Of a stretch of DNA of 64,000 nt, positions 1 through 64,000 are shown one piece after another. Under the pieces are notes generated by a model. That model saw only the letters and a program-made list of their open reading frames with translations, did no database searches and was not told the DNA's origin. The stretch is from Candidatus Taylorbacteria bacterium RIFCSPLOWO2_01_FULL_48_100 (GTDB lineage: Bacteria > Patescibacteriota > Minisyncoccia > Phycocordibacterales > UBA10002): NCBI GenBank assembly GCA_001821135.1, contig MHSA01000021.1:3956-67955 (forward strand), written 5' to 3'. The position numbers and the translations under genes are program-made. Position 1 is the stretch's first letter. Each line of letters begins with the position of its first letter.

Positions 1-419
1 AGTTCAAGTACTTCAGTAAAAGTTAATTTTCCGAGCCACTCAGAGTTGTATCGTAATACTGCGGAATTCTCCCCATTAAATTTTATAATCCGCGATGCCT
101 GTTCTTTGTATAATTTCGCGTTTGATAAAACTTCATCGCGCGTCAATTTCTTTCGCGTTGCGCTTTTACCAGTCGGGTCTCCAATCATCCCCGTAAAATC
201 CCCGATGAGTAGAATTATTTTATGCCCCAATTCCTGGAACTGCGCTAGTTTAAGAAGCGGAATGATATGACCTAGATGTAGCGTCGGGCCTGTTGGGTCA
301 ATACCGAGATAGAGAGAAAGCGGTTCGCTGGATTTAAGGTGTGCTTCCAAAAATTCGGCGTTCGGGTAAATCCGCTCAACACCGCGCGTTAATAATTCTT
401 TTATTGCTTCTTCTTTCAT
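1..419 (-). CDS. tyrS: Tyrosyl-tRNA synthetase, N-terminal 139 codons; the gene continues beyond the window's left edge
   Basis: My own translation of the minus strand from the ATG at 417-419 reads MKEEAIKELLTRGVERIYPNAEFLEAHLKSSEPLSLYLGIDPTGPTLHLGHIIPLLKLAQFQELGHKIILLIGDFTGMIGDPTGKSATRK... This has the class I HIGH motif (HLGH) and the typical TyrRS N-terminal block. The ORF track missed it because the frame has no stop inside the window. Confidence 0.8.
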   Translation of the reverse strand, partial: MKEEAIKELLTRGVERIYPNAEFLEAHLKSSEPLSLYLGIDPTGPTLHLGHIIPLLKLAQFQELGHKIILLIGDFTGMIGDPTGKSATRKKLTRDEVLSNAKLYKEQASRIIKFNGENSAVLRYNSEWLGKLTFTEVLE

Positions 420-488
420 ACCCCTATCTTATCATAAAAAACCTGTGCTAGTATGTTTCTGATGCACCACAAATAAATTGTTTGTAGT

Positions 489-1532
489 GTGTATTTAACT
501 ATGTTAATGAAAAAAATTGAATTCAGAGAAATAGGAAGTGGGGAAGAATTTGACCCAAATTCTATCTGCGACAATGTTCCGTTTACACAAGCAAGTTTCT
601 ATGGAGATTGGCAAAAAGAATTGGGGAGGGCTGTGAAAAGGTTCTTGGTTTATAGCGATGGTGAAATTGTGGCTTATTTTCAACTGATTAAATATCCGCT
701 TCTTTTCGGAAAAAGTTACCTTTATATACCCTATGGTCCGGTTGTAAGAAGTGTTGCGAGAGATTTCTTTGTTGCTTTAAAACAAAAATTAAAACGAATT
801 GCTAAAATAGAAAAAGCGATTTTTGTTAGATTGGATTTTACACCATCAATATCGAGTGATGTTCTTTCTAGACTCTTTACAGGAGCTCCGCTCTATACCT
901 ATCACTCGGCTTATTTTCAACCGCGTGTGGAATGGTTTCTGGGTTTAGAAAAAAATGAAAATGATTTGCTTATGGCGATGCATGAGAAAACTCGCTACTC
1001 AATACGATTAGCGAAAAGAAAGGGGATAATGGTAGAAATAATCACTGGGGATTTTGTAAGATATTTTGATATATTTTATGAATTAATGTCGGAGACAGCA
1101 AAAAGAAACGGCTTTAGTATTCATCAAAAAAACTACTATAAAAATATTTTCCAAAATCTTTACAAAACAAAATCGTACTTATCTGTTGCAAAGTACGGTC
1201 AAAAAGTTTTGGCGATTGACCTTGTTGTTGTTTTTGGAAAAATTGCAAATTATGTTTTCGGTGGGTCAAGCAGTGAAGAAAGAAATCGTGTGCCGACTTA
1301 CTTGGCGCAGTGGGAAGCGATTTGCCATGCTAAAAAACTTAACTGCGATTTTTATAACTTTGGCGGTATCTCCATTAACGACAAAATATACATCGGGTGG
1401 AAAGGTTTGACGATTTTTAAAAAGAAATTTGGCGGAAAAGAGATAACTCACTCTGATTTTTTTGATGTTATTGTAAATCAATTTTGGTACCGACTTTATA
1501 ATTTCAGAAAACAGTTACAAAAAATCTTTTAA
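489..1532 (+). CDS. FemAB-family peptidoglycan interpeptide-bridge aminoacyltransferase (FemX-like)
   Basis: A 347-aa ORF whose size and sequence pattern match the FemABX family (e.g. ...LYIPYGPV..., C-terminal FGG/W-rich region). It lies directly upstream of a class A PBP gene, which is a coherent cell-wall context. Family assignment is from recall only. Confidence 0.5.
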   Translation: MYLTMLMKKIEFREIGSGEEFDPNSICDNVPFTQASFYGDWQKELGRAVKRFLVYSDGEIVAYFQLIKYPLLFGKSYLYIPYGPVVRSVARDFFVALKQKLKRIAKIEKAIFVRLDFTPSISSDVLSRLFTGAPLYTYHSAYFQPRVEWFLGLEKNENDLLMAMHEKTRYSIRLAKRKGIMVEIITGDFVRYFDIFYELMSETAKRNGFSIHQKNYYKNIFQNLYKTKSYLSVAKYGQKVLAIDLVVVFGKIANYVFGGSSSEERNRVPTYLAQWEAICHAKKLNCDFYNFGGISINDKIYIGWKGLTIFKKKFGGKEITHSDFFDVIVNQFWYRLYNFRKQLQKIF

Positions 1533-1539
1533 CTTATTT

Positions 1540-4071
1540 ATGTTGTATAAAAAATACAAACAACGAAGGTGGTATGGCGATATATTAGCATTTTTATTGT
1601 CCATTGGATTTATTCTAACTGGAATTATTGCGCTTTGGATTTCCACATTTCGCATCCCCGACCTTGCGTCGCTTGGCGAGCGTAGAGTGAGCGAATCCAC
1701 CAAAATATACGACCGCACCGGCGAAGTGCTCCTTTACGACCTGCACCGAGGCGTAAAGAGGAGCATTGTTTCGTCTGATGAAATTTCGCAACACATTAAA
1801 AATGCGGCGATTGCGCTGGAGGATGCTGGATTTTACGAGCATAATGGCATTGAACCGAAAGCAATCGCGCGCGCAATACTTGCAAACCTAGGAAGCGGAA
1901 GCTACGGCCAAGGCGGTTCAACGATCACCCAACAGGTAGTGAAAAATTCTCTGCTCACAGGCGAAAAGAAAATTTCGCGGAAATTAAAGGAATGGGTGCT
2001 TGCGCTTAAACTGGAAAGAGTTCTAACTAAAAACGAAATACTTACGCTTTACCTGAATGAAGCGCCGTACGGCGGAAATATTTACGGGATTGAGGAAGCG
2101 AGCCGCGCATATTTTAATAAATCATCGCGCGACCTTACTATTGCGGAATCAGCTTACCTTGCGGCCCTTCCAAACGCGCCTACTTACTTCTCCCCTTACG
2201 GTACTAACCGTGCGCGGCTTGAAGAACGGAAGAACCTCGCGCTGACACGCATGCGCGAGGCGGAATATATTTCGGAAGAAGAGTTTGAAGCGGCAAAAAA
2301 AGAAGAAGTTGCATTTATTCCTATGGACCCATACGGAATCCGAGCGCCGCATTTTACGCTGATGGTCCGCGACGAACTTATAAAAAAATATGGGGAAGGC
2401 GTGGCAGAAAAGGGTATGCAGGTTATTACAACGCTGGACTGGCGGCTCCAAGAACTTGCAGAAAAAATTGTGAAAAAACACGCGCTGGAAAACGAAGAAA
2501 AGTTTAACGCGGAAAATGCCTCGCTAGTCGCCATTGACCCGAAAACGGGCGATGTGCTCGCGCTAGTTGGCTCACGCGACTATTTTGACCAGGAGATTGA
2601 CGGCAATTTTAATGTCGCCACTGGGCAGGGCCGACAACCCGGCTCGGCGTTTAAGCCGTTTGCGTACGCGGAGGCGTTCATAAATGGCTACACGCCCGAT
2701 ACTGCGGTCTTTGACCTTCCTACGCAATTTAGCGCACTCTGTGATGCTGACGGCAAGCCATTAAATGAAGGGGATGACCCCGAGAAGGTGTGCTACGCCC
2801 CGCAAAACTACGACGAGAAATTCCGAGGACCGATTACGATGCGTGAGGCACTCGCGCAGTCCATCAATGTGCCGTCAGTCAAAACACTCTATCTTGCTGG
2901 ACAGCAAAACACTTTTAACCTCGCGTCTCTTATGGGTATTTCAACGCTTACTAATGCCAACCAATATGGATTCACACTCGTGCTTGGGGGAGGAGAAGTT
3001 AAACTTCTTGATATTGTTGGCGCGTATGGAGTATTCGCCAATAATGGAGAGAAAAATGAGATTCATTCAATTAAACAAGTTTTTGACGCGGACGGAAAAA
3101 TTATAATGGAGCCGCGACCTAATACAGAGCGAGTGCTACCTGAATCTGTGGCATGGCAGATTTCAGATATTTTAAGTGATGATGAGGCGCGTTCTCCCAT
3201 ATTTGGACTAAATTCGTATCTCAAAGTTAATAATTTTTCTGTTGCGGCAAAAACAGGAACTACTAATGATTACAAAGACGCATGGACTGTTGGATATTCA
3301 CCAACACTCTCTGTGGGGGTGTGGGTTGGAAACAATGACGCACGCCCAATGGAAAAAAAGGCGGCTGGGTTTGTTGTAGTTGCTCCGTTGTGGAACGAGT
3401 TTATGCGCGAAGCGCTCCCGCTTATGCCGCGCGAAGTGTTTCCGCCTCCGCCTGAAGAAAACAAGGATGCGCTCCCGCCAGCACTAAATGGCGAATGGCG
3501 CGGAGGAAGAAAGTTTGTGATTGACCGTATGTCTGGAAAGCTCGCAACCGAGTACACACCTGCGGAAACGCGCGAGGAAAGGGTGGTGCGTGAGGTGCAT
3601 TCCATACTGTATTGGCTCAATAAAAATGAGCCGCGAAGCGGTATTAAGCCCGCGAACCCCGAAGCCGACCAGCAATTCGTGCTTTGGGAAACGCCTGTAC
3701 GCAAATGGGCGGAGGAACAAAAATTAACAGACGAAACGGACGCTGTGATTCCAACAAGTTATGATGATATTCATAAACCAGAGTTTGCTCCGACCATATC
3801 CATTTCGTCGCCTGTATCTGGCACCGTACTCGGCAAAAATGAGCGTTTATCAATCGCTATCTCCACCGCACCGAAAAGATATGGGCTTCTCAAAGCAGAA
3901 TTATATATCAACGGCGTGTTTACCGATTCAACATTCTCCTCTCCGTTTTCGTTCTCCTTCATTCCGAAAAATATAAACAGTATTACAGAAACAAACGAAC
4001 TAAAAGTTGTGGTGTATGATTCTGTTCTCAATAGAGGAGAAGCGAGTGTGAGTTTTAGTATTGCAGAATAA
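1540..4071 (+). CDS. Bifunctional class A penicillin-binding protein (GT51 transglycosylase + transpeptidase) with a C-terminal extension
   Basis: N-terminal TM segment. GT51 signature GGSTITQQVVKN. Transpeptidase motifs SAFKPF (SxxK) and KTGTT (KTG). 843 aa. Confidence 0.85.
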   Translation: MLYKKYKQRRWYGDILAFLLSIGFILTGIIALWISTFRIPDLASLGERRVSESTKIYDRTGEVLLYDLHRGVKRSIVSSDEISQHIKNAAIALEDAGFYEHNGIEPKAIARAILANLGSGSYGQGGSTITQQVVKNSLLTGEKKISRKLKEWVLALKLERVLTKNEILTLYLNEAPYGGNIYGIEEASRAYFNKSSRDLTIAESAYLAALPNAPTYFSPYGTNRARLEERKNLALTRMREAEYISEEEFEAAKKEEVAFIPMDPYGIRAPHFTLMVRDELIKKYGEGVAEKGMQVITTLDWRLQELAEKIVKKHALENEEKFNAENASLVAIDPKTGDVLALVGSRDYFDQEIDGNFNVATGQGRQPGSAFKPFAYAEAFINGYTPDTAVFDLPTQFSALCDADGKPLNEGDDPEKVCYAPQNYDEKFRGPITMREALAQSINVPSVKTLYLAGQQNTFNLASLMGISTLTNANQYGFTLVLGGGEVKLLDIVGAYGVFANNGEKNEIHSIKQVFDADGKIIMEPRPNTERVLPESVAWQISDILSDDEARSPIFGLNSYLKVNNFSVAAKTGTTNDYKDAWTVGYSPTLSVGVWVGNNDARPMEKKAAGFVVVAPLWNEFMREALPLMPREVFPPPPEENKDALPPALNGEWRGGRKFVIDRMSGKLATEYTPAETREERVVREVHSILYWLNKNEPRSGIKPANPEADQQFVLWETPVRKWAEEQKLTDETDAVIPTSYDDIHKPEFAPTISISSPVSGTVLGKNERLSIAISTAPKRYGLLKAELYINGVFTDSTFSSPFSFSFIPKNINSITETNELKVVVYDSVLNRGEASVSFSIAE

Positions 4072-4076
4072 AATAC

Positions 4077-5174
4077 CTACCGATTCATCGGCATTACTAT
4101 GTATCGGAAGCCGGAGGAGCCGGCACCGGTGATGAGGAGCGGCTTGCCTACACCGGAAAACATCAGTGACATACTGGATTCGGTAATCGCGCCGAGTACA
4201 TCTATGAGGTAGCGTGCGTTGAAGCTCATCTCAATCGCCTCCCCCGAGCGCGAGGACTTGAGTGTACTCACACCCTCACCTACTTCCGCATTCTTCACAG
4301 AAAGCGAAATCTCATCTCCGCTCGCTGGAACGGTAATGAGAATTTGGTTTGATTTTTCAGAAAGCCCCGACGCAAGTTGGAGCGCTTTTGCAAGGTCGTC
4401 TTTTAGAAGTGTTACTGTGGTGGTGAACTCTTTTGGAATAATTTGCTTGTAGTCGGGGAATGAGCCGTCTATAACACGAGATGTAAAGACCATTCCGTCG
4501 CTTTTCATAACAAATTGCCCAGATTCACTTGCGACTGTACATGATTCGTTTTCAATTTCGGAAACAATACGAAGAAGTTCGGCGGCGTTCTTAGCCGGCA
4601 AAAGCGTTGGGTGTATGGAAATGTTCTTTTGCGGAAAAACATGTTTTTCAGCAAGGCGGAATGAGTCGGTTGCGGCAAACACCACACTATTTCCTTCGGA
4701 AAAAATATAAATACTTGAGAGCTCTTGGCGGATAGACGACTGAGACGCACTATACAAAACCGATTTTAATCCTGATGCCAAAAGATAAGTTGGAATTGTG
4801 TTTTGACTTTCTTTTGGCTGTGAAAATTTCGGAAAGTCCTCGTGTGGAAATACTTTTAACACAGCACTTGCATTTCCTCCACTTACAGACAAACCACCTT
4901 GTGTTGAGTGAAACAAAACATTTTGAGCTGAAACGCCAGATAAAAATGTATTTAGAGCAATTCCAGAGACAGCAATCACACCTTCCTTTTCAATACGCGC
5001 AGGAACCGCCACTTCATATGCGACATCAATATTGGTTGCGCGTACTACAACAGATCCTTTTTTCGCTTCAATAAGTACGCACGCCAAAACAGGAAGTGAT
5101 GGGTTTTTACCGGTAACTCGGCTTGCGTTCCTAACTGCCTGTTCTAATTTTTCTTTGAAGCATTCTCCTTTCAT
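4077..5174 (-). CDS. dnaN: DNA polymerase III beta sliding clamp
   Basis: 365 aa, immediately downstream of dnaA on the same strand. The N-terminus (MKGECFKEKLEQAVRNASRVTGKNPSLPVLACVLIEAKKGSVVVRATN...) matches the DnaN fold pattern. Confidence 0.85.
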   Translation of the reverse strand: MKGECFKEKLEQAVRNASRVTGKNPSLPVLACVLIEAKKGSVVVRATNIDVAYEVAVPARIEKEGVIAVSGIALNTFLSGVSAQNVLFHSTQGGLSVSGGNASAVLKVFPHEDFPKFSQPKESQNTIPTYLLASGLKSVLYSASQSSIRQELSSIYIFSEGNSVVFAATDSFRLAEKHVFPQKNISIHPTLLPAKNAAELLRIVSEIENESCTVASESGQFVMKSDGMVFTSRVIDGSFPDYKQIIPKEFTTTVTLLKDDLAKALQLASGLSEKSNQILITVPASGDEISLSVKNAEVGEGVSTLKSSRSGEAIEMSFNARYLIDVLGAITESSMSLMFSGVGKPLLITGAGSSGFRYIVMPMNR

Positions 5175-5386
5175 ATATTTAATAGATTATGTATAAAGAA
5201 ATAAGAGTAAGAATAAATGATGTTGATCGTGTGGAAAAGATTGTTTTGTGTTTTGTTTACTTATATATTTTTGATTTTTTATTGTGTACAATATATGAAG
5301 AAGTTTATAATTGTTTGTGTGTAGTTTTAATTTTTTATTATATATTTTTGATTTTCCACACATAACAACTTACTTTTCCACACCAG
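5175..5386. promoter_or_regulatory. Candidate oriC: AT-rich dnaA-dnaN spacer carrying three DnaA-box-like 9-mers (TTTTCCACA)
   Basis: tgtggaaaa at 5230-5239 (reverse orientation), ttttccaca at 5353-5361 and 5375-5383. Each is one mismatch from the TTATCCACA consensus. The spacer is very AT-rich, and the position between dnaA and dnaN is classical for oriC. Confidence 0.5.
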
Positions 5387-6733
5387 CTACAACATAGCCC
5401 GCAACTGTTTAATTTCTTGTTCAAGTGTGCTGTTGTGTTTTAATTCATTTTTAATTTTTTCATATGAATGAATAACAGTTGTGTGGTCTCTTCCTCCTAA
5501 TTTTTGTCCTATTAATGGATATGATACAGCACAGTCCTCTCTAAGTAGAAACATTGCTATTTGGCGCGGCCGCACCACCTCCTTGCGACGCGTCTTTTCA
5601 TAAATACTCGCTTCCTCTATTTGATAAAAATGTGAAATTACCCGAAGAACATCTTTTACTGAAGTCGTTTTTTTAGGCTTCTCGTTCGCCTTAACAATTT
5701 GTTTTACTTCCACAAGAGTAAGTTCCCTGTTTTTTAGTTGAGAATTACACACAACAGAATTCAGAAGCCCTTCTATTTCACGGATATTCCCTTCAACAAT
5801 ACCTGCAAGATACTGTGCTGTTTCGTTGGAAATTGGAAATCCAGCAATTTTCGCCTTTGATTGTAAAATAGCAATACGGGACTCAAAGTCGGGTGCAGGC
5901 AAGTCCACCACCATACCTGACGCAAAGCGCGACTTCAAGCGGTCTTGAATGTCGGAAATGAAGTTGGGGTGCACGTCAGCGGAAAAGATAATCTGCTTGT
6001 TGTTTTCATATAGCGTGTTGAAGAGGTGGAATAATTCTTCTTGTGTTTTTGTTTTTCCGGAAATGAATTGTATGTCGTCCATAATAAACACATCATAGAC
6101 ACGGTATTTTTCCTTAAATTGGTTGATGCTGGTGTTCTGCATCGCGTTTGTAAACTCAATTTGGAATTTTTCCGATGTGATGTAGAAAATCTTCTTACGC
6201 GGCTCTGATTTATAAAAGTAATTTCCAACCGCTTGAATGAGGTGGGTTTTTCCGTGCCCGGTATTGCCATAGAAAAAAAGAGGGTTGTACGCCGACGGCT
6301 TTTTGATGATTGCCTGCGCCGCGGCGTGCGCGAGCTCATTAAAGGGGCCAACGACAAAGGATTCAAAGGTGTAGCGCGGATTGAGGTTATTCTCTTTGTT
6401 GATATAGTGCTCTTTAAGAGGAAGTTCTGCGTTATTTTGGTTTGTATTGAGCCACACCTGAGGTTGAGCCGCTATTTTTTTCTGTTCGTCTTTGGAAATT
6501 ACATATTCAATAGAGCGCGTGCCTTCCGAAAGCGCGCGCAAGGAATGAAGAATCATTTTATGATATTTGTCCGACAGCCAATCGCGCACGAACGCGTTTG
6601 GTACAGCAAGGTACGCAATCCCCTCTTCCATTCGTGAGAGGGCTGTGTCTTTAAACCATGTCTGAAAGTTTGCCTTTGATACCGTTCCGCCGATTTCAAC
6701 CAGCGCGCTGTCCCATAATTGTTTTGGATTCAT
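5387..6733 (-). CDS. dnaA: Chromosomal replication initiator DnaA
   Basis: 448 aa. AAA+ Walker A GNTGHGKTHL. C-terminal DnaA DNA-binding domain pattern. Divergent from rpmH-rnpA. Confidence 0.9.
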   Translation of the reverse strand: MNPKQLWDSALVEIGGTVSKANFQTWFKDTALSRMEEGIAYLAVPNAFVRDWLSDKYHKMILHSLRALSEGTRSIEYVISKDEQKKIAAQPQVWLNTNQNNAELPLKEHYINKENNLNPRYTFESFVVGPFNELAHAAAQAIIKKPSAYNPLFFYGNTGHGKTHLIQAVGNYFYKSEPRKKIFYITSEKFQIEFTNAMQNTSINQFKEKYRVYDVFIMDDIQFISGKTKTQEELFHLFNTLYENNKQIIFSADVHPNFISDIQDRLKSRFASGMVVDLPAPDFESRIAILQSKAKIAGFPISNETAQYLAGIVEGNIREIEGLLNSVVCNSQLKNRELTLVEVKQIVKANEKPKKTTSVKDVLRVISHFYQIEEASIYEKTRRKEVVRPRQIAMFLLREDCAVSYPLIGQKLGGRDHTTVIHSYEKIKNELKHNSTLEQEIKQLRAML

Positions 6734-6845
6734 ATTTTTTAGAAATGTCGTTACAGAAGTATAGCGCGGAAGGAATGCAAAGGAAGTTGCAGATATGTAT
6801 CTATTATGTTAATAATATGTGGACAGCAAGTGAACAACTAAAAAT

Positions 6846-6980
6846 ATGAGCTTTACATACAAACCAAAGAAGAAAAAACGCGCGCGTACGCACGGATTCC
6901 TAGTGCGTATGAGGAGTACGAGCGGGAGCCGCGTAGTTGCGCGCCGCCGGCAGAAGGGTCGCAAAAAACTTTCTGTGTAA
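6846..6980 (+). CDS. rpmH: 50S ribosomal protein L34
   Basis: A 44-aa ORF I translated myself: [44 protein letters not shown]. It matches the conserved bL34 pattern (…RARTHGF…RR+KGRK+L). It falls below the 60-aa cutoff of the ORF track. The stop overlaps the rnpA start (TAATG). Confidence 0.85.
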
Positions 6981-7303
6981 TGTTAAAAAAAGTAAATCGC
7001 ATAACTACCGAAGGGTTTAGAAAATTAAGTAGGTCAAACTGTATGTTGCATACGGACTTTTTCAGTGTGCGGCTACATCAGACCACACACAAACAGCCGA
7101 GATTTGCAGTTGTTGCGTCTAAAAAGATTGCGCCGACCGCGGTTATGCGCAATCTTCTTCGCCGCCGTCTCTATGAACTATTTGGTAAAAAAATCGGCAA
7201 TATATCTGGAGGCACCGCCGTGGTTGTTTTCGTAAAGAAAGAAGCGAACAAAGCATCTTTTCAAGAACTCAAAGGCGCTGTTGAGAATCTTGATGGTTTT
7301 TGA
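6980..7303 (+). CDS. rnpA: Ribonuclease P protein component
   Basis: 107 aa basic protein immediately after rpmH (canonical rpmH-rnpA-yidC order). Contains the FAVVASKKIAPTAVMRNLLRRRL block, matching the RnpA motif region. Confidence 0.75.
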   Translation: MLKKVNRITTEGFRKLSRSNCMLHTDFFSVRLHQTTHKQPRFAVVASKKIAPTAVMRNLLRRRLYELFGKKIGNISGGTAVVVFVKKEANKASFQELKGAVENLDGF

Positions 7304-7315
7304 TACGATTGAACA

Positions 7316-8059
7316 ATGCTAGAGTTTTTTAAGGTGGTGTTCTATCAGCCGCTCTACAACGGGCTTGTTTTTTTGATGGATGTAATTCCAGGCGCGGACG
7401 CAGGTATCGCAGTTATCGCACTCACCGTTATTGTTAAACTTGTACTCTTTCCCCTCTCCAAGCGCTCCATAGAAACGCAGTTTTCTATGCGCCGTTTCCA
7501 GCCGGAGCTTGATGAATTAAAAAAGAAATATGCAAGCGACCGCGAGGGGTACGCGCGCGCCACGATGGCGTTTTACAAAGAAAAGCGCATCAACCCATTT
7601 TCCAGTTTCTTTCTTTTACTTATACAACTCCCGGTCATTATTTCTTTGTATTATGTGTTCTTTCGCGGCGGACTTCCTGAAATAAACGAGGTGCTCCGAT
7701 ACGCGTTTATTCCAAGCCCAGAAGTTAGTATGGAATTTCTCGGACTGATTGATATTGCGGGCAAAAGCATCACACTCGCAGCGCTTGCTGGAATTACGCA
7801 GTTTTTCCAAGTTAAACTTGCTCTTCCCCCGCCCGCGCCTGGAACGCGCGACGGCTCGTTCCAAGGGGAGCTTATGCACGGTATGCATATGCAAATGAAA
7901 TATGTAATGCCGATTGTCGCGGCAGTTGTTGCGTACACGATTTCAGGCGCTGTCGCTCTGTACTGGACGACCTCTAACCTTTTTGCAATAGGACAAGAGA
8001 TTGTAGTGCGTAGGAGATTGGGTGCACAAAACAAGGAAATTCCAAATCAACATGCTTGA
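7316..8059 (+). CDS. yidC: Membrane protein insertase YidC (short form)
   Basis: 247 aa polytopic membrane protein following rnpA. Conserved YidC/Oxa1 core pattern (…YKEKRINPFSSFFLLLIQLPVIISLYYVF…). Confidence 0.75.
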   Translation: MLEFFKVVFYQPLYNGLVFLMDVIPGADAGIAVIALTVIVKLVLFPLSKRSIETQFSMRRFQPELDELKKKYASDREGYARATMAFYKEKRINPFSSFFLLLIQLPVIISLYYVFFRGGLPEINEVLRYAFIPSPEVSMEFLGLIDIAGKSITLAALAGITQFFQVKLALPPPAPGTRDGSFQGELMHGMHMQMKYVMPIVAAVVAYTISGAVALYWTTSNLFAIGQEIVVRRRLGAQNKEIPNQHA

Positions 8060-8513
8060 AAATAGTACAATTAAAAACCATCTTGAAGAAATATTGCGGC
8101 TTGTCGGGGTTGCTCACGAAGGAGTGGAACACATTGATGATGAAAGTGGAGTGCGGTTTTGCATAAAAACAAGCGAATCGCACGCGCTTATTGGGCAAGG
8201 CGGCGAAACGCTCGCGGCTTTGAACCATATAATAAAGCGCATCAGAGCGCGCGGTGGTAAAGAGGAAGAAAGAGAAGAAATGTTTTATGTTGATGTGAAC
8301 GGATATCAAGAGCAACTATTTTCCGACATTAAAGCGAAAGCAAAAGTACTTGCTGAGCGCGCGAAGTCGCTACAGGCGAATATAGAAATGGAGCCAATGA
8401 GTGCGTACGAGCGGCTATTCGTGCATAATTTTCTTTCCAAAGATGCAGGAGTAAAAACAGAATCAAAAGGAGAAGGAAGAAATAGGCGTGTTGTTATTAA
8501 GTGTGTTGTGTAA
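8052..8513 (+). CDS. jag: Jag/KhpB-type RNA-binding protein (KH + R3H domains)
   Basis: Follows yidC. KH-like GQGGETLAALNHIIKRI and R3H-like YERLFVHNFL motifs. The start is probably the internal Met (MLENST…), which overlaps the yidC stop. Confidence 0.7.
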   Translation: MLENSTIKNHLEEILRLVGVAHEGVEHIDDESGVRFCIKTSESHALIGQGGETLAALNHIIKRIRARGGKEEEREEMFYVDVNGYQEQLFSDIKAKAKVLAERAKSLQANIEMEPMSAYERLFVHNFLSKDAGVKTESKGEGRNRRVVIKCVV

Positions 8514-8522
8514 AGTTCTCTC

Positions 8523-8652
8523 CTCTCGCCCTTATCCTAAGGGGGAGTACCACGAGCGGAGCGAGGGGGAGGGGGTGGTTTTTCTGTGGGAACAGAAGCA
8601 CCCCTCCGTCTCCCTACGGGAGACACCTCCCCTTATGTTAAGGGCAGGAGGT
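8523..8652 (+). repeat. GC-rich structured intergenic repeat, family R1 copy 1 (CTCGCCCTTATCCTAAGGGGGAGTACC…GAGGGGGAGGGGGT…ACCCCTCCGTCTCCCTACGGGAGACACCTCCCCTTA…GGCAGGAGG)
   Basis: About 130 bp and near-identical to copies at 21289-21410 and 26250-26376, and to a reverse-orientation copy at 36355-36510. It contains several internal hairpins (CCCTTA/TAAGGG, GGGGGAGGGGG/CCCCTCC, TCTCCC/GGGAGA). It lies between the convergent 3' ends of jag and the 8658-9875 gene. Confidence 0.7.
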
Positions 8653-8657
8653 AGTAG

Positions 8658-9875
8658 TTATAGTGCGAGAATCCACAGCGTTAAATCATTTTTGTTTTGG
8701 AAAAGAAGATACTGGTCGTCCGGACTGATGTCTACATTAAATACATCAATTTCTGTTCGTGCGATTTCCGAAAGATTTACAGCGAGGTCGGCGCGGCCGT
8801 CTTCCGCGTCAATTTTCCACACAGAATCATTCGTCTGCGCAGTTCCTTGATACCAGTTGTTTGGGAAACCATTCGGAAGCGCGTCGGGAACGGCGCACAA
8901 TGCAACTGCGCGGTTTTTCTTGCCCCACACGCACTTGTCTGCGAGCGTGGCGAGCCCGAGCGGCACGGTCTCCCCCCTAGTACGATTAAAGAGAGATAGT
9001 GTTGCACTAGATTCATTGCTAGTTGAGGACAGCACAACTGTTCCGCCTCGGCTTGGAAGCGCGGTAAGCCCAACGCCGCTTTCTACAACATCAAGCGCGC
9101 CGTTCTGCGCGCCGACGGCAAACAGATGTCCTGCCATGCCCGCCGAGGCACGCGTTGTTAGAAATATGGAGTCGTTCACCGGCCACACAGCGGCAAGATC
9201 TTTGAGCGGTAAATCAATAATCGTATTTTTGCGCGAGCCGTCCGGCGCGGCGAGTACGCCGCTTGCACCTGTTGCATTTTCAGAAAGGTAAAAAATGGTG
9301 TTGCCGGTCGGCGAAAAGGCGAGTGTGCGAATGTTGCGCGGAAGGAACGAGGCGCGCAGAGCATCGCCCTCACTCGCCGCCGCGCCGACGGTTGCATAAA
9401 AACTTTCAATATATTCCGTTCCCGCCGACTTTTTGTTATAGCGCACAATAACCCCAGAGCCGTCAGGTTTCCAGAGTGCCGCGCCTATTTCTGGAATTGT
9501 TTGATTAGAGATGCGGCGCGCCGTTCCTTCTTCCGCTCCGATTTCAAACAAATGCCCCGTGCCGCGCTCAGCGTAGCGCACGAGCGTTTGCCCTCCGCGC
9601 GAGAAAATCACTGCGCCCGCAACCGGCGTTTCTGTGAGTTGGCGTAAGCGAGGCAACTCGCCATCGCCAACACCAAGGTCTCCCGCATCTTCACCGCCAG
9701 TTCCCAAATCACCAAATCCACCAACCTCACCTGCTTCAGGAAATGCTCCACCCGTTTCTCCTCCGCTAGGTGTTGTTGCGCGCATAAAGAACCACCAATA
9801 CGCAAACGCACCCACTGCTACGACAAGCAGAACCGCAACACTACCCCATATTATTTTTTTGGTCTTGTTGAACAT
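8658..9875 (-). CDS. Hypothetical membrane-anchored protein with Gly/Asp-rich linker and a possible beta-propeller/TolB-like C-terminal domain
   Basis: N-terminal TM, Gly-rich acidic linker, then repeated beta-strand-like blocks. I did not recognise a precise family. Confidence 0.35.
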   Translation of the reverse strand: MFNKTKKIIWGSVAVLLVVAVGAFAYWWFFMRATTPSGGETGGAFPEAGEVGGFGDLGTGGEDAGDLGVGDGELPRLRQLTETPVAGAVIFSRGGQTLVRYAERGTGHLFEIGAEEGTARRISNQTIPEIGAALWKPDGSGVIVRYNKKSAGTEYIESFYATVGAAASEGDALRASFLPRNIRTLAFSPTGNTIFYLSENATGASGVLAAPDGSRKNTIIDLPLKDLAAVWPVNDSIFLTTRASAGMAGHLFAVGAQNGALDVVESGVGLTALPSRGGTVVLSSTSNESSATLSLFNRTRGETVPLGLATLADKCVWGKKNRAVALCAVPDALPNGFPNNWYQGTAQTNDSVWKIDAEDGRADLAVNLSEIARTEIDVFNVDISPDDQYLLFQNKNDLTLWILAL

Positions 9876-9881
9876 AAAGGT

Positions 9882-10955
9882 TTATGGAGGACAATTACCG
9901 CTTTCAAGCCCCCTCCCTTTCACATAAAGCGTTTTAGAATTAGGACATCGGATATAAAATGCAGTTTCTGTTTCTATATTAGTCATACGCTGTCTTAAAT
10001 CAATAGCTCGGTCATTTAATCCAGCCGTTTCCAGTTTTTCCGCGTCCTTTTCTACCTTGGCGCGCGCCGCCAGTAGCATTTGTGATACCGCCGCATTATT
10101 TGCCCCTACATCTTTATTGGCGATATTATAATCAACGCGCGGCAATCCACCCTGCCATGTCCAGTTGGTTGGATTTAATCTATCAAGCAACCCCGTCGGA
10201 ACTAAACAAGTCCCTCCTCCTTTCAAACATTTGTTAATCTGCGCTCGCATATCGGTAGACAACCAATCAACCGCCCCCTCGTAACTTCTCACCACCGTTT
10301 CTTTCGTTTTGATTTCTTGGAGTTTTGGCCTTAATGTATCAAGTTCTTCTTCCAATGCTGATAAGTTTGCGATTTCCTCAGGAGTAAAGTCGCCTTCACG
10401 AAATTTTCTATCCAGTTCTTTAACTCTTACATCAACAGCATCCCCTGCTATTTTTAGATCTTTCGCCTTCGTTGAAATGTTTTGAGCCCTCTGCAACGCT
10501 TCATCAAGAAACTTTCCATATGTATCCTCCACGCTTTGTATCCTCGTCTTTGTTACCGGATTGAGTTTTCCAATCGCGAGACCGATATCTACCAGACGCG
10601 GGTTGATGGTGTAAAGGAGCACATACGACGCGAGCACGGTCGCGAGCCCCCACACGACATTCATAATAACTCCCTTACTTTCGCTCTTGCCGCTCACTGC
10701 CTCCGTCGTCATATACTGGAACCCGCCCCACACGAGCATCAGCACGGCGAGAACTCCTGCGGCCCCTATTCCGAGTTTGTAAATCCCTGTGAGATATGTA
10801 GGGAGTGAAGTAGTTGTCTTTCCCAAATCAGTGATGTTTGGAAGTGGCGCAAGCGGTACATAATCAGTTTGCGCGAGCAACAGCGCAGGAATTACTAGCG
10901 TGGCAAGTGCGCATATTTCCACAAACATCGTTATTTTATACTGTACTTTTTTCAT
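9882..10955 (-). CDS. Hypothetical protein with a VirB2/TrbC pilin-like N-terminal region (signal peptide + two hydrophobic helices) and a long coiled-coil C-terminal domain
   Basis: Signal peptide (…ALLLAQTDYVPLAPLP), then two TM-like helices (GIYKLGIGAAGVLAVLMLVWGGF / VVWGLATVLASYVLLYTINP), then about 220 aa of coiled-coil-like sequence. The pilin-like topology is my inference only. It is the last gene of the T4SS-like locus. Confidence 0.3.
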   Translation of the reverse strand: MKKVQYKITMFVEICALATLVIPALLLAQTDYVPLAPLPNITDLGKTTTSLPTYLTGIYKLGIGAAGVLAVLMLVWGGFQYMTTEAVSGKSESKGVIMNVVWGLATVLASYVLLYTINPRLVDIGLAIGKLNPVTKTRIQSVEDTYGKFLDEALQRAQNISTKAKDLKIAGDAVDVRVKELDRKFREGDFTPEEIANLSALEEELDTLRPKLQEIKTKETVVRSYEGAVDWLSTDMRAQINKCLKGGGTCLVPTGLLDRLNPTNWTWQGGLPRVDYNIANKDVGANNAAVSQMLLAARAKVEKDAEKLETAGLNDRAIDLRQRMTNIETETAFYIRCPNSKTLYVKGRGLESGNCPP

Positions 10956-10965
10956 GTTGCTTTCA

Positions 10966-11075
10966 TACTAATATACTAATGCATACCAATCTACCAATGA
11001 CTACCAATAAAATTCGTTTCTTATTCGTAGACATTCGTATCATTAGTATAATTCGCAGATTAGTATTTATTAGTA
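10966..11075. repeat. TACGAAT-nonamer palindromic element (family R2), full copy
   Basis: Left arm of tandem ~9-nt units (catactaatatactaatgcataccaatctaccaatgactaccaataaa), a short spacer, then an inverted right arm (…attcgtagacattcgtatcattagtataattcgcagattagtatttattagtatc). It lies directly upstream of the ATG of 9882-10955 (start at 10955). Confidence 0.75.
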
Positions 11076-12035
11076 TCAAAATGTAATCATTGTTCTCGCT
11101 TCTCCAAACTGAAACATCGCTTTTGGATTGGTTACCTCAACACTAATATCCGCGCTTCCCGCAGCGCCTTCTTTTCTAAACACAACGCTCTCATCATTTG
11201 GCGAGCCGACCTTTAGATTATTGAGCGTCCAGTTGTATTGTAGAAGTGGCGCGTCTGCTTTGTTGAAAAAGAATGGTTGTGCCGCAACGCGGATTTCCGG
11301 TGCCGTAAGCGTAGTGCCCCTCGCAAGCGCTTTATTCCACAATATGCCGTAGAGCGGATTGTCTTCGTACAAAATAACTTGCGGCGCAGTTGCTTCGGCG
11401 ACTATACGCGCTTCCGCCACCGCGCTTCCGTCAGGCGATTCCACTTCCACCGTTATTTCCGTCGGGCGAAACGGCACTTTTGCATAAAAGGTGAAAATAT
11501 CTCTTCCAACCCCCGACGAACCCTCCGGCACACGGTCGGCAATGCGCCAAGTGTATTTAAGCATTTTCGGGTTGGCGCGCGCGCTCGCGGCACCTGCAAA
11601 AAACGGAACCGCGGCAATCCGCGTCGCGCCGTGGTAAGAAAAGAGCGTCTTGCCTAGGTAAAAAGGCGGAGCGGTGCCGTCCGATTCTGCAACAAGAAGC
11701 ACCGACGCCGGCGAGAGGTTTATTGTTTTTTCTATCATCTCTTCTAATTCAGACATCCTCACCGTCAGCACTGTTTTAGAGCCGAGCTTGCCGGTGCGAA
11801 ACGACGCGCTCGTTTCCCCCTTCCCCTTCCGCACCGATACGCCATTGATTAGCCATTGTATTTCCACATCTGCCGCGCTCCCGCCGCTTAAAATGTGAAG
11901 CGACGCTTGCACGAGCGTATTCGGTCCCGGCTTTTCCGGCGAGAGGTTTATCAGTATCGCGTCAGCGGAAGGCGGCAGCGCGGCAAAAGCAGGTGTCGCA
12001 ACGAGGAATATGAAGATGTATAGTATTTTTTTCAT
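11076..12035 (-). CDS. Hypothetical secreted protein (signal peptide, beta-rich)
   Basis: Signal peptide MKKILYIFIFLVATPAFAALP. No recognised family. Stop/start overlap (ATGA) with the upstream small membrane-protein gene. Confidence 0.4.
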   Translation of the reverse strand: MKKILYIFIFLVATPAFAALPPSADAILINLSPEKPGPNTLVQASLHILSGGSAADVEIQWLINGVSVRKGKGETSASFRTGKLGSKTVLTVRMSELEEMIEKTINLSPASVLLVAESDGTAPPFYLGKTLFSYHGATRIAAVPFFAGAASARANPKMLKYTWRIADRVPEGSSGVGRDIFTFYAKVPFRPTEITVEVESPDGSAVAEARIVAEATAPQVILYEDNPLYGILWNKALARGTTLTAPEIRVAAQPFFFNKADAPLLQYNWTLNNLKVGSPNDESVVFRKEGAAGSADISVEVTNPKAMFQFGEARTMITF

Positions 12036-12376
12036 ACCTTTTTCGGCATTTTTATGCCGGTTTTATCTTCCAATTGTACCACAAGCACCGTGAGCGCGAC
12101 CCCAACCGTTATACAAGGCAATATATTGAGCACTGGAATCGCCTCAATAATCGCAGAGCCGAAAAACGAAGCCGCGCGCTTAGGGTTCACAAACCCTACT
12201 CCGCGGCTCAAAAACCAAAATCCAAATGTGAGGTACGCAATAATTGACACAAGCACGGCGAGCACTTGTCCCAATAAAGGGATAAGATTTAACCCAGCAT
12301 TTACGGCATCAAACAAAACAGCAACCGCAACCATAACAACGCCGGTTGTTTTATCAATTCTAATTTCTTGTTTCAT
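12032..12376 (-). CDS. Small three-TM membrane protein; start moved to MKQEIRID because the upstream Met lies inside the R2 repeat
   Basis: About 114 aa and hydrophobic. Part of the T4SS-like locus. Function unknown. Confidence 0.35.
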   Translation of the reverse strand: MKQEIRIDKTTGVVMVAVAVLFDAVNAGLNLIPLLGQVLAVLVSIIAYLTFGFWFLSRGVGFVNPKRAASFFGSAIIEAIPVLNILPCITVGVALTVLVVQLEDKTGIKMPKKV

Positions 12377-12383
12377 AGAAATT

Positions 12384-12490
12384 ATATATACCAATATACA
12401 AATGTATACCAATCTACAAATGGATACGAATAGGAACAGGAAATATTAGTAGTCATTCGTATAATTCGTATCATTGGTATATTGGTATTA
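12384..12490. repeat. R2 palindromic element, full copy; its right terminus (…ATTGGTATTA) supplies the TAA stop of the VirB4-like gene
   Basis: ataccaatatacaaatgtataccaatctacaaatggatacgaata…attcgtataattcgtatcattggtatattggtatta. The stop codon of 12488-14305 sits at 12488-12490, inside the repeat terminus. Confidence 0.75.
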
Positions 12491-14305
12491 CGCGCTTGCG
12501 CGCAATTCTTCTTTTGCGCGTTTAATCGCTAAGAGTTGCGACGGGTCGGAAGTGATAATCTGGTCTTCTGTGTAGGATGCAACAATTTTAATCGCGACAT
12601 GTTTCAGCCCGACGAAAAAGAGTCCCTCCCCCACATCCGATTCAAGCAAAAGATATTTTTCCTCATCGGTCAGGTTGAATACTTTTTGTATGCGGTCTAT
12701 CACTGCGGGTGATTGCTTCAGAAGCATTTGGATAGACGAGTTCGTTACAATCGGCAATCCATACGGAGAGGAAAGGAAATCGTCCACATCTTGCGTAATG
12801 GTCGCAACACCTAAAAAGTATTTGCGTCCGCGCTTGGCGACAGAAAGAAGAAATGAGGCGGTATCTTCCGAGCGCATCATCCACCACGCCTCATCCACGA
12901 CGAGGAGCCGTTTTTTGAGATTTCGGCGCACGGCGTTCCAGATGTGGTGTGTAACGATGTAAGTTGCGACCGATTTTAGTTCGTCTTCCATATCCCGAAG
13001 GGAAAATACGACAAGATTGCCGTTTATGGACACATTGGATGGGCGATTAATAAAGTTTGCCCAAGTGCCTTTTGTGTATTTGGTAAGCCGCACACGGATG
13101 CTCTCTGTCCCCTCCATTCCCGCAAGCACCATTTCAAAATCAGACAGAAGCGGCGGCTCGGTTTTCCCGAAGTCAGAATCAGGCGTAATGTCTTTAAGCG
13201 CGTAGGTCTCGGTAATCGCTCGGTCCACTAGTGCGTCTTCTTCCGGTGTAAGCCCGCCCAGCATTATGCGAAAAAGCCCGACGAGCGAGATAATGTGCGA
13301 GCGCAAAATGTCCGCAGGCGATTCATCCTCGCGCGGCAAAGGCAAGTCAAACGGGTTGATGTGGTGTTCGGAAGTGAGTGAGATGGAAAAGAACTTGCCG
13401 CCGACCGATTCCGCGAGAAACTCATACTCTTTTTCCGGGTCAATCACAATCACTTCCGTATCAAACATCAGTGTTCGTAAGATTTCCAATTTCATCATAT
13501 AGGACTTGCCGGCGCCCGACTTCGCAAAAACGACCGAGTTGTAGTTTTCCAGCGAGAAGCGGTCAAACAAAACAAGCGAAGAATTATGCCTATTTATGCC
13601 GTACAAGATTCCTTTGTCGGAAGTTAAGTCAAACGAAATGAATGGGAAAATTGAAGAAAGCGGTCCAGAATTAAGTTTAGAATGTACCAGAAGCTCGTCC
13701 GATGCTGTAGGCGCAACCGAACGAAACCCCTCCGCCTGCTGAAAGAGTGCCGGCTTCATATACACGAGTTTCGCTTCCATAATGGACTTCACTTCGCTCT
13801 CAATTTTTTCTAATTCTTCTTCTGTGTCTGCGTACAGCGTAATATATAATCCAACATCAAAAATCTTTTCTTGCGCCTGTTGCAGTTCATCGCGAAGCTT
13901 TTCCAAGTCCTGATACGCGGTCTCAAGCATCGGGTCGCGCACAAACCCTTTTTCTTCGCGCGTGTGGATTTGGCTCTGCACCTCCGCGACTTTTTTCTGG
14001 AACTGCTTCAGCACTTTTCCCGTTTCAACAGGATGTACGAAAATAGAGACATCAAACACTTTATCAAGATTTATAATCGGCGAAAACCAGCCGGCGGTTA
14101 GGAAGCGCGGATAGGAGATGACGAAATAGGTGCGAGCGATTTTCTCGCCCATATTGAGCGTCTTCGGCGTGATTTTGAGAGCCGCGGGCGCGAGCACATC
14201 GCGCAGTTCCAAAACCCCCGACTGGTAAATCTGTTCGGGCAGTATCGGCGTAATCTCGCTCTCGCCACTTTGTTTTTTCTTTTTGAATAGGTCTAGTATG
14301 TTCAT
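12488..14305 (-). CDS. VirB4/TraC/CagE-family type IV secretion ATPase
   Basis: 605 aa. Walker A FAKSGAGKSYMMK and Walker B LLVVDEAWWM (the DEAW motif characteristic of VirB4-like ATPases). Domain order is typical of VirB4/TrsE/PrgJ. Confidence 0.75.
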   Translation of the reverse strand: MNILDLFKKKKQSGESEITPILPEQIYQSGVLELRDVLAPAALKITPKTLNMGEKIARTYFVISYPRFLTAGWFSPIINLDKVFDVSIFVHPVETGKVLKQFQKKVAEVQSQIHTREEKGFVRDPMLETAYQDLEKLRDELQQAQEKIFDVGLYITLYADTEEELEKIESEVKSIMEAKLVYMKPALFQQAEGFRSVAPTASDELLVHSKLNSGPLSSIFPFISFDLTSDKGILYGINRHNSSLVLFDRFSLENYNSVVFAKSGAGKSYMMKLEILRTLMFDTEVIVIDPEKEYEFLAESVGGKFFSISLTSEHHINPFDLPLPREDESPADILRSHIISLVGLFRIMLGGLTPEEDALVDRAITETYALKDITPDSDFGKTEPPLLSDFEMVLAGMEGTESIRVRLTKYTKGTWANFINRPSNVSINGNLVVFSLRDMEDELKSVATYIVTHHIWNAVRRNLKKRLLVVDEAWWMMRSEDTASFLLSVAKRGRKYFLGVATITQDVDDFLSSPYGLPIVTNSSIQMLLKQSPAVIDRIQKVFNLTDEEKYLLLESDVGEGLFFVGLKHVAIKIVASYTEDQIITSDPSQLLAIKRAKEELRASA

Positions 14306-14309
14306 AAAA

Positions 14310-14421
14310 TATCTATACCAATATACTAATGATACGAATTATACGAATGACTACGAATAAAAATTCTTTGTTTACATTGGTAATCATTAGTAGATTGGTA
14401 TGCATTCGTATATTGGTATTA
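14310..14421. repeat. R2 palindromic element, full copy; its terminus supplies the TAA stop of the 14419-15045 gene
   Basis: taccaatatactaatgatacgaattatacgaatgactacgaataaa | aattctttgtttac | attggtaatcattagtagattggtatgcattcgtatattggtatta. It lies directly upstream of the VirB4-like start at 14305. Confidence 0.8.
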
Positions 14422-15045
14422 AGCAACTGCCGCGTGCTGTTCCTCGCCAGGGTTAAATAATTTATAAAACAATTCTATTTCCTCGTCTGTGCCGAGTCGC
14501 GCGGTGCGGAGACCGCACCTCGTCAGCCCCTGCTCTACGATAGAAATGCGTTGTTCAATCTGAGTTCTATTTTCGTTGAAGTCGCTCGTTGCCGCGGCGG
14601 GCGTTTGGTTTTTACGCCTGAGCCCTATCGGCAGCCCACCTTTGAGTTTCACTGGTGTAGGCGAATACGGCACGACTATGAAAAATGTTTTGGACATAAT
14701 AGCCGTGCTTTCCGTAAACGAGCGCACAAACTCTATATACTCGCGCGTCTGAATTTTTAGAAGTTCCGTCTGTTGCGCCTTCACGCGCGTTTCAAGAAGC
14801 GCGATGTAGGGTCTGACATCAAACCGCCGCGAGTGAATAACGATTTGTGCAGAAAAGTCCAGCGTGTTCAAGAAGTTTTGGAATTGCAAAAGAATCGCCT
14901 CTTGATTGTCTTCTGATTTCAGCGCGAAGTTGACGGAAGACACCATAAGAACAGCGCGCAGCCCACCATCGCGTAGGACGAGTATGCCGTCGCGAATTTC
15001 CGAAATCGGCACAAATTCCTGAGTTGGTTTTGTTTTTGGAGGCAT
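14419..15045 (-). CDS. Hypothetical soluble protein; its N-terminal region resembles the N-terminus of the adjacent VirB4-like protein
   Basis: 208 aa with no TM. The block PISEIRDGILVLRDGGLRAVLMVSSVNFALK parallels PEQIYQSGVLELRDVLAPAALKITPK in the VirB4-like ORF. It may be a VirB4 N-domain-like accessory protein. I cannot name a family. Confidence 0.4.
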   Translation of the reverse strand: MPPKTKPTQEFVPISEIRDGILVLRDGGLRAVLMVSSVNFALKSEDNQEAILLQFQNFLNTLDFSAQIVIHSRRFDVRPYIALLETRVKAQQTELLKIQTREYIEFVRSFTESTAIMSKTFFIVVPYSPTPVKLKGGLPIGLRRKNQTPAAATSDFNENRTQIEQRISIVEQGLTRCGLRTARLGTDEEIELFYKLFNPGEEQHAAVA

Positions 15046-15048
15046 AAA

Positions 15049-15100
15049 GTAAATATACGAATATACAAATTATACGAATGATACGAATGTCTACGAATAA
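15049..15100. repeat. R2 element, left arm only
   Basis: atatacgaatatacaaattatacgaatgatacgaatgtctacgaataaaa. It lies immediately upstream of the 14419-15045 start. The matching right arm is at 15493-15540, with the GxxExxY gene between the two arms. Confidence 0.7.
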
Positions 15101-15107
15101 AACTATA

Positions 15108-15524
15108 TCATAATTTTATCTGTCGTATTCGCTCAATCCGCACGATTCTTCGTGGTTTAAGTAGTTTTTCACGAAAATTCACCAACAAACCAAGCCGCAA
15201 CTCAGTTTGTTGTAAGTAATTTTGGATTTGCCTAAAATCCTCTCTTAATAATAGCCGTTTTGCTTTTAATTCCAAAACGACCTGATTCTCTATAAGAAAA
15301 TCAAGGATGTTACCTCCGGTTCCGATGGCTAATTCTCTTTTGTAGTTTATATTTTTTTCTTTAAGATATTTCTCTATTGCATCAGCGTACTGTTTTTCTC
15401 TTGCATACTCGCCGAGTTCATTATGTGCAGCAAAACATATGCCAGTGAGTATGTATGAAAGTTCCGGAAACAGTAGTACTGGCTTTTTGTTCCTATTAGT
15501 AGACATTAGTAGATTAGTATTCAT
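15108..15524 (-). CDS. GxxExxY-family protein (the four-helix-bundle family typical of 23S rRNA intervening sequences)
   Basis: The sequence …PELSYILTGICFAAHNELGEYAREKQYADAIEKYLKEKNINYKRELAIGTGGNILDFLIENQVVLELKAKRLL…FRQIQNYLQQTELRLGLLVNFREKLLKPRRIV matches the GxxExxY / TIGR04256-like pattern well. The annotated N-terminus (MNTNLLMSTN…) is a translated R2 repeat, so the true start is uncertain. Confidence 0.65.
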   Translation of the reverse strand: MNTNLLMSTNRNKKPVLLFPELSYILTGICFAAHNELGEYAREKQYADAIEKYLKEKNINYKRELAIGTGGNILDFLIENQVVLELKAKRLLLREDFRQIQNYLQQTELRLGLLVNFREKLLKPRRIVRIERIRQIKL

Positions 15525-15540
15525 TCGTATATTGGTATTA
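15493..15540. repeat. R2 element, right arm only
   Basis: ctattagtagacattagtagattagtattcattcgtatattggtatta. Together with 15049-15100 it forms one palindrome interrupted by the GxxExxY gene. Confidence 0.7.
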
Positions 15541-15945
15541 CTATTTTCTGGTGGTGGTATGCGAAATGTCCAGCGTCCATGTTAAGTCCTTCAACTTTCC
15601 TTCCGTCAATTTTGGAATAGTCGGCGGGTTCGTGTTTTGCGCAGGACTTTTCGCGGATGGCGCGCGCGGCACTTTACGCCATAAGTACAATTTTTCCGAC
15701 AAGTAATAGCGGATGGCGGATTCAAGCACAAAAACAAACGGCTTGTTGTTTATTTTCCAAAACGCGAGCGCGAGCGCGAGCGCGGCGACTGGCGCAATAA
15801 TGAGAATTGCGACGATAAACGGCAAGAAGCGGTAGAGAATAAAAGAAAGCCCCGCTCCGCCGACAAGGTAAATGAACTGCTTGACGGTGAGCGGTCCAAA
15901 CAGGCGGTCTTCTATGTCTATAAATTGCGGGGTTTGATAACGCAT
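15541..15945 (-). CDS. Small two-TM membrane protein, possibly VirB3/PrgI-like
   Basis: 134 aa. A hydrophobic hairpin (…LVGGAGLSFILYRFLPFIVAILIIAPVAALALALAFWKI) followed by a hydrophilic tail. It lies adjacent to the VirB4-like gene, as VirB3/PrgI genes usually do. Assignment rests on topology and context only. Confidence 0.3.
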   Translation of the reverse strand: MRYQTPQFIDIEDRLFGPLTVKQFIYLVGGAGLSFILYRFLPFIVAILIIAPVAALALALAFWKINNKPFVFVLESAIRYYLSEKLYLWRKVPRAPSAKSPAQNTNPPTIPKLTEGKLKDLTWTLDISHTTTRK

Positions 15946-15952
15946 ATGCGTT

Positions 15953-16062
15953 TTATACCAATATACTAATGTTACTAATGATACGAATGTCTACGAATAA
16001 AAAATCTCTGTTTCCATTTGTAGTCATTGGTAGATTGGTATGCATTCGTATATTGGTATTAT
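15953..16062. repeat. R2 palindromic element, full copy; supplies the TAA stop of the 16059-17138 ORF
   Basis: ataccaatatactaatgttactaatgatacgaatgtctacgaataaaa | aatctctgtttcc | atttgtagtcattggtagattggtatgcattcgtatattggtatta. Confidence 0.8.
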
Positions 16063-17138
16063 TCTATTGGCTCACGATAAGGGTCTTTTGGATAATTACT
16101 CTGTGTTGATGTTGATTGTGGCGAATAATTTGGCGCGGCAATCGGCAAGTTTTTCGGCGGTTCGGTGGTTGGTGCAAATCGGTACTTACCTTCTGTTTTT
16201 TGTTCCTGTTCTTTCCCCGTCTTATTTGTAGCCATTTGTAGATTAGTATTCATTCGTATATTGGTATTCATATTTCTCAAAATCTCCCGCACTGGCCGCA
16301 AAATCTCCATATTCACCACTTGTCCAACCGCCATCGCGCGGTCGCGCGGTAGGCGCAAGCGGCGCGTGAGGTTGTCTACAAAATTCACCGGCTGTGTTAG
16401 CCCCAACATAACAAGCCCCGCCTCGCTCACCAATTCTCCCGTTTCTTCCACATTTAACCCGAACTTTTTCGCCACTCCTTCAAGACGAGATAAAAACCCA
16501 ACGCTCTCCAGCGACTGCTTCACTTCAATCGGCGTTTTGCGGAACGCGTCGTTTATTCGGTTGTCGTCGTACGCAGTGCCACGTTTGATATCGGAGAGAA
16601 GAGTTTGTAGCGTATAGCGTGTAGCGTGTAACGTAGATTCGGGGGGAGTGGGTAATTCTTTGCGGATGAGAACGGGGCGAGGAGGGGCTGGGGGTAAGTT
16701 GGTAAGTTTGGAAGTTTGTAAGTTGGGTGGCGTAGTAGTTGGTTTTGTTTCTGTTTTATTCGTAGACATTCGTAGATTAGTATTCATTCGTATATTGGTA
16801 TTAATATTGGTATTAAAAATCTCTTTTTCAACTTCCCCCGCAATCGCCCGCGCCTGCTCGGGCGGCAATAATAATTCACTCGCGAATTCGTTTTCTGCTT
16901 GTTTTGTGTCAATGATCTGTAGAAGTATTGCGCCTACTATGTAATTAAACTTTACTCGCTGTTCTTTTGATAGATTATGTTTTTCTGCAACACGAACAGT
17001 CGCCGCTGTTGCTTCTGGCGAAGTAATATAATCCTGCGTATCTTGCGGTAATTTTTTTAACGCCCTTATTTTTTCTTCGTTTGTAAATTTCATATTTTTA
17101 TTATACCCAGAGCGTTGCATTGACTGGATTTGAAACAT
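16059..17138 (-). CDS. Uninterrupted 359-codon frame that runs in-frame through two R2 half-elements; either one protein with repeat-encoded NTNIRMNTNL(R/Q)M segments or 2-3 small genes separated by repeats
   Basis: The translation contains NTNINTNIRMNTNLRMSTNK and NMNTNIRMNTNLQMATNK exactly where R2 half-copies lie (16757-16815 and 16233-16270). The first 13 codons overlap the VirB6-like gene, so the real start is probably MKFTNEEK… near 17093. Confidence 0.3.
   Translation of the reverse strand: MFQIQSMQRSGYNKNMKFTNEEKIRALKKLPQDTQDYITSPEATAATVRVAEKHNLSKEQRVKFNYIVGAILLQIIDTKQAENEFASELLLPPEQARAIAGEVEKEIFNTNINTNIRMNTNLRMSTNKTETKPTTTPPNLQTSKLTNLPPAPPRPVLIRKELPTPPESTLHATRYTLQTLLSDIKRGTAYDDNRINDAFRKTPIEVKQSLESVGFLSRLEGVAKKFGLNVEETGELVSEAGLVMLGLTQPVNFVDNLTRRLRLPRDRAMAVGQVVNMEILRPVREILRNMNTNIRMNTNLQMATNKTGKEQEQKTEGKYRFAPTTEPPKNLPIAAPNYSPQSTSTQSNYPKDPYREPIE
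16233..16270. repeat. R2 element, right-arm half copy embedded in a coding frame
   Basis: catttgtagattagtattcattcgtatattggtattca. Confidence 0.6.
16757..16815. repeat. R2 element, right-arm half copy embedded in a coding frame
   Basis: ttattcgtagacattcgtagattagtattcattcgtatattggtattaatattggtatta. Confidence 0.6.
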
Positions 17139-19023
17139 AAGCCAACTGAGCAGCTTGCTCGGGATATGCCACAGCCCCAGTTATTTCGTTCAATATCGCT
17201 GTTATTTCATTCGGCATAAGATTTCCATTTTCCATAAGATCGCGAAGATGTTGCGGTCGCATCCTTCTAATTATATCTGGATTGACGCGTGCTTCATGAG
17301 AAAGTTCTCGCGCTTGGTTTGGACGAAGTATTGCAACGCGCCTATCCATTTCTGCGTGTGTTATTGGTGGTGCACCTGCCACTGGTGGTGTCGCAATCGC
17401 TTCAATTTCAGTAAGGCGTTGTTCGTTTTGTGTGTCTCGTTCCACATTTCTCCGCGCCTCACGAACTTTGTCTTGTTCTTCCGGTGTCAGACGGTTGTAA
17501 AGACCTGTTATCTGTTCTGGTGAAAGAGTACCGGTTCTTTCTAACGCCACCCTATCTCTTGCCGAAAGTTTCTCATACGCTTTCCTGCGTTGGCCTTCTG
17601 GAAGGTTTGCGAGGTATTGCGCCTGCATGGCTGGGTTATTGCGGAACCCTTTCATTGTTTTTTCTACTTCTTCATCGCCCACTGTGCCGAAAGTACCCTT
17701 CTCCTGCATTTCTTTGTAACTTTTCCCACCGATTTTCATTGACTGCAAGCGGTCGGCGGTGCGAAGAGCCATGCGTGCAAGCGGGTTGGTAGACGCTTTT
17801 AGCGCATCGCTGTTTGTCGCAGCGCGCGCAAACCCTCCAATCGTGCGCGCCGCGACGCCCCCCGCAAGTCCGGTAACCGCTCCCTGCCCCCATTTGCGGA
17901 GACCTTGCCCCCAGCCCATTACCATAGAGCCGCCGTATGCTCCCATATTTTTTGCGATAAGGAGTGTCGCGGCAATGGCGACAATGAGAATCAAATAGTT
18001 TATAACAATCCCGATATTCCCCGACGATTCGGATGTCATCAGCGCGGCAAATGACGCTTCGTTGTTTTGGATTTTCAAGAGTTCCGCCATACCGCCGCTC
18101 TGAATCGCATTGGCGACCGCGTAGTTAAGCGCCATATATACTGGGGCGAAAAATGTATAAGAAAAAAGCGCGTGCCACCATTTATCCGTATGTGATTTCA
18201 TTCCGGGAAAAACCCACGCCACAAACGCGAGCGGCGCGAGAATCATCACAAACATCAGCACCACAGCGCGGACGATAAACAGCACTGCGGCGGCGAAGAA
18301 GATGAACGCAGTAACAAGGAAGAATACCGAGCCGAGAATAGTCGCAAGCCCCACTTTCATAAAATTGTCGGCAAACCCGCCCGCCGCCGCCATAGCATCT
18401 GTCGTTGTTTGCCCGCCTCTCGCATCCATCACGCTCTGGAGTCGCAAGCCCTCCATATATATATCGGAGAGTCCCGCTTTTTCAGTTGTTTCTACGCCGT
18501 TGACGATGAGGTTAGGCCGCATTGCGTCGTAGAAGTGAAGCGTCGCAATGTTGCCTGCGTCAATAATCGCTTTGGTGATAAAGAGCGAGAAGTTTATCAG
18601 AAGCGCCATTATGATTACATTCAGAAGCAGTTTCTTTATTTCCCCTCCACCAAGCCCGAGAATAGTCCGTATGCCTATCCAAAGTAAAATAAAAATGAAG
18701 CACAGGTTTGCAATGTCGCGAAATACCGTCCAGCCGACAGACACAATCGGCACTTTCTCTATCAATTCGCCAACTCTGCCGATGCTGAGTTCCACTGAGG
18801 CATTCAGTATTGCGCCGGATATGTTCAACACTTTGGAAACAATCGTAAGAACGATGTTGCCTAAGTCGGCGAAGACGCTCGTAATCACATCATGCCAGCC
18901 CATCGCGCCGATAATTTTACCCGCGACATACCCAACGGCACCTTCCTGCGCAAACGCAACTCCCGCGCCGATCGGCGCCAGTATCATTCCAGCAAGCACT
19001 ATGATGATAAGCAGTTTTTTCAT
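17101..19023 (-). CDS. VirB6/TrbL-like polytopic membrane protein with a long hydrophilic C-terminal domain
   Basis: 640 aa. Signal peptide, at least six TM helices in the first ~400 aa, and a Gly-rich segment (GWGQGLRKWGQGAVTGLAGG). The C-terminus is charged and alpha-helical. It sits in the same operon as the VirB4-like gene. Family call is by topology and context. Confidence 0.4.
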   Translation of the reverse strand: MKKLLIIIVLAGMILAPIGAGVAFAQEGAVGYVAGKIIGAMGWHDVITSVFADLGNIVLTIVSKVLNISGAILNASVELSIGRVGELIEKVPIVSVGWTVFRDIANLCFIFILLWIGIRTILGLGGGEIKKLLLNVIIMALLINFSLFITKAIIDAGNIATLHFYDAMRPNLIVNGVETTEKAGLSDIYMEGLRLQSVMDARGGQTTTDAMAAAGGFADNFMKVGLATILGSVFFLVTAFIFFAAAVLFIVRAVVLMFVMILAPLAFVAWVFPGMKSHTDKWWHALFSYTFFAPVYMALNYAVANAIQSGGMAELLKIQNNEASFAALMTSESSGNIGIVINYLILIVAIAATLLIAKNMGAYGGSMVMGWGQGLRKWGQGAVTGLAGGVAARTIGGFARAATNSDALKASTNPLARMALRTADRLQSMKIGGKSYKEMQEKGTFGTVGDEEVEKTMKGFRNNPAMQAQYLANLPEGQRRKAYEKLSARDRVALERTGTLSPEQITGLYNRLTPEEQDKVREARRNVERDTQNEQRLTEIEAIATPPVAGAPPITHAEMDRRVAILRPNQARELSHEARVNPDIIRRMRPQHLRDLMENGNLMPNEITAILNEITGAVAYPEQAAQLAYVSNPVNATLWV

Positions 19024-19029
19024 AAGTGA

Positions 19030-21195
19030 TTATGGGACTTGGATGTTGATGGTACTTACTGCACCAGAAATCTGAATTCCTGCAGTATCTGTAATTTCGG
19101 TTATAAGTCCGTAAGTTTCTCCTCTTGTTGCACTCGTAGGCGTAAATTCATATCCAACCGCAATCCGTTCTCCCGCCACTACATTAAATGTTTTTGTGGT
19201 CTTATAAAATCTCGGTTCATTGTTTACGAATTCTTCTTCAAGTTTTATTTCACCAGTCGTTTCATTTTTTACTCGCACAAGAATCTTTGAGAATTCTTGA
19301 CTAGGCGCAAAGTCCTTAAATACCCCGTTTTCCTTTTTCGTTATCATAACGCCAATCCGCGCATTGCTAAGCGGCTCGTTTATTGTGAATGCAGCGGCAT
19401 CCGTTTTTACTTCCACATTTACGCTCGCCGTGAGCGTCGGTGTAGTGTTTCCTCCTGTTCCTGTTGTTGCAGATGTTATCGGCGGCGGCTCTGCCGTAAC
19501 GCCCGACTGCGGTACCATACTCGCTGCATTGCCTTGTGTAGCTTTGCCGAATACTTCAACTTCTGCAATAGCAAGGGGGTGTACATCGCCAATATCAACT
19601 ATCCGTACATATCTACCCCTTTTAATGTTTGTGGTTTTAATGGAAAGTGTGTCGCCTGTAAAGTCCGAAGCGTTGTACTCTTTAGCGAATAGCACGGTTA
19701 ACGGGTCCGCGCCGAGGATTTCCACCTTGAATTTTCCTTGATTTAGCGTGTTTACATAAGTGCCCCAAGTTCCAACCGTCTTCCAGTCGCCTGTAAGACG
19801 ATAAATGACAATCTCGTTTATTTCATCAACTACCCATCCTTGTATTTTACTTGTTGCGTCAGTTTCAAGATCAACTCTCCAATAATTACCGCTTGTGCAA
19901 GCGAATGAGCCATAATAGATACTCCCTACTGCTTTTTGATTATTAACTGCCGCTTGTGCAAATGGGTCCTGCACTGTTATTGCTCCGAGCCTATCGCAAT
20001 TATCGAGTTGCGCCGCTTCTTTTCCTAACGCAATGTTCCCCGTTTTTATTTCAGAAAGAGATGTTACTCCGCCAGCTCCCGCGCTTCCTACTCGCTTGTT
20101 TATTTCCTGCCTCGTCGGGTCTATAGCGTTTGTCCCTGCCGTGTTGAGTAGCGCATCGTCTCCTTGATTTCCTTGTCGCTGTATTCGATCTTGTACTGTC
20201 ACAAAACTCTCTCCTGTTACAGTTACGCTCGCCTTGCTCGCGCCGCGGAGACCGCCTCTCGCTGACGAGAACACCTGTCGTAGCCCGTAATTCACGAGCG
20301 CTTGAAATACTTCGTTGATTTCGTCCGCCACCTCAAACTTGCGAAGTTCCGAACCAAACACATTATTTAGTTGGCCGTTTATAAGAGAGCCCGGAGTTTC
20401 CACTTTGTATTTAAGGCACACTTTCGCGCTGCCCTCCCCCGTTCCTTCGTTTGGACCCTCCGACCAATCAGTACATTTTTTATATGACAAAAATCCTCTT
20501 CCTTCAGAAAGCTCCCGCAGTTTTTCATTGGTTTTCCGCATAAGTTCCGTATTAAGCGCGTCGGATGCGAGAATGTACGCGCCGAATTGGTTGTTGCGCG
20601 GGTCTGAAGTAAGCGCGTGGAAGGTGTTCCACCCGCCGTTTGCGATAAACCCGCCACCCGTGAACGCACCATACGCATTCTTTTGAATATCAGTCAGGCG
20701 GCAGCCGATGTATTGCTTGCGCGATGAGCCGGTAGAAAGCCATAAGTTGAGCCGCAGGCGCAAGTCAAACGGACTGCAGAGGAGTTGCCCGATGCCCCCC
20801 AATTGCGTTTCAATAAAGTTTCCCGCAGTTATGTCCGCTATATTGGTGAAGAATCCTGCGGGGTCGGTTACGAACGCCGGGCCCCCCTCAAAATCGCTGT
20901 TTATCCAATCCACAATAGAGCCGGTAATTTCGTTAATAAGCGCTTCTTTGAGAAAAGTTACCAATCCGTCCAGAATACACTCTTTGGTGGTTTGCGAAGA
21001 TTGTTGGAGATTCCCATAGGATACTTGCAAAGCGACAGCGGCGTCGTAACTTGGCACAAAAAGTCCGAGAGGTGTCGGCGGCGGAGCAAATGGTATACAA
21101 CTAACAACCGCGTGAACGCGCTTGGTTGGTACAAAAAGCGCGGGAACTGCGATAGCGGTAGCAAGAAAGAAAATTGTAATTTTTTTCCAACGCAT
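19030..21195 (-). CDS. Large secreted protein (721 aa) heading the T4SS-like locus; function unknown
   Basis: Signal peptide MRWKKITIFFLATAIAVPALFVP. Cys-containing, with a C-terminal beta-rich / Ig-like region and a Thr/Pro-rich segment. Confidence 0.4.
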   Translation of the reverse strand: MRWKKITIFFLATAIAVPALFVPTKRVHAVVSCIPFAPPPTPLGLFVPSYDAAVALQVSYGNLQQSSQTTKECILDGLVTFLKEALINEITGSIVDWINSDFEGGPAFVTDPAGFFTNIADITAGNFIETQLGGIGQLLCSPFDLRLRLNLWLSTGSSRKQYIGCRLTDIQKNAYGAFTGGGFIANGGWNTFHALTSDPRNNQFGAYILASDALNTELMRKTNEKLRELSEGRGFLSYKKCTDWSEGPNEGTGEGSAKVCLKYKVETPGSLINGQLNNVFGSELRKFEVADEINEVFQALVNYGLRQVFSSARGGLRGASKASVTVTGESFVTVQDRIQRQGNQGDDALLNTAGTNAIDPTRQEINKRVGSAGAGGVTSLSEIKTGNIALGKEAAQLDNCDRLGAITVQDPFAQAAVNNQKAVGSIYYGSFACTSGNYWRVDLETDATSKIQGWVVDEINEIVIYRLTGDWKTVGTWGTYVNTLNQGKFKVEILGADPLTVLFAKEYNASDFTGDTLSIKTTNIKRGRYVRIVDIGDVHPLAIAEVEVFGKATQGNAASMVPQSGVTAEPPPITSATTGTGGNTTPTLTASVNVEVKTDAAAFTINEPLSNARIGVMITKKENGVFKDFAPSQEFSKILVRVKNETTGEIKLEEEFVNNEPRFYKTTKTFNVVAGERIAVGYEFTPTSATRGETYGLITEITDTAGIQISGAVSTINIQVP

Positions 21196-21288
21196 AATTC
21201 GCCTTGCGCTTTCGCGCGGCGTCTTCCGTGCCTATATTATATGTGGTTGGACAGTCAGATGGAAGTGGAAAACATTATTGCAAACCCA

Positions 21289-21410
21289 TCTCGCCCTTAT
21301 CATAAGGGGGAGTACCCGAGCGAAGCGAGGGGGAGGGGGTCTAACACAGAAACAAACAACCCCTCCGCCTCGCGGACTCGGCACCTCCACTTAGGAAAAG
21401 GGCAGGAGGT
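21289..21410 (+). repeat. R1 GC-rich structured repeat, copy 2
   Basis: tctcgcccttatcataagggggagtacccgagcgaagcgagggggagggggt…cccctccgcctcgcggactcggcacctccacttaggaaaagggcaggagg. Located between the 21416-22402 gene's 3' end and the 19030-21195 gene's start. Confidence 0.7.
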
Positions 21411-21415
21411 AAAAT

Positions 21416-22402
21416 CTAAATTCCAGATGTCGCTCTCCATAACGCATAGCCGTTTTCGTTTTCATTGTATGAGATGCCACGCGTTTCTAGAAAATTACGT
21501 AGCGCCGTAAGCGATTCTCCGAGGCGCGGCGCAGCATCCAAGTAGCGCGCAATCGCCGACACTGTTTTGATGGGGTCGTCTAATGCAACACTCATACCGC
21601 GAATACTCCCCCCTATTTCCATTGCTGTATTTGCAAAACGCAAATGCACGGCGAGCGCGCTTTGTGGAACTGATATTTTCATAGCCGCTTTTCCGAGATT
21701 GTTGTACGCAAGCGAAATCGGCGTTAGGTTCGCAAGGTCAAGCCGCGCGGTCTCTTGGTTCGGGTCTTGTATTGCACGCTCAAAAACCGCGAGTTCGTTC
21801 TCGCGCGACGGCCACGGCTTTTTGAGCACAGCGCCGAGCGTGTTTCCGTACGCGCGAAGCGCGCTTTCATTTTCTTCATTGAATATTTCTACATCTTTCT
21901 CCGTAAATAGTTGCGGGGCTTCCTCCGGAACGCTTGCCGACACGGTGTCTATAATTTTCGCAATTTCATTTTGCGAAAGCGGCAACCCTTCTTGCCTAGA
22001 TGATAGGTATGTAGCAAACAGTTCGCGCGCGAACCGTTCCGTATCGGGAATGTCTTTTTTCGCTTGCGGATTCACCTTTACGGCGATAGTTGCGGAATCA
22101 AGCAAGGCGTCTGCGCCGGCAATTAGCGGATTTCTCCCGCTTTTTATTTCCTCCGCGTCCCCCATTCCATCTACATCTGTATCCGGATTCAGCGGGTCAG
22201 TACGCCATAGTTCCTCCTCCCAGTCCTTCAAGCCGTCTTTATCGGAGTCGGCAATCAAAGCGGCGGAGCCGAGCGCGTCTGCCGGCGTTTTTGCTTGCGC
22301 AGATATTTCCTCTCCTTGGTTTTTATACTCGCCATATACAATAAAGCCGCCGAGTCCAGCAAGGACAGAAAGCGAAAAAACAAGAAAAGAGTGTTTGCGC
22401 AT
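21416..22402 (-). CDS. Secreted protein with thrombospondin-type-3-like Ca-binding Asp repeats
   Basis: Signal peptide. Repeats of the form DSDKDGLKDWEE, DPLNPDTDVDGMGDAEE. Confidence 0.4.
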   Translation of the reverse strand: MRKHSFLVFSLSVLAGLGGFIVYGEYKNQGEEISAQAKTPADALGSAALIADSDKDGLKDWEEELWRTDPLNPDTDVDGMGDAEEIKSGRNPLIAGADALLDSATIAVKVNPQAKKDIPDTERFARELFATYLSSRQEGLPLSQNEIAKIIDTVSASVPEEAPQLFTEKDVEIFNEENESALRAYGNTLGAVLKKPWPSRENELAVFERAIQDPNQETARLDLANLTPISLAYNNLGKAAMKISVPQSALAVHLRFANTAMEIGGSIRGMSVALDDPIKTVSAIARYLDAAPRLGESLTALRNFLETRGISYNENENGYALWRATSGI

Positions 22403-22443
22403 AGTGATTACATTAAGTATATACCTCGTGCTACAATTTTGGT

Positions 22444-23391
22444 ATGAAGCGTGTGTTTTCTTTTTATTTTTTTACAATACTCGGTTTGTTTTTTGTTTTT
22501 TCTGCTATACACGCAGAAGGATGGAAGTTTCCGCGCGAGATGCGACTAGGCGCTCGCGGTCCGGATGTTTTTGCGCTTCAGAGGACTCTCAACGAAAATA
22601 TGCAGACGCGCGTTTCGGAAAGAGACGCGGGTTCGCCAGGCAATGAGACGAATTATTTTGGACCGGCGACCGCAAGGGCAATTGTGGTATTTCAGCGACA
22701 AAATGCAATTACGGGAGAAACGGGGCGCGTTGGTCCGGCGACACTGGTGATGTTGAATAAAAAATTAGCGCAGAATATCAATCCCGTTAGAAGTAAGGAA
22801 CCTGTGGTTCCTGCCGATTTGCCTACGGCAAATCGGACTTCTAACGGGACACATCCCAACTCTCGCAACCTAGACCAATTTCTGGATATTGTTGAACAAG
22901 TAGGTGTAACACAAGGCCGTTCTGCGGGGGATTTACAAAAACTTTCGGAAGAAATGCGCTCCTTTGCGCTTTCTACCACCACTGATTTTTTTACTGAGTT
23001 CGCACAAAAAGCGCGCGGCAATTCAATCTCCATTTCTTTAGAATCGCCGTTCAAAAGCCGTATCGGCTCTTTGTTGGAAAAATTCGCTGGCGTGTTCGCT
23101 TTGCGGGCTGACGCGCAAGCACCGTCTTTCGGCGGAATGGTTGTTTATGTATTCCCATGTACTTGCAGCGGTAATTGGCTTGTGGGTATGGTTCCGTTAT
23201 CTATTCCGACTATTTCTTTAATCACTCACTATCAAGGCACTCAAGCTTTTGCTTGGTTTAATGCGCCATTCACATTGTTTATGAAAGGTAATTATATCCC
23301 GCAAGGCGCGCCGTGTTTGTTTACGGTACCGTTTGCGTGCATCCCACTTCCCTCGCAAGCGCAGACCACTCCTATACTTGGCTCATCATAA
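22444..23391 (+). CDS. Secreted protein with an N-terminal peptidoglycan-binding (PG_binding_1-like) domain and a Cys-containing C-terminal domain
   Basis: Signal peptide. PGBD-like block LGARGPDVFALQRTLNE…YFGPATARAIVVFQRQNAITGETGRVGPATLVML. Confidence 0.5.
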   Translation: MKRVFSFYFFTILGLFFVFSAIHAEGWKFPREMRLGARGPDVFALQRTLNENMQTRVSERDAGSPGNETNYFGPATARAIVVFQRQNAITGETGRVGPATLVMLNKKLAQNINPVRSKEPVVPADLPTANRTSNGTHPNSRNLDQFLDIVEQVGVTQGRSAGDLQKLSEEMRSFALSTTTDFFTEFAQKARGNSISISLESPFKSRIGSLLEKFAGVFALRADAQAPSFGGMVVYVFPCTCSGNWLVGMVPLSIPTISLITHYQGTQAFAWFNAPFTLFMKGNYIPQGAPCLFTVPFACIPLPSQAQTTPILGSS

Positions 23392-23450
23392 GTAGATAAA
23401 CATACGAATATACGAATGATACGAATCTGCGAATGGCTACGAATAATACA
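23391..23450. repeat. R2 element, left-arm half copy (overlaps the last codons of rsmA)
   Basis: agataaacatacgaatatacgaatgatacgaatctgcgaatggctacgaataatac. Confidence 0.6.
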
Positions 23451-24219
23451 AAGACAAACACCCCCATTGTGCAAGTGAAACATCCTCTGCGCGCGCGTTT
23501 TTTTCTACGCCGCATTTTTCTAGCATATCGGGAGTTATGCCTAAATTTGACGCGAGCAATTTGCGCGGATGCGCAAATCCTTTCTTGAGAACCGCAAAGA
23601 ATCTTTCTTCCGCAAAGTCAGCAAAAAACTTCTTTGATATACCCGATATTTTAAGAATCGCCGAATCCACCTTTGGCGTGGGCGAAAACGAGCCCGCTTT
23701 TACTGTGCCGATATATTTTGGTGTTCCGTAGCATTTTACGCTTATGGAAAGAATGGATTCTTTGTTTACCCCGCGTAGCCTTGGCGAAATGGGACCGGCA
23801 ACAATCCGTTTCGCAACCTCTTTTTGTAAAAGGAGAATCATCATGCTCGGTTGCATTTCGCTTTGCAGAAATTTTCGGAGAAATTGTCCGGTAATATAAT
23901 AAGGGATATTGGCGACTATTTTATAAGGAAACGGCTCGATTTTTTCAAGATCTAAAATATCGCAATGAATAAGTTCTAACTTTCCAGACGCAATTTCCTT
24001 CGCAAATCTTTTTTGCAAGACAGGAATCAGGTGCGAGTCCTTTTCTACCGCAACGACACGCCCGGCGCGTTCAAGAAGGAGCGCGGTCAAAACACCTTCA
24101 CCTGGTCCAACTTCCAGCACGGTGTCGGTCGGAACAAGCTCTGCCGCCGCGACTATTTTTTCTAACGCGCCGCGGTTTCGTAAGAAATGCTGGCCCAATG
24201 ATTTTTTACTACGAATCAT
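23437..24219 (-). CDS. rsmA: 16S rRNA (adenine1518/1519-N6)-dimethyltransferase
   Basis: Starts MIRSKKSLGQHFLRNRGALEKIV…VLEVGPGEGVLT, the canonical KsgA N-terminus and SAM-binding motif. The track's upstream extension (MLTIFIRIYLYISMHSYIGI) is a translated R2 repeat, so the start was moved to 24219. Confidence 0.85.
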   Translation of the reverse strand: MIRSKKSLGQHFLRNRGALEKIVAAAELVPTDTVLEVGPGEGVLTALLLERAGRVVAVEKDSHLIPVLQKRFAKEIASGKLELIHCDILDLEKIEPFPYKIVANIPYYITGQFLRKFLQSEMQPSMMILLLQKEVAKRIVAGPISPRLRGVNKESILSISVKCYGTPKYIGTVKAGSFSPTPKVDSAILKISGISKKFFADFAEERFFAVLKKGFAHPRKLLASNLGITPDMLEKCGVEKNARAEDVSLAQWGCLSLYYS

Positions 24220-24325
24220 AATACCAATATACGAATGCATACTAATATACAAATAGATACGAATAAAGATAGTGAGCATTCGTAGTCATTCGTATACATT
24301 CGTACCATTTGTAGATTGGTATATA
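24220..24325. repeat. R2 palindromic element, full copy; directly upstream of the rsmA start and encoding the last ~14 aa and stop of uvrD
   Basis: aataccaatatacgaatgcatactaatatacaaatagatacgaataaagatagtgagcattcgtagtcattcgtatacattcgtaccatttgtagattggtatatatc. The uvrD C-terminus …DIYQSTNGTNVYE* is read from the right arm. Confidence 0.75.
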
Positions 24326-26196
24326 TCTGCTTCCAGCAGATTTTCAGGAATATCAAAAATAAACTCGGAAGGCAAATTTACTTGCCGCGAACCGAACACA
24401 CTCCGCGCGCCCGCGTACGACAAGAATAATTTTTTGCGTGCGCGCGTGAGCGCCACATAGAAGAGTCGCCGCTCCTCCTCGGATTCCTCTTCTGTAATTT
24501 TGTCCGCATACAACCGAGCGTGAGGGAAAAGCCCGTCTTCAAGACCTGTAATGAACACAGTATCAAACTCAAGCCCTTTTGCCGCGTGTACCGTCATAAG
24601 CCGCACGGCATTTTTTTCTTCTTTCAACTCGTCTTGGTCGCTTTGGAGTGCCGCGTCTGCAAGGAATTGTTCCAATGCTTCGCGCCGTTCAATTCCGTTG
24701 TAACGAGTTGAAAAAGAAATAAGTTCGCGGATGTTTAGAAGCCGTTCTTCGTCTTCCCCGTCGCCATCTTTCAGTGCTTTTTCAAGCCCGCTTTCGGTTA
24801 AGACAAACTTGAGCGCGATGGATAGCGGCTCGGTTTCCAGTTTTTTCTTTATACGCGCGAGTAGCGCGCGGAATGCGGCGATTTTCGTGCGCGTTCCTAG
24901 GGTTATTCCACTTTCTTGTTTCGCGAGTATTTTGAGAAGCGTTACTTTACCGATACCGCGCGTTGGGACATTGATAATGCGTGCAAAGTCAGCGGTATCC
25001 GATTCGCTTAACGCCGCGCGGACATACGAAATAATGTCCTTCACCTCTTTTCGTTCAAAAAACCGCACGCCAATAACCTGATACGGAATATCAGCACCCA
25101 TAAATGCTTCTTCAAGTGCGCGGCTTTGGAAATTGGCGCGGAACAGCACAGCAATTTCTTTCGGTTCTGCCCCACCAGCAATCAATTCGCGCGATTTCTC
25201 TGCGACAAATTGCGCTTCGTGCGCCTCGTCAAACCCAGCAAACAGGTCAATTTTCTCTCCCCCTGAATTTTTCGTAAAGAGCGTTTTTTCCCGCCGATGC
25301 TTGTTCTTTTCAATCACGCGATTTGCGGCATCAAGAATCGTTTGCGTGGAGCGGTAATTTTCTTGGAGCGTTACCACTTTTGCATTCGGCCAGTCCTTTT
25401 CAAACCCCATAATATTTTTCATGCTCGCCCCGCGCCATTGGTAAATATTCTGGTCCACATCCCCCACAACTGCGATGTTTCTGTGCGCCTCCGCGAGCAG
25501 GCGCGCAATGTCGTACTGTACTCGGTTGGTGTCTTGATATTCGTCTATGTGTAGATATTTCCACTGTGTCTGATACGCCTCGCGCACGCCAGTTTCTTTT
25601 TTTAAAAGCAAAGCGGTCTTGAGGAGTAGGTCGTCAAAGTCCAGCGCTTTTTCTTCTGTAAGTATTTTTTCGTACGCGTCCCACACGCGCGACACGACAC
25701 GGGGGAAAAAATCGCTTGCGCGCTCCGCAAACTCATCTGCTGTAACACCCTCTCCTTTTTGTCGGCTGATGGCGCCAAGGATTTTCGGCGGTTCAAAATT
25801 CTTCGGGTCAAAACCAGCGATTTTAGTCGCTTGTTTTATCGCGCGTATGGAATCGCCTCGGTCAAAAATGGTAAAGCGTGGCGAAAGCCCCGCGCGTGTC
25901 GCATTGTCGCGCAAAATACGAACACCAAGAGAGTGAAATGTTGAAATAAACGGCAATTCCGTAACATCTGAAAGCAAGTTGCTAACTCTGTTTCGCATCT
26001 CTTGCGCCGCTTTATTTGTGAATGTAATCGCAAGAATAGATGACGGCTCAACACCGGTTTTTATTAAATGCAAAATGCGGTGCGCAATCACGCGCGTCTT
26101 CCCAGCACCCGCACCAGCGATAATCAAAAGTGGTCCGTCGCGGTGTTCCACCGCCTCACGCTGGCGCGGGTTCAATTCATCAAGATAAGACATCAA
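24286..26196 (-). CDS. UvrD/PcrA/Rep-family ATP-dependent DNA helicase
   Basis: 636 aa. N-terminal LNPRQREAVEHRDGPLLIIAGAGAGKTRV (helicase motif I) plus downstream SF1 helicase motifs. Confidence 0.85.
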   Translation of the reverse strand: MMSYLDELNPRQREAVEHRDGPLLIIAGAGAGKTRVIAHRILHLIKTGVEPSSILAITFTNKAAQEMRNRVSNLLSDVTELPFISTFHSLGVRILRDNATRAGLSPRFTIFDRGDSIRAIKQATKIAGFDPKNFEPPKILGAISRQKGEGVTADEFAERASDFFPRVVSRVWDAYEKILTEEKALDFDDLLLKTALLLKKETGVREAYQTQWKYLHIDEYQDTNRVQYDIARLLAEAHRNIAVVGDVDQNIYQWRGASMKNIMGFEKDWPNAKVVTLQENYRSTQTILDAANRVIEKNKHRREKTLFTKNSGGEKIDLFAGFDEAHEAQFVAEKSRELIAGGAEPKEIAVLFRANFQSRALEEAFMGADIPYQVIGVRFFERKEVKDIISYVRAALSESDTADFARIINVPTRGIGKVTLLKILAKQESGITLGTRTKIAAFRALLARIKKKLETEPLSIALKFVLTESGLEKALKDGDGEDEERLLNIRELISFSTRYNGIERREALEQFLADAALQSDQDELKEEKNAVRLMTVHAAKGLEFDTVFITGLEDGLFPHARLYADKITEEESEEERRLFYVALTRARKKLFLSYAGARSVFGSRQVNLPSEFIFDIPENLLEADIYQSTNGTNVYE

Positions 26197-26215
26197 GAAA
26201 ATATAGCACAGATAA

Positions 26216-26243
26216 AGAAAAATCCCCCAGCGGGGATTTTTCT
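26216..26243. terminator. Bidirectional intrinsic-terminator-like hairpin (aaaaatcccccagcggggatttttct)
   Basis: A perfect 6-bp GC stem with an A-run on one side and a T-run on the other. Nearly identical in form to the hairpin at 49229-49250. Confidence 0.4.
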
Positions 26244-26249
26244 GTGTTT

Positions 26250-26376
26250 CCTCTCGCCCTTATCCTAAGGGGGAGTACCCGAGCGAAGCGAGGGGGAGGG
26301 GGTCGTTCCCGCAAAACCAAATCCACCCCTCCGTCTCCCTACGGGAGACACCTCCCCTTAAGTTAATGGCAGGAGG
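26250..26376 (+). repeat. R1 GC-rich structured repeat, copy 3
   Basis: cctctcgcccttatcctaagggggagtacccgagcgaagcgagggggagggggtcgttcccgcaaaaccaaatccacccctccgtctccctacgggagacacctccccttaagttaatggcaggagg. Confidence 0.7.
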
Positions 26377-26384
26377 AAAAAATA

Positions 26385-28370
26385 CTACCTCCCACCAAAA
26401 AACGCCTTCACAAACCCCCACACATCTGATTCTGGAATGCCTGCGCCGGCAAGTTGTTGAGAAATACCGATGAATGCTCCGGCTTTATACACAATTTCTT
26501 TGGAAACAGATGATGAACAGTTGTCTGTTTCGGTTCCAATACAGAGGCGGAAGTAGTATGAGCCGACGCCAGCAGTCCATGTGTGGGAGACGGTCTGTGT
26601 TCCGCCTGCGGCAAGATTAGCAATCGGGCCGACATTTGCGCTGAAGTCATACCAATTTGCGTTGTTAGATGAGTATTGGAATCGCGCTGGAACTGAGGAA
26701 GTGAGCGCGCCTCCACTGTTTGATACAGTTGAGGTAAGTGTCAGTTGTCCCGCGTAAAGCTTCCCTTCTGTCGCATCTTCTCCTGATATGCTAGGCGTGC
26801 TTGCGTTTAGTTTTGGTGAAGCGGTAGTTGTTGTCGGTGTTGTTGTGGCGGTTGTTGTGGCGGTTGTTGTGGCGGTTGTTGTGGCGGTTTTTGTTGGAGC
26901 TGTTGTTGTTGGTTGCGTAACATTCACCGTTACTGTGTCGGATGCCGTTGCGCTACCGCCATCTTGTTTACAGGTAACTGCATATGTTTTAGAAACAGTC
27001 GCAGTAGTGCGAATCGCCCCAGTCGCTTCCCCAGTTACATCTCCATTACACTGTTCAATCTTTCCAGTGGTTGTATATGAAAGCGCAATCGCTGTTCCAG
27101 CCGCTACTGTTATTGGGCCGTCGCTTGGAATGCTGTTGTTTGTGTATGCTTTGAGGTCTACGGTAATGGGGCTTGCTGGGGCGGTGATGGTGAAGTAGGA
27201 GTCGCTTTCGTCGAAAGCGGCATAAGTGTTTTTCTGCATATTGGAGCAATAGAGGTCAGAATTTGATTGCGGACAAAGTCCGATTTGTAATTTGTAATTG
27301 CCAGTTCTTTGTGCTTCCGGTATTCTCCACTGATAATTTGTTATCCCGGGCGAGAATATCTCCTGACCTAGACCGACAGAAAAATATCCGTCTGGGCCGA
27401 GTAAATTAAGTACAAATTTGTATCCTGCTGATGCCCCTCTCCAAGAAATTGTCTGTGTGGAACCTGTCTGCCAACTCTCTCCCCCATTCGGACTCAACAC
27501 AGTAATACTCGGCTGCGCGGAGGTGGCGGGGGCAGATGAATATATCGTGAATCTACCACCACTGATAGGAAGCGACCCACTTACAGAAGCGGATGTCCTA
27601 ATGGCAACAACTCTAACTGAAAATTCCTTACCATCATATTGACTTATATTAGGGGCCATAACTACACCAAAAGTGAAAACTTGTCCTTCATCAGGGATAA
27701 AACCGGAATAAAGCGCCACCGCTTGATTATTGGTATTGAACGGAATAGGGACAATTGGACCAGATGGTATTGGTGCCACTGTGGTGGAGTAGTTGGAATT
27801 TTCTGGGAAGATAACTACACCAGCAAATGCGTTACGAGGTGCTGTACCAGTTAACTCTAGAACAAAACCTTCAATTTTTTGTAATGGCTTACCACTACTT
27901 TTCAAGGTGATATGGGTTGTCCTAACTGCTGTTCCACTCGCAATGTTTTCCATAGTAGAATTCATTGCTGGAGAAACCTGAATCTCTGTTTGTGTCACCG
28001 GAATCGGCGCGGTAACCGTTGCCTGTCCCGACACATTTACCACCACACTATCATCATCGCGCTCGCCTTCTTTGTTGATGCACGCGACTTTAATAACTGC
28101 GGAACGGCTAATGCGCCCGGCGACTGTGCCCGACAATTTAATATCATTTTTAGACCAATTGCCTCGGCATCGGCTTGCGCCTTCTGATATCCAACTCACG
28201 ACAATGCGACTTCCTTTCTCTACAGTAACAGGCCCATCCTGCCCGTTCACTTTCATATCTACCGACACCGTCTCAAATATATTCTCAAACCCGACATCCT
28301 GCGCCTTTGCGACTGCAACAAACGCAAACACTGCAATACCGACTGCGCCGACATAAAGGAGTTTCCTCAT
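26385..28370 (-). CDS. Large secreted/cell-surface protein with a Thr/Ala-rich linker encoded by a 12-bp tandem repeat
   Basis: Signal peptide MRKLLYVGAVGIAVFAFVAVAKA. Internal TTTAPTKTATTTATTTATTTATTTPTTTT linker encoded by (GTTGTTGTGGCG)x4 at about 26839-26886. The N-terminal ~90-aa domain is paralogous to the C-terminus of the fragmented gene at 31654-32973. Confidence 0.5.
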   Translation of the reverse strand: MRKLLYVGAVGIAVFAFVAVAKAQDVGFENIFETVSVDMKVNGQDGPVTVEKGSRIVVSWISEGASRCRGNWSKNDIKLSGTVAGRISRSAVIKVACINKEGERDDDSVVVNVSGQATVTAPIPVTQTEIQVSPAMNSTMENIASGTAVRTTHITLKSSGKPLQKIEGFVLELTGTAPRNAFAGVVIFPENSNYSTTVAPIPSGPIVPIPFNTNNQAVALYSGFIPDEGQVFTFGVVMAPNISQYDGKEFSVRVVAIRTSASVSGSLPISGGRFTIYSSAPATSAQPSITVLSPNGGESWQTGSTQTISWRGASAGYKFVLNLLGPDGYFSVGLGQEIFSPGITNYQWRIPEAQRTGNYKLQIGLCPQSNSDLYCSNMQKNTYAAFDESDSYFTITAPASPITVDLKAYTNNSIPSDGPITVAAGTAIALSYTTTGKIEQCNGDVTGEATGAIRTTATVSKTYAVTCKQDGGSATASDTVTVNVTQPTTTAPTKTATTTATTTATTTATTTPTTTTASPKLNASTPSISGEDATEGKLYAGQLTLTSTVSNSGGALTSSVPARFQYSSNNANWYDFSANVGPIANLAAGGTQTVSHTWTAGVGSYYFRLCIGTETDNCSSSVSKEIVYKAGAFIGISQQLAGAGIPESDVWGFVKAFFGGR

Positions 28371-28490
28371 CTCGTTAGAGACAGGTCGCGGTCGCCCGCT
28401 TCCCCATCCCGTATGGTTTAATTAACTTTGTAATAAAAATTGAACTAATACGAAAATATAAACCCTCCGCGACCGCTGTCTCTAACGGGA
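28371..28490. repeat. TIR-bounded start-codon-abutting cassette (family R4), copy A: CTCGTTAGAGACAGGTCGCGGTCGC…[AT-rich]…GCGACCGCTGTCTCTAACGGGAT
   Basis: 11-12-bp terminal inverted repeats, subterminal GCGGTCGC/GCGACCGC repeats and an AT-rich core. The inner terminus abuts the ATG (28368-28370) of the surface-protein gene. Confidence 0.65.
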
Positions 28491-28550
28491 TTCATACACC
28501 ACAAGAGTATATCACTGGGGGCGTGCTTATAGACACTGTGGATAAGTGCG

Positions 28551-29237
28551 TTATTTCAGCCCGAGCAGATTTTTTGCAATTCGCGGCACTTCAGCGCGAA
28601 AATAGCTTTTTATATCCTCCCATGTCATGTCAAAAAAGAGCGTGGGCATAAGGTCGTTTTCCGCATCATCAAAATAAGTCATGCTTTTTATGATGTGGTG
28701 ATAGTTATGCGCCACCGTAGGATACTGACGCGGCAACTTTTCAACGACTGATTCAAGCGGCGCGACATTGTTTGCATACCAGTACAAATCCACAAAATCG
28801 CGCTTGCGTCCGCGCTGGCTCATTGCGATAATTTTCATTACGGCGATGTCGTCTTTATCAAGAACGGCAACCGCCCCATATTTCAATGGTGGCACCACAG
28901 GGACAAAAAATGGATATGCGATAAAACTAATTTTTGCTTTACAAAGCGTCCCGTACACCGTTCCTTCTTTTACGATTTTGCCCTGCCAGATGCGATTGTC
29001 TGGAAAATGCCGTGTTATTTCGGCTGGAGCGAAGGTTTTCTCTTGCGTAAAGAAATCAAGGTCAACCGATTGCCGATGCCCAACTTGGAGCGCGAGCGCG
29101 GTTCCGCCAGCAAGATACCATTTTTCTTCTTCAAGCCAGGATTCTTTGCGCGCATACTCAAGAGCTTTTTGCGTTGACCGCGGAAGCGCTTCAAGTTTTG
29201 GCGTCCATTCGTTCATGTTGATAGCATTAAATTCCAA
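28551..29237 (-). CDS. Predicted nucleotidyltransferase (Pol-beta-superfamily minimal NTase motif; AbiEii-like toxin candidate)
   Basis: YLAGGTALALQVGHRQSVDLDFF fits the hG[GS]…DhD NTase signature. It is paralogous to 31035-31652. Its start overlaps the small upstream ORF. Confidence 0.4.
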   Translation of the reverse strand: MEFNAINMNEWTPKLEALPRSTQKALEYARKESWLEEEKWYLAGGTALALQVGHRQSVDLDFFTQEKTFAPAEITRHFPDNRIWQGKIVKEGTVYGTLCKAKISFIAYPFFVPVVPPLKYGAVAVLDKDDIAVMKIIAMSQRGRKRDFVDLYWYANNVAPLESVVEKLPRQYPTVAHNYHHIIKSMTYFDDAENDLMPTLFFDMTWEDIKSYFRAEVPRIAKNLLGLK

Positions 29238-29452
29238 AACGAGCGGGTGGCGGGGAAAAGTCCGCGCGAACGATCGACTACATCGCGTATAAGCGCGTGG
29301 TTATAACGATTCCACATCCAGCGCACTTCGTTGTCATCGCCAAAATCCAAAATCCGCTCAATGATATAGCGCGCGTTTTTTTCAATGTCAATCGTCTTCG
29401 GGTCCACATCCCAAAACAGCGATTGGCGAAATGTGATTTGTTCATTTTTCAT
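29213..29452 (-). CDS. Small 79-aa protein paired with the NTase (candidate antitoxin/partner)
   Basis: Overlaps the NTase start by 25 nt. Paralogous to the 30755-31045 product (shared pattern …W..D…D.DK….II…….G…E.RW….Y…IR…). Confidence 0.3.
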   Translation of the reverse strand: MKNEQITFRQSLFWDVDPKTIDIEKNARYIIERILDFGDDNEVRWMWNRYNHALIRDVVDRSRGLFPATRSFWNLMLST

Positions 29453-29651
29453 ACCCCCTATTATACCATATTTCCTGTGGACAACTCGGTTATAGGCGGT
29501 TGCTTTTTTATGATGTGTGGGATAGTATGAATATGTCGGTTACAGCAGATTTCCCGAGACACCGTTATTTCAAGCCGTTTTCCGAACTACCGCGCGATTA
29601 GCAATTAAACTTTGGCTTATATTACTTACCTTTCAGGCGACAAAGCGTATT

Positions 29652-30680
29652 TTGCGTTCTAACCTTTCTGTAAAGGTTCTTTTTGTTGCCACTGTCTTTT
29701 TTGTTTTTGTAAGTTTACCGCTGGCTGTTGTGCACGCCAGCGTTTTTTCTTTTTTAGAAGAACTAATGTCTCCAAAAGTAAACGCACAAGATTCGCGGGA
29801 AACAGCGAACGGCAATTCGCAGACCATTGAACTGTTGCGCTCCGCGCTAAACTCCGACCCGAACCCGGCGAAGGGCGGCGGAGATATTTCAATTGTCGGA
29901 GGTGCCGCACTTCTTCCCGAGTCAGGTCCGTCTGGAACGATTGCAGATATTTCAGTAGGAAATGTGCATGGCTCTATTAGCGTTTATACCGTGCGTTCGG
30001 GCGATACGCTCTCGCAAATTGCAAAAATGTTCGGCGTGTCAGTGAATACGGTTGTGTGGGCAAACAATATCAAAAACGGCGTTATCCGCCCCGGCGATTC
30101 TCTCGTCATTCTCCCTATTTCCGGAGTACAGCATATCGTAAAGAAAGGCGATACGGTTGCAAGTATTGCAAAAAAGTATAGCGCGGACGCGCGAGAAGTC
30201 GCTCTCTTTAACAATCTTTCCGAAAACGCAAAGCTTGCCGTTGGCGATGAAGTGACTATCCCCGACGGCGAAATGGCGTTCCCCGCATCGTTTGCGCCCG
30301 CGCCGCGCGTGCGCGGCGCGGGCGGCCCAACATACGAAGGGTATTACCTGCGCCCGATTCTCGGCGGGCGGAAGACACAAGGGCTTCACGGCTACAACGG
30401 AGTAGACCTTGCGAGTTACTACGGCGCGCCGGTGTTTGCGTCAGCAGAAGGCGAAGTGATTGTCGCGCGCTACGACGGTTGGAACGGCGGGTACGGCAAG
30501 TATATTGTTATCTCGCATCCGAACGGCACGCAGACGCTATACTCCCACCTTTCGCAAGTCATTACCTATGTCGGCAGGCAGGTTCCGCGCGGCGAGCTCA
30601 TCGGCAACATCGGTTCTACCGGCAACTCCACCGGCCCTCACCTCCACTTTGAAATCCGCGGCGCGCGAAATCCGTTTTAA
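29652..30680 (+). CDS. Secreted LysM-domain M23-family metallopeptidase
   Basis: Signal peptide. Two LysM motifs (YTVRSGDTLSQIAKMFGVSVNTVVWANN; HIVKKGDTVASIAKKYSADAREVALFNN). C-terminal M23 signature …GVDLAS…HLHFEIR. Confidence 0.8.
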   Translation: MRSNLSVKVLFVATVFFVFVSLPLAVVHASVFSFLEELMSPKVNAQDSRETANGNSQTIELLRSALNSDPNPAKGGGDISIVGGAALLPESGPSGTIADISVGNVHGSISVYTVRSGDTLSQIAKMFGVSVNTVVWANNIKNGVIRPGDSLVILPISGVQHIVKKGDTVASIAKKYSADAREVALFNNLSENAKLAVGDEVTIPDGEMAFPASFAPAPRVRGAGGPTYEGYYLRPILGGRKTQGLHGYNGVDLASYYGAPVFASAEGEVIVARYDGWNGGYGKYIVISHPNGTQTLYSHLSQVITYVGRQVPRGELIGNIGSTGNSTGPHLHFEIRGARNPF

Positions 30681-30754
30681 GGAAGTTGGCGTTACGCATT
30701 ATGATTGAGTGAATAAAAAGATTCCGAGAATAGAATATGCTATAATATTTACAT

Positions 30755-31045
30755 ATGAAAGAGAACAGGGGCGTTTTTATACAAAACAAATTACCCAATT
30801 CATTTCGTCCGCTTTTGTGGTCCTTAAAATGGGAGGATGTGGATGTTGACAAAGATAAAAGTGATATTATTCTCGCCGCTGTTAATGAGGGAACTCTTGA
30901 ACAATGGCGCTGGATTATTAGAATGTATGGGCGGGAAGCAATACGGGAAACGCTTGCGAATCGTCTTGCTACAGAATTTCATCCAGAATCCGGTAACTTA
31001 GCAAAAGTTGTCTTTGACTTGCCGAAATTATCATATGCACGATGA
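30755..31045 (+). CDS. Small 96-aa protein paired with the second NTase (paralog of 29213-29452)
   Basis: Same conserved pattern as the other small partner. Directly precedes and overlaps the second NTase ORF. Confidence 0.3.
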   Translation: MKENRGVFIQNKLPNSFRPLLWSLKWEDVDVDKDKSDIILAAVNEGTLEQWRWIIRMYGREAIRETLANRLATEFHPESGNLAKVVFDLPKLSYAR

Positions 31046-31652
31046 GGTTTTAACAAAGTCCGCGGCGGCGCTTCTTCCGTCAATTGTTCGTTTTAGTGAT
31101 TTCTACCTTGCCGGCGGTACGGCGCTCGCCTTACAGATTGGACACAGGCGTTCGGTTGATTTTGACTTGTTTTCAGAAAAAACGCTTCCCGCAGAATTGC
31201 TCCCGCGTGTAAAGCGCGTATGCGCCCCACTGTCAGTTGTTGTTACATATAGTTCTACGGAACAACTCAATGTTCTTATCGGCGGCGTTAAGACGACCTT
31301 TTTGTTTTTTCCTTACCCGGTTATTAATCCGCCAGTCGCGTATCGCGGTATTTCAATCGCGAGCATACGCGAAATTGCCGCAATGAAAGCATTTGCGGTC
31401 GGCAAGCGGCTCTCGTTCAAGGATTATGTTGATTGGTATTTTATGTTGAAAGAAAAATATGTAACGCTTCCAGATGTTATAGCTCTCGCTCAAAAGAAAT
31501 TCGGCGGCGATTTCAATGACCGGCTGTTTCTCGGGCAACTCGTGTCGCTTGCCGATGTTCCTATTCAGTCAATAGATTTCTTGCGCGCCGCGGTTGATAA
31601 AAAAGAAATCACGGAGTTTCTTGAGTATTCTGTAAAGACATTCGCACTCTAA
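31035..31652 (+). CDS. Predicted nucleotidyltransferase, paralog of 28551-29237
   Basis: YLAGGTALALQIGHRRSVDFDLF. The start was moved to MHDEV… because the track's upstream Met overlaps the partner gene. Confidence 0.4.
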   Translation: MHDEVLTKSAAALLPSIVRFSDFYLAGGTALALQIGHRRSVDFDLFSEKTLPAELLPRVKRVCAPLSVVVTYSSTEQLNVLIGGVKTTFLFFPYPVINPPVAYRGISIASIREIAAMKAFAVGKRLSFKDYVDWYFMLKEKYVTLPDVIALAQKKFGGDFNDRLFLGQLVSLADVPIQSIDFLRAAVDKKEITEFLEYSVKTFAL

Positions 31653-31653
31653 C

Positions 31654-32973
31654 GGGATGAAACAAAAACTATCGTTTGCGGTTTCTTTTTTATTGTTAAT
31701 TTCTCCTCTTTTTACTTTCGCGCAAGATGGGCAAAGGAAGCCCAATGCGCGCAAAGAATAGCAGACGCAACTATACTTCAACAAAAAATCTCCGATATAT
31801 CTTCTAGTATTGGTGTGATTGACCGCCTGCTTGATTCTTTGCAAATCACCAAAAAATACACCGATTCGCTCACTAAACTTGATGGCGCATTGTTTATGCT
31901 CGTTCCTTTTGGCGGAGAACAATCACAAAACTATGAACACGCAAATCGCACCGCCATCAAGTGTGTACAAAACCGTGGGGGACCAGTGCCTATTGGTACA
32001 AGTACATACGCAAAAGGTGTTTTGTACACGGAAATAACCGCACCGCAACGGCAACTGGTAACAAAACTCAAAACAGATGCTTCAGCAATTACTACTTATG
32101 TCAGCGAAGAGTTGGAAAAGTCAGAAAATGGGCAGTTGGGAATTGGCGCGACAGTATCTGTTGTAAGAAAAGTGGTTGCGCTTAAATCTGCCGGTGAGAA
32201 AGATTTACTGCCGATTAATCTTGAAGCACTTGCAAAAAATCACTCTTCGCTCAAACCGTAGGAGGGTTTGTCCATCAGTTTTTCAGCAGACGGCAATACT
32301 TTTAATATTCCGAGCGCATTGCGTACCGCACTCGCGCCTGTATTATGGCTCATGGGCATCTCGCTCGGTTCGGAGCCGCTGTCCGGAGGCATTCTTTCTT
32401 TTGACAGCGAAACATTCGGCGTTTTCGTTCCAGAAACAGTTATGCTCAATGAATTTCGTTCTACTATCACTGCGAAGATAAAGGATTTTCAAAATAAAAA
32501 ACAAAAGTATCAACAGATACAAAACACACTGCGGACACAACTTGCCGGTTTGGAAAAGAGCTCTTATCAGTGCGACGCTTCTGTGCTGACGGCGCAGGCG
32601 GAGATTGAAACTATCATCTCAAATGATGGCGATGCGCCTTACCAGGACGCACCGACTTATGCTGGTAATAATGAGCCGCCTGTATCTAACATAAGCGATA
32701 TCGCAAACGAATCCATTTTTGACACCGTATCCGTGAACCTCAAAGTGAACGGTCAAGACGGAACCGTAACCGTTTCGCCAGGTAGCCGTATTGTCCCGAG
32801 TAGGTGCAACCAGATGCAAGGCAAATTGGTCGCGCAATGACCTTAAACTCTCAGGCACGGTTGCCGGTCGCGTCAGTCGTTCCGTAACCGTTAAAGTCGC
32901 TTGCATAGACGCAGACGGAAACCGCGCGGATGATGAAGTGCGGGTGAATGTTGTAAGTGAAGAAATATCATAA
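31654..32973 (+). pseudogene. Fragmented secreted-protein gene (signal-peptide ORF + at least three pieces in different frames); its C-terminal domain is paralogous to the N-terminus of 26385-28370
   Basis: A signal peptide MKQKLSFAVSFLLLISPLFTFAQDG runs into a stop at about 31757. ORFs at 31815-32261, 32268-32840 and 32791-32973 follow in shifted frames. The last two together read …FDTVSVNLKVNGQDGTVTVSPGSRIV…RCKANWSRNDLKLSGTVAGRVSRSVTVKVACIDADGNRADDEVRVNV, matching …FETVSVDMKVNGQDGPVTVEKGSRIV…RCRGNWSKNDIKLSGTVAGRISRSAVIKVACINKEGERDDDSVVVNV. Confidence 0.4.
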
Positions 32974-32977
32974 ACAT

Positions 32978-33523
32978 CTAGATATTAAATCCTATTTTCC
33001 GTATCGGCTTTGTAGGAGGCGCAAGCAGTTGCTTGATTGCTTCAAACACCACCTTGAACTGCTGGTCGTATTTGCTTTCCAGTTTTTCTATTTTCTCCCG
33101 CAGTTCTTTGTTGGTCGCAATGAGTTCTCGCAATTTTGTAAAAGTTCTAATGATTTGTATGTTCACTTGAATGGCGCGTCTGCTATTGAGGACGCTTGAA
33201 AGCATCGCCACACCTTGTTCGGTAAAAGCATGATAACGATAGCGTTGTCCGCCATGACTTGAGGTTCCAATTTGTAACCTCAAGTTCAAGTCCGATTTGG
33301 ATGTCACAATTTGTGACTTCCAAATTTCCATTTCGCGAGCATTCAACTGAAACATAAAGTCAGCCGGAAATCTCTCTATGTTTCTTTTTACCGTTTTATT
33401 CAGATTCTTTGTCTCTGCTCCGTAAAGTTCCGCCAAGTCCTTATCCAACATAACTTTCTTTCCTCGCAACAGGAATATCTTGCCTTCAATTCTGCTATCT
33501 GGAATTATTGCTAGTGTTCGCAT
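32978..33523 (-). CDS. ORF6N-domain protein (phage antirepressor/KilA-N-like DNA-binding domain)
   Basis: N-terminal block …IFLLRGKKVMLDKDLAELYGAETKNLNKTVKRNIERFPADFMFQL… matches the ORF6N pattern. C-terminal coiled coil. Confidence 0.55.
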   Translation of the reverse strand: MRTLAIIPDSRIEGKIFLLRGKKVMLDKDLAELYGAETKNLNKTVKRNIERFPADFMFQLNAREMEIWKSQIVTSKSDLNLRLQIGTSSHGGQRYRYHAFTEQGVAMLSSVLNSRRAIQVNIQIIRTFTKLRELIATNKELREKIEKLESKYDQQFKVVFEAIKQLLAPPTKPIRKIGFNI

Positions 33524-33535
33524 GTTTTGTATTAT

Positions 33536-35113
33536 TTACTGATTGATTATTTGTTTTGGACGGTACGAAAGCGCTTCCAAAATATCGTCCTCCGTTACTT
33601 CATCGCGCTCGGCGAGGTCGGCGATTGTGCGTGCGAGTTTCATCACGCGGTGGTATGAGCGCGCAGAGAGGTCCAACCGTCGCGCGTTTGCGTTCAGCAT
33701 TCCTTTTGTTTTTTCATCAAGCGGGATTATTCTTGCAATATGTTTGGCGGGCGTGTCCGCGTTGGTCTTTGCTTTCAGTTTCGCCTTCTTAAATCGTTCT
33801 TCTTGTCGCTTCCGCGCCGCAATAACGCGCTCCCGCACTTCTTTTGACTCCGAACCATCACGCGCTTCGTCCGAAAGCTTTCCGTACTCAACGGCAGACA
33901 CTTCAATCGCGAGGTCAATGCGGTCAATCACTGGCCCAGAAATCTTCCTGCGGTAGCGCTCCGCGGCGTTAGCTCCGCAAACGCACGATTTTCCTTTTAC
34001 ACCCTTGTTTCCGCACGGGCACGGGTTCATTGCCGCAATCAAGATAAAATGCGCCGGAAAATGTGCAGAGCCCCGTGCGCGCGAAACCGAAATCATCCGC
34101 TCCTCAAGCGGCTCGCGGAGCGTGTCTATCACGCGCCGGTCAAATTCCGGAAACTCATCTAGAAACAAAACGCCTCGGTGCGCGAGCGTTGCTTCACCCG
34201 GCTTTGGAATCGCGCCTCCGCCAGTGATGGAGACATATGAAGATGTGTGGTGTGGGCTGCGCACGGGTGGGTGCGACACAATCGTATCGCGAAGCTTCCC
34301 CGCGACGGAATGTATGCCCGTCACTTCCAGCATTTCTTGAAACGAAAGCGGCGGGAGGAGCCCCGCAAACGCTTTCGCAAGCATTGTCTTACCTGTGCCG
34401 GGCGGGCCCCATAGCAGAATGTTGTGTCCGCCCGCCGCCGCAATTTCCAGCCCGCGCTTCGCGGTTTCCTGTCCTTTGATATCCGACAAATCAATTTGCG
34501 CTTCGGGTGGTTCGTCGGGAATCGCGGTCTCGTGGACTTGCTTCAGCGCGCGTTTTTTTACAAATGGTGTCTCATCTCCGTCTCCCGCAAGGTCTTTGGG
34601 TATAAGGTGTGCGATAACGGCAGTTAAAGTCGGTGCTGCGTACACTTGTATCCCCCGAATAAGCGCGGCTTCGCGCGCATTCCCTTGGGGTACAAATACT
34701 TCTTCAAAATCGCGCTTGCGCGCTTCTTCTACAAGAGGAAGTACACCCGCGACTGGTCTTAGCTCTCCGTCAAGCGAGAGTTCTCCTAGAAAGAGTTTCT
34801 TTTCAGGCGCAAAGCGAATTGCACCTACCGCTTTGAGGTACGCGAGTGCAACGGGCAAGTCAAACGCAGGTCCTTCTTTCTTGAGGTCTGCAGGTGCGAG
34901 CGAAATCGTTACTTTTTGGTTTTTCTGCTTTGGCGACTTGAAGCCGCTATTCTTTATCGCTGCAGAAACGCGGTCGCGAGATTCTTCAACCGCTTTGTCT
35001 GGAAGCCCTACGACGGAAAACGAATGGAGCCCGCCAGCAATGTCCGCTTCAACAGATATGAGATGGGGAGTGAGCAGATGCGTTTCGGCACTCCATACTT
35101 TGGCGAAACTCAT
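33536..35113 (-). CDS. comM: Mg-chelatase-like AAA+ protein YifB/ComM
   Basis: 525 aa. N-terminal Lon-like domain, Walker A LLWGPPGTGKT, C-terminal Mg-chelatase subunit ChlI pattern. Confidence 0.85.
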   Translation of the reverse strand: MSFAKVWSAETHLLTPHLISVEADIAGGLHSFSVVGLPDKAVEESRDRVSAAIKNSGFKSPKQKNQKVTISLAPADLKKEGPAFDLPVALAYLKAVGAIRFAPEKKLFLGELSLDGELRPVAGVLPLVEEARKRDFEEVFVPQGNAREAALIRGIQVYAAPTLTAVIAHLIPKDLAGDGDETPFVKKRALKQVHETAIPDEPPEAQIDLSDIKGQETAKRGLEIAAAGGHNILLWGPPGTGKTMLAKAFAGLLPPLSFQEMLEVTGIHSVAGKLRDTIVSHPPVRSPHHTSSYVSITGGGAIPKPGEATLAHRGVLFLDEFPEFDRRVIDTLREPLEERMISVSRARGSAHFPAHFILIAAMNPCPCGNKGVKGKSCVCGANAAERYRRKISGPVIDRIDLAIEVSAVEYGKLSDEARDGSESKEVRERVIAARKRQEERFKKAKLKAKTNADTPAKHIARIIPLDEKTKGMLNANARRLDLSARSYHRVMKLARTIADLAERDEVTEDDILEALSYRPKQIINQ

Positions 35114-35217
35114 AATACTAATATACGAATTATACTAATGATACGAATGACTACTAATGCTTCGTAATCTTTATTCGTATCCATTGGTAGATTGGTATTC
35201 ATTTGTATATTGGTATT
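35114..35217. repeat. R2 palindromic element, full copy; upstream of the comM start, and supplies the TAA stop of the dksA-like gene
   Basis: aatactaatatacgaattatactaatgatacgaatgactactaatgcttcgtaatctttattcgtatccattggtagattggtattcatttgtatattggtattta. Confidence 0.75.
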
Positions 35218-35582
35218 TATGCATTCATATGCTTCTTACAGGTCGTTGCCGCTGGGTTCGCCTCTAGGCGTTCGTTCTCTATAATCTCTTTCCCCTTTTC
35301 GCAGAGCCCATAGGTGCCGTTTTTAATCCGTTCAAGAGCCGCCTGTACTTCGTTGTAGCGAATTTCCAATTGTTTAAGAATTGCTGTATTACCCTCAAAT
35401 GCTTCTAAACTGTCGGCGAGTTCTGTTTCGTCTGCGGTGAGCGTATCCATTTTTTCCGGAGTCGCTTGCCAGTCGCTCGGATTGTCGGGGTTTTTGCGCC
35501 CAACGCCTTTTAATTCCGCTTCAACAATCGCAAGTTCCGATTTTAATTTTTCCTCAAAATGTTTTACTGTTTTTTTGTCCAT
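35217..35582 (-). CDS. DksA/TraR-family zinc-finger-like protein
   Basis: 121 aa with coiled-coil N-terminus and a C-terminal …GTYGLCEKGKEI… region. Resembles DksA/TraR, though the Cys4 motif is degenerate. Confidence 0.45.
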   Translation of the reverse strand: MDKKTVKHFEEKLKSELAIVEAELKGVGRKNPDNPSDWQATPEKMDTLTADETELADSLEAFEGNTAILKQLEIRYNEVQAALERIKNGTYGLCEKGKEIIENERLEANPAATTCKKHMNA

Positions 35583-35626
35583 AGTCGTGTAAGAGTATTA
35601 TAACAAGAAATAATATGTCAAGCACC

Positions 35627-36340
35627 TTACTGGGGCGCTGCAACTAACTTGTCCATTATTTTCTCAAATGAATCCTCGTCGTTTGTTATTATTATTGTCT
35701 TTTTATCTGCAAATCCGTAAAGTAACAATGGTTTATCGTCTGTGCCGATAAGTTCGCGAATATCGCGGTTTCTAATGGTACGGTCTGTAAAATTCACCCC
35801 TCCTATTGCCTCGCCAAACAAGGGCCCAATATCGCCAAGTATTGTTTTTTCCCACTTTAACATTCCCGCAAGCGCGGTTTGGTAGTAATTTGTTTTAAAA
35901 ACAAGGAACGCGCGGTTGGTTGGAAGCCCGCGAAGCCCAAGCGCAAATTGCGGCTCCAGCGCACGAACAAAACCACCTTCCGTGCTCGCATTTAAAAGCG
36001 ACAAAAATTCTTGCGCCGTGAGCGCGCGTTCCATCGCTTCTCCTTCAGCGCTTCGCGCGGCTTTTGTTGGCGTAATGAGTGTGAAAGACGAAAGCGCGAG
36101 CGCGGCTTCGCGCTCTCGCGCAAAAGCAGTTATAAAGGTATCCCGTACAAGACGGGACGAGTCAAGCGTTTTTTCTCTATCTGCAAGAATTATTTTTGTC
36201 ATTCCGGAAATGGTCGGTGTATTTTCGGCGGCAGGCAAATTAGAAAAATACCAATATCCGATTCCAATCGCTCCAGCAAGAAACAAAAACACAACGCTCC
36301 ACAACACAAGCGAACGCGCGCTTTTACGCATCAGTTCCAT
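35627..36340 (-). CDS. Single-pass membrane protein, hypothetical; start set at MELMRK because the upstream in-frame extension runs through an R1 repeat
   Basis: TM LVLWSVVFLFLAGAIGIGYWYF followed by a ~200-aa soluble domain. The track ORF extends to 36685 through the R1 copy, which I judge unlikely to be coding. Confidence 0.4.
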   Translation of the reverse strand: MELMRKSARSLVLWSVVFLFLAGAIGIGYWYFSNLPAAENTPTISGMTKIILADREKTLDSSRLVRDTFITAFAREREAALALSSFTLITPTKAARSAEGEAMERALTAQEFLSLLNASTEGGFVRALEPQFALGLRGLPTNRAFLVFKTNYYQTALAGMLKWEKTILGDIGPLFGEAIGGVNFTDRTIRNRDIRELIGTDDKPLLLYGFADKKTIIITNDEDSFEKIMDKLVAAPQ

Positions 36341-36354
36341 TTGCGGTAAAGGAA

Positions 36355-36510
36355 TTGAGATTTTTACATCCCCTCCTGCCTGAGGAGGGGTGCCGAGTCC
36401 GCGAGGCGGGGTGGTGGGAGGGTTTTGCAGAGAAACCACCCCCTCCCCCCTCGCTTCGCCCGCCTGCGCAGGCAGGCTCGTGGTACTCCCCCTTAAAAAA
36501 GGGCGAGAGG
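36355..36510 (-). repeat. R1 GC-rich structured repeat, copy 4 (reverse orientation)
   Basis: The reverse complement reads cctcttacctctcgcccttttttaagggggagtaccacgagcctgcctgcgcaggcgggcgaagcgagggggagggggtggtttctctgcaaaaccctcccaccaccccgcctcgcggactcggcacccctcctcaggcaggagggg. Confidence 0.65.
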
Positions 36511-36789
36511 TAAGAGGTTGCTCTGTATTATTAATCCTCCTCTCCTGCTCCGCCAACGCAAATTTCGCCGCAGTTCCACCTTCCTGCTTCATAAACTCTC
36601 CCACATCGCGCTCGTAGGTGCGTATCCGCGGCACGCCCGACTGAATGACTTCAGTCGTTCGGGCGGGCGTTTCTTTTGTTTCCATGATAATAGTATATCA
36701 AAAAACTTCTTCTTTGGTCTGTATACTTTACAAAAAATATACTCTATGATACTCTGTTTCTCAGATTCTGAGATAAAAGAAAGGTAGAT

Positions 36790-37107
36790 ATGCCAAATAT
36801 AGAGATTCACGGTTTCGTTGAAAAAACGAAACAAGTAAAAGATGCTGTGTGGGCTGGTTTTCTTCATAATGAACGGCTCAAAGAATTTGCTGAAGAGGTG
36901 GTAGTCACCACATTTCCTTCCGTGACTGACGATATGCGCGGAAGGCGGTCTCCGTTTATCCGCGTATTTTTTGCGACAAAAGCAGAAAAGAAAAACTGTA
37001 AGGATGTTCTTTCTCGCATTCCTGATATCTATGCTGGAATTTGTTTTGATGTTGAGTTCGTGCGATCGGAGGATTTTTGCAGTTTTCCACCGAAAAAGAA
37101 GAAATAA
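36790..37107 (+). CDS. Hypothetical 105-aa protein
   Basis: Clean ORF followed by an intrinsic terminator. No recognised family. Confidence 0.35.
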   Translation: MPNIEIHGFVEKTKQVKDAVWAGFLHNERLKEFAEEVVVTTFPSVTDDMRGRRSPFIRVFFATKAEKKNCKDVLSRIPDIYAGICFDVEFVRSEDFCSFPPKKKK

Positions 37108-37117
37108 ACACCATCAA

Positions 37118-37147
37118 ACCGTCGGACTTCTCCGGCGGTTTTTTTAT
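37118..37147 (+). terminator. Rho-independent terminator (aaaccgtcggacttctccggcggttttttta)
   Basis: GC-rich hairpin followed by a T-run immediately after the 36790-37107 ORF. Confidence 0.55.
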
Positions 37148-37258
37148 GCGCAAAACCTGTTTATGTCTCTACAAGTATTTTGCAAAATACTTGTATGAAT
37201 GATTCAGTGCGCCACAAGACACCCGATGTCTAAATTGCAGACATCGGGTGTCAAACAG

Positions 37259-37360
37259 TTACTTGCTCTTTTTTGCAAGAATACCGAGGAGAATAAAGAC
37301 GATTACCACAAGCGCACCAAGAATATAGATGTTAGTCATAGCGTTTGTTACATCATTCAT
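37259..37360 (-). CDS. Possible 33-aa hydrophobic peptide (MNDVTNAMTNIYILGALVVIVFILLGILAKKSK) followed by a 13-bp stem-loop
   Basis: My own translation. It is below the ORF-track cutoff. A perfect 13-bp inverted repeat (gacacccgatgtc…gacatcgggtgtc, 37218-37251) lies just downstream of it on the minus strand. Confidence 0.2.
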   Translation of the reverse strand: MNDVTNAMTNIYILGALVVIVFILLGILAKKSK

Positions 37361-37594
37361 AATATCACGATTTAGCTAATAATAAACTTGAAAACCATGT
37401 ACCAAAAGAAAGCAATAATCCCAACGCAATTAAATAAATGTTCGCATGTCCATTTGCAATTGGCTCAATAAACAATCCTGCAAACAAAACTTGTGCTATA
37501 TCGCGACTAATTGCCGACAAAGTTTCTGTTTTCAACAGTGTAGCGGTCATATAACGAAAGTATTCTAGCATACTAATCCATGCAATTAAACAAC

Positions 37595-39487
37595 CTACTT
37601 CCTCCCCCACCTGTTTTCGGACTCTTGTATGAGACGACCGATAACTGCCGCCGCTTTTTCGGCGGTGCCATTTTTACCGGTGATGAAGACGCGCCCATCG
37701 TCTTCAATATCAATCGCGCTTACCCCAGTCCTTTCTTTTATTTCATTAATCGTCTTGCCCCCGCTTCCGATAATCATTCCAATCTGCTCTTTTTTCACCT
37801 GTATAATCAAAATCTTCGGCGCAACGGGCGAAATATCTGCACGCGGCGCGGCGATTTCTTTTTCCATTACATCTAGAATCTTTTCCCGCGCCGCGCGCGC
37901 TTTTTCAAACGCTTCTGCAAGTATTGCAATCGGCACACCTTCTACTTTCACATCCATCTGCACCGCAGTTACGCCCGCGCGCGTGCCCGCAACTTTAAAA
38001 TCCATATCGCCGTGATGGTCTTCGGGGCCTTGAATGTCAGTGAGTATTTTATAATTTTTGTGGTCGCGCATCATCAACCCTGATGCAATTCCAGCAACGG
38101 GCGCAGAAATCGGCACTCCGCCGTCCAAGAGCGCGAGCGTTGCGCCGCACACGCTTCCCATTGAAGTAGAGCCGTTTGATGAAAACGCTTCAGATACGAG
38201 CCGTATCGTGTACGGAAACTTTTCTTGCGGAGGAATAACAGGCAAAAGCGCTTTTTCCGCCAAGGTCCCGTGGCCTATCATCCGGCGATTTTTACCTCCG
38301 AGCTTTCCCGTTTCTCCGTTAGAAAAAGGCGGAAAATTGTAATGATGTATGAAATGTTTTTTCTCTCCGTGATTTTCTATTCCATCAACCGTTTGCGAGT
38401 CCTTTGGTCCGCCCAGCGTCAAGACCGATAAAATATGCGTCCCGCCCCGGTAAAATGTCCCGGAGCCGTGCAGAATTTTAGAAAACCCGCCCGCTTGCGC
38501 GAAGAGAGGCCGCAGTTCGTCCATCCCCCTACCATCCGCGCGTTTTTCGTTTTCTATTGCTTCTGTGTGGAGAAGGTTGTTCACAGCATCCTCAAAATGC
38601 GCGCCCGCAAACGCGCCCGCATTTTTAATTTCCGCACATTTAGTTTTTACAAGATCAAGCCACTCGTTTTTTAAGTTGTTGATTGTTTCGTGTCCAGATT
38701 TTCCTGAAAACACCACTCCGTACATTTTCGGCGCGGTTTCTTTATTGAAAAGTTCTGCAATTTCTTTCGGCGATTCCGGAAACACAATCTTTTGTTTTTC
38801 TTTTCCAATTTCTTTTATTATTTTCTCCTGCCACGCCTGCAACTTCTTCATTTCTTTATTCGCTTCCTCAAGCGCGGCAATAATTGTTTTTTCAACAACT
38901 TCTCTGCCGCCGACCTCAATCATATTAATGCAATCATCTTTGCCGCACACAACAAGGTCAAGAAAGGCATGTTTCCTCGCGGAATAGATAGGATTTACCT
39001 CATAGGTCTTATCCTCACTTATTCCGATGCGCACTGCGGACACCGGTCCGTTCCACGGTATAGAAGAGGCGCTGAGCGCGAGCGAGGCGCCGATAACTCC
39101 CAAAATGTCAGGGTCGTTCTCTCCTAGCGCGAGAATTGTCGCTACTACTTGTATTTCGTTCCGAATGCGCTGGTCAAAGAGCGGGCGAATCGTACGGTCA
39201 ATAAGCCGTCCAGAAATAACCGCTTCATCAGCCGGCTTCCCTTCCCGTCGTACAAAACTGCTTCCGAGAATCTCCCCAACCGCATAAAACCGCTCCTCGT
39301 AATCAACGGTGAGCGGTAGATAATCCGTCCCTTTTTCTTCTTTTGAGATGACCGCAGTTACGAGCACTGCGGTGTCGCCACAGCGAATGAGTACCGACCC
39401 ACTCGCATTTTCCGCAAGGTCGCTAAACTCCGCGATAAGCATTTTCCCACCGACTTCAATAGAGTACTCCTTCTTCTGCATGCTCAC
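37595..39487 (-). CDS. pnp: Polyribonucleotide nucleotidyltransferase (PNPase), apparently lacking the C-terminal S1 domain
   Basis: 630 aa. Two RNase PH-like domains and a KH domain (…IGMIIGSGGKTINEIKERTGV…). The protein ends about 30 aa after the KH domain, so no S1 domain is encoded. Confidence 0.85.
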   Translation of the reverse strand: MSMQKKEYSIEVGGKMLIAEFSDLAENASGSVLIRCGDTAVLVTAVISKEEKGTDYLPLTVDYEERFYAVGEILGSSFVRREGKPADEAVISGRLIDRTIRPLFDQRIRNEIQVVATILALGENDPDILGVIGASLALSASSIPWNGPVSAVRIGISEDKTYEVNPIYSARKHAFLDLVVCGKDDCINMIEVGGREVVEKTIIAALEEANKEMKKLQAWQEKIIKEIGKEKQKIVFPESPKEIAELFNKETAPKMYGVVFSGKSGHETINNLKNEWLDLVKTKCAEIKNAGAFAGAHFEDAVNNLLHTEAIENEKRADGRGMDELRPLFAQAGGFSKILHGSGTFYRGGTHILSVLTLGGPKDSQTVDGIENHGEKKHFIHHYNFPPFSNGETGKLGGKNRRMIGHGTLAEKALLPVIPPQEKFPYTIRLVSEAFSSNGSTSMGSVCGATLALLDGGVPISAPVAGIASGLMMRDHKNYKILTDIQGPEDHHGDMDFKVAGTRAGVTAVQMDVKVEGVPIAILAEAFEKARAAREKILDVMEKEIAAPRADISPVAPKILIIQVKKEQIGMIIGSGGKTINEIKERTGVSAIDIEDDGRVFITGKNGTAEKAAAVIGRLIQESENRWGRK

Positions 39488-39501
39488 AGTGTAGCACCGT
39501 T

Positions 39502-40020
39502 TTATCTTTTCCCATACCCCATCAAGTATTTGCGCGGAGTGTCATCAAGGTCGGTAAACTCGTCCGCCGCCTCAATAAGTTTCGCAGAGGTTGATTTTCC
39601 AAACGCAACAATTTCCACCTGGCACCCCTCGTTTATTTTTAAGTATTCTACAAGCGGAATGAAGTCGCCGTCGCCGGAGAGAATAATCACGGCATCCACC
39701 TTCGGCGCAAGTTTCACTGCATCTATCGCAAGCCCGACATCCCAGTCCGCTTTTTTCGCGCCGCTTCCGAATATCTGCAAGGGCTTCGTCTTTGCCTCAA
39801 TGCCGACTTTTGCAAGTGCCTCAAAAAAACTTTTTTCTTCCCCGCTTTCGGTCGTAATCACATACGCAACCGCGCGTATAAGCGAGCGCCCCGCGAGCGC
39901 GTCCTTCACTACCTGCCCGAAGTTCACATTCGCGCGGTAGAGATTTTTCGCGCAATGGTATAAGTTTTGGGTATCAATAAATACCGCCACGCGCTGATTT
40001 TTGTGTTTTATAATACTCAC
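39502..40020 (-). CDS. NYN/LabA-like (PIN-like) domain protein
   Basis: …RVAVFIDTQNLYHCAKNLY…AVAYV…DWDVGLAIDAVKLA…DAVIILSGDGDFIPLV… matches the LabA/NYN pattern. Located between rpsO and pnp. Confidence 0.6.
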   Translation of the reverse strand: MSIIKHKNQRVAVFIDTQNLYHCAKNLYRANVNFGQVVKDALAGRSLIRAVAYVITTESGEEKSFFEALAKVGIEAKTKPLQIFGSGAKKADWDVGLAIDAVKLAPKVDAVIILSGDGDFIPLVEYLKINEGCQVEIVAFGKSTSAKLIEAADEFTDLDDTPRKYLMGYGKR

Positions 40021-40283
40021 TTTTTAAGTTCCAATTTGCGAACAATTCCATTATACCTCTTCGGATGCCTTTTTTGTAAATAGCGCAAGTGCGCTTGCCT
40101 GTCGGCAACCATACCAAGTAGTCCCCTGCGCGAGTGAGTATCTTTCTTATGTGTCTTGAGATGTCTCGTCAACTCTTCAATTCGGCGCGACAAAATTCCG
40201 ACCTGCACTTCCGCAGACCCTGTATCCTTCTCATGCATTCCGACTTCCTTGATAATACTTTGCTTTTTTCGCCTGGTTATCAT
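40017..40283 (-). CDS. rpsO: 30S ribosomal protein S15
   Basis: …KDTGSAEVQVGILSRRIEELTRHLKTHKKDTHSRRGLLGMVADRQAHLRYLQKRHPKRY… matches the uS15 signature. The start was moved to MITRRKK. Canonical rpsO-pnp arrangement. Confidence 0.8.
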   Translation of the reverse strand: MITRRKKQSIIKEVGMHEKDTGSAEVQVGILSRRIEELTRHLKTHKKDTHSRRGLLGMVADRQAHLRYLQKRHPKRYNGIVRKLELKK

Positions 40284-40392
40284 AGTAAATAGGAGTATAG
40301 CATAAGAATCTTTATTTTGCAACTGCCTGTGAATGTGGATATTAAAATTTCGTAAAGACCTCTTCCCTACAGCGCGATTCTGTGTTCTATTC

Positions 40393-40590
40393 TAAAGGAC
40401 ATTTCATAAAGGACATTTGCGAATGTCCTTTATGAATAATCAAATGTCCATTAGAAATGTCCTTTACGAATGTCCTTTATAACCACTTGAATGTCCTTTA
40501 GAAGTGTTTCCTTGTGCATTTTTAGGTGGTTTATCCACAGTTCGTGTCCTTTACACAAATGTCCTTTATAAATTAGAATGTCCTTTAGAC
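40393..40590. repeat. Iteron-like array of ~10 AATGTCCTTTA / TAAAGGACATT motifs (family R3) upstream of rpsO; includes one perfect DnaA-box 9-mer TTATCCACA at 40530-40538
   Basis: aaaggacatttcataaaggacatttgcgaatgtcctttatgaataatcaaatgtccattagaaatgtcctttacgaatgtcctttataaccacttgaatgtcctttag…gtgtcctttacacaaatgtcctttataaattagaatgtcctttag. Confidence 0.7.
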
Positions 40591-40900
40591 ACTTTTTAGT
40601 TCTTTGAAACCTTTTTCCAACACCAGCGCAGAACTTTTTGTTTTTATTGGTCTATCCTTCCGCGCTGATGTTACACGGGAAACATTTCCGGCTTTGCTAC
40701 CCAGAAAATATATTCTCACTAAAACTTCTTGGAATAGTATTTTTCTAGGCACTTCTGATTTTTGTTTCCCCATCTCCTTTACCCACCACATTTGTGTGGC
40801 GTATGGGTTCACCGCCTAGTCGCGGAGTGGTCGAAACACCCACTCAAAATGACTGGGCGGTTTTTATTGCCCCCACACTTGTTTCACATGTAACATGTGG

Positions 40901-42511
40901 CTATTTAACCCAGTATTTTCCACGGATTTCCTTGATTACCGTTTCTTCTATCTCAACTTTCCTTTCTTTGCCTTTTTTACCGAGGTTTTCAATTTCCTTA
41001 TCAGGGAGCGCTGCGAGTTCGGTAACCCTTTTTTCCAAGTATTCTTTCTTGTTTCTTAACGGATCTTCAAGCACCTCCTCAAGTAACGCATGTAAAATGA
41101 AACCAATTTTTGGGCTTGGTTGTAGTTTTGTAATTTCTATAATCTCTCCTCCTTTTATTTTCAACATTCCTACCGATATTGGGTCGTGCATCACCTCCTC
41201 TATGAGCGAATGGTATTTGCGAAGGCGATAAGGGCTTTCTTTTGGCCTGCCGGTTCCTATACGGTCGCATGTGCGCACATTCATTAAGTCCCAGATATTT
41301 TCCTTACCTACATTCATAAGAAGCCTCCGAACTGCTGATTGTGTTATAACCTCAGTATCGGAAAAAAACATATGCCAGCGCACTAATTTAGCAACTTTAT
41401 CAGTTAGTTTCACGGGAAACTTTAGCCGCTCAAGTATTTTTACCGCCGTTCTAGTTCCCACAACATCGTGTCCGTAAAAGGTCCAATCGTTCTTTTCTTC
41501 CGACCACCTGCGTGTCTCTGGCTTTGAGATGTCGTGTAACAATGCGGCAAGCCGCACTTCTATTGGAAATTCTTTTTTAGCGGAGTGTGCAACCGTTCTT
41601 AATAGGTGCTCTCCGACACCAAAAGAGTGCGCTTTGTTTTGTTTCACATGAAACGATTGCTCTAATTCAGGTATAAAATGCTGTAAAAGCCCTAGTTTGC
41701 TACACATAGTAATACCCTCCATCGGCCGCTCTGACATTACAATCTTTGTGAATTCATCGCGAATCCTTTCCGGTGCTATCTTCTTAAGGAGTTCGTTATT
41801 TTTGAATATTGCTTCAGATGTTTCATTTTCAATCATAAAACCAAGTTCTGATGCTATGCGTACGGCTCGTAAGAGGCGTAGTCCGTCTTCTGAGAAGCGT
41901 TCTATGGGGTTACCAACGGTTTTTACCACGCCTTTTTTGATATCTGACTGTCCTTTATATGGGTCAGTGATGTGTCCTTTATAAGTTTTATAATGTCCTT
42001 TAGAATTATAAAGGACATTTGTTTTGTTATAAACGACATTTGTATTTTCCAAATGTCCTTTATCATGTCCGTTAGAAATGTCCGTTAGAATGTCCTTTAT
42101 AACCTTGACTGTCGGTTCAATTTCTAGCGCAATAGCGTTTATGGTGAAGTCGCGGCGCTTAAGGTCGTCCTCAAGATTTTTACTGAAAGACACCGAGTCG
42201 GGTCGTCTGCTATCTGAATATACCCCTTCAAGCCGATATGGAGTTACTTCAACCACTTTAAGCGTAGGATCTTCTGAATTTGTAACAACACCAACCGTAC
42301 CGTACTCGTTTTCGTAAAAGCTTTCCTTGAAGATTCTTTGTATTTTTTCCGGCGTTGCGTTGGTGGTAATGTCCCAGTCGGACGGTTTCCTGCCTATAAG
42401 TAAATCTCGGACGCACCCACCAACCAAATGCGCTTCAAACCCCGCTTTCTCAAGGGTTTCTGAAACATCTGCAACTTGATTCGGAATCTCAAAAGTATTG
42501 TTTTTAATCAT
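40901..42511 (-). CDS. cca: CCA-adding tRNA nucleotidyltransferase with C-terminal HD domain; carries an in-frame insertion encoded by an R3 repeat array
   Basis: N-terminal …GGCVRDLLIGRKPSDWDITT… (polbeta NTase head) and …RDFTINAIA… motifs. A ~45-aa insert (…ISNGHDKGHLENTNVVYNKTNVLYNSKGHYKTYKGHITDPYKGQ…) maps exactly onto the AATGTCCTTTA array at 41947-42100. Confidence 0.75.
   Translation of the reverse strand: MIKNNTFEIPNQVADVSETLEKAGFEAHLVGGCVRDLLIGRKPSDWDITTNATPEKIQRIFKESFYENEYGTVGVVTNSEDPTLKVVEVTPYRLEGVYSDSRRPDSVSFSKNLEDDLKRRDFTINAIALEIEPTVKVIKDILTDISNGHDKGHLENTNVVYNKTNVLYNSKGHYKTYKGHITDPYKGQSDIKKGVVKTVGNPIERFSEDGLRLLRAVRIASELGFMIENETSEAIFKNNELLKKIAPERIRDEFTKIVMSERPMEGITMCSKLGLLQHFIPELEQSFHVKQNKAHSFGVGEHLLRTVAHSAKKEFPIEVRLAALLHDISKPETRRWSEEKNDWTFYGHDVVGTRTAVKILERLKFPVKLTDKVAKLVRWHMFFSDTEVITQSAVRRLLMNVGKENIWDLMNVRTCDRIGTGRPKESPYRLRKYHSLIEEVMHDPISVGMLKIKGGEIIEITKLQPSPKIGFILHALLEEVLEDPLRNKKEYLEKRVTELAALPDKEIENLGKKGKERKVEIEETVIKEIRGKYWVK
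41947..42100. repeat. R3 AATGTCCTTTA-motif array (~9 units) lying inside the cca coding sequence, in frame
   Basis: tgtcctttatatgggtcagtgatgtgtcctttataagttttataatgtcctttagaattataaaggacatttgttttgttataaacgacatttgtattttccaaatgtcctttatcatgtccgttagaaatgtccgttagaatgtcctttat. Confidence 0.7.
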
Positions 42512-42525
42512 GTAAGAAATTAAAA

Positions 42526-42596
42526 TGCGGGTACGGAGAATCGAACTCCGATCTCGTCCTTGGCAAGGACGCGTTCTGCCACTAAACCATACCCGC
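42526..42596 (-). tRNA. tRNA-Gly (anticodon GCC)
   Basis: The minus-strand sequence GCGGGTATGGTTTAGTGGCAGAACGCGTCCTTGCCAAGGACGAGATCGGAGTTCGATTCTCCGTACCCGCA folds as a cloverleaf, with anticodon loop CTTGCCAAG. Coordinates are approximate, within 2 nt. Confidence 0.75.
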
Positions 42597-42650
42597 GTTC
42601 ACGAAATAATAGCAGAAATATATACGGTGCGCTATGATTGAGTGTGCTGT

Positions 42651-42722
42651 GCGCCCGTGGTGAAATGGATATCACAACGGTCTTCGGAACCGTTGTTCCG
42701 GGTTCGAATCCTGGCGGGCGCG
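42651..42722 (+). tRNA. tRNA-Arg (anticodon TCG)
   Basis: GCGCCCGTGGTGAAATGGATATCACAACGGTCTTCGGAACCGTTGTTCCGGGTTCGAATCCTGGCGGGCGCG. Anticodon stem ACGGT/ACCGT with loop CTTCGGA. Confidence 0.7.
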
Positions 42723-42769
42723 TCCTATAGAATAGATGAAAATGTGGATAAGTCGGTGGATATGTGTAT

Positions 42770-42895
42770 AACGGACATTTGGTTTTATGTCAGTGTCCGA
42801 GAGGAAATGTTGAGAAATACGGATATTTTGTAAAAGACACTTCTTTTCTTAATAAAGGACATTTATGCCGAGAGGAAAAACAGGACATTTGCGAG
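42770..42895. repeat. R3 motif cluster (3 units) spanning the yraN start
   Basis: acggacattt…aataaaggacatttATGccgagaggaaaaacaggacatttgcg. Confidence 0.5.
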
Positions 42896-43281
42896 TGGGA
42901 AAGGTGGGGGAGGAGGTTGCGGCGAAATATCTGACGCAAAACGGCTTTGAGATAAAAGAGCGAAATTATTCTAAAAAATGGGGGGAATTGGATATTGTCG
43001 CGCTTAAGGACAAAAAACTGCATTTTGTGGAAGTGAAAACGGTTTCATGGGACAGTAGTGGGGAAGAGGCGGGTAGGCGAGTTAGTGAATATCGTCCGGA
43101 AGACAATATGCATCCGCAAAAGCTTAAACGGCTAGCGCGCGTTACGGAGTCGTATTTAGCAAGCAAACAGCGCGCGCAGGGTATGCCGTGGCAATTTGAT
43201 GTCGCCGCCGTGTTTTTAGATATTGAGGAAAGGCGGGCGAAAGTGAAAATGCTGTGGGACCTCATTCTGCCCGCCCGATAA
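42865..43281 (+). CDS. yraN: YraN-family (UPF0102) predicted endonuclease
   Basis: 138 aa. …GEEVAAKYLTQNGFEIKERNYSKKWGELDIVALKDKKLHFVEVKT… matches the YraN/UPF0102 pattern. Confidence 0.65.
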   Translation: MPRGKTGHLRVGKVGEEVAAKYLTQNGFEIKERNYSKKWGELDIVALKDKKLHFVEVKTVSWDSSGEEAGRRVSEYRPEDNMHPQKLKRLARVTESYLASKQRAQGMPWQFDVAAVFLDIEERRAKVKMLWDLILPAR

Positions 43282-43302
43282 ATCGTGCTATGATGCGCGA
43301 AA

Positions 43303-43373
43303 CGGGGCGTAGTATAGTGGCAGTATATACGCTTTGGGAGCGTACGGTCCGGGTTCGATTCCCGGCGCCCCGA
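43303..43373 (+). tRNA. tRNA-Pro (anticodon TGG)
   Basis: CGGGGCGTAGTATAGTGGCAGTATATACGCTTTGGGAGCGTACGGTCCGGGTTCGATTCCCGGCGCCCCGA. Anticodon stem TACGC/GCGTA with loop TTTGGGA. Ends approximate. Confidence 0.7.
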
Positions 43374-43417
43374 ATTAAAAAAGACACGCGCTGTGGAGCG
43401 TGTGTCGTGTTAGTTCT

Positions 43418-44014
43418 CTAGAATTGCAGGAGCAGTTGTCGCCGTGGACGCCACTTGAAGAATATCTCGCGTCCATGTCCTTCTAGTTCCCGATAGCCGT
43501 ATTTGTGAAAAAGTTGTCTTTCAATAGTGCATTCAAAGAGGTATCGGTTGTATTGCGCTTTGATGCCCGGCCACTTCTCGGATGGTACAGGGTCGCGGCG
43601 CTCTACACCTAAGCATTCCGACAAATGGTAGAGTGTTGGGTCGCAGAAGTTGAGTTCTTCCGCAAGGCAACGCATAGCACCCTCGCGCGGTGCCTCATCA
43701 CGCTTTAAGGTCTCCGCAATTCCGTTGAAGTTCCTGCGACGCAATACTGTACCGTTAGAAGATGTCTGTCTGTCCTCATACAATTCAAGCCACTCTCTCT
43801 TGAATTTATGGATAACAATTACGATTGCGGCGTGTACTTCAACAACAAGGTCGTTGTTTTCGCCGTCGCGTAGGAAGAACTTATCCTCAGTTGCATAGCG
43901 CACGAAATCCTCAAGTGACCGATGTTTTCCCGTGCCCCATTTCTGGAGCGGGACGCTGTGTCGTTTTAAAATCTCCAGTATTTCTCGGTTTTCAAGAATT
44001 ATTGGGGTTTTCAT
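43418..44014 (-). CDS. Hypothetical 198-aa protein
   Basis: Clean ORF with no TM. I tested a NUDIX-box fit (…GIAETLKRDEAPREGAMRCLAEELNF) and found it imperfect. Left unassigned. Confidence 0.35.
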   Translation of the reverse strand: MKTPIILENREILEILKRHSVPLQKWGTGKHRSLEDFVRYATEDKFFLRDGENNDLVVEVHAAIVIVIHKFKREWLELYEDRQTSSNGTVLRRRNFNGIAETLKRDEAPREGAMRCLAEELNFCDPTLYHLSECLGVERRDPVPSEKWPGIKAQYNRYLFECTIERQLFHKYGYRELEGHGREIFFKWRPRRQLLLQF

Positions 44015-44123
44015 TTTCCCCTCCTTTCTGTTTTGTCTATCCTATTTATAACTCATTTCTCAATTTTTCGCAAAAATGCTCTGCCTTTTAAAAGTAGTTT
44101 ATAACTACGATCGTATCTATAAA

Positions 44124-44921
44124 CTACTTGTGCAGTTCCGCATCCAGCCGCTTCGCCTCCGCCCACGCAAGTTCATAAATCTTTTTCATCGCATCGGCAA
44201 TCTCCGCGCTTTCAATAATCACACCGAGTTTTTCTTTCCAAGAGGCAATCATCACCTTGTTGTCGTAGATGTTAATTTCAGGAGAAAAATAATATTTATC
44301 GGGCGACACAAACGCAATCTCGCGTTTTTCTTCCACATCATGCGCTCCGCGCTCAATGCCGATGGGCGTTTTCGGAACAATCGCGCGAATCGCGATTCCT
44401 TTTCCAGCCCGCCGTTTATAGTAAGCAGGGAAGTAGTTAGGGAGTCCCTTGTGCATATCGTCTACATTCGCGTATGCGCGTATCGGTTCAGTGGACGAGA
44501 GCGTGTCTTCATAGACATTCTTCAACCCATCCGCGCCTTCATAAAACTTGATGCGCGGGCGGTTTTGCGTCGTCGCTATCGCACGAAGTTCAGGGAGAAG
44601 CGTTTCTGCTTTGCTTATCCGCTCCTCTGCTGTTCCAACTTCTTTTTTCAAATACACAACCACCGCTTCCGGCGGCTCCGCCGCATATTCTGATTTCGGC
44701 TCTTTGCCTGAGATATTGACCAACCCCTTGTTCACCAAAGAATCCAAAATATCGTAGCCAGTTGTGCGGTTGAGTCCTGCCTTGCGCGCAATCTGCGCGA
44801 CCGTCCCGCGACCCATTTCAAGGAGCGCGATATATACACCCGCTTCTTTTTCTCCAAGACCAAGTCCTTGCAAAGTGAGCGATAGTTGTTCGTTCTTCAT
44901 AACGCCATCATACACCCCCAC
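44124..44921 (-). CDS. TrmB-family transcriptional regulator (N-terminal wHTH)
   Basis: N-terminus …LTLQGLGLGEKEAGVYIALLEMGRGTVAQIARKAGLNRTTGYDILDSLVNKGLV… is a TrmB-type winged HTH. C-terminal effector-like domain. Confidence 0.55.
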   Translation of the reverse strand: MGVYDGVMKNEQLSLTLQGLGLGEKEAGVYIALLEMGRGTVAQIARKAGLNRTTGYDILDSLVNKGLVNISGKEPKSEYAAEPPEAVVVYLKKEVGTAEERISKAETLLPELRAIATTQNRPRIKFYEGADGLKNVYEDTLSSTEPIRAYANVDDMHKGLPNYFPAYYKRRAGKGIAIRAIVPKTPIGIERGAHDVEEKREIAFVSPDKYYFSPEINIYDNKVMIASWKEKLGVIIESAEIADAMKKIYELAWAEAKRLDAELHK

Positions 44922-45707
44922 TATTCTGTGTCAATTTCTTTCCACAGAAATATGTTGATAGCACAGAATATATCGGTATATATGCATTTCTCTCTTATTC
45001 CAATGACGAAAAGCATTGACAATATCTATCCACTATGCTATACTTAACGCAGGAAAGATACGGTAAGTTCTTTGAGATGCTTGCGAGAAGTCATAAGCAA
45101 AACATCTTCAACGGATGAATAGTGTGCAGGTGAAAGCCCGCTTACTACTCATCTGTTGAGTGAGGCATGTGCCATTCTGAATCGGCTTGAAAACCCGAAC
45201 AGGATTGAGAAGCGCAGATCCGCATTTCTCTTCACAAAATGGATGACACAACTTATGACTACTACTACCCAAAATACTTTTTCCACTCCAATAATAATCC
45301 GCATTCACTGCCACGCCTCGGTTGTTTCTTACGACCACAGCTGGAACCGTGACTGCGGAATGGACGAACGGCGTGAGCGATGGGAGACGGGCTTTGTGCA
45401 AAACGGTCGGATGGTGAATATCGTGGAATTTGACACTGACGACCCAGACTGGAACAAAGGAGCGGCTGAAACGGTCGCTATGCGCAGGGCACTCGCTCTG
45501 GAACAATCGGGAAAACTTGTTGATCTGGAGTTCACCCGAAGCAAGTGGTAGATATGCAAGTTTCGGAGAGTTTACACTACAAAACTCTCCTCTGTACCGA
45601 GATGTGTGTCTCGGCTGATGATTCCGAAAGGATGAAACAGGTGTTCTTTGAAAACCTGCTTGCGAACCAAACAATCACAACAAACCGAAACGAAAGGAAA
45701 AGAAAGA

Positions 45708-46424
45708 ATGAACTCACAAATGGCTAAAATATATTCTGCACTACGGTATATGCTCACGCCGCAAGAGGGTGGGAATGTGCTAACCAGTTCCGCTGAAGAT
45801 CTTATTAAAGATCTCAAACCGGGACCGGAAATCATATCTTACCAAGGCAATCTACAGGCTGCCTCCACTGCTGTTCTGGAAACTGAATGTGTATCGCAGG
45901 AACTCATCGATCTGGTACTTGAAAAGTATTTTGATGCGATAGGTGGATACACTTCCGAATCACCCGTCATTTGCGGTACGAAATATTCCGAGGCGGATAG
46001 GCATCGTATGTTGGTGTATGGAATGTCTCGTCACGGAGTTGTAGAGCGGTTGTGGCTGTGCCGTCAGTTTGAATGGATCAAGAAATTCAGCAAATGGGTC
46101 TATGACGAAGATGAAAGACACGGGCGTCATACCGATGGGAGTGCAAATCTTGCGTACCTTTTTGCGAAATACGCAGACTGGGATCAAAGACCACAGGACT
46201 TCCATGTAACGAGGTTTGTCAAATCAAATCTCAACAAGAAGAACTGCCACTGCGAGTACCACTGGCCGGAAATTAAGAGGATCGAACATGGCGTGTTTAA
46301 ATCCAAGACATGCTTCAAGCAGTGGGCAAATGAGAATGGTCTTAATATCACCCCTGTTAATCCTCACAACCCCGCGGCCTGTCTCTGGGACTTGCCAAAA
46401 AATCTGGTACCAAAACGGCAGTAG
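45708..46424 (+). CDS. Hypothetical 238-aa Cys/Trp-rich protein (start uncertain; the track ORF begins at 45648)
   Basis: No recognised family. Followed by the hairpin ccccgcacagaaatgcgcgggg+ttttgtt at 46463-46494. The surrounding ~1.5 kb (45.1-46.4 kb) has ambiguous coding on both strands. Confidence 0.3.
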   Translation: MNSQMAKIYSALRYMLTPQEGGNVLTSSAEDLIKDLKPGPEIISYQGNLQAASTAVLETECVSQELIDLVLEKYFDAIGGYTSESPVICGTKYSEADRHRMLVYGMSRHGVVERLWLCRQFEWIKKFSKWVYDEDERHGRHTDGSANLAYLFAKYADWDQRPQDFHVTRFVKSNLNKKNCHCEYHWPEIKRIEHGVFKSKTCFKQWANENGLNITPVNPHNPAACLWDLPKNLVPKRQ

Positions 46425-46509
46425 GTCTGCCAAAGGAAAAGGAGTTTATTGTAAAAACTCCCAACCCCGCACAGAAATGCGCGGGGTTTTGTTATGGTAC
46501 AATTTTCGC

Positions 46510-46893
46510 ATGCAGAAAGATTTTGACGGGTGGAATGGTGAGAAAAAACGGGCGCATGAAGAATCTCCACGTTTATATACCGTGCGTGAAATCTGGTGGT
46601 GTCGCTTTGGCGTGAACATCGGAACGGAACAAGATGGAAGCGGAAAACTCTTTTTACGCCCAGCAATTATTGTTCGTGGTTTTGGTTCGGAAACATGCGT
46701 GGTTGTGCCGCTTACCACATCAACCAAAAAACACACTCTCCGTATTCCAATAGGAAGGGTTCAAGGAAAAGAAGCGACTGCACTTTTGTCGCAAATCCGC
46801 GTTATTGATACGCGGCGTTTGATTGAAAAAATCGGGTTTCTTGAGAGAGGTGTTTTTACAAACATAAGAAAAGCCGTCAGAAAGCTGTTCTAA
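46510..46893 (+). CDS. MazF/PemK-family toxin-like protein (solo; no obvious antitoxin)
   Basis: …REIWWCRFGVNIGTEQDGSGKLFLRPAIIVRGFGSETCVVVPLTTSTKKHTLRIPIG…ATALLSQIRVIDTRRLIEKIG matches the PemK/MazF fold pattern (xIW…G.E..G..RPalIV…vvPlTs…). The start was moved to MQKDFDG, after the upstream terminator-like hairpin. Confidence 0.55.
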   Translation: MQKDFDGWNGEKKRAHEESPRLYTVREIWWCRFGVNIGTEQDGSGKLFLRPAIIVRGFGSETCVVVPLTTSTKKHTLRIPIGRVQGKEATALLSQIRVIDTRRLIEKIGFLERGVFTNIRKAVRKLF

Positions 46894-46974
46894 CGGCTTT
46901 TCGCGATTTTCTCCCCCTTACGGGGGTAAGGCCGAAGCCACTTGTATCGCACATACTAGCAAAATCATTATTTC

Positions 46975-47604
46975 TTGTCAATAACACTTATGAACACCCA
47001 TATTGCGCTCAAACAATTGGAAGAGTTAAAAAAGATCGGCGGCAAGCCGATGCGGCTTGCCGCCGAAGAATGGGATGCGGAATGGAAAACGCTCATTGCG
47101 ATAATACTTTCCGCGCGCACGCGCGATGAGACGACGATTGAAGTGTGTAAAAAGCTGTTTGCAAGATACGAAACGGCTGACGCGCTCACTCGCGCTCGCG
47201 CAGAAGAGGTCTCCGACATCATTCGCACAGTTAATTTTTACAAAAACAAAACGAGAAACATTATTGCGTGCGCTCGCACGCTCTCGGACGAATATGCCGG
47301 CGCGCCGCCACACGATATGGCGCAGTTGGTGGCGCTCCCTGGTGTTGGGCGCAAGACGGCGAATGTGTTTCTTGCAGAATACGGCGCGCCGGCAATCGGT
47401 GTTGATACGCATGTGTCCTACATTTCGCAAAAGCTCGGCTGGACGCCGCACAAAGACCCAGCGAAAATTGAAAAGGATTTAGAACATCTCTTCCCGCAAA
47501 AACATTGGCGTGTTCTTAATCAAACACTTGTTCGCTTTGGCAAGTCGCACACGAGCCGCAAAGAAAAAGACGCTATTTTGGAAGAAATACGGAATATCTT
47601 ATGA
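46975..47604 (+). CDS. nth: Endonuclease III-like HhH-GPD DNA glycosylase
   Basis: HhH-GPD motif LVALPGVGRKTANVFL. Catalytic-region GVDTHV. No obvious 4Fe-4S Cys cluster at the C-terminus. Confidence 0.65.
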   Translation: MSITLMNTHIALKQLEELKKIGGKPMRLAAEEWDAEWKTLIAIILSARTRDETTIEVCKKLFARYETADALTRARAEEVSDIIRTVNFYKNKTRNIIACARTLSDEYAGAPPHDMAQLVALPGVGRKTANVFLAEYGAPAIGVDTHVSYISQKLGWTPHKDPAKIEKDLEHLFPQKHWRVLNQTLVRFGKSHTSRKEKDAILEEIRNIL

Positions 47605-47891
47605 CAAAAAGGTTTGTAAGAACAAAAGAAGATTTTATTTGCGAAAATTGTGGTGCGGAAGTAAATGGCAACGGCTACACAAATCATTGCTCCGAGTGCT
47701 TGTGGAGCAAGCATGTGGATGTTCACCCTGGCGACCGCGCGGAGCCGTGCGGCGGGCTTATGAAGCCCGTTTCGCTTGCAAAAAAACGAGAAAAGTTTTC
47801 AATTACGCACCAGTGTCTTCGGTGTGGCGCGGAGCGCCGCAATGTCGCTTCAGAAGGGGATAAAATAGAAGTGCTGTTGTCGGCTTTTTAA
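47601..47891 (+). CDS. Small zinc-ribbon protein (CxxC…CxxC…CxxC; RNHCP-like)
   Basis: …FICENCGAEVNGNGYTNHCSECLWSKHVD…CGGLMKP…HQCLRCGAER. Overlaps the nth stop (ATGA). Confidence 0.35.
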   Translation: MTKRFVRTKEDFICENCGAEVNGNGYTNHCSECLWSKHVDVHPGDRAEPCGGLMKPVSLAKKREKFSITHQCLRCGAERRNVASEGDKIEVLLSAF

Positions 47892-49048
47892 TTTCCGCTT
47901 GTTTTGTAAATAACATCTGTCAGTTTTTTGCGGAGCAAGGGAGCAATCTGAATATTGAATTGTTCTGATAGGGAAGCGAGAGCGGCGTTTTTAAGTTCAT
48001 ACAAAGAAAAGCCCGCTTCTTCCGCAAATGCGCGCGCAATATAGTCGGTTGTCAGCGCGCGCACATCGCGCGTGTCCGTGTTGCCCTCTACAATCGCCGT
48101 GGTGATAAGCCCAACAAGCTCACCCGCGCCATCAACAACCGCGCCGCCGCTCGCGCCTTTTTGTGCGAGTAGGTTTCCTCCGAGCCCAATAATGTCAAGT
48201 GTGTCTTCGCCGAGCGTGTAGCGCGACTGTATGGTTGCAAACGACGACACACTGTACAACTCGCGCTGGACTGCAATGCCGCCGAGGAATCCTGCTGGGT
48301 AGCCCGCGGCGAGGAATGCGTCTCTGGTTTCAACTTCTAGTAATTTTTCTCGTAGTGGAATAAATGGAAATGAAGAGGGAAGTTGCGCGTTTGGGTTTGT
48401 GGTTTCTGTTACAAGTAGAAGCGCGTAGTCATTTTCTCCCCGTTCTTTTGGATTTTCTTCAAACAGGTTTTTTGCATTATCGGTAATCCAGCGCGGTGAA
48501 ATATAAAATACTTCCGCGCGATAGCGGTTCACTGCTGGGTTGCCAACACGAATGGTGCAATCAAGTAAATCGGACTTCTCGTCTCCAGAGGTTAACAAAA
48601 GATATTGTGCCACATGCGCGTTAGTAAGAATAATCCCGCGCGGGTCTATAAAAACACCGCTACCGGACAGCGGTTGAAATACATCCCCGTTTTTTGAGAC
48701 GCAAAGAACATTGGTGAGCGCGCCGCGCATTTTTTCGTTGATAGTATTCCAGTCAGGTTCAACTACGCTCGTCGTAGGAGGTATAGAGGGAAGTGGTATG
48801 GGTGTAGTAGCGACAGAAACAGGAATTTCTTTCTGTTTTGGTATTGGTGGCGCGGCAACTGGCGTTGTTGTTGGCGTTTCCACCATGTCTTCTGTGGCTG
48901 TACTGATGTTCTTGAGAACATCAGAATATACAGGAGTGGGCGAAGTGTTCAGCACATCTTGCTGTTGAAAGTTTTTAACCACGAGCGTCGTCGCGCCTCC
49001 AACTAGCGCGAGCAACAGAAACATCAGCAATTTTCCGAACAGAGTCAT
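47888..49048 (-). CDS. Membrane-anchored trypsin-like (S1) serine protease with Pro/Thr-rich linker
   Basis: N-terminal TM. Catalytic triad context GIILTNAHVAQ (His), NDYALLLV (Asp), GASGGAVVD (Ser in GxSGG). Confidence 0.6.
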   Translation of the reverse strand: MTLFGKLLMFLLLALVGGATTLVVKNFQQQDVLNTSPTPVYSDVLKNISTATEDMVETPTTTPVAAPPIPKQKEIPVSVATTPIPLPSIPPTTSVVEPDWNTINEKMRGALTNVLCVSKNGDVFQPLSGSGVFIDPRGIILTNAHVAQYLLLTSGDEKSDLLDCTIRVGNPAVNRYRAEVFYISPRWITDNAKNLFEENPKERGENDYALLLVTETTNPNAQLPSSFPFIPLREKLLEVETRDAFLAAGYPAGFLGGIAVQRELYSVSSFATIQSRYTLGEDTLDIIGLGGNLLAQKGASGGAVVDGAGELVGLITTAIVEGNTDTRDVRALTTDYIARAFAEEAGFSLYELKNAALASLSEQFNIQIAPLLRKKLTDVIYKTSGN

Positions 49049-49091
49049 TGAGGTTTCATTCTAGCAGAAATTTTGGTACGATTCCGTTGTC

Positions 49092-49162
49092 GCGGGCGTT
49101 GTATAATGGCAATACGCGACCCTTCCAAGGTTGAGACGCGAGTTCGATTCTCGCCGCCCGCA
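49092..49162 (+). tRNA. tRNA-Gly (anticodon TCC)
   Basis: GCGGGCGTTGTATAATGGCAATACGCGACCCTTCCAAGGTTGAGACGCGAGTTCGATTCTCGCCGCCCGCA. Anticodon stem CGACC/GGTTG with loop CTTCCAA. Confidence 0.7.
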
Positions 49163-49228
49163 AATTACAAATTCAGTTTTCCATCCGCCTGAGGCGGACG
49201 ATTCTCCCATCCCGCAAATAAGGAAAAA

Positions 49229-49250
49229 TCCCCCGCTGGGGGATTTTTCC
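49229..49250. terminator. Bidirectional intrinsic terminator (aaaaatcccccgctgggggattttt)
   Basis: Perfect GC stem flanked by an A-run and a T-run, between the tRNA-Gly gene and the 3' end of the HU gene. Confidence 0.5.
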
Positions 49251-49277
49251 GGTTCCGCAAAAACAACATTCCGAGCG

Positions 49278-49550
49278 TTATTTCACAGCTTCCTTGAGCG
49301 CTTTCGCCGCGCGGAATTTCGGGACTTTCATTGCGGCTACTTGCACAGTTGCGCCTGTGCGCGGATTGCGCGCTTGGCGCGCCTCGCGCTGTTTAACCGA
49401 GAAAATACCGAGACCCGCGATAGAAACCTCCTCGCTATTCTTGAGCGAACCCACAATCGCGTCAACCACTTTGTCCACGACCGCCTCCGCCTGCACTTTG
49501 GTAGTGCCGAGCACTTCGTGTACTGCATCTGCAATGCCTTGTTTATTCAT
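49278..49550 (-). CDS. HU/IHF-family nucleoid-associated DNA-binding protein
   Basis: MNKQGIADAVHEVLGTTKVQAEAVVDKVVDAIVGSLKNSEEVSIAGLGIFSVKQREARQARNPRTGATVQVAAMKVPKFRAAKALKEAV is a classical HU sequence. The start was moved to MNKQG. Confidence 0.8.
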   Translation of the reverse strand: MNKQGIADAVHEVLGTTKVQAEAVVDKVVDAIVGSLKNSEEVSIAGLGIFSVKQREARQARNPRTGATVQVAAMKVPKFRAAKALKEAVK

Positions 49551-49557
49551 AGGTGAA

Positions 49558-49605
49558 CATACCAATATACGAATGATACGAATCTACAAATAGATACGAA
49601 TGATT
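49558..49605. repeat. R2 element, left-arm copy immediately upstream of the HU start
   Basis: acaccaatatacgaatgatacgaatctacaaatagatacgaatgattt. Confidence 0.6.
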
Positions 49606-49699
49606 TCGTAATTCAGTAGGAAAATAAATAATAATAAAGTATTAAAACGACTCACCTATTATCCCCCATTGGCGTTAGAATGCAAGGGTTTTTTGGGAA

Positions 49700-49762
49700 A
49701 TTAATATACGAATATACGAACAATACGAATCAACGAATGGCTACGAATAAGGATAAATAGGG
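49700..49762. repeat. R2 element, left-arm-type copy
   Basis: aattaatatacgaatatacgaacaatacgaatcaacgaatggctacgaataaggataaatag. Confidence 0.6.
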
Positions 49763-49791
49763 CTTAACAGAGCCATATTTTGCGATTTTGC

Positions 49792-49820
49792 TTGACTTCT
49801 ACAATCAGGTATGCTATACT
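49792..49820 (+). promoter_or_regulatory. Sigma70-like promoter: TTGACT-17 bp-TATACT
   Basis: cttgacttctacaatcaggtatgctatact. Perfect spacing and near-consensus hexamers. It points toward the structured leader and the small ORF at 49991. Confidence 0.4.
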
Positions 49821-49990
49821 AGATAGTAGCAAAATAAGGTTCTTTGATAGGGCTTCTTCACAGCGTTGAGGGCGGGGAGTTATTATTTTTTACTAAAACA
49901 ACCCTACCCTCGCCGCTGTGAGGAAGTAAACCCGCCTCCTCGGCGGGTCGCCGAAGAGGCGACAACAAAAACAAAAAGAAAGGCAAAAAA

Positions 49991-50122
49991 ATGAACGCCG
50001 CGCACAAGAAGTCCAAATTGGTCAAACGGATTGCCCGACTCGCCAAAAAGTACGGGCAAGGCCACAAATTTGTGGCCGAGGCGCAACAACGCCTCACGGT
50101 GCTGGAAGCCATCGCACAATAG
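49991..50122 (+). CDS. Possible 43-aa basic protein (MNAAHKKSKLVKRIARLAKKYGQGHKFVAEAQQRLTVLEAIAQ)
   Basis: My own translation. The ATG follows aaaggcaaaaaa. It is preceded by a ~160-nt GC-rich leader with several stem-loops, and followed by the terminator at 50147-50175. Confidence 0.25.
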   Translation: MNAAHKKSKLVKRIARLAKKYGQGHKFVAEAQQRLTVLEAIAQ

Positions 50123-50146
50123 CGGTGTGACTTTTCCAGCACCAAA

Positions 50147-50175
50147 CGCACGGATTAAAAGTCCGTGCGTTTTTA
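50147..50175 (+). terminator. Rho-independent terminator (cgcacggattaaaagtccgtgcgttttt)
   Basis: 9-bp stem plus T-run. It abuts the stop codon of the convergent rny gene. Confidence 0.5.
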
Positions 50176-51705
50176 TTATCTTGCATACTCCACCACCCGA
50201 TTCTCCCGAATTACCGTTACTTTAATTTCGCCAGGATATTTTAGTTCGTCTTCAATCTTTTTTGCTGTGTTTTTGGCGATATTTTTCGCTTCCAAGTCGG
50301 ACACCTCGGCTGATTTTACGAAAATGCGAATTTCGCGACCCGCTTGGAGCGCGTACGCCTTCTCAATACCGGGGGAGGAAGTCGCAATCCGTTCAAGGTC
50401 TTCTAATCGCTTCAAGTAATTTTCTACCGTGTCGCGCCGCGCGCCGGGCCGCGAGCCCGAAATGGCGTCCGCGACCTGCACAATCACCGACTCCGGCGTT
50501 TCAAACGGATACTCGCCGTGGTGTGCTTGCATCGCCTTCACCACTGCCTCGTCTACGCCGAACTTTTGCAAAATGCGCCGCCCGATTTCCACATGCGTGC
50601 CCTGCACCTCGTGGTCCATCGCCTTGCCGATGTCGTGAAGTAGCGCTCCCGCCTTCGCCACGGCGATATTCACACCAAGTTCCGCAGCAATCATACCCGC
50701 GATATGCGCCATCTCAATGGAGTGGTGTAGCACATTCTGGCCGTAGCTTGTGCGGAAGTGCAGACGCCCCAAAATTGCAATAACCTGCGGTGGGAGATTG
50801 ATAACCCCACACTCAAACGCCGCCTGCGTGCCCTTGTCTTTGATTATTTTGTTTATTTCTTGCTCCGCCTTTTCCACCATCTGTTCAATTTTTGCGGGCT
50901 GAATCCTGCCGTCAAGTATCAGATTCTCCAGCGCGACGCGCGCGATTTGCCTGCGAATCGGATTAAAAGACGAAATGGTAATTGCGCCAGGCGTATCGTC
51001 AACAATAACCTCCACGCCAGTCGCGCGCTCAAACGCCTTGATATTCCTGCCCTCCTTGCCGATAATTTTGCCTTTCGCGTCGTCGGAGGGGATGGATACG
51101 GAAGTAGTGAGCGAGTCCGCAGCGATATTGGTGCCTAATCGCTGTATGGCGGAAGTAATAATTTCCTGCGCTCGTCGCTCCAGCTTTTCCTCGCCGCCCT
51201 GCTCAAGCTTTTGCATCCTCATCAGAATATCCTCCTCGTTCTTTTTTTCCACTGCCGCGATGAGTTCTTTCTTCGCGTCTTCTTCCGAGAGGCGCGCCGC
51301 GCGTTCAAGTGCCGCGCGCTTTTCCATTTCCAGCGCGTCCGCGCGCTCCTTAATTTTCTTAATTTCAATAATCCGCGACTTCAGTTCTTCCGTTTCTTTG
51401 TCCAAATCCGACTGCCGTTTGTCCAATGTGTCCTCCCGCTTCACGAGCCGCTCCTCGCTTTTCTTGACCGAATCTTCTTTGACCCTCGCTTCATTGCGCG
51501 CTTCTTTGAGAATGCGCGCCGCTTCCTCTTCCGCCCTGAGCGTCAGTTTTTTTGATTCCTCCTGCCCTTTCAATTCAATTTCCTTCAACTTCAGCTCCAT
51601 AGAGCCCTTCTTGCCGAGGGAAATTAGAAAACGCAGGTACGCGCCTAGCCCGACCCCGAGAAGCCCCGAAGCCGCGGCGAGCGCAAGCACTAGTTTTAGA
51701 GACAT
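50176..51705 (-). CDS. rny: Ribonuclease Y
   Basis: 509 aa. N-terminal TM, long coiled coil, KH domain (…IGKEGRNIKAFERATGVEVIVDD…) and HD domain (…LLHDIGKA…). This is the canonical RNase Y architecture. Confidence 0.85.
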   Translation of the reverse strand: MSLKLVLALAAASGLLGVGLGAYLRFLISLGKKGSMELKLKEIELKGQEESKKLTLRAEEEAARILKEARNEARVKEDSVKKSEERLVKREDTLDKRQSDLDKETEELKSRIIEIKKIKERADALEMEKRAALERAARLSEEDAKKELIAAVEKKNEEDILMRMQKLEQGGEEKLERRAQEIITSAIQRLGTNIAADSLTTSVSIPSDDAKGKIIGKEGRNIKAFERATGVEVIVDDTPGAITISSFNPIRRQIARVALENLILDGRIQPAKIEQMVEKAEQEINKIIKDKGTQAAFECGVINLPPQVIAILGRLHFRTSYGQNVLHHSIEMAHIAGMIAAELGVNIAVAKAGALLHDIGKAMDHEVQGTHVEIGRRILQKFGVDEAVVKAMQAHHGEYPFETPESVIVQVADAISGSRPGARRDTVENYLKRLEDLERIATSSPGIEKAYALQAGREIRIFVKSAEVSDLEAKNIAKNTAKKIEDELKYPGEIKVTVIRENRVVEYAR

Positions 51706-51939
51706 TGTTGGTGTCCGGTAGAGTTCGCGGGAAAAAGAGCCGCCATTAGCAATGGGCGATTTAATTCACCAAGTATTGTTTTTCTGAATCCGACAACATT
51801 TTAGTAAGAATCTAAGCGCGCATAAGGGGACATTCCATAACCCGTTTCACCCCAAGACATAATTCAATTTAATAAGTTGATACGCCAATTTTTTAATTGA
51901 CCCTATCACTCTACTACAACTCACCCTTTTTTGCAAAAG

Positions 51940-52515
51940 TTATAGAATCTTATCAATCACCCCGTACTTTTTTGCTTCCTCGGTAGACATATAGTAGTCG
52001 CGCTCAACATCTTTTTCTATTTGTGCGACCGGTTGGCCTGTGTTTTCAGCAAGAATCTTGTTGAGTTTTTCACGAATTTTGATAATTTGTTTTGCGGTAA
52101 TTTCAATGTCCGTTGCTTGTCCCTGCGCGCCTCCGAGCGGCTGGTGAATCATAATTTCCGCGTTCGGGAGCGCGAAGCGCTTACCTTTTGCGCCAGAGGA
52201 AAGGATAATCGCCGCGCCGCTCGCCGCAAGCCCAACACACACAGTGGAAACATCGTTTTTTACATGATTCATCGTGTCCACAATCGCGAGCGTTGCGGTA
52301 ACAGAGCCGCCCGGCGAGTTCACATAGAGTGAAATGTCTTTTTTCGGGTCTTCGGATTGCAAGAAGAGGAGCTGGGCAATCACAATGTTTGCCGTGTAAT
52401 CCTCAATCGGCCCGCCGAGGAATATAATGTTTTCTTTCAGAAGACGCGAATAAATATCGTACGCGCGCTCGCCGTTTGTCGTCTTTTCTATGACGGTTGG
52501 AATTAAGATGGACAT
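51940..52515 (-). CDS. clpP: ATP-dependent Clp protease proteolytic subunit
   Basis: …[59 protein letters not shown]… has the ClpP catalytic Ser context (GxSxG…). Confidence 0.9.
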
Positions 52516-52573
52516 ATGTTTCTTGATTTACGAATAAGATAGGGGAGAGTATAGCAGAAATCTTTTTTTGTAT

Positions 52574-52813
52574 CTACTTACTTGTCCATACTCGCCACAT
52601 CTTTTTGTTTATTTTTGACTGGCGAATCATTATTTCCAATGTTCTAGGAGGGAAACTCTTTTGTCCGTGGAAATTTATATTTACAACCGCGCCTGTTAGT
52701 TCATTTACCCAATATTCATGCGAACCCTCGGTTTGCTTGTAAAAAACAAACCCGCGTTCAGACAAAAATCTTGTTACATCGCGATAGGTCCAATTAAAAA
52801 CTCCTCGCGGCAT
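52574..52813 (-). CDS. hicA: HicA-like mRNA interferase toxin
   Basis: …VTRFLSERGFVFYKQTEGSHEYWVN… matches the HicA/YcfA pattern (GSHe). The start was moved to MPRGVF. The upstream track extension is hydrophobic junk. Confidence 0.5.
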   Translation of the reverse strand: MPRGVFNWTYRDVTRFLSERGFVFYKQTEGSHEYWVNELTGAVVNINFHGQKSFPPRTLEIMIRQSKINKKMWRVWTSK

Positions 52814-53087
52814 AGGGAGTAATAAGGAAATGATAAGGTGAACGAACTCGCTTCCTCCCACTCGTTGCAATAACGGCTTGGCGATATTTATCCCAGTATT
52901 CCTTTGGAGCATGTCGATTCAGCAAATCATCATTCATATTAAGTTTTCGCACTACTTTCAAATACCCTTCCGCCGCTTCAACGATACTTTCCATCAATGT
53001 GGCTGGGTCATTTCCCTCCTCGATAATATCTAGCGTCAAACAAACCCCTACATAGGTTTTGCCGTCTTTGTACACCAAAAACTCCAT
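52794..53087 (-). CDS. hicB: HicB-like antitoxin
   Basis: MEFLVYKDGKTYVGVCLTLDIIEEGNDPATLMESIVEAAEGYLKVV fits the HicB N-terminal fold pattern. It overlaps the hicA start by 20 nt. Confidence 0.45.
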   Translation of the reverse strand: MEFLVYKDGKTYVGVCLTLDIIEEGNDPATLMESIVEAAEGYLKVVRKLNMNDDLLNRHAPKEYWDKYRQAVIATSGRKRVRSPYHFLITPYAARSF

Positions 53088-53215
53088 CGTTCCTTTTTCT
53101 TTTGTGTTTTTTGAACGCATCGTCATACGAGTAGAGTATAGCAAGTTGTTTGTTTATCAGCAATGCTAAACCCGCCAGTGGTTGGCGGGTTTGATTTCAA
53201 TCTTTTGTTGTATGC

Positions 53216-53494
53216 TTATTCCTGATTTAGCGCGTTCAGGTCTTCGTCCAAGTTGAGAGCGTCACCAGCGTTCAAGTCCGCTTCTATGTCGGAGAGTTCA
53301 TCCGATGCGCCCGCCGCGGCGTTCACTGCCGCCGACTCGTCAAAGTTGAGTTCGCCTTCCTCCTGCTGTAGTTTGCCGCCCCAGAAGTACAAAGCGCCGA
53401 GTACGAGAATCAAGATTACGATGATTGAGCCGATGAGCGCGCCAACGCCGCCCTTTTTCGGTTCTCCCATCGGCATTCCGTTTTGTGGTTCCAT
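53216..53494 (-). CDS. Small membrane-anchored acidic protein, hypothetical
   Basis: One TM (ALIGSIIVILILVLGALYFW) followed by an acidic D/E-rich tail. Confidence 0.35.
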   Translation of the reverse strand: MEPQNGMPMGEPKKGGVGALIGSIIVILILVLGALYFWGGKLQQEEGELNFDESAAVNAAAGASDELSDIEADLNAGDALNLDEDLNALNQE

Positions 53495-53523
53495 TTTCTT
53501 AAAAAATTAATTAATAATTAAAA

Positions 53524-54156
53524 TTATTTTGGCTTTACTGCGTTCCGTCCTGGCTTCAGGGAATTGACTGCGTCAACAAGCGCGGCGTGCGCGGACTTTA
53601 TTTTAGCTTCCGCGTTGCGCGCGGCTGTGGTTACTTGGGCGATTGACTCTTTGGTTGCGGTTTCCGCCGCTGTTTGCGCTTTCGCCTTCACTTCTTCAAT
53701 CGCCGTTTTTGCATCAGCAATTTTCACTTTTGCCGTTGCGACAAGCGATGTAGATAAATCGGTGTTGGTGCCTTGTGTTGCGAGTTTTGCAATACGCGAC
53801 TCAGTGCGCACGAGAAGTGCATCAATTGTTTTTGCTCGCGCTTCCAATTTACGAACAACATTCTGAAGTTGTGTCTTTTTGAGCGCGCTTATTTTTTCTT
53901 TTACTGCTTTCCGTTCCGTTTTAACTTCGTCTTTCTTTCCCGCAACACGCTCTTTGAGAGTTTGCACCTTTGCGCGGATTCCCGTTGTAGGTTTTGCTGT
54001 GGTCGGTGCGGCTTGCGTTTCTACCGGTGCGGCGGTTGTTTGAGCCGAATCTGTTGTTGCCTGTGCCGCATCTTGCGCGAACGCGAGACCCGCAACGAAG
54101 AGAAGCCCCGCGACTGCCGCCGCCTGAAACGGCAAGATTGTTTTTACATTTTGCAT
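53524..54156 (-). CDS. Secreted Ala/Thr/Lys-rich coiled-coil protein, hypothetical
   Basis: Signal peptide followed by a low-complexity helical region. Confidence 0.4.
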   Translation of the reverse strand: MQNVKTILPFQAAAVAGLLFVAGLAFAQDAAQATTDSAQTTAAPVETQAAPTTAKPTTGIRAKVQTLKERVAGKKDEVKTERKAVKEKISALKKTQLQNVVRKLEARAKTIDALLVRTESRIAKLATQGTNTDLSTSLVATAKVKIADAKTAIEEVKAKAQTAAETATKESIAQVTTAARNAEAKIKSAHAALVDAVNSLKPGRNAVKPK

Positions 54157-54540
54157 ATTTTAATAATTTATTAACGACTAATTTTTAACAAATGTATTAT
54201 ACACACACACGCCTTTCCTGCGCAACCCTTGCGCCAAGCCGCTTTCTGTTTCATGGCGATAAGAAACGAGACCTACCACGCGTCTTTGTTAACGCACGGA
54301 CATCTACCATCAACATCTTGTCTTTTGTTGCATATAACGCATTTTGTTTTTGCCCATTCAATCGGCATATAGAGAGTAATTATTTCCGATTTCTTAAAAC
54401 ATGCTACACTCTTTTTGCGGACTGTTTTTAATGTTTCACCCATTGTTTGTTTGTGGTGTGCGATGTGCATGTTGTTAGTATATCAAAGAACACCGCACAA
54501 AACATAAATGACCACCCACAGATTGATTTTTGAGTACATA

Positions 54541-54577
54541 AAACGGCTCAGCGCGCGCTGAGCCGTTTTTGTTTATT
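54541..54577. terminator. Bidirectional intrinsic terminator (aaaacggctcagcgcgcgctgagccgtttttg)
   Basis: 12-bp GC-rich stem flanked by an A-run and a T-run, about 100 nt downstream of the hppA 3' end. Confidence 0.55.
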
Positions 54578-54676
54578 GTCTAATTCGCGCGAATTAGCAC
54601 ATATACATTGGTATAATAAAAGCCCGCGCTGGAGGGCTTTATGCGTGTTCGGACACGGGAGCTGTGCGAGCGATTT

Positions 54677-56674
54677 TTAAATCAAAAATGGTATCAAAAG
54701 CAGCGCGACAATATTTAGTATTTTAATCATTGGGTTAATGGCGGGACCTGCCGTATCTTTGTACGGGTCGCCGACGGTGTCGCCCGTAACCGCGGCTTTG
54801 TGCGCGTCGCTACCCTTGCCGCCATAATTTCCTTTTTCAATATATTTCTTTGCATTGTCCCACGCGCCGCCACCCGAGGTCATTGATATTGCGACGAAGA
54901 GTCCGGTGATGATTGAGCCGACAAGAAGTCCACCGAGTGCGGCTGGTCCCAGAGTGAAACCAACAATAATCGGCGCGGCGACGGGGATGAGCGCGGGGAG
55001 AATCATTTGTTTAATTGCGGCGGCGGTTACTATATCCACACATTTTGCATATTCTGGTTTGCCTGTGCCTTGCATAATTCCAGCAATCTCGCGGAACTGT
55101 CGCCGCACCTCTTCCACCACCTTGCCAGCGGTCTTGCCGACCGCCTCCATCGCAAGCGCGGCGAAGTAGTATGGTAGAAGCCCGCCTATGAATAGACCAA
55201 CAAGTACATTTGGGTCGCCGAGCGCGAACACAACTTCTGCGCCGAGTGAGCGCAAATCCTCCGCGTACGAAGCAAACAATACAAGCGCGGCGAGCCCCGC
55301 CGAGCCGATGGCGTAGCCCTTGGTAACGGCTTTCGTAGTATTACCGACAGCGTCAAGCGCGTCTGTAACTTCACGCACGCTTTCTGGAAGGTTCGCCATT
55401 TCCGCGATGCCTCCAGCATTGTCGGTAATCGGCCCGTACGCATCTATTGCAATAATAATTCCGGCGAGCGATAACATCGCCATTGCCGCAACGGCGATGC
55501 CGTAAAGCCCCGCAAAGTAGTACGCGCCGAGAAGCCCTGCGACAATCACAAGGAGCGGGAGCGCGGTCGCCTTCATAGAAATCGCAAGCCCTTGGATGAT
55601 GTTGGTGCCGTGTCCAGAAAGAGATGCGCGCGCGATGGACTGCACCGGCTTATGTGCTGTACCTGTGTAATATTCGGTAATCACGACTAGTGCGACAGTA
55701 ACGATGAGTCCGATTAGCGCGGAGAAGAAAAGATTAAGCGATGAATAGACGCTGTTCGCGCCCATAATGTAAGAAGTGATTGGGTAGAATACGATGGCGG
55801 ACAAAATGCCGCTGACCGCAAGTCCTTTATACAACGCGCCCATAATGTTTTTGCTTTGCGCGCCAATTCTCATAAACCAAGAACCAATGACGGACGCGAT
55901 AAGCGCGGCTCCGCCGATGGCGAGCGGGTAGAGAATTGCCGCAGAGCTTCCGGGAAAGATTAGCGAGCCGAGGAGAATTGCGGCAACTGAAGTAACCGCA
56001 TATGTCTCAAACAAGTCCGCGGCCATTCCGGCACAGTCGCCCACATTGTCGCCCACATTGTCGGCAATCACCGCAGGGTTGCGCGGGTCGTCTTCTGGAA
56101 TACCCGCTTCCACTTTGCCGACAAGGTCGGCACCGACATCTGCGGCTTTCGTAAATATGCCGCCGCCAAGCCGCGCGAAAACGGAAATGAGCGATGCGCC
56201 GAAGCCGAGCCCGATAAGTGCTTTAATGTCGCCAGTTGCCGCGTAAAAACCGGCGACACCAAGTAGCGCGAGCGCGGCGACGAGAATACCCGTTACCGAG
56301 CCGCCTTTCGCGGCGAGCGCGAGCGCGGGCGCGAGGCCGCCGCGCGCCGCTTCCGCAGTGCGCGCGTTCGCGCGTACCGATACGAACATACCGACATAGC
56401 CGGCGAGCGCTGAGAGGAACGCGCCTACTAGAAATCCTAGCGCGGTTGTCCAGTTAATCGCAAAACCGATAATTACAAAAAGAATTGTGGCGATACCGGC
56501 AATCGTTTTGTATTGGCGGTTGAGGTACGCATTCGCGCCTTCCTTAACCGCGTTGGAAATTTCCTGCATCCGCGCGTTTCCGGGGCTTGCCTTAAGAATG
56601 CGCGTGGTCAAAAACACTGCGTAGATAATGGCGGCAACTGACGAACTGATGGCGAATAAAATGATTGGGTTCAT
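54677..56674 (-). CDS. hppA: Membrane-bound proton-translocating inorganic pyrophosphatase
   Basis: About 665 aa polytopic protein with H+-PPase motifs (…[16 protein letters not shown]…, …DNVGD…). The start was moved to MNPIILF because the track's first 14 codons are a translated R4 repeat. Confidence 0.9.
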
Positions 56675-56793
56675 CCCGTTAGAAGCAGGTCGCGGTCGCG
56701 GTACCGTTTGCTGCATAATGTTATAACGACCTTACTTTGTTAAATAATTAAACATCTCTACCATTAGTAAGCGACCGCGGCTTCTAACGGGAT
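56675..56793. repeat. R4 TIR-bounded cassette, copy B, abutting the hppA ATG (CCCGTTAGAAGCAGGTCGCGGTCGCGGTAC…GCGACCGCGGCTTCTAACGGGAT)
   Basis: Terminal inverted repeats cccgttagaagc / gcttctaacggg. AT-rich core taatgttataacgaccttactttgttaaataattaaacatctctaccattagtaa. Confidence 0.7.
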
Positions 56794-56825
56794 AAATAAT
56801 ATCGGGATTGTAGCAGAAAAGACAG

Positions 56826-56855
56826 GACGCGCAATGCGTCCCGTTTTTTGTTTTT
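56826..56855. terminator. Intrinsic-terminator-like hairpin just downstream of nusA (ggacgcgcaatgcgtccc + T-run)
   Basis: 7-bp GC stem followed by ttttttgttttttt on the + strand, with an A-run on the opposite side. Confidence 0.45.
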
Positions 56856-58046
56856 TTATTCTGTTTTTGTTTCTGTGGGGACAGGTTCAGCTTTTTCTGT
56901 TTCTGCCGTGGCGGGTGGCGGCTCTGCGGGTTTGTTTAATGATGCAATATCAATTTTCGCGTTCGTGAGGCGGGCGGCGAGGCGCACATTCTGCCCGCCG
57001 CGGCCGATGGCGAGCGACTGCTGGTCGTCGGCGACAATTGCTTTCACATGCCGCGCGGCTTCGTCCAGCACTTCCACAGAAAGAACTTTTGCTGGAGAAA
57101 GCGCTTCGGTTACAAACTTTTTCAGATTTTCGAACCACTGAATGATGTCTATTTTCTCGCCACCGAGTTCCGACATCACAGTTGAGACGCGCACGCCTCG
57201 GCCGCCGACGAGCGACCCAACCGGGTCTATATGCGGGTCGTTGCTCGCGACGGCAATTTTAGCGCGCGAGCCGGGCTCGCGCGCGATGGCTTTAATTTCC
57301 ACCGCGCCTGACGCGACTTCGGGTGTTTCCTGTTTAAACAGTGCTTCAATGAACTTCGGCGCGGCGCGCGAGAGCCGCAGGTGCACGCCGCGCGGCGTGT
57401 CTTCTACGCGCATAAGGTACGCGCGCACGCGCTCGCCCTGTCGGTACCGCTCGCCCGGAATCTGCTCCTCGTATGGGAGAATACCGGTTGCGCGGCCAAT
57501 ATCTATGAAAATCGCGCCGCGCTCAATTCGTTGGACAGTACCCGATACAATCTCGCCCGCGCGCGTGCCGTATTCGCTGAGCACCGACACCTTCTCCGCT
57601 TCGCGGATTTTCTGAATCACGACTTGTTTGGCGGTTTGCGCGGCAATCCTACCGAAGTCGCTCTTGGTTTCCAGTGGGAAAATTATTTCATCTTCCAACT
57701 GCGCGCCTTTCTTAATTTTGCGGGCGTCTTCTATGAAAATATGGTGTTCGGAGTTGTAAAAAATTCGATCGTCGTCTGCAGCGCGTTCAATTTCCTCGCC
57801 ATCTTCGTTTTCAGAGCGCACAATCACCTTCGTATCATCCACAACTTCCTTAACTTGGAAGAATTCCACTGCGCCGCTTACTGCGCTAAACTTCGCGCGC
57901 ACAATTTGGCCTTTCTTGCCGTACTCTTTGCGGTACGCCGTCGCGAGCGCGGATTCAATCGCTTCAATTACTTTCTCGCGCGGTACTCCGCGCGTTTCTT
58001 CAAGTTCTGTAAGTACCGCGTTGATAGTTTTTAAATCAAAAAGCAT
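56856..58046 (-). CDS. nusA: Transcription termination/antitermination factor NusA
   Basis: 396 aa. N-terminal NusA domain, S1 domain and two KH domains (…GGRGVRVSTVMSELGGEKIDII…). Confidence 0.9.
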   Translation of the reverse strand: MLFDLKTINAVLTELEETRGVPREKVIEAIESALATAYRKEYGKKGQIVRAKFSAVSGAVEFFQVKEVVDDTKVIVRSENEDGEEIERAADDDRIFYNSEHHIFIEDARKIKKGAQLEDEIIFPLETKSDFGRIAAQTAKQVVIQKIREAEKVSVLSEYGTRAGEIVSGTVQRIERGAIFIDIGRATGILPYEEQIPGERYRQGERVRAYLMRVEDTPRGVHLRLSRAAPKFIEALFKQETPEVASGAVEIKAIAREPGSRAKIAVASNDPHIDPVGSLVGGRGVRVSTVMSELGGEKIDIIQWFENLKKFVTEALSPAKVLSVEVLDEAARHVKAIVADDQQSLAIGRGGQNVRLAARLTNAKIDIASLNKPAEPPPATAETEKAEPVPTETKTE

Positions 58047-58049
58047 AAA

Positions 58050-58207
58050 GTATATATACTAATCTACTAATGATACGAATTATACGAATGTCTACGAATA
58101 ATATACTAATCTGCGAATGGTACGAATATACGAATGACTACGAATAAAAAATGAATCTTATTGGTAGTCATTTGGAGATTTGGTATGTATTCGTAATATT
58201 GGTATAA
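58050..58207. repeat. R2 palindromic element, extended full copy directly upstream of the nusA start
   Basis: tatatatactaatctactaatgatacgaattatacgaatgtctacgaataatatactaatctgcgaatggtacgaatatacgaatgactacgaataaaaaatgaatcttattggtagtcatttggagatttggtatgtattcgtaatattggtata. Confidence 0.75.
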
Positions 58208-58305
58208 AAATAGCCCGCCTTCGTGGGGCGAACTTCCACCTTAATATACACTATATATAGTATACGCGCAAGCAACAGTTATCAACATTAAGGGTGTATA
58301 CCCTG

Positions 58306-58941
58306 CTAACCCAAGTGCGCGTGATCATTCCATACCCAGAGCCACCATGGCGAAGTATTGTTTTTCTCGTCAAACCCCAGAACGGTCACGCCGGTATTTT
58401 CTGTATGAAATTTCTGAATAAATTGCTCGCATTCTTGCGCGGTCAGTTTTTCACCAAAAACAGCGTATGCGACAATTATCCTCAAAAAGAAACCGTGAGT
58501 AATAACAAGCATGTTTCTCTCTGATTTTTGTTGTAAATATCTTAACGCTTGACTAGCGCGCGTCTTTAAATCATCAAAATTTTCTTCATCGGAGAATCGG
58601 AATCCCGAAACTGTGAAATTCTCCCGAATTGTTTTTTCCGCATCCAGTGCTTTCGGGTCATTTTTCAAGACCCCAATCTGCTCCTTTGGCCTACGACGCT
58701 CTATAAAAAGATCCGAATATTCAGCCGATTTTTTCAATCGCGCCAAAATTATTTTCGCTGTTTCTACTGCGCGCTTCATAGTACTTGAAATAATAGAATC
58801 AATGGAAAGTTTCTCGCAGCGCTCCGCAATAATTTCAGATTGCATCAGTCCTTTTGGCGTCAATGAAGAGTTTTGTCCTTGACGAACAGGACCTGTATTA
58901 CCCTCACTTTCCCCATGTCTAACGAAATAAATCTTTTTCAT
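58306..58941 (-). CDS. Histidine phosphatase superfamily protein (phosphoglycerate-mutase-like)
   Basis: N-terminal RHGESEGN catalytic motif, about 210 aa. Confidence 0.7.
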   Translation of the reverse strand: MKKIYFVRHGESEGNTGPVRQGQNSSLTPKGLMQSEIIAERCEKLSIDSIISSTMKRAVETAKIILARLKKSAEYSDLFIERRRPKEQIGVLKNDPKALDAEKTIRENFTVSGFRFSDEENFDDLKTRASQALRYLQQKSERNMLVITHGFFLRIIVAYAVFGEKLTAQECEQFIQKFHTENTGVTVLGFDEKNNTSPWWLWVWNDHAHLG

Positions 58942-59249
58942 ATTTACATCATATCAAAAACCATCTTTATTCAAAATCTATAAATGTTGACAGATAATCT
59001 ATGTTGGTGTTGTATGGATATGGAAATATCAAACCTCTCCCTACCCCCCAATACGAAGGGTAAGGAAAATGAATTGATGCACAGTTTTTTGACAATAACT
59101 GCACGAGAAGACCAAGAAGAGCGTTAAAAACAGTGCTTTTCTTAATCCTCTCGTGTGAGAGGATTCCTTTAAAAATGAAGTGGCGCTTAACAAGTAGCCC
59201 TTCGTATTTAAAGGTGGGGAGAACAAAAAAACAAATCGAGAGGAAAAAA

Positions 59250-60393
59250 ATGAAAGATCCAATACTTCTGCAATTAACAAGTGAACAATACTCAATTCTT
59301 CACGAAGGATTAAAGTCGGTTGTCCATTACCGCAAATCAGGTTTAAGCGTCAATCATATCATTGGGTGTCCACTGGATTGCGCGTACTGCATTCGTCATC
59401 AAAATAATAATTTTGATATGAAACAGCCGCATCAATTGATGTCTGATGAAGAGGTGGTGAATATGTTGGTACAGCACCGCTATTTCATACCGCACAAGAC
59501 ACCGCTCCAAATCTTCAACAAAGCCACCGACCCATTTTTAGGCGCAGTCCGTCCGCATACTCATTGCATGTTGTCTTTACTAGACAATAGAGGTTTGATG
59601 AACCACATCCTTGTCATTACACGGTATGTGGTTACCGAGGAAGACATGCGAAAACTTAATCAACTTCAACACTTGCGCGTTACTCTCCTTATTACCTTTA
59701 ACGGTCTAAAAGACAGTCGGATTGAGCCGTTGTCAAAAAAGATAACGCTTAAATCAATTGAAGTTGCTTGTCGCCAAAAAGGTCGCACTAAAGTTATACT
59801 ATAATTGGCGTCCGATTGTTCCTGGTTGGAATGATGACGAAGAAACTGTGTGTGGCGTTCTTGAAGCGGCGCGTGGTTGTGATGCGGTCGCATTCACCGG
59901 ATTATTTCACCGCAAAGAACAGCACGAATTCTTTGCAAATATCGGTATCGCGCCACCTTACAGTGAGATACACCGCAGAAAGATACTGCCGCAGGACTTG
60001 GAAAACAACATCTTGAGAATGTATAAAGAGTGCGGACTTACCGTGCCGCTCTTTAGAAAGACATCATGCGCCGTTGCTTTCGCGCACCACGAATCTGATT
60101 ACAACGGTCATTACGGAGTTCCCGATATTTGTGACATCTGTCCGACTGATCAAGTTGCGCGTTGCGCGCAGTCGCACAAAAAACCTTCGGAAGAAGAATT
60201 CGCCGAGCTCCTTCAACGCTACGGCTATGATACTGTGTTTAAGGTTGGCGATGGGCATGTAGAGACAGTTGGTTTGAGTGAAGAACAAAGGTATCACCTG
60301 CAACACACGCTTGGATTTCAGATTTGGGATGTAAAATACCCGCATTTGAAGAACCAACACGGTCGAGCACCCGTCGGCTATACAAAACCATAA
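59250..60393 (+). pseudogene. Radical SAM protein (CxxxCxxC; SplB-like) apparently split by a +/-1 frameshift near 59795
   Basis: ORF 59250-59804 contains GCPLDCAYC (CX3CX2C). ORF 59758-60393 continues in another frame (…KVIL|YYNWRPIVPGW…), contains further Cys motifs (…DICDICPT…), and overlaps the first by 47 nt. Together they are about 380 aa. This is either a frameshifted pseudogene or a sequencing error. Confidence 0.4.
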
Positions 60394-60397
60394 AAGT

Positions 60398-61006
60398 ATG
60401 AGAATACTAACAAGTGAATACACAAAAAAATGGACCGAGTTCGAATATGCCGTTTTGGACCTTGAAGGAACCGGCGCACAGCACAGAGAAAATGAGGGTA
60501 TTGTAGACATTGCCGGAGTTTTGGTTAAAGGCGGAGCAGTAACACATGAAAGTTTTAACCATTTGCTTAATCCGGAAATTTCTATACCATCTTTCATTTC
60601 TAGGATTCACGGAATCACCGACAAAGATGTGCAGAATAAACCGAAACTAGCCGAAGTAAAAAGTGGTATTCTCACATTCTGTGAAGGTCGGATACTTGTT
60701 TCCCATAACGCTCCAGTTGAGCGCAGGGTGTTGCGGTTTCGGTTGCCTGAATACGAACCGCCGATCATCTTTGACACACTGAAAATGTCTCGCACGGCGT
60801 ATCAGGAAGAAAAGAAACACAGTTTAGATGAAATGATCAAACGGCTAAATCTTGAGTCAGTTCTTTCTAGCGCCACGGATTCCAAAAGGCATTCTGCGTT
60901 CTATGATGCGTTGGCTACTGCGCACGCATTTGTAGTGTTGGCGAATCGTTTGGTTGGAAAAGAAGGGGTGTTGCAAGACCTCTTAAAATACAACATACGC
61001 GATTGA
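60398..61006 (+). CDS. DnaQ-like 3'-5' exonuclease (DEDDh family)
   Basis: Exo motif I AVLDLEGTG (DxE). Exo III-like HSAFYDALATAH. Confidence 0.65.
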   Translation: MRILTSEYTKKWTEFEYAVLDLEGTGAQHRENEGIVDIAGVLVKGGAVTHESFNHLLNPEISIPSFISRIHGITDKDVQNKPKLAEVKSGILTFCEGRILVSHNAPVERRVLRFRLPEYEPPIIFDTLKMSRTAYQEEKKHSLDEMIKRLNLESVLSSATDSKRHSAFYDALATAHAFVVLANRLVGKEGVLQDLLKYNIRD

Positions 61007-61150
61007 ATCTTCAACAATACTTACACACAACACCCGAACGGTTCGTTCCACTCGGGTGTTTTTTGTTGTTTGTTGTGCGGTAGTTATCAACAGAGAGCGC
61101 GAACGGCACAGGCGCACATTCCGTATATAATATAGAATGCAGTATGGAGT

Positions 61151-61276
61151 CCCGTTAGAAGCCGCTTCGCTACGGAAACGCTTTATCCAATCATATTATG
61201 TATAAAGCATTATCAACTAATTTATACAGCATAAACGCTTATATAAAAATGCGAAGCGTTTCCTGCTTCTAACGGG
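61151..61276. repeat. R4 TIR-bounded cassette, copy C, abutting the ATG at 61277
   Basis: cccgttagaagccgcttcgctacggaaacgctttatcc…[AT-rich: tataaagcattatcaactaatttatacagcataaacgcttatataaaa]…atgcgaagcgtttcctgcttctaacggg. Confidence 0.7.
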
Positions 61277-61549
61277 ATGGAGCGCGGAACAACAAAAACA
61301 GCGACTGCGGGTGCGGCGGTTTTAGTCGCCGTTGCGCTTGGTGCGTGGCTCGTTTTTGCTTCGCGGGAGAGCGCCGGCTCGCCAGCGCAAAACGGTAACC
61401 GCGCGGAGATTTTGCGGCTCACGGAGCGAGGGCGGCTTTCCGACGGCGAAAAGAAGCGCGTTTTTGAGCTCTTGTCGGGAGAGCAATTTCGCGAGTACGA
61501 GTTTAGCGCGCGCGAGCGCGCGCTGATTCTGAAGGCAATAGGCGGGTAA
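61277..61549 (+). CDS. Small N-terminally anchored protein (90 aa), member of a three-paralog set
   Basis: TM AAVLVAVALGAWLVFA followed by the helical …LSDGEKKRVFELLSGEQFREYEFSARERALILKAIGG. Confidence 0.4.
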   Translation: MERGTTKTATAGAAVLVAVALGAWLVFASRESAGSPAQNGNRAEILRLTERGRLSDGEKKRVFELLSGEQFREYEFSARERALILKAIGG

Positions 61550-61561
61550 TGGAATATGGAT

Positions 61562-61677
61562 CCCGTTAGAAGCCGCGGTCGCTTCTAGTGGTAAGAAAAT
61601 TATCAAAAATATAATAGGTCGTTAAAATAAATTGTTGCAGTGTAGCGGTTCCGCGACCGCGACCTGCTTCTAACGGG
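61562..61677. repeat. R4 TIR-bounded cassette, copy D, abutting the ATG at 61678
   Basis: cccgttagaagccgcggtcgcttctagtgg…[AT-rich]…gcggttccgcgaccgcgacctgcttctaacggg. Confidence 0.7.
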
Positions 61678-62049
61678 ATGGAGCCAAATCAAAATCAGAC
61701 AACGGTACAAGGAGGCGGTGCGAAGAAAACCATAAGCGCGATTATCGTGCTTGCGATTATTGCAGTTGGAGGGTGGTATTTGTATAACAGCGGAGCGTTT
61801 AAGCGCGGTGTTGAAAATGCGCCGGAAATAACCCGCGAACAGTTAGTGGGGGAAGCGCCGCTATCCGCGTCGCTTGAAAGTGCAATAGAGAAGCATAAAG
61901 GCGAGATTCTTGAGCGCATTGGGACGGGCGTGCCGCTTTCGGAAGATGAACGCGAAGCGTTGGGAAAGACAATGTTGATGGAAGCGCATCTCTACAACTT
62001 CACGGATGCGGAGACCAACGCTATTTTTGAGGCGTTGAAGGTGCAGTAA
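61678..62049 (+). CDS. Small N-terminally anchored protein (123 aa), paralog
   Basis: TM ISAIIVLAIIAVGGWYLY. C-terminal …VPLSEDEREALGKTMLMEAHLYNFTDAETNAIFEALK. Confidence 0.4.
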   Translation: MEPNQNQTTVQGGGAKKTISAIIVLAIIAVGGWYLYNSGAFKRGVENAPEITREQLVGEAPLSASLESAIEKHKGEILERIGTGVPLSEDEREALGKTMLMEAHLYNFTDAETNAIFEALKVQ

Positions 62050-62052
62050 TGT

Positions 62053-62496
62053 ATGAAGCCGACCACAAGCAGAAAAACAATCATTATTGAAATCGTTGCA
62101 CTTGTTGTGCTCGCTTTGTTTTTATTTGTGTCGGTACAGCGCGGCTCGCCGCCAAATGGCGAAGCGGATATAGCAGCTCCGCAGTTTACTGCTCCTATGT
62201 ATGCAGACAATGAATCGCCAAACGCGCTCATTCGCCCACTATACCTTGATGTTTTAGTTGGGGGACTTGCCGGTTTGACAGCAGAGAAAAAACAAAACAT
62301 CGCTGATTTCAAGCAAAAAATACTTACGCGCATCGCTTCTCGCGAGCCGCTGAGCGAATCGGAAAAGAGCGTGCTTCAGATAAGTATTTCAACTGCGGAA
62401 AAACCGCCTATGGGGGCGATTGTCGTTGCCGACCAGACCGTATTTAATTTTACTTCCGAAGAATTAGCGCGGATTGAATCAGCGATTAAAAAATGA
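62053..62496 (+). CDS. Small N-terminally anchored protein (147 aa), paralog
   Basis: TM IIIEIVALVVLALFLFVSV. C-terminal …PLSESEKSVLQISISTAEKPPMGAIVVADQTVFNFTSEELARIESAIKK. Confidence 0.4.
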   Translation: MKPTTSRKTIIIEIVALVVLALFLFVSVQRGSPPNGEADIAAPQFTAPMYADNESPNALIRPLYLDVLVGGLAGLTAEKKQNIADFKQKILTRIASREPLSESEKSVLQISISTAEKPPMGAIVVADQTVFNFTSEELARIESAIKK

Positions 62497-64000
62497 AAAA
62501 TTATTTTATTGCAAAAAACTTTTCGGTCTTCATCGGCGTCATAGCCGCTGCGCTGTTTTTTGCAGTTGCGCCTCGTGCATTCGCGCTCTCATATTCTCCT
62601 TCAACAATATACCCTGGCACGCCCTATACTCTTTATGAGTCGGTATCAAACAGTAACGGCTCTACGATTTCGGTAACAAAAGATTGTTTCTACTGGAAAA
62701 ACGGCGTGTATGGCGGCTCATGGAGCCATGAAGTGCTCAGCGTTCCTTCATCGGGCGCGACCGCAACCTGCTCAAGTACGGGCGACACTGCGGGGAGCGC
62801 GATGTCCTTTCAGATGAACATTTGGCGGCCCAATTACAACGGCAGTGTTTCGTGGGGTACCACTGGGTTTACCGTTCAATCCCCTCCTGTTGCATCTGTC
62901 TCTATAAGCGGCCCATCTCCGGTTTCGTATGGCGGAGGAAGTTATCTTACCGTTACCCCCACAAACGCTTACGGCTGTTCTGTGTCTGGTCCAGGATATT
63001 GGGCATACAATAATGTTTGGTGGACTGGAAGTTTGTATTCTGATACATCCTTCACCGCTTCATGTACGGCAAGTTATGGCGCGACAGGAAGCCCCACCGC
63101 GAGTTTTACCGTGCGCGTTACTCCGCCGCCGCCTTCTACCTACAATCTTTCAACATCTATAGCGAGCGGTTCTGGTAGTATTTCTTGTAACGGCAGTTCG
63201 TGCGCGTCTTCTTACTCCGCCAACACCTCACTTACACTCACCGCGTCTCCTTCATCTGGTTACACATTCGGCGGCTGGGGCGGCGCGTGTTCTGGAACTG
63301 GCTCTTGCTCGCTCACCATGAACACGAATAAAACCGTGAGCGCGAGTTTTGTGCAGCAGCCGTTTAACTATTCGTTAAGCGCGTCTGCAAACATTTCAGT
63401 AACCGCAGGCAGTAGCGGTTCAAACATTATCACACGCACGCTCACCTCCGGCATTACGCAATCGGTTGCTCTTTCAGCCTCCATATCACCAAGTACAGGT
63501 AGCATTACTCTCTTTTTCGCGAATAACCCCGCGAACCCGAGCTACGGTAGCGCGCTAACAGTAAGCACTGCGCGCGGGACGCCGCCAGGATCCTATACCA
63601 TTACTGTGACGGGCTCGCCGCTCGGCAAGACAACTTCTTTTAGTTTGGCGGTGTCGCCTCCAGCAATGCCGAATCTTACCGCGAGCCAGTATTGGATAGC
63701 CGGCACCAAAATGAACGGCCAGCAGAACTTTGAGGCAGGCACGACACTTACAGATGTGGTGCGCGTGACCAACACTGGCGGCGCGGATGCAAATAGTTTG
63801 TTTGTGTATTTACAGCGCGGTACGAATACGGCGAATATGGCGGATATTTCGGGTGCAACAGCGACTTACGAAACACTGTTGCATACCACTCCGCAAAACG
63901 CCATAAATATACCAGTTAGCGCGGAATTTCCCACCGGCACATGGCTGGTGCGTGCGTGCGTGAGGCACAACGATACGCCATTTGATGCGAACGGTAATTT
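62493..64000 (+). CDS. Large secreted Ser/Thr/Gly-rich surface protein with a Listeria-Bacteroides-repeat-like segment; truncated by the window's right edge
   Basis: My own translation: MKNYFIAKNFSVFIGVIAAALFFAVAPRAFALSYSPSTIYPGTPYTLYESVSNSNG… with …SSGYTFGGWGGACSGTGSCSLTMNTNKTVSASF (GYxFxGW repeat). The frame has no stop inside the window. The start overlaps the preceding stop (ATGA). Confidence 0.5.
   Translation, partial: MKNYFIAKNFSVFIGVIAAALFFAVAPRAFALSYSPSTIYPGTPYTLYESVSNSNGSTISVTKDCFYWKNGVYGGSWSHEVLSVPSSGATATCSSTGDTAGSAMSFQMNIWRPNYNGSVSWGTTGFTVQSPPVASVSISGPSPVSYGGGSYLTVTPTNAYGCSVSGPGYWAYNNVWWTGSLYSDTSFTASCTASYGATGSPTASFTVRVTPPPPSTYNLSTSIASGSGSISCNGSSCASSYSANTSLTLTASPSSGYTFGGWGGACSGTGSCSLTMNTNKTVSASFVQQPFNYSLSASANISVTAGSSGSNIITRTLTSGITQSVALSASISPSTGSITLFFANNPANPSYGSALTVSTARGTPPGSYTITVTGSPLGKTTSFSLAVSPPAMPNLTASQYWIAGTKMNGQQNFEAGTTLTDVVRVTNTGGADANSLFVYLQRGTNTANMADISGATATYETLLHTTPQNAINIPVSAEFPTGTWLVRACVRHNDTPFDANGN

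Follow-up and report, generated by a model that had tools for sequence, protein, structure and literature searches.

Within the 64-kb stretch of DNA analysed here (the window), an 11-bp motif, AATGTCCTTTA, forms three arrays that lie beside rpsO, inside cca and at the start of yraN. The motif is not a word common throughout the genome, nor does it mark a replication origin; many Parcubacteria carry it at two conserved loci, cca and an unannotated gene divergent from ftsK-recA. The reading that we favour, and to which sequence comparison leads us to give about an even chance, is that the three arrays are binding-site clusters for a Parcubacteria-specific DNA-binding protein that would gate a DnaA-linked promoter, the sites within cca having been amplified. 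To our knowledge, next to nothing is known of how members of the Candidate Phyla Radiation (CPR) regulate their genes or handle their chromosomes, because almost none have been cultured. The analysis offers a concrete and testable pair, the 11-bp site and an unannotated protein family, together with two conserved target loci and a DnaA-linked predicted promoter for a small RNA.

Organization of the 11-mer arrays

The window holds 19 matches to AATGTCCTTTA with at most one mismatch, against 1.33 ± 1.15 expected (100 shuffles, maximum 6), and the core 8-mer, AAAGGACA, has 18 matches against 2.3 expected, 16 of which fall in one 2.5-kb locus. Since 18 of the 19 matches to the full motif are confined to positions 40393-42863, the sole outlier lying at 25033, the motif is not the merely abundant word that a preliminary description of this DNA had named as a possibility. 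Array 1 (40393..40587), flanked by rpsO and the 3' side of cca, comprises ten copies, two on the minus strand (starts 40393 and 40407) and eight on the plus strand (40422, 40443, 40456, 40469, 40490, 40543, 40558 and 40577); nine of these have at most one mismatch, while GTGTCCTTTA at 40543 has two. Its sequence is identical across eight independent assemblies of the species, with no polymorphism. Array 2 (41947..42099), inside cca, comprises nine copies in both orientations, with plus-strand starts at 41947, 41971, 41992, 42052, 42064, 42077 and 42089 and minus-strand starts at 42009 and 42030; seven have at most one mismatch and two, at 41971 and 42064, have two mismatches. Array 3 (42769..42892) contains copies at 42769 (TAACGGACATT) and 42853 (TAAAGGACATT) and a partial copy, AGGACATTT, at ~42882, within codons 6-9 of yraN. 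The preliminary description had reported about ten copies in both orientations upstream of rpsO, about nine in frame within cca and three near the yraN start, and all three counts are borne out.

Arrays 1 and 2 have a 33-nt higher-order unit in common. The spacing between copies peaks at 12-13 and 21 bp and is otherwise irregular, with mixed orientations, and spacings of ~13 and 20-21 bp agree with the -35/spacer/-10 geometry of the predicted promoter described below. Non-random, local and conserved short sites in both orientations are typical of the targets of DNA-binding proteins, in keeping with the operator-type array proposed earlier. With nine to ten copies per cluster and two to three loci per genome, the arrangement is more centromere- or iteron-like than an ordinary operator.

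A predicted DnaA-linked promoter beside array 1

A perfect DnaA box, TTATCCACA, occupies 40531..40539 on the plus strand, flanked by inverted motif copies and 3-4 nt upstream of the copy that supplies the predicted -35 element. The box had been seen before and is indeed integral to the rpsO-side array, although its coordinates had been given one base off. The predicted sigma-70-type promoter (40550..40579, plus strand, 10/12 consensus matches) is built on three motif copies that cover its -35, spacer and -10: the -35 hexamer TTTACA is the 3' end of the copy at 40543, the 18-nt spacer contains the copy at 40558, and the AAT of the -10 hexamer TAGAAT starts the copy at 40577. Visual comparison with 16 other cca loci shows this geometry in most of them, L079 and L106 fitting poorly. 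Each module has one DnaA box, at about -45 of the predicted promoter. In an anchored view of 17 cca loci an equivalent box stands at the equivalent place in 14, at a fixed distance of 2-4 nt from the motif, and L050 and L061 also have a box. Perfect DnaA boxes are enriched 8.6-fold within 300 bp of motif matches. In a three-way alignment of the window with L061 and L050, the DnaA box is invariant (100% of columns), and invariant columns make up 65% of the motif and 44% of the spacers; this greater conservation of motif columns than of spacers points to selection on the sites.

The conserved predicted promoter would drive a ~280-nt, C/U-rich non-coding transcript (40586..40868, plus strand) convergent with cca and ending at a strong predicted intrinsic terminator, with a stem at 40811-40861 and a T-run at 40861-40868, that faces cca. 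The candidate transcript region has a fold z-score of -4.26 and is conserved in L061, L050, L205, L206 and L207, where 13 base pairs are kept by two-sided changes; indels across relatives disrupt every reading frame in it, and a GTTCTTT/GTCCTTT element is conserved 10-25 nt into the predicted transcript. An Rfam search with the candidate transcript gave no match. The transcript cannot be aligned between classes, and the conserved item may therefore be the act of transcription or the promoter alone. The whole module, written as < DnaA box > >, -10, 250-450 nt of non-coding sequence and a terminator facing the cca stop, is found in 13 loci selected by the motif and in all six cca loci picked by protein only (L122-L124 and L205-L207), and is kept in cca loci whose proteins share 50-80% identity.

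On the left of array 1, rpsO (Ribosomal_S15; 40017..40283, minus strand) has its own predicted promoter at 40322-40294. On the other side of cca, yraN (42865..43281, plus strand) encodes a nuclease-like protein of the UPF0102 family, and the motif copy at 42853 abuts its ATG at 42865 and serves as Shine-Dalgarno sequence too. Directly upstream of array 3, on the minus strand, a perfect DnaA box, TGTGGATAA (42743-42751), and a near-box (42763-42771) form a block (42743..42771) that is conserved in L061 and overlapped by a possible yraN promoter (-10 TATAAC), recognized by inspection only. Domain matches agree with the names given earlier to rpsO, yraN and the gene for a NYN protein. The NYN/LabA protein had been put forward as a candidate binder of the motif, a role that its RNase-type domain does not favour, synteny being its sole link to the motif; the winged-helix protein introduced below suits that role far better.

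Motif copies within cca and the 46-residue insert

The cca gene (40901..42511, minus strand) is an intact ORF for a class II CCA-adding enzyme of 536 residues with an HD domain, matching the Pfam families PolyA_pol, PolyA_pol_RNAbd, HD and tRNA_NucTran2_2. The nucleotidyltransferase head carries GGxVRD, RRD and D..G..D motifs and an EDxxR block; the invariant residues include G31, G32, V34, R35, D36, R119, R120, D121, G187, E208, D209 and R212, and D183 is nearly invariant. Relative to P0016-P0018 (491 residues, ~76% identity), which lack it, the protein has a lineage-specific in-frame insert of 46 residues (residues 132-177; 41981..42118, minus strand) between motif B (RRDFTIN) and the D-P-Y-K-G-Q-x-D-I block. 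The insert is present in P0002-P0015 with a varying number of KGH/KGQ/NVLY-type units, giving proteins of 509-561 residues. The AlphaFold model of the enzyme, with a mean pLDDT of 84, is confident outside the insert, whereas residues 135-175 have pLDDT <50 and are predicted to be disordered. The comparison of orthologues and the structure prediction, both proposed in the preliminary description, thus support its claim of a repeat-derived in-frame loop: the ~45-residue insertion measures 46 residues, the quoted peptide lies inside the ORF, and the loop, predicted to be disordered, has no counterpart in close relatives.

In the cca frame the copies of array 2 code for KGQ, KGH, NGH or TDI and the inverted copies for NVLY or NVVY, and across genes the 11-mer yields KGH, KDI, TDI, NVLY or MSF, depending on the frame. 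In other lineages two copies within cca are ordinary codons, in S-K-G-H-L and in G-I/L-K-D-I (G-x-K-D-I). Cores occupy the matching cca position in two of three cca loci picked without motif bias, in-gene motif positions are maintained across cca genes 50-58% identical, and the insert-less relative L205 has one core in cca, yet keeps both arrays 1 and 3. The array in cca did not originate as a foreign insertion; the aligned genes identify the insert as a clade-specific expansion of two pre-existing, codon-borne copies. The codon choice at S-K-G-H-L and G-x-K-D-I, beside motif C, would preserve the in-cca sites, and in the window's clade the pair was probably amplified through local duplication, or through conversion from the arrays on either side, which left nine copies and gave the enzyme a disordered surface loop of 46 residues that it appears to tolerate. 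Read in this manner, cca provides a clear case of DNA-level selection for putative binding sites inside an essential gene, where selection on sites shapes codon choice and, once the sites are amplified, the protein itself. It suggests that protein insertions typical of the CPR can originate from regulatory DNA and not from protein-level selection.

Distribution of the motif and a candidate binding protein

A scan for exact motif pairs, with one genome per species, gave 108 stretches, a set biased toward loci with exact pairs. Among the 80 stretches listed, 26 are clearly non-Patescibacteria by title and the rest are mostly Patescibacteria. The 108 motif-selected loci contain cca in 29 cases, xth in 23, yraN, adjoining the arrays, in 18, the gene for a winged-helix protein in 14 and ftsK in 13. 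Arrays near tuf in some other loci show no promoter geometry for any gene. The in-gene copies favour TAAAGGACATT on the sense strand by ~3:1 (92:25, and 77:26 in a second count), and the bias upstream of the winged-helix gene is 35:15; the ~3:1 bias is unexpected under a purely DNA-level model.

The winged-helix gene, divergent from ftsK-(small gene)-recA, is unannotated. Its product is predicted to start with a four-helix bundle and to end in a winged helix, with ~70 disordered residues as a linker between the two, an architecture that matches no curated family. The invariant residues map to the recognition helix and wing (EKTxQRE...KRWS.Y), and ArsR/MarR/BlaI-type repressors are weak structural matches to the model. 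Among 80 metagenome loci found solely by homology to this protein, mostly at ~30% identity, the density of the 11-mer (at most one mismatch) is 2.44 per kb over the 300 bp upstream of the gene, 1.87 per kb within it and 0.02 per kb elsewhere, so that the motif is ~100-fold enriched within and just upstream of the gene. The 8-mer core is found in 78 of the 80 loci, the commonest 8-mers upstream of the gene being AAAAGACA, AAAGGACA and TAAAGGAC, and DnaA boxes are enriched in these loci too, at 0.19 per kb. Because the motif is enriched in and upstream of the gene in loci chosen by homology, we infer that the winged-helix protein binds the 11-mer. The co-occurrence makes the gene a target of the motif's binder; that its product is the binder does not follow. 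The window itself contains no gene for this protein, and the candidate is known from the other loci.

Proposed mechanism and rival explanations

In the mechanism that we propose, oligomers formed through the bundle, with loosely tethered winged helices, would bind 11-bp sites at any spacing and orientation, and dense irregular arrays would be high-avidity targets. At the cca locus two inverted copies surround the DnaA box, and those that follow make up the -35, occupy the spacer and reach up to the -10 and the start site. Motif copies overlie the promoter core elements, and occupancy should therefore shut or gate the DnaA-linked promoter, presumably by repression. The copies on the yraN promoter and ribosome-binding site and those in cca may be auxiliary operators, possibly looping the 2.5-kb locus. 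Repressor operators similarly overlap -35, spacer and -10, with extra sites both upstream and within a downstream gene, lac O2 in lacZ and gal OI in galE being auxiliary sites in coding sequence. Unlike operators of the lac and gal type, the clusters here hold up to ten sites with free spacing and orientation, are composite with a DnaA box, reside in conserved codons and have been amplified into a protein insert. Autoregulated repressors of the ArsR, MarR or BlaI type have sites at the regulator's own promoter and a winged-helix domain that reads DNA, as the candidate does, although its bundle/linker/winged-helix architecture lies outside the curated families. As in the DnaA-regulated promoters of mioC, dnaA and sda, a perfect DnaA box is fixed just upstream of the -35; in contrast to these, sites for a second factor lie on both sides of the box, and the predicted product is a short non-coding RNA.

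The arrays could instead belong to a centromere-like or chromosome-organizing site, an unlikely reading in our judgement, in which they would join with parS-like palindromes in a nucleoprotein hub close to the origin, the winged-helix protein would have a centromere-binding or architectural role, and repression of the promoter would follow as a side effect. Clusters of nine to ten sites in both orientations, at few loci per genome, recall the ~ten short repeats and small autoregulating DNA-binding proteins of parC/ParR, tubC/TubR and the archaeal AspA centromeres. The putative binder gene adjoins ftsK and contains motif sites; a chromosomal parS is likewise located inside the coding sequence of spo0J and is origin-proximal, and the cca locus lies 35 kb from dnaA-dnaN, a distance taken from this genome alone. 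Four parS-like palindromes with the consensus TGTTTCACGTGAAACA coexist with the arrays (40669..41655), against 0.39 expected in 64 kb. They lie at 40669, within the candidate transcript, at 40880, in the interval that separates its terminator from the cca stop, and at 41406 and 41640, inside cca, where they code for KFPVKL and SFHVKQ. Such sites number 3-5 per cca locus picked by protein only and, at other loci, show a 7-fold enrichment close to motif arrays, with none in 411 kb of winged-helix loci. The AATGTCCTTTA motif was itself considered as a parS and rejected, being asymmetric and unrelated to the 16-bp palindrome. Against the centromere, no signature of ParA, ParB or another partition NTPase was found in the window or in any other locus compared, the spacing is irregular, and the site at 40669 may be merely an RNA hairpin of the transcript. 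The exact overlap with -35, spacer and -10 favours transcription control, the link to a promoter being stronger than that to segregation. A wider proposal, which we regard as doubtful, combines both aspects: the cca locus would be a chromosome-control hub in which the parS-like cluster, the DnaA box and the winged-helix arrays link the state of DnaA and the handling of the chromosome to a small RNA, with the sites dictating cca codons and, in one clade, the 46-residue loop.

The sense-strand bias of TAAAGGACATT in genes and upstream of the winged-helix gene, and the yraN copy that doubles as Shine-Dalgarno sequence, would suit an element acting as RNA, with UAAAGGACAUU in the cca, yraN and winged-helix mRNAs and in a read-through rpsO leader bound by an RNA-binding protein or a C/U-rich small RNA that controls translation or decay. 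The conserved GUUCUUU/GUCCUUU near the 5' end of the small RNA could pair with AAAGGAC, and the neighbouring genes include those for the RNA enzymes NYN, PNPase and RNase Y. We consider this improbable, since an RNA signal would explain neither a symmetric << box >> between convergent genes nor copies located upstream of the predicted start, inverted copies would mask one another in hairpins, and the constant 2-4 nt gap to the DnaA box is a feature of DNA; coding constraint alone favours the KGH and KDI frames, because TAA blocks one frame. Very improbable, in turn, is a plasmid-type origin with iterons, to which the preliminary description had likened the repeats, or a datA- or DARS-like locus for titrating or recycling DnaA, in which the winged-helix protein would serve as initiator or helper. 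Iteron origins (pSC101, P1 and F) do have 11-12-bp sites in direct and inverted orientation and sites at the promoter of their own binder, as for the putatively autoregulated winged-helix protein, and Vibrio cholerae chromosome 2 combines RctB 11/12-mers with a DnaA box, much as a perfect, conserved box adjoins the arrays here; the DnaA boxes of the winged-helix loci and a sign change of the local GC skew near 42 kb would also fit. However, a canonical origin neighbourhood is present in the window 35 kb from the arrays, with rpmH-rnpA-yidC followed by the dnaA-dnaN region at 5175-5386, whose AT-rich spacer bears three TTTTCCACA-type boxes. The arrays, flanked by rpsO, cca and yraN, have no adjoining initiator gene or AT-rich unwinding element and, with spacing peaks at 12-13 and 21 bp, show no obvious 22-bp phasing; they occur at several loci with promoter geometry, the single DnaA box per module sits where DnaA-regulated promoters have it, and the skew tracks gene orientation and reverses repeatedly.

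A functionless repeat, whether selfish or produced by slippage and akin to elements that enter genes in frame, would account for the variable copy number of the cca insert among related species (509-561 residues), for its predicted and presumably neutral disorder, and for the common 33-nt unit, which suggests duplication or conversion. This is extremely unlikely given the confinement of 16 of the 18 cores of the 64 kb to one 2.5-kb locus, the positions kept across cca genes 50-58% identical, the motif columns that outconserve the spacers, the eight assemblies free of polymorphism and the lack of terminal repeats and target duplications at the arrays. A mobile in-frame repeat (RPE/MITE-like) was rejected on the clustering of cores, the identity of the assemblies and the conserved positions. 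The cca insert does resemble Rickettsia palindromic elements in that DNA derived from a repeat is translated and adds a surface segment to an otherwise conserved, functional protein; in contrast to those dispersed mobile elements, it appears to be a local amplification of pre-existing sites at one locus.

Motif arrays at the cca locus

With up to one mismatch, the 11-mer AATGTCCTTTA is found 19 times in the window against 1.33 expected, and 18 of these copies are confined to 40393–42863, and its 8-mer core AAAGGACA has 18 occurrences (2.3 expected), of which 16 fall in that same 2.5 kb. The three arrays are organized as in the preliminary description, with 10 copies in the gap between rpsO and cca (array 1), 9 inside cca (array 2) and about 3 at the yraN start (array 3); the perfect DnaA box in array 1 (40531–40539) and the uninterrupted cca reading frame were likewise confirmed. 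The − strand carries pnp (37595–39487), a NYN-domain gene (39502–40020), rpsO (40017–40283) and, beyond a non-coding gap of about 610 bp, cca (40901–42511) and a tRNA-Gly gene (42526–42596), followed on the + strand by a tRNA-Arg gene (42650–42725) and yraN (42865–43281). The array region is identical across eight assemblies of the species, a set picked by identical cca protein, and no strain-level variation in copy number is present among them. The window sequence is also matched by contig MHSO01000011.1 of the Parcubacteria-type metagenome-assembled genome GCA_001822765.1, and contigs identical to it were found in several groundwater metagenomes. A DNA-damage regulon, suggested by the neighbours recA, ftsK, xth, yraN and uvrD, was rejected: neither uvrD nor dnaA has a site in front of it, and the partial motif matches in uvrD (24966–25043) are at chance level. 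Elsewhere in the window, several genes of toxin-antitoxin or abortive-infection type, comprising two AbiEii-type genes, an adjacent DUF6922 gene and a PemK-type toxin, are located at 28551–29237, 31008–31652 and about 46.4–46.9 kb (5619–6035 of the fetched locus L001).

Distribution of the motif in other genomes

When one genome per species was scanned for pairs of exact motif copies no more than 30 bp apart, 108 stretches were returned, against a rough chance expectation of about two. Of the 80 stretches listed, 26 are clearly non-Patescibacteria by title and most of the others bear Patescibacteria names (Nomura-, Campbell-, Kaiser-, Adler-, Taylor- and Lloydbacteria, Paceibacterota). The non-CPR matches that were inspected were set aside as tandem repeats (L054, L058, L083 and L086) or isolated pairs. 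The label ‘Saccharibacteria’ on many TPA assemblies is unreliable, one locus so labelled (L061) having a cca 80% identical to that of the window, and spread is therefore claimed within Parcubacteria-like lineages only. Neighbouring copies on the same strand are most commonly spaced by 12–13 or 21 bp, and the extended consensus reads aaAATGTCCTTTAtAa. Perfect DnaA boxes are enriched 8.6-fold within 300 bp of the motif (32 in 111 kb versus 22 in 657 kb). Among the neighbours of the arrays in the 108 loci, one group comprises cca (29), exonuclease III (xth, 23), yraN (18) and rpsO with the NYN-domain gene (13), and a second is defined by an unannotated gene of ~300 codons, present in 14 loci and adjoining ftsK in 13. 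Both types of locus coexist in single genomes (L036 with L061; L037 with L065). Near tuf (L012, 2448–2481; L032, 1010–1043) arrays lie next to the hairpin of an intrinsic terminator, with a separate TTGACA promoter downstream of them, a layout that differs from the promoter geometry at cca. In the accessible literature, searches covering CPR regulons, LexA, parS and DnaA boxes gave no account of the motif or of the module and protein family described below, and the 11-mer and its complement retrieved unrelated primers only.

Architecture of the module preceding cca

When 13 motif-selected cca loci were oriented to the + strand of the window, all displayed the same order of elements, from inverted motif copies through to a terminator facing cca. 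The module opens with one or two inverted copies (TAAAGGACATT) followed by the DnaA box and 2–4 nt, after which the TTTAca part of the next motif copy constitutes the −35 element (TTTACA or TTTATA). The promoter spacer of 16–18 nt holds a second copy, and the −10 element (TAGAAT, TAAAAT, TATAAT or TACAAT) often contributes its AAT to the opening of a third. An AGA-type start region and 250–450 nt with no conserved reading frame follow, and the module ends in a strong hairpin and T-run a short way ahead of the stop codon of cca. The predicted promoter of the window is TTTACA-18-TAGAAT (40550–40579, + strand), which a promoter scan scored at 10 of 12 consensus matches, and the terminator comprises a stem at 40811–40861 and a T-run at 40861–40868. 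The same module is present in all six cca loci picked by protein identity alone, three of them on long contigs (L122–L124) and three from closer relatives (L205–L207). The usual Parcubacteria order is yraN-cca-[module]-xth-xerC/D-like recombinase-rpsO-NYN-pnp; the xth and XerC/D-type tyrosine recombinase stretch (L122, 13071–14003; L123, 13368–14300; L124, 14776–15741) is absent from the window's clade, and the module thus abuts rpsO. Within this clade the DnaA box is 100% invariant, compared with 65% of the motif columns and 44% of the spacers.

At array 3 the motif copy at 42769 is preceded by a perfect DnaA box (42743–42751) and a near-box; the copy at 42853 contributes the ribosome-binding site of yraN (AAGGA) and directly adjoins its ATG, and a partial copy lies within yraN codons 6–9. 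In other genomes motif copies are found upstream of yraN at variable distances. Beyond yraN, the − strand encodes a 198-aa protein with no family match (43418–44014) beside a TrmB-family regulator (44124–44921), and TrmB-like genes recur a few kb from cca in L123, L124 and L206 with no link to the motif.

A candidate transcript between promoter and terminator

The predicted fold of the 286-nt stretch 40590–40875 is much better than that of shuffled controls (z = −4.26). With its own predicted promoter and strong terminator, the segment 40586–40868 (+ strand), which converges on cca, is a candidate small non-coding RNA. Five relatives can be aligned to it; among them 13 predicted pairs persist through substitution of both partners, and indels abolish any reading frame. 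Rfam searches at gathering and relaxed thresholds of the window and of 18 + 8 loci returned tRNAs only, giving no family for the transcript in the window or in ten other lineages, and nhmmer with the transcript of the window's clade detected no homology in other classes. These other Parcubacteria classes possess an equivalent promoter-to-terminator unit that is not alignable to that of the window. The stretch is treated as a putative fast-evolving small RNA, although the act of transcription alone, rather than the RNA, may be what matters.

A winged-helix protein as the candidate motif binder

The product of the gene beside ftsK has a conserved N-terminal domain (AIYLITNFLSDSEPLKWKLR...), a variable linker and the C-terminal signature EKTxQRELxxLVxxGVLKKxGEKRWSxY. 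Pfam and NCBIfam gave marginal HTH_DeoR and ArsR matches only, and the protein has no sequence relative among solved structures. The AlphaFold model displays a four-helix bundle at residues 30–143 (pLDDT 80–90), a disordered linker at 140–213 and then a winged helix; All Foldseek matches were weak, the targets being repressors of the ArsR/MarR/BlaI type and four-helix-bundle proteins, 2gsc and 2rld among them. Divergent orientation of the gene relative to ftsK-(small gene)-recA extends to family members of only ~30% identity.

The key enrichment was measured in 80 metagenome loci chosen solely by homology to this protein. The 11-mer, with up to one mismatch, reaches 2.44 per kb in the 300 bp upstream of the gene and 1.87 per kb within it, compared with 0.02 per kb in the rest of the loci, and 78 of the 80 contain the 8-mer core. 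The upstream copies, where the most widespread 8-mers are AAAAGACA, AAAGGACA and TAAAGGAC, lie 0–125 nt before the start codon, and those within the gene cluster in the linker and the first helix of the winged-helix domain. Such a pattern is typical of DNA-binding proteins that regulate their own gene, and we infer that the winged-helix protein binds the motif. An oligomerising bundle joined to the DNA-reading domain by a long flexible tether would explain the free spacing and orientation of the copies. The gene was sought for the window's own genome and was not located. The NYN/LabA protein, proposed earlier as a possible binder, was discarded, as its domain is of RNase type and it is syntenic with rpsO only. 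The TrmB-like regulator at 44124–44921 was rejected as a binder, being present in two of the 108 motif-selected loci and having no sites at its own gene. In the winged-helix loci perfect DnaA boxes occur at 0.19 per kb, versus about 0.03 in the background of the motif-selected loci, and a predicted promoter that follows the winged-helix gene has one near position −45 (L117, 11217; L119, 10989; L121, 10937). In these bacteria promoters may commonly have a DnaA box nearby.

Motif copies inside cca and the lineage-specific insert

Motif-coded residues were marked on an alignment of 23 cca genes. In lineages whose enzyme is only 50–57% identical to that of the window the copies are no insertions and code for S-K-G-H-L (tcTAAAGGACATTta) and G-I/L-K-D-I, on either side of the D-P-Y-x-G block and shortly after the RRDFTIN motif. 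The frame varies by gene and position, giving KGH, KDI or TDI and, when inverted, NVLY or MSF; since the same word is translated in differing frames, what is conserved is the DNA word and not a peptide. Conservation of the cca copies is biased by several loci having entered the set through those very copies; loci picked for intergenic arrays often have none inside cca, and cores occupy the same cca position in two of the three loci retrieved without motif selection.

In the window's clade the pair of copies has become nine, with a 46-residue insert (residues 132–177). The number of KGH/KGQ/NVLY-type units differs among species, the cca proteins ranging from 509 to 561 aa, and a 33-nt higher-order unit common to the cca array and array 1 suggests that the former arose by local duplication or conversion. 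The orthologue comparison proposed in the preliminary description revealed that the nearest relatives lacking the insert (proteins P0016–P0018) otherwise align to the window's cca with no gap. Among these, L205 retains the DnaA box, the transcript and both flanking arrays (1 and 3), with a single core in cca, and the insert is thus a late, lineage-specific expansion. In the AlphaFold model of the enzyme (mean pLDDT 84) residues 135–175 fall below 50, with the catalytic head and HD domain confident. Of the two earlier suggestions, a tolerated or an exapted loop, a tolerated disordered loop is the better reading, and nothing suggests exaptation. Unrelated, non-KGH insertions in the same loop between motif B and the DPYxG block are seen in other cca orthologues, P0022, P0058 and P0082 (alignment A1, columns 233–290), so the position is generally permissive.

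Operator, centromere-like and origin readings of the arrays

The most direct support, from geometry, conservation and the autoregulation pattern, is for arrays acting as operators for the winged-helix protein that would gate a DnaA-linked predicted promoter. A centromere-like or architectural hub is kept alive mainly by a cluster of parS-like sites (near palindrome TGTTTCACGTGAAACA), of which the window holds four against 0.39 expected: at 40669–40684, in the most conserved block of the transcript, at 40880–40895, between the terminator and the cca stop, and inside cca at 41406–41421 (coding KFPVKL) and 41640–41655 (coding SFHVKQ). These sites are 7-fold enriched near the motif arrays, and the cca loci retrieved without motif selection contain three to five each, none of them farther than about 1.5 kb from cca. 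The winged-helix loci have no such site in 411 kb, and the one at 40669 may be no more than a hairpin of the RNA. Such a hub would also account for the copy numbers, the few loci per genome and the in-gene sites, but the partition motor is missing, no ParA/ParB signature being present in the window or the fetched loci. Clusters of 3–8 parS-like sites are found at the cca locus of many Parcubacteria, also upstream of yraN. Action of the motif at the RNA level would account for the 3:1 orientation bias and the overlap with ribosome-binding sites, but leaves the symmetric layout around the DnaA box unexplained. A purely selfish repeat is argued against by the restriction of copies to the locus and by their conserved positions. 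In kind, the arrays are transcription-factor or centromere-type sites, a known sort; what is unusual is the composite with a DnaA box, the free spacing within arrays, the fact that codons of an essential enzyme preserve the sites, and the expansion of these into protein sequence.

The preliminary likening of the arrays to replication-origin iterons did not hold, since a canonical dnaA-dnaN origin neighbourhood (4077–8059) lies 35 kb off in the same window; its proximity and the single DnaA box per module also argue against DnaA titration. This neighbourhood contains dnaN (4077–5174) and dnaA (5387–6733), with rpmH-rnpA-yidC divergent on the other side of the pair, and the AT-rich spacer between the two genes (5175–5386), with a TGTGGAAAA box (5230) and two TTTTCCACA boxes (5352 and 5374), is likely oriC. 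GC skew was dismissed as a test of the origin because it tracks gene orientation, with repeated sign changes across the 64 kb, and cannot decide the question. The gene ksgA lies at 23437–24279. In Patescibacteria a type IV secretion cluster has been described in an origin-proximal position (bioRxiv 10.1101/2025.01.22.634366), and the run of − strand genes at 8658–22402, which adjoins dnaA, consists mostly of genes with no Pfam match and includes a TraG/VirB4-like ATPase at 12488–14305, fits such a cluster.
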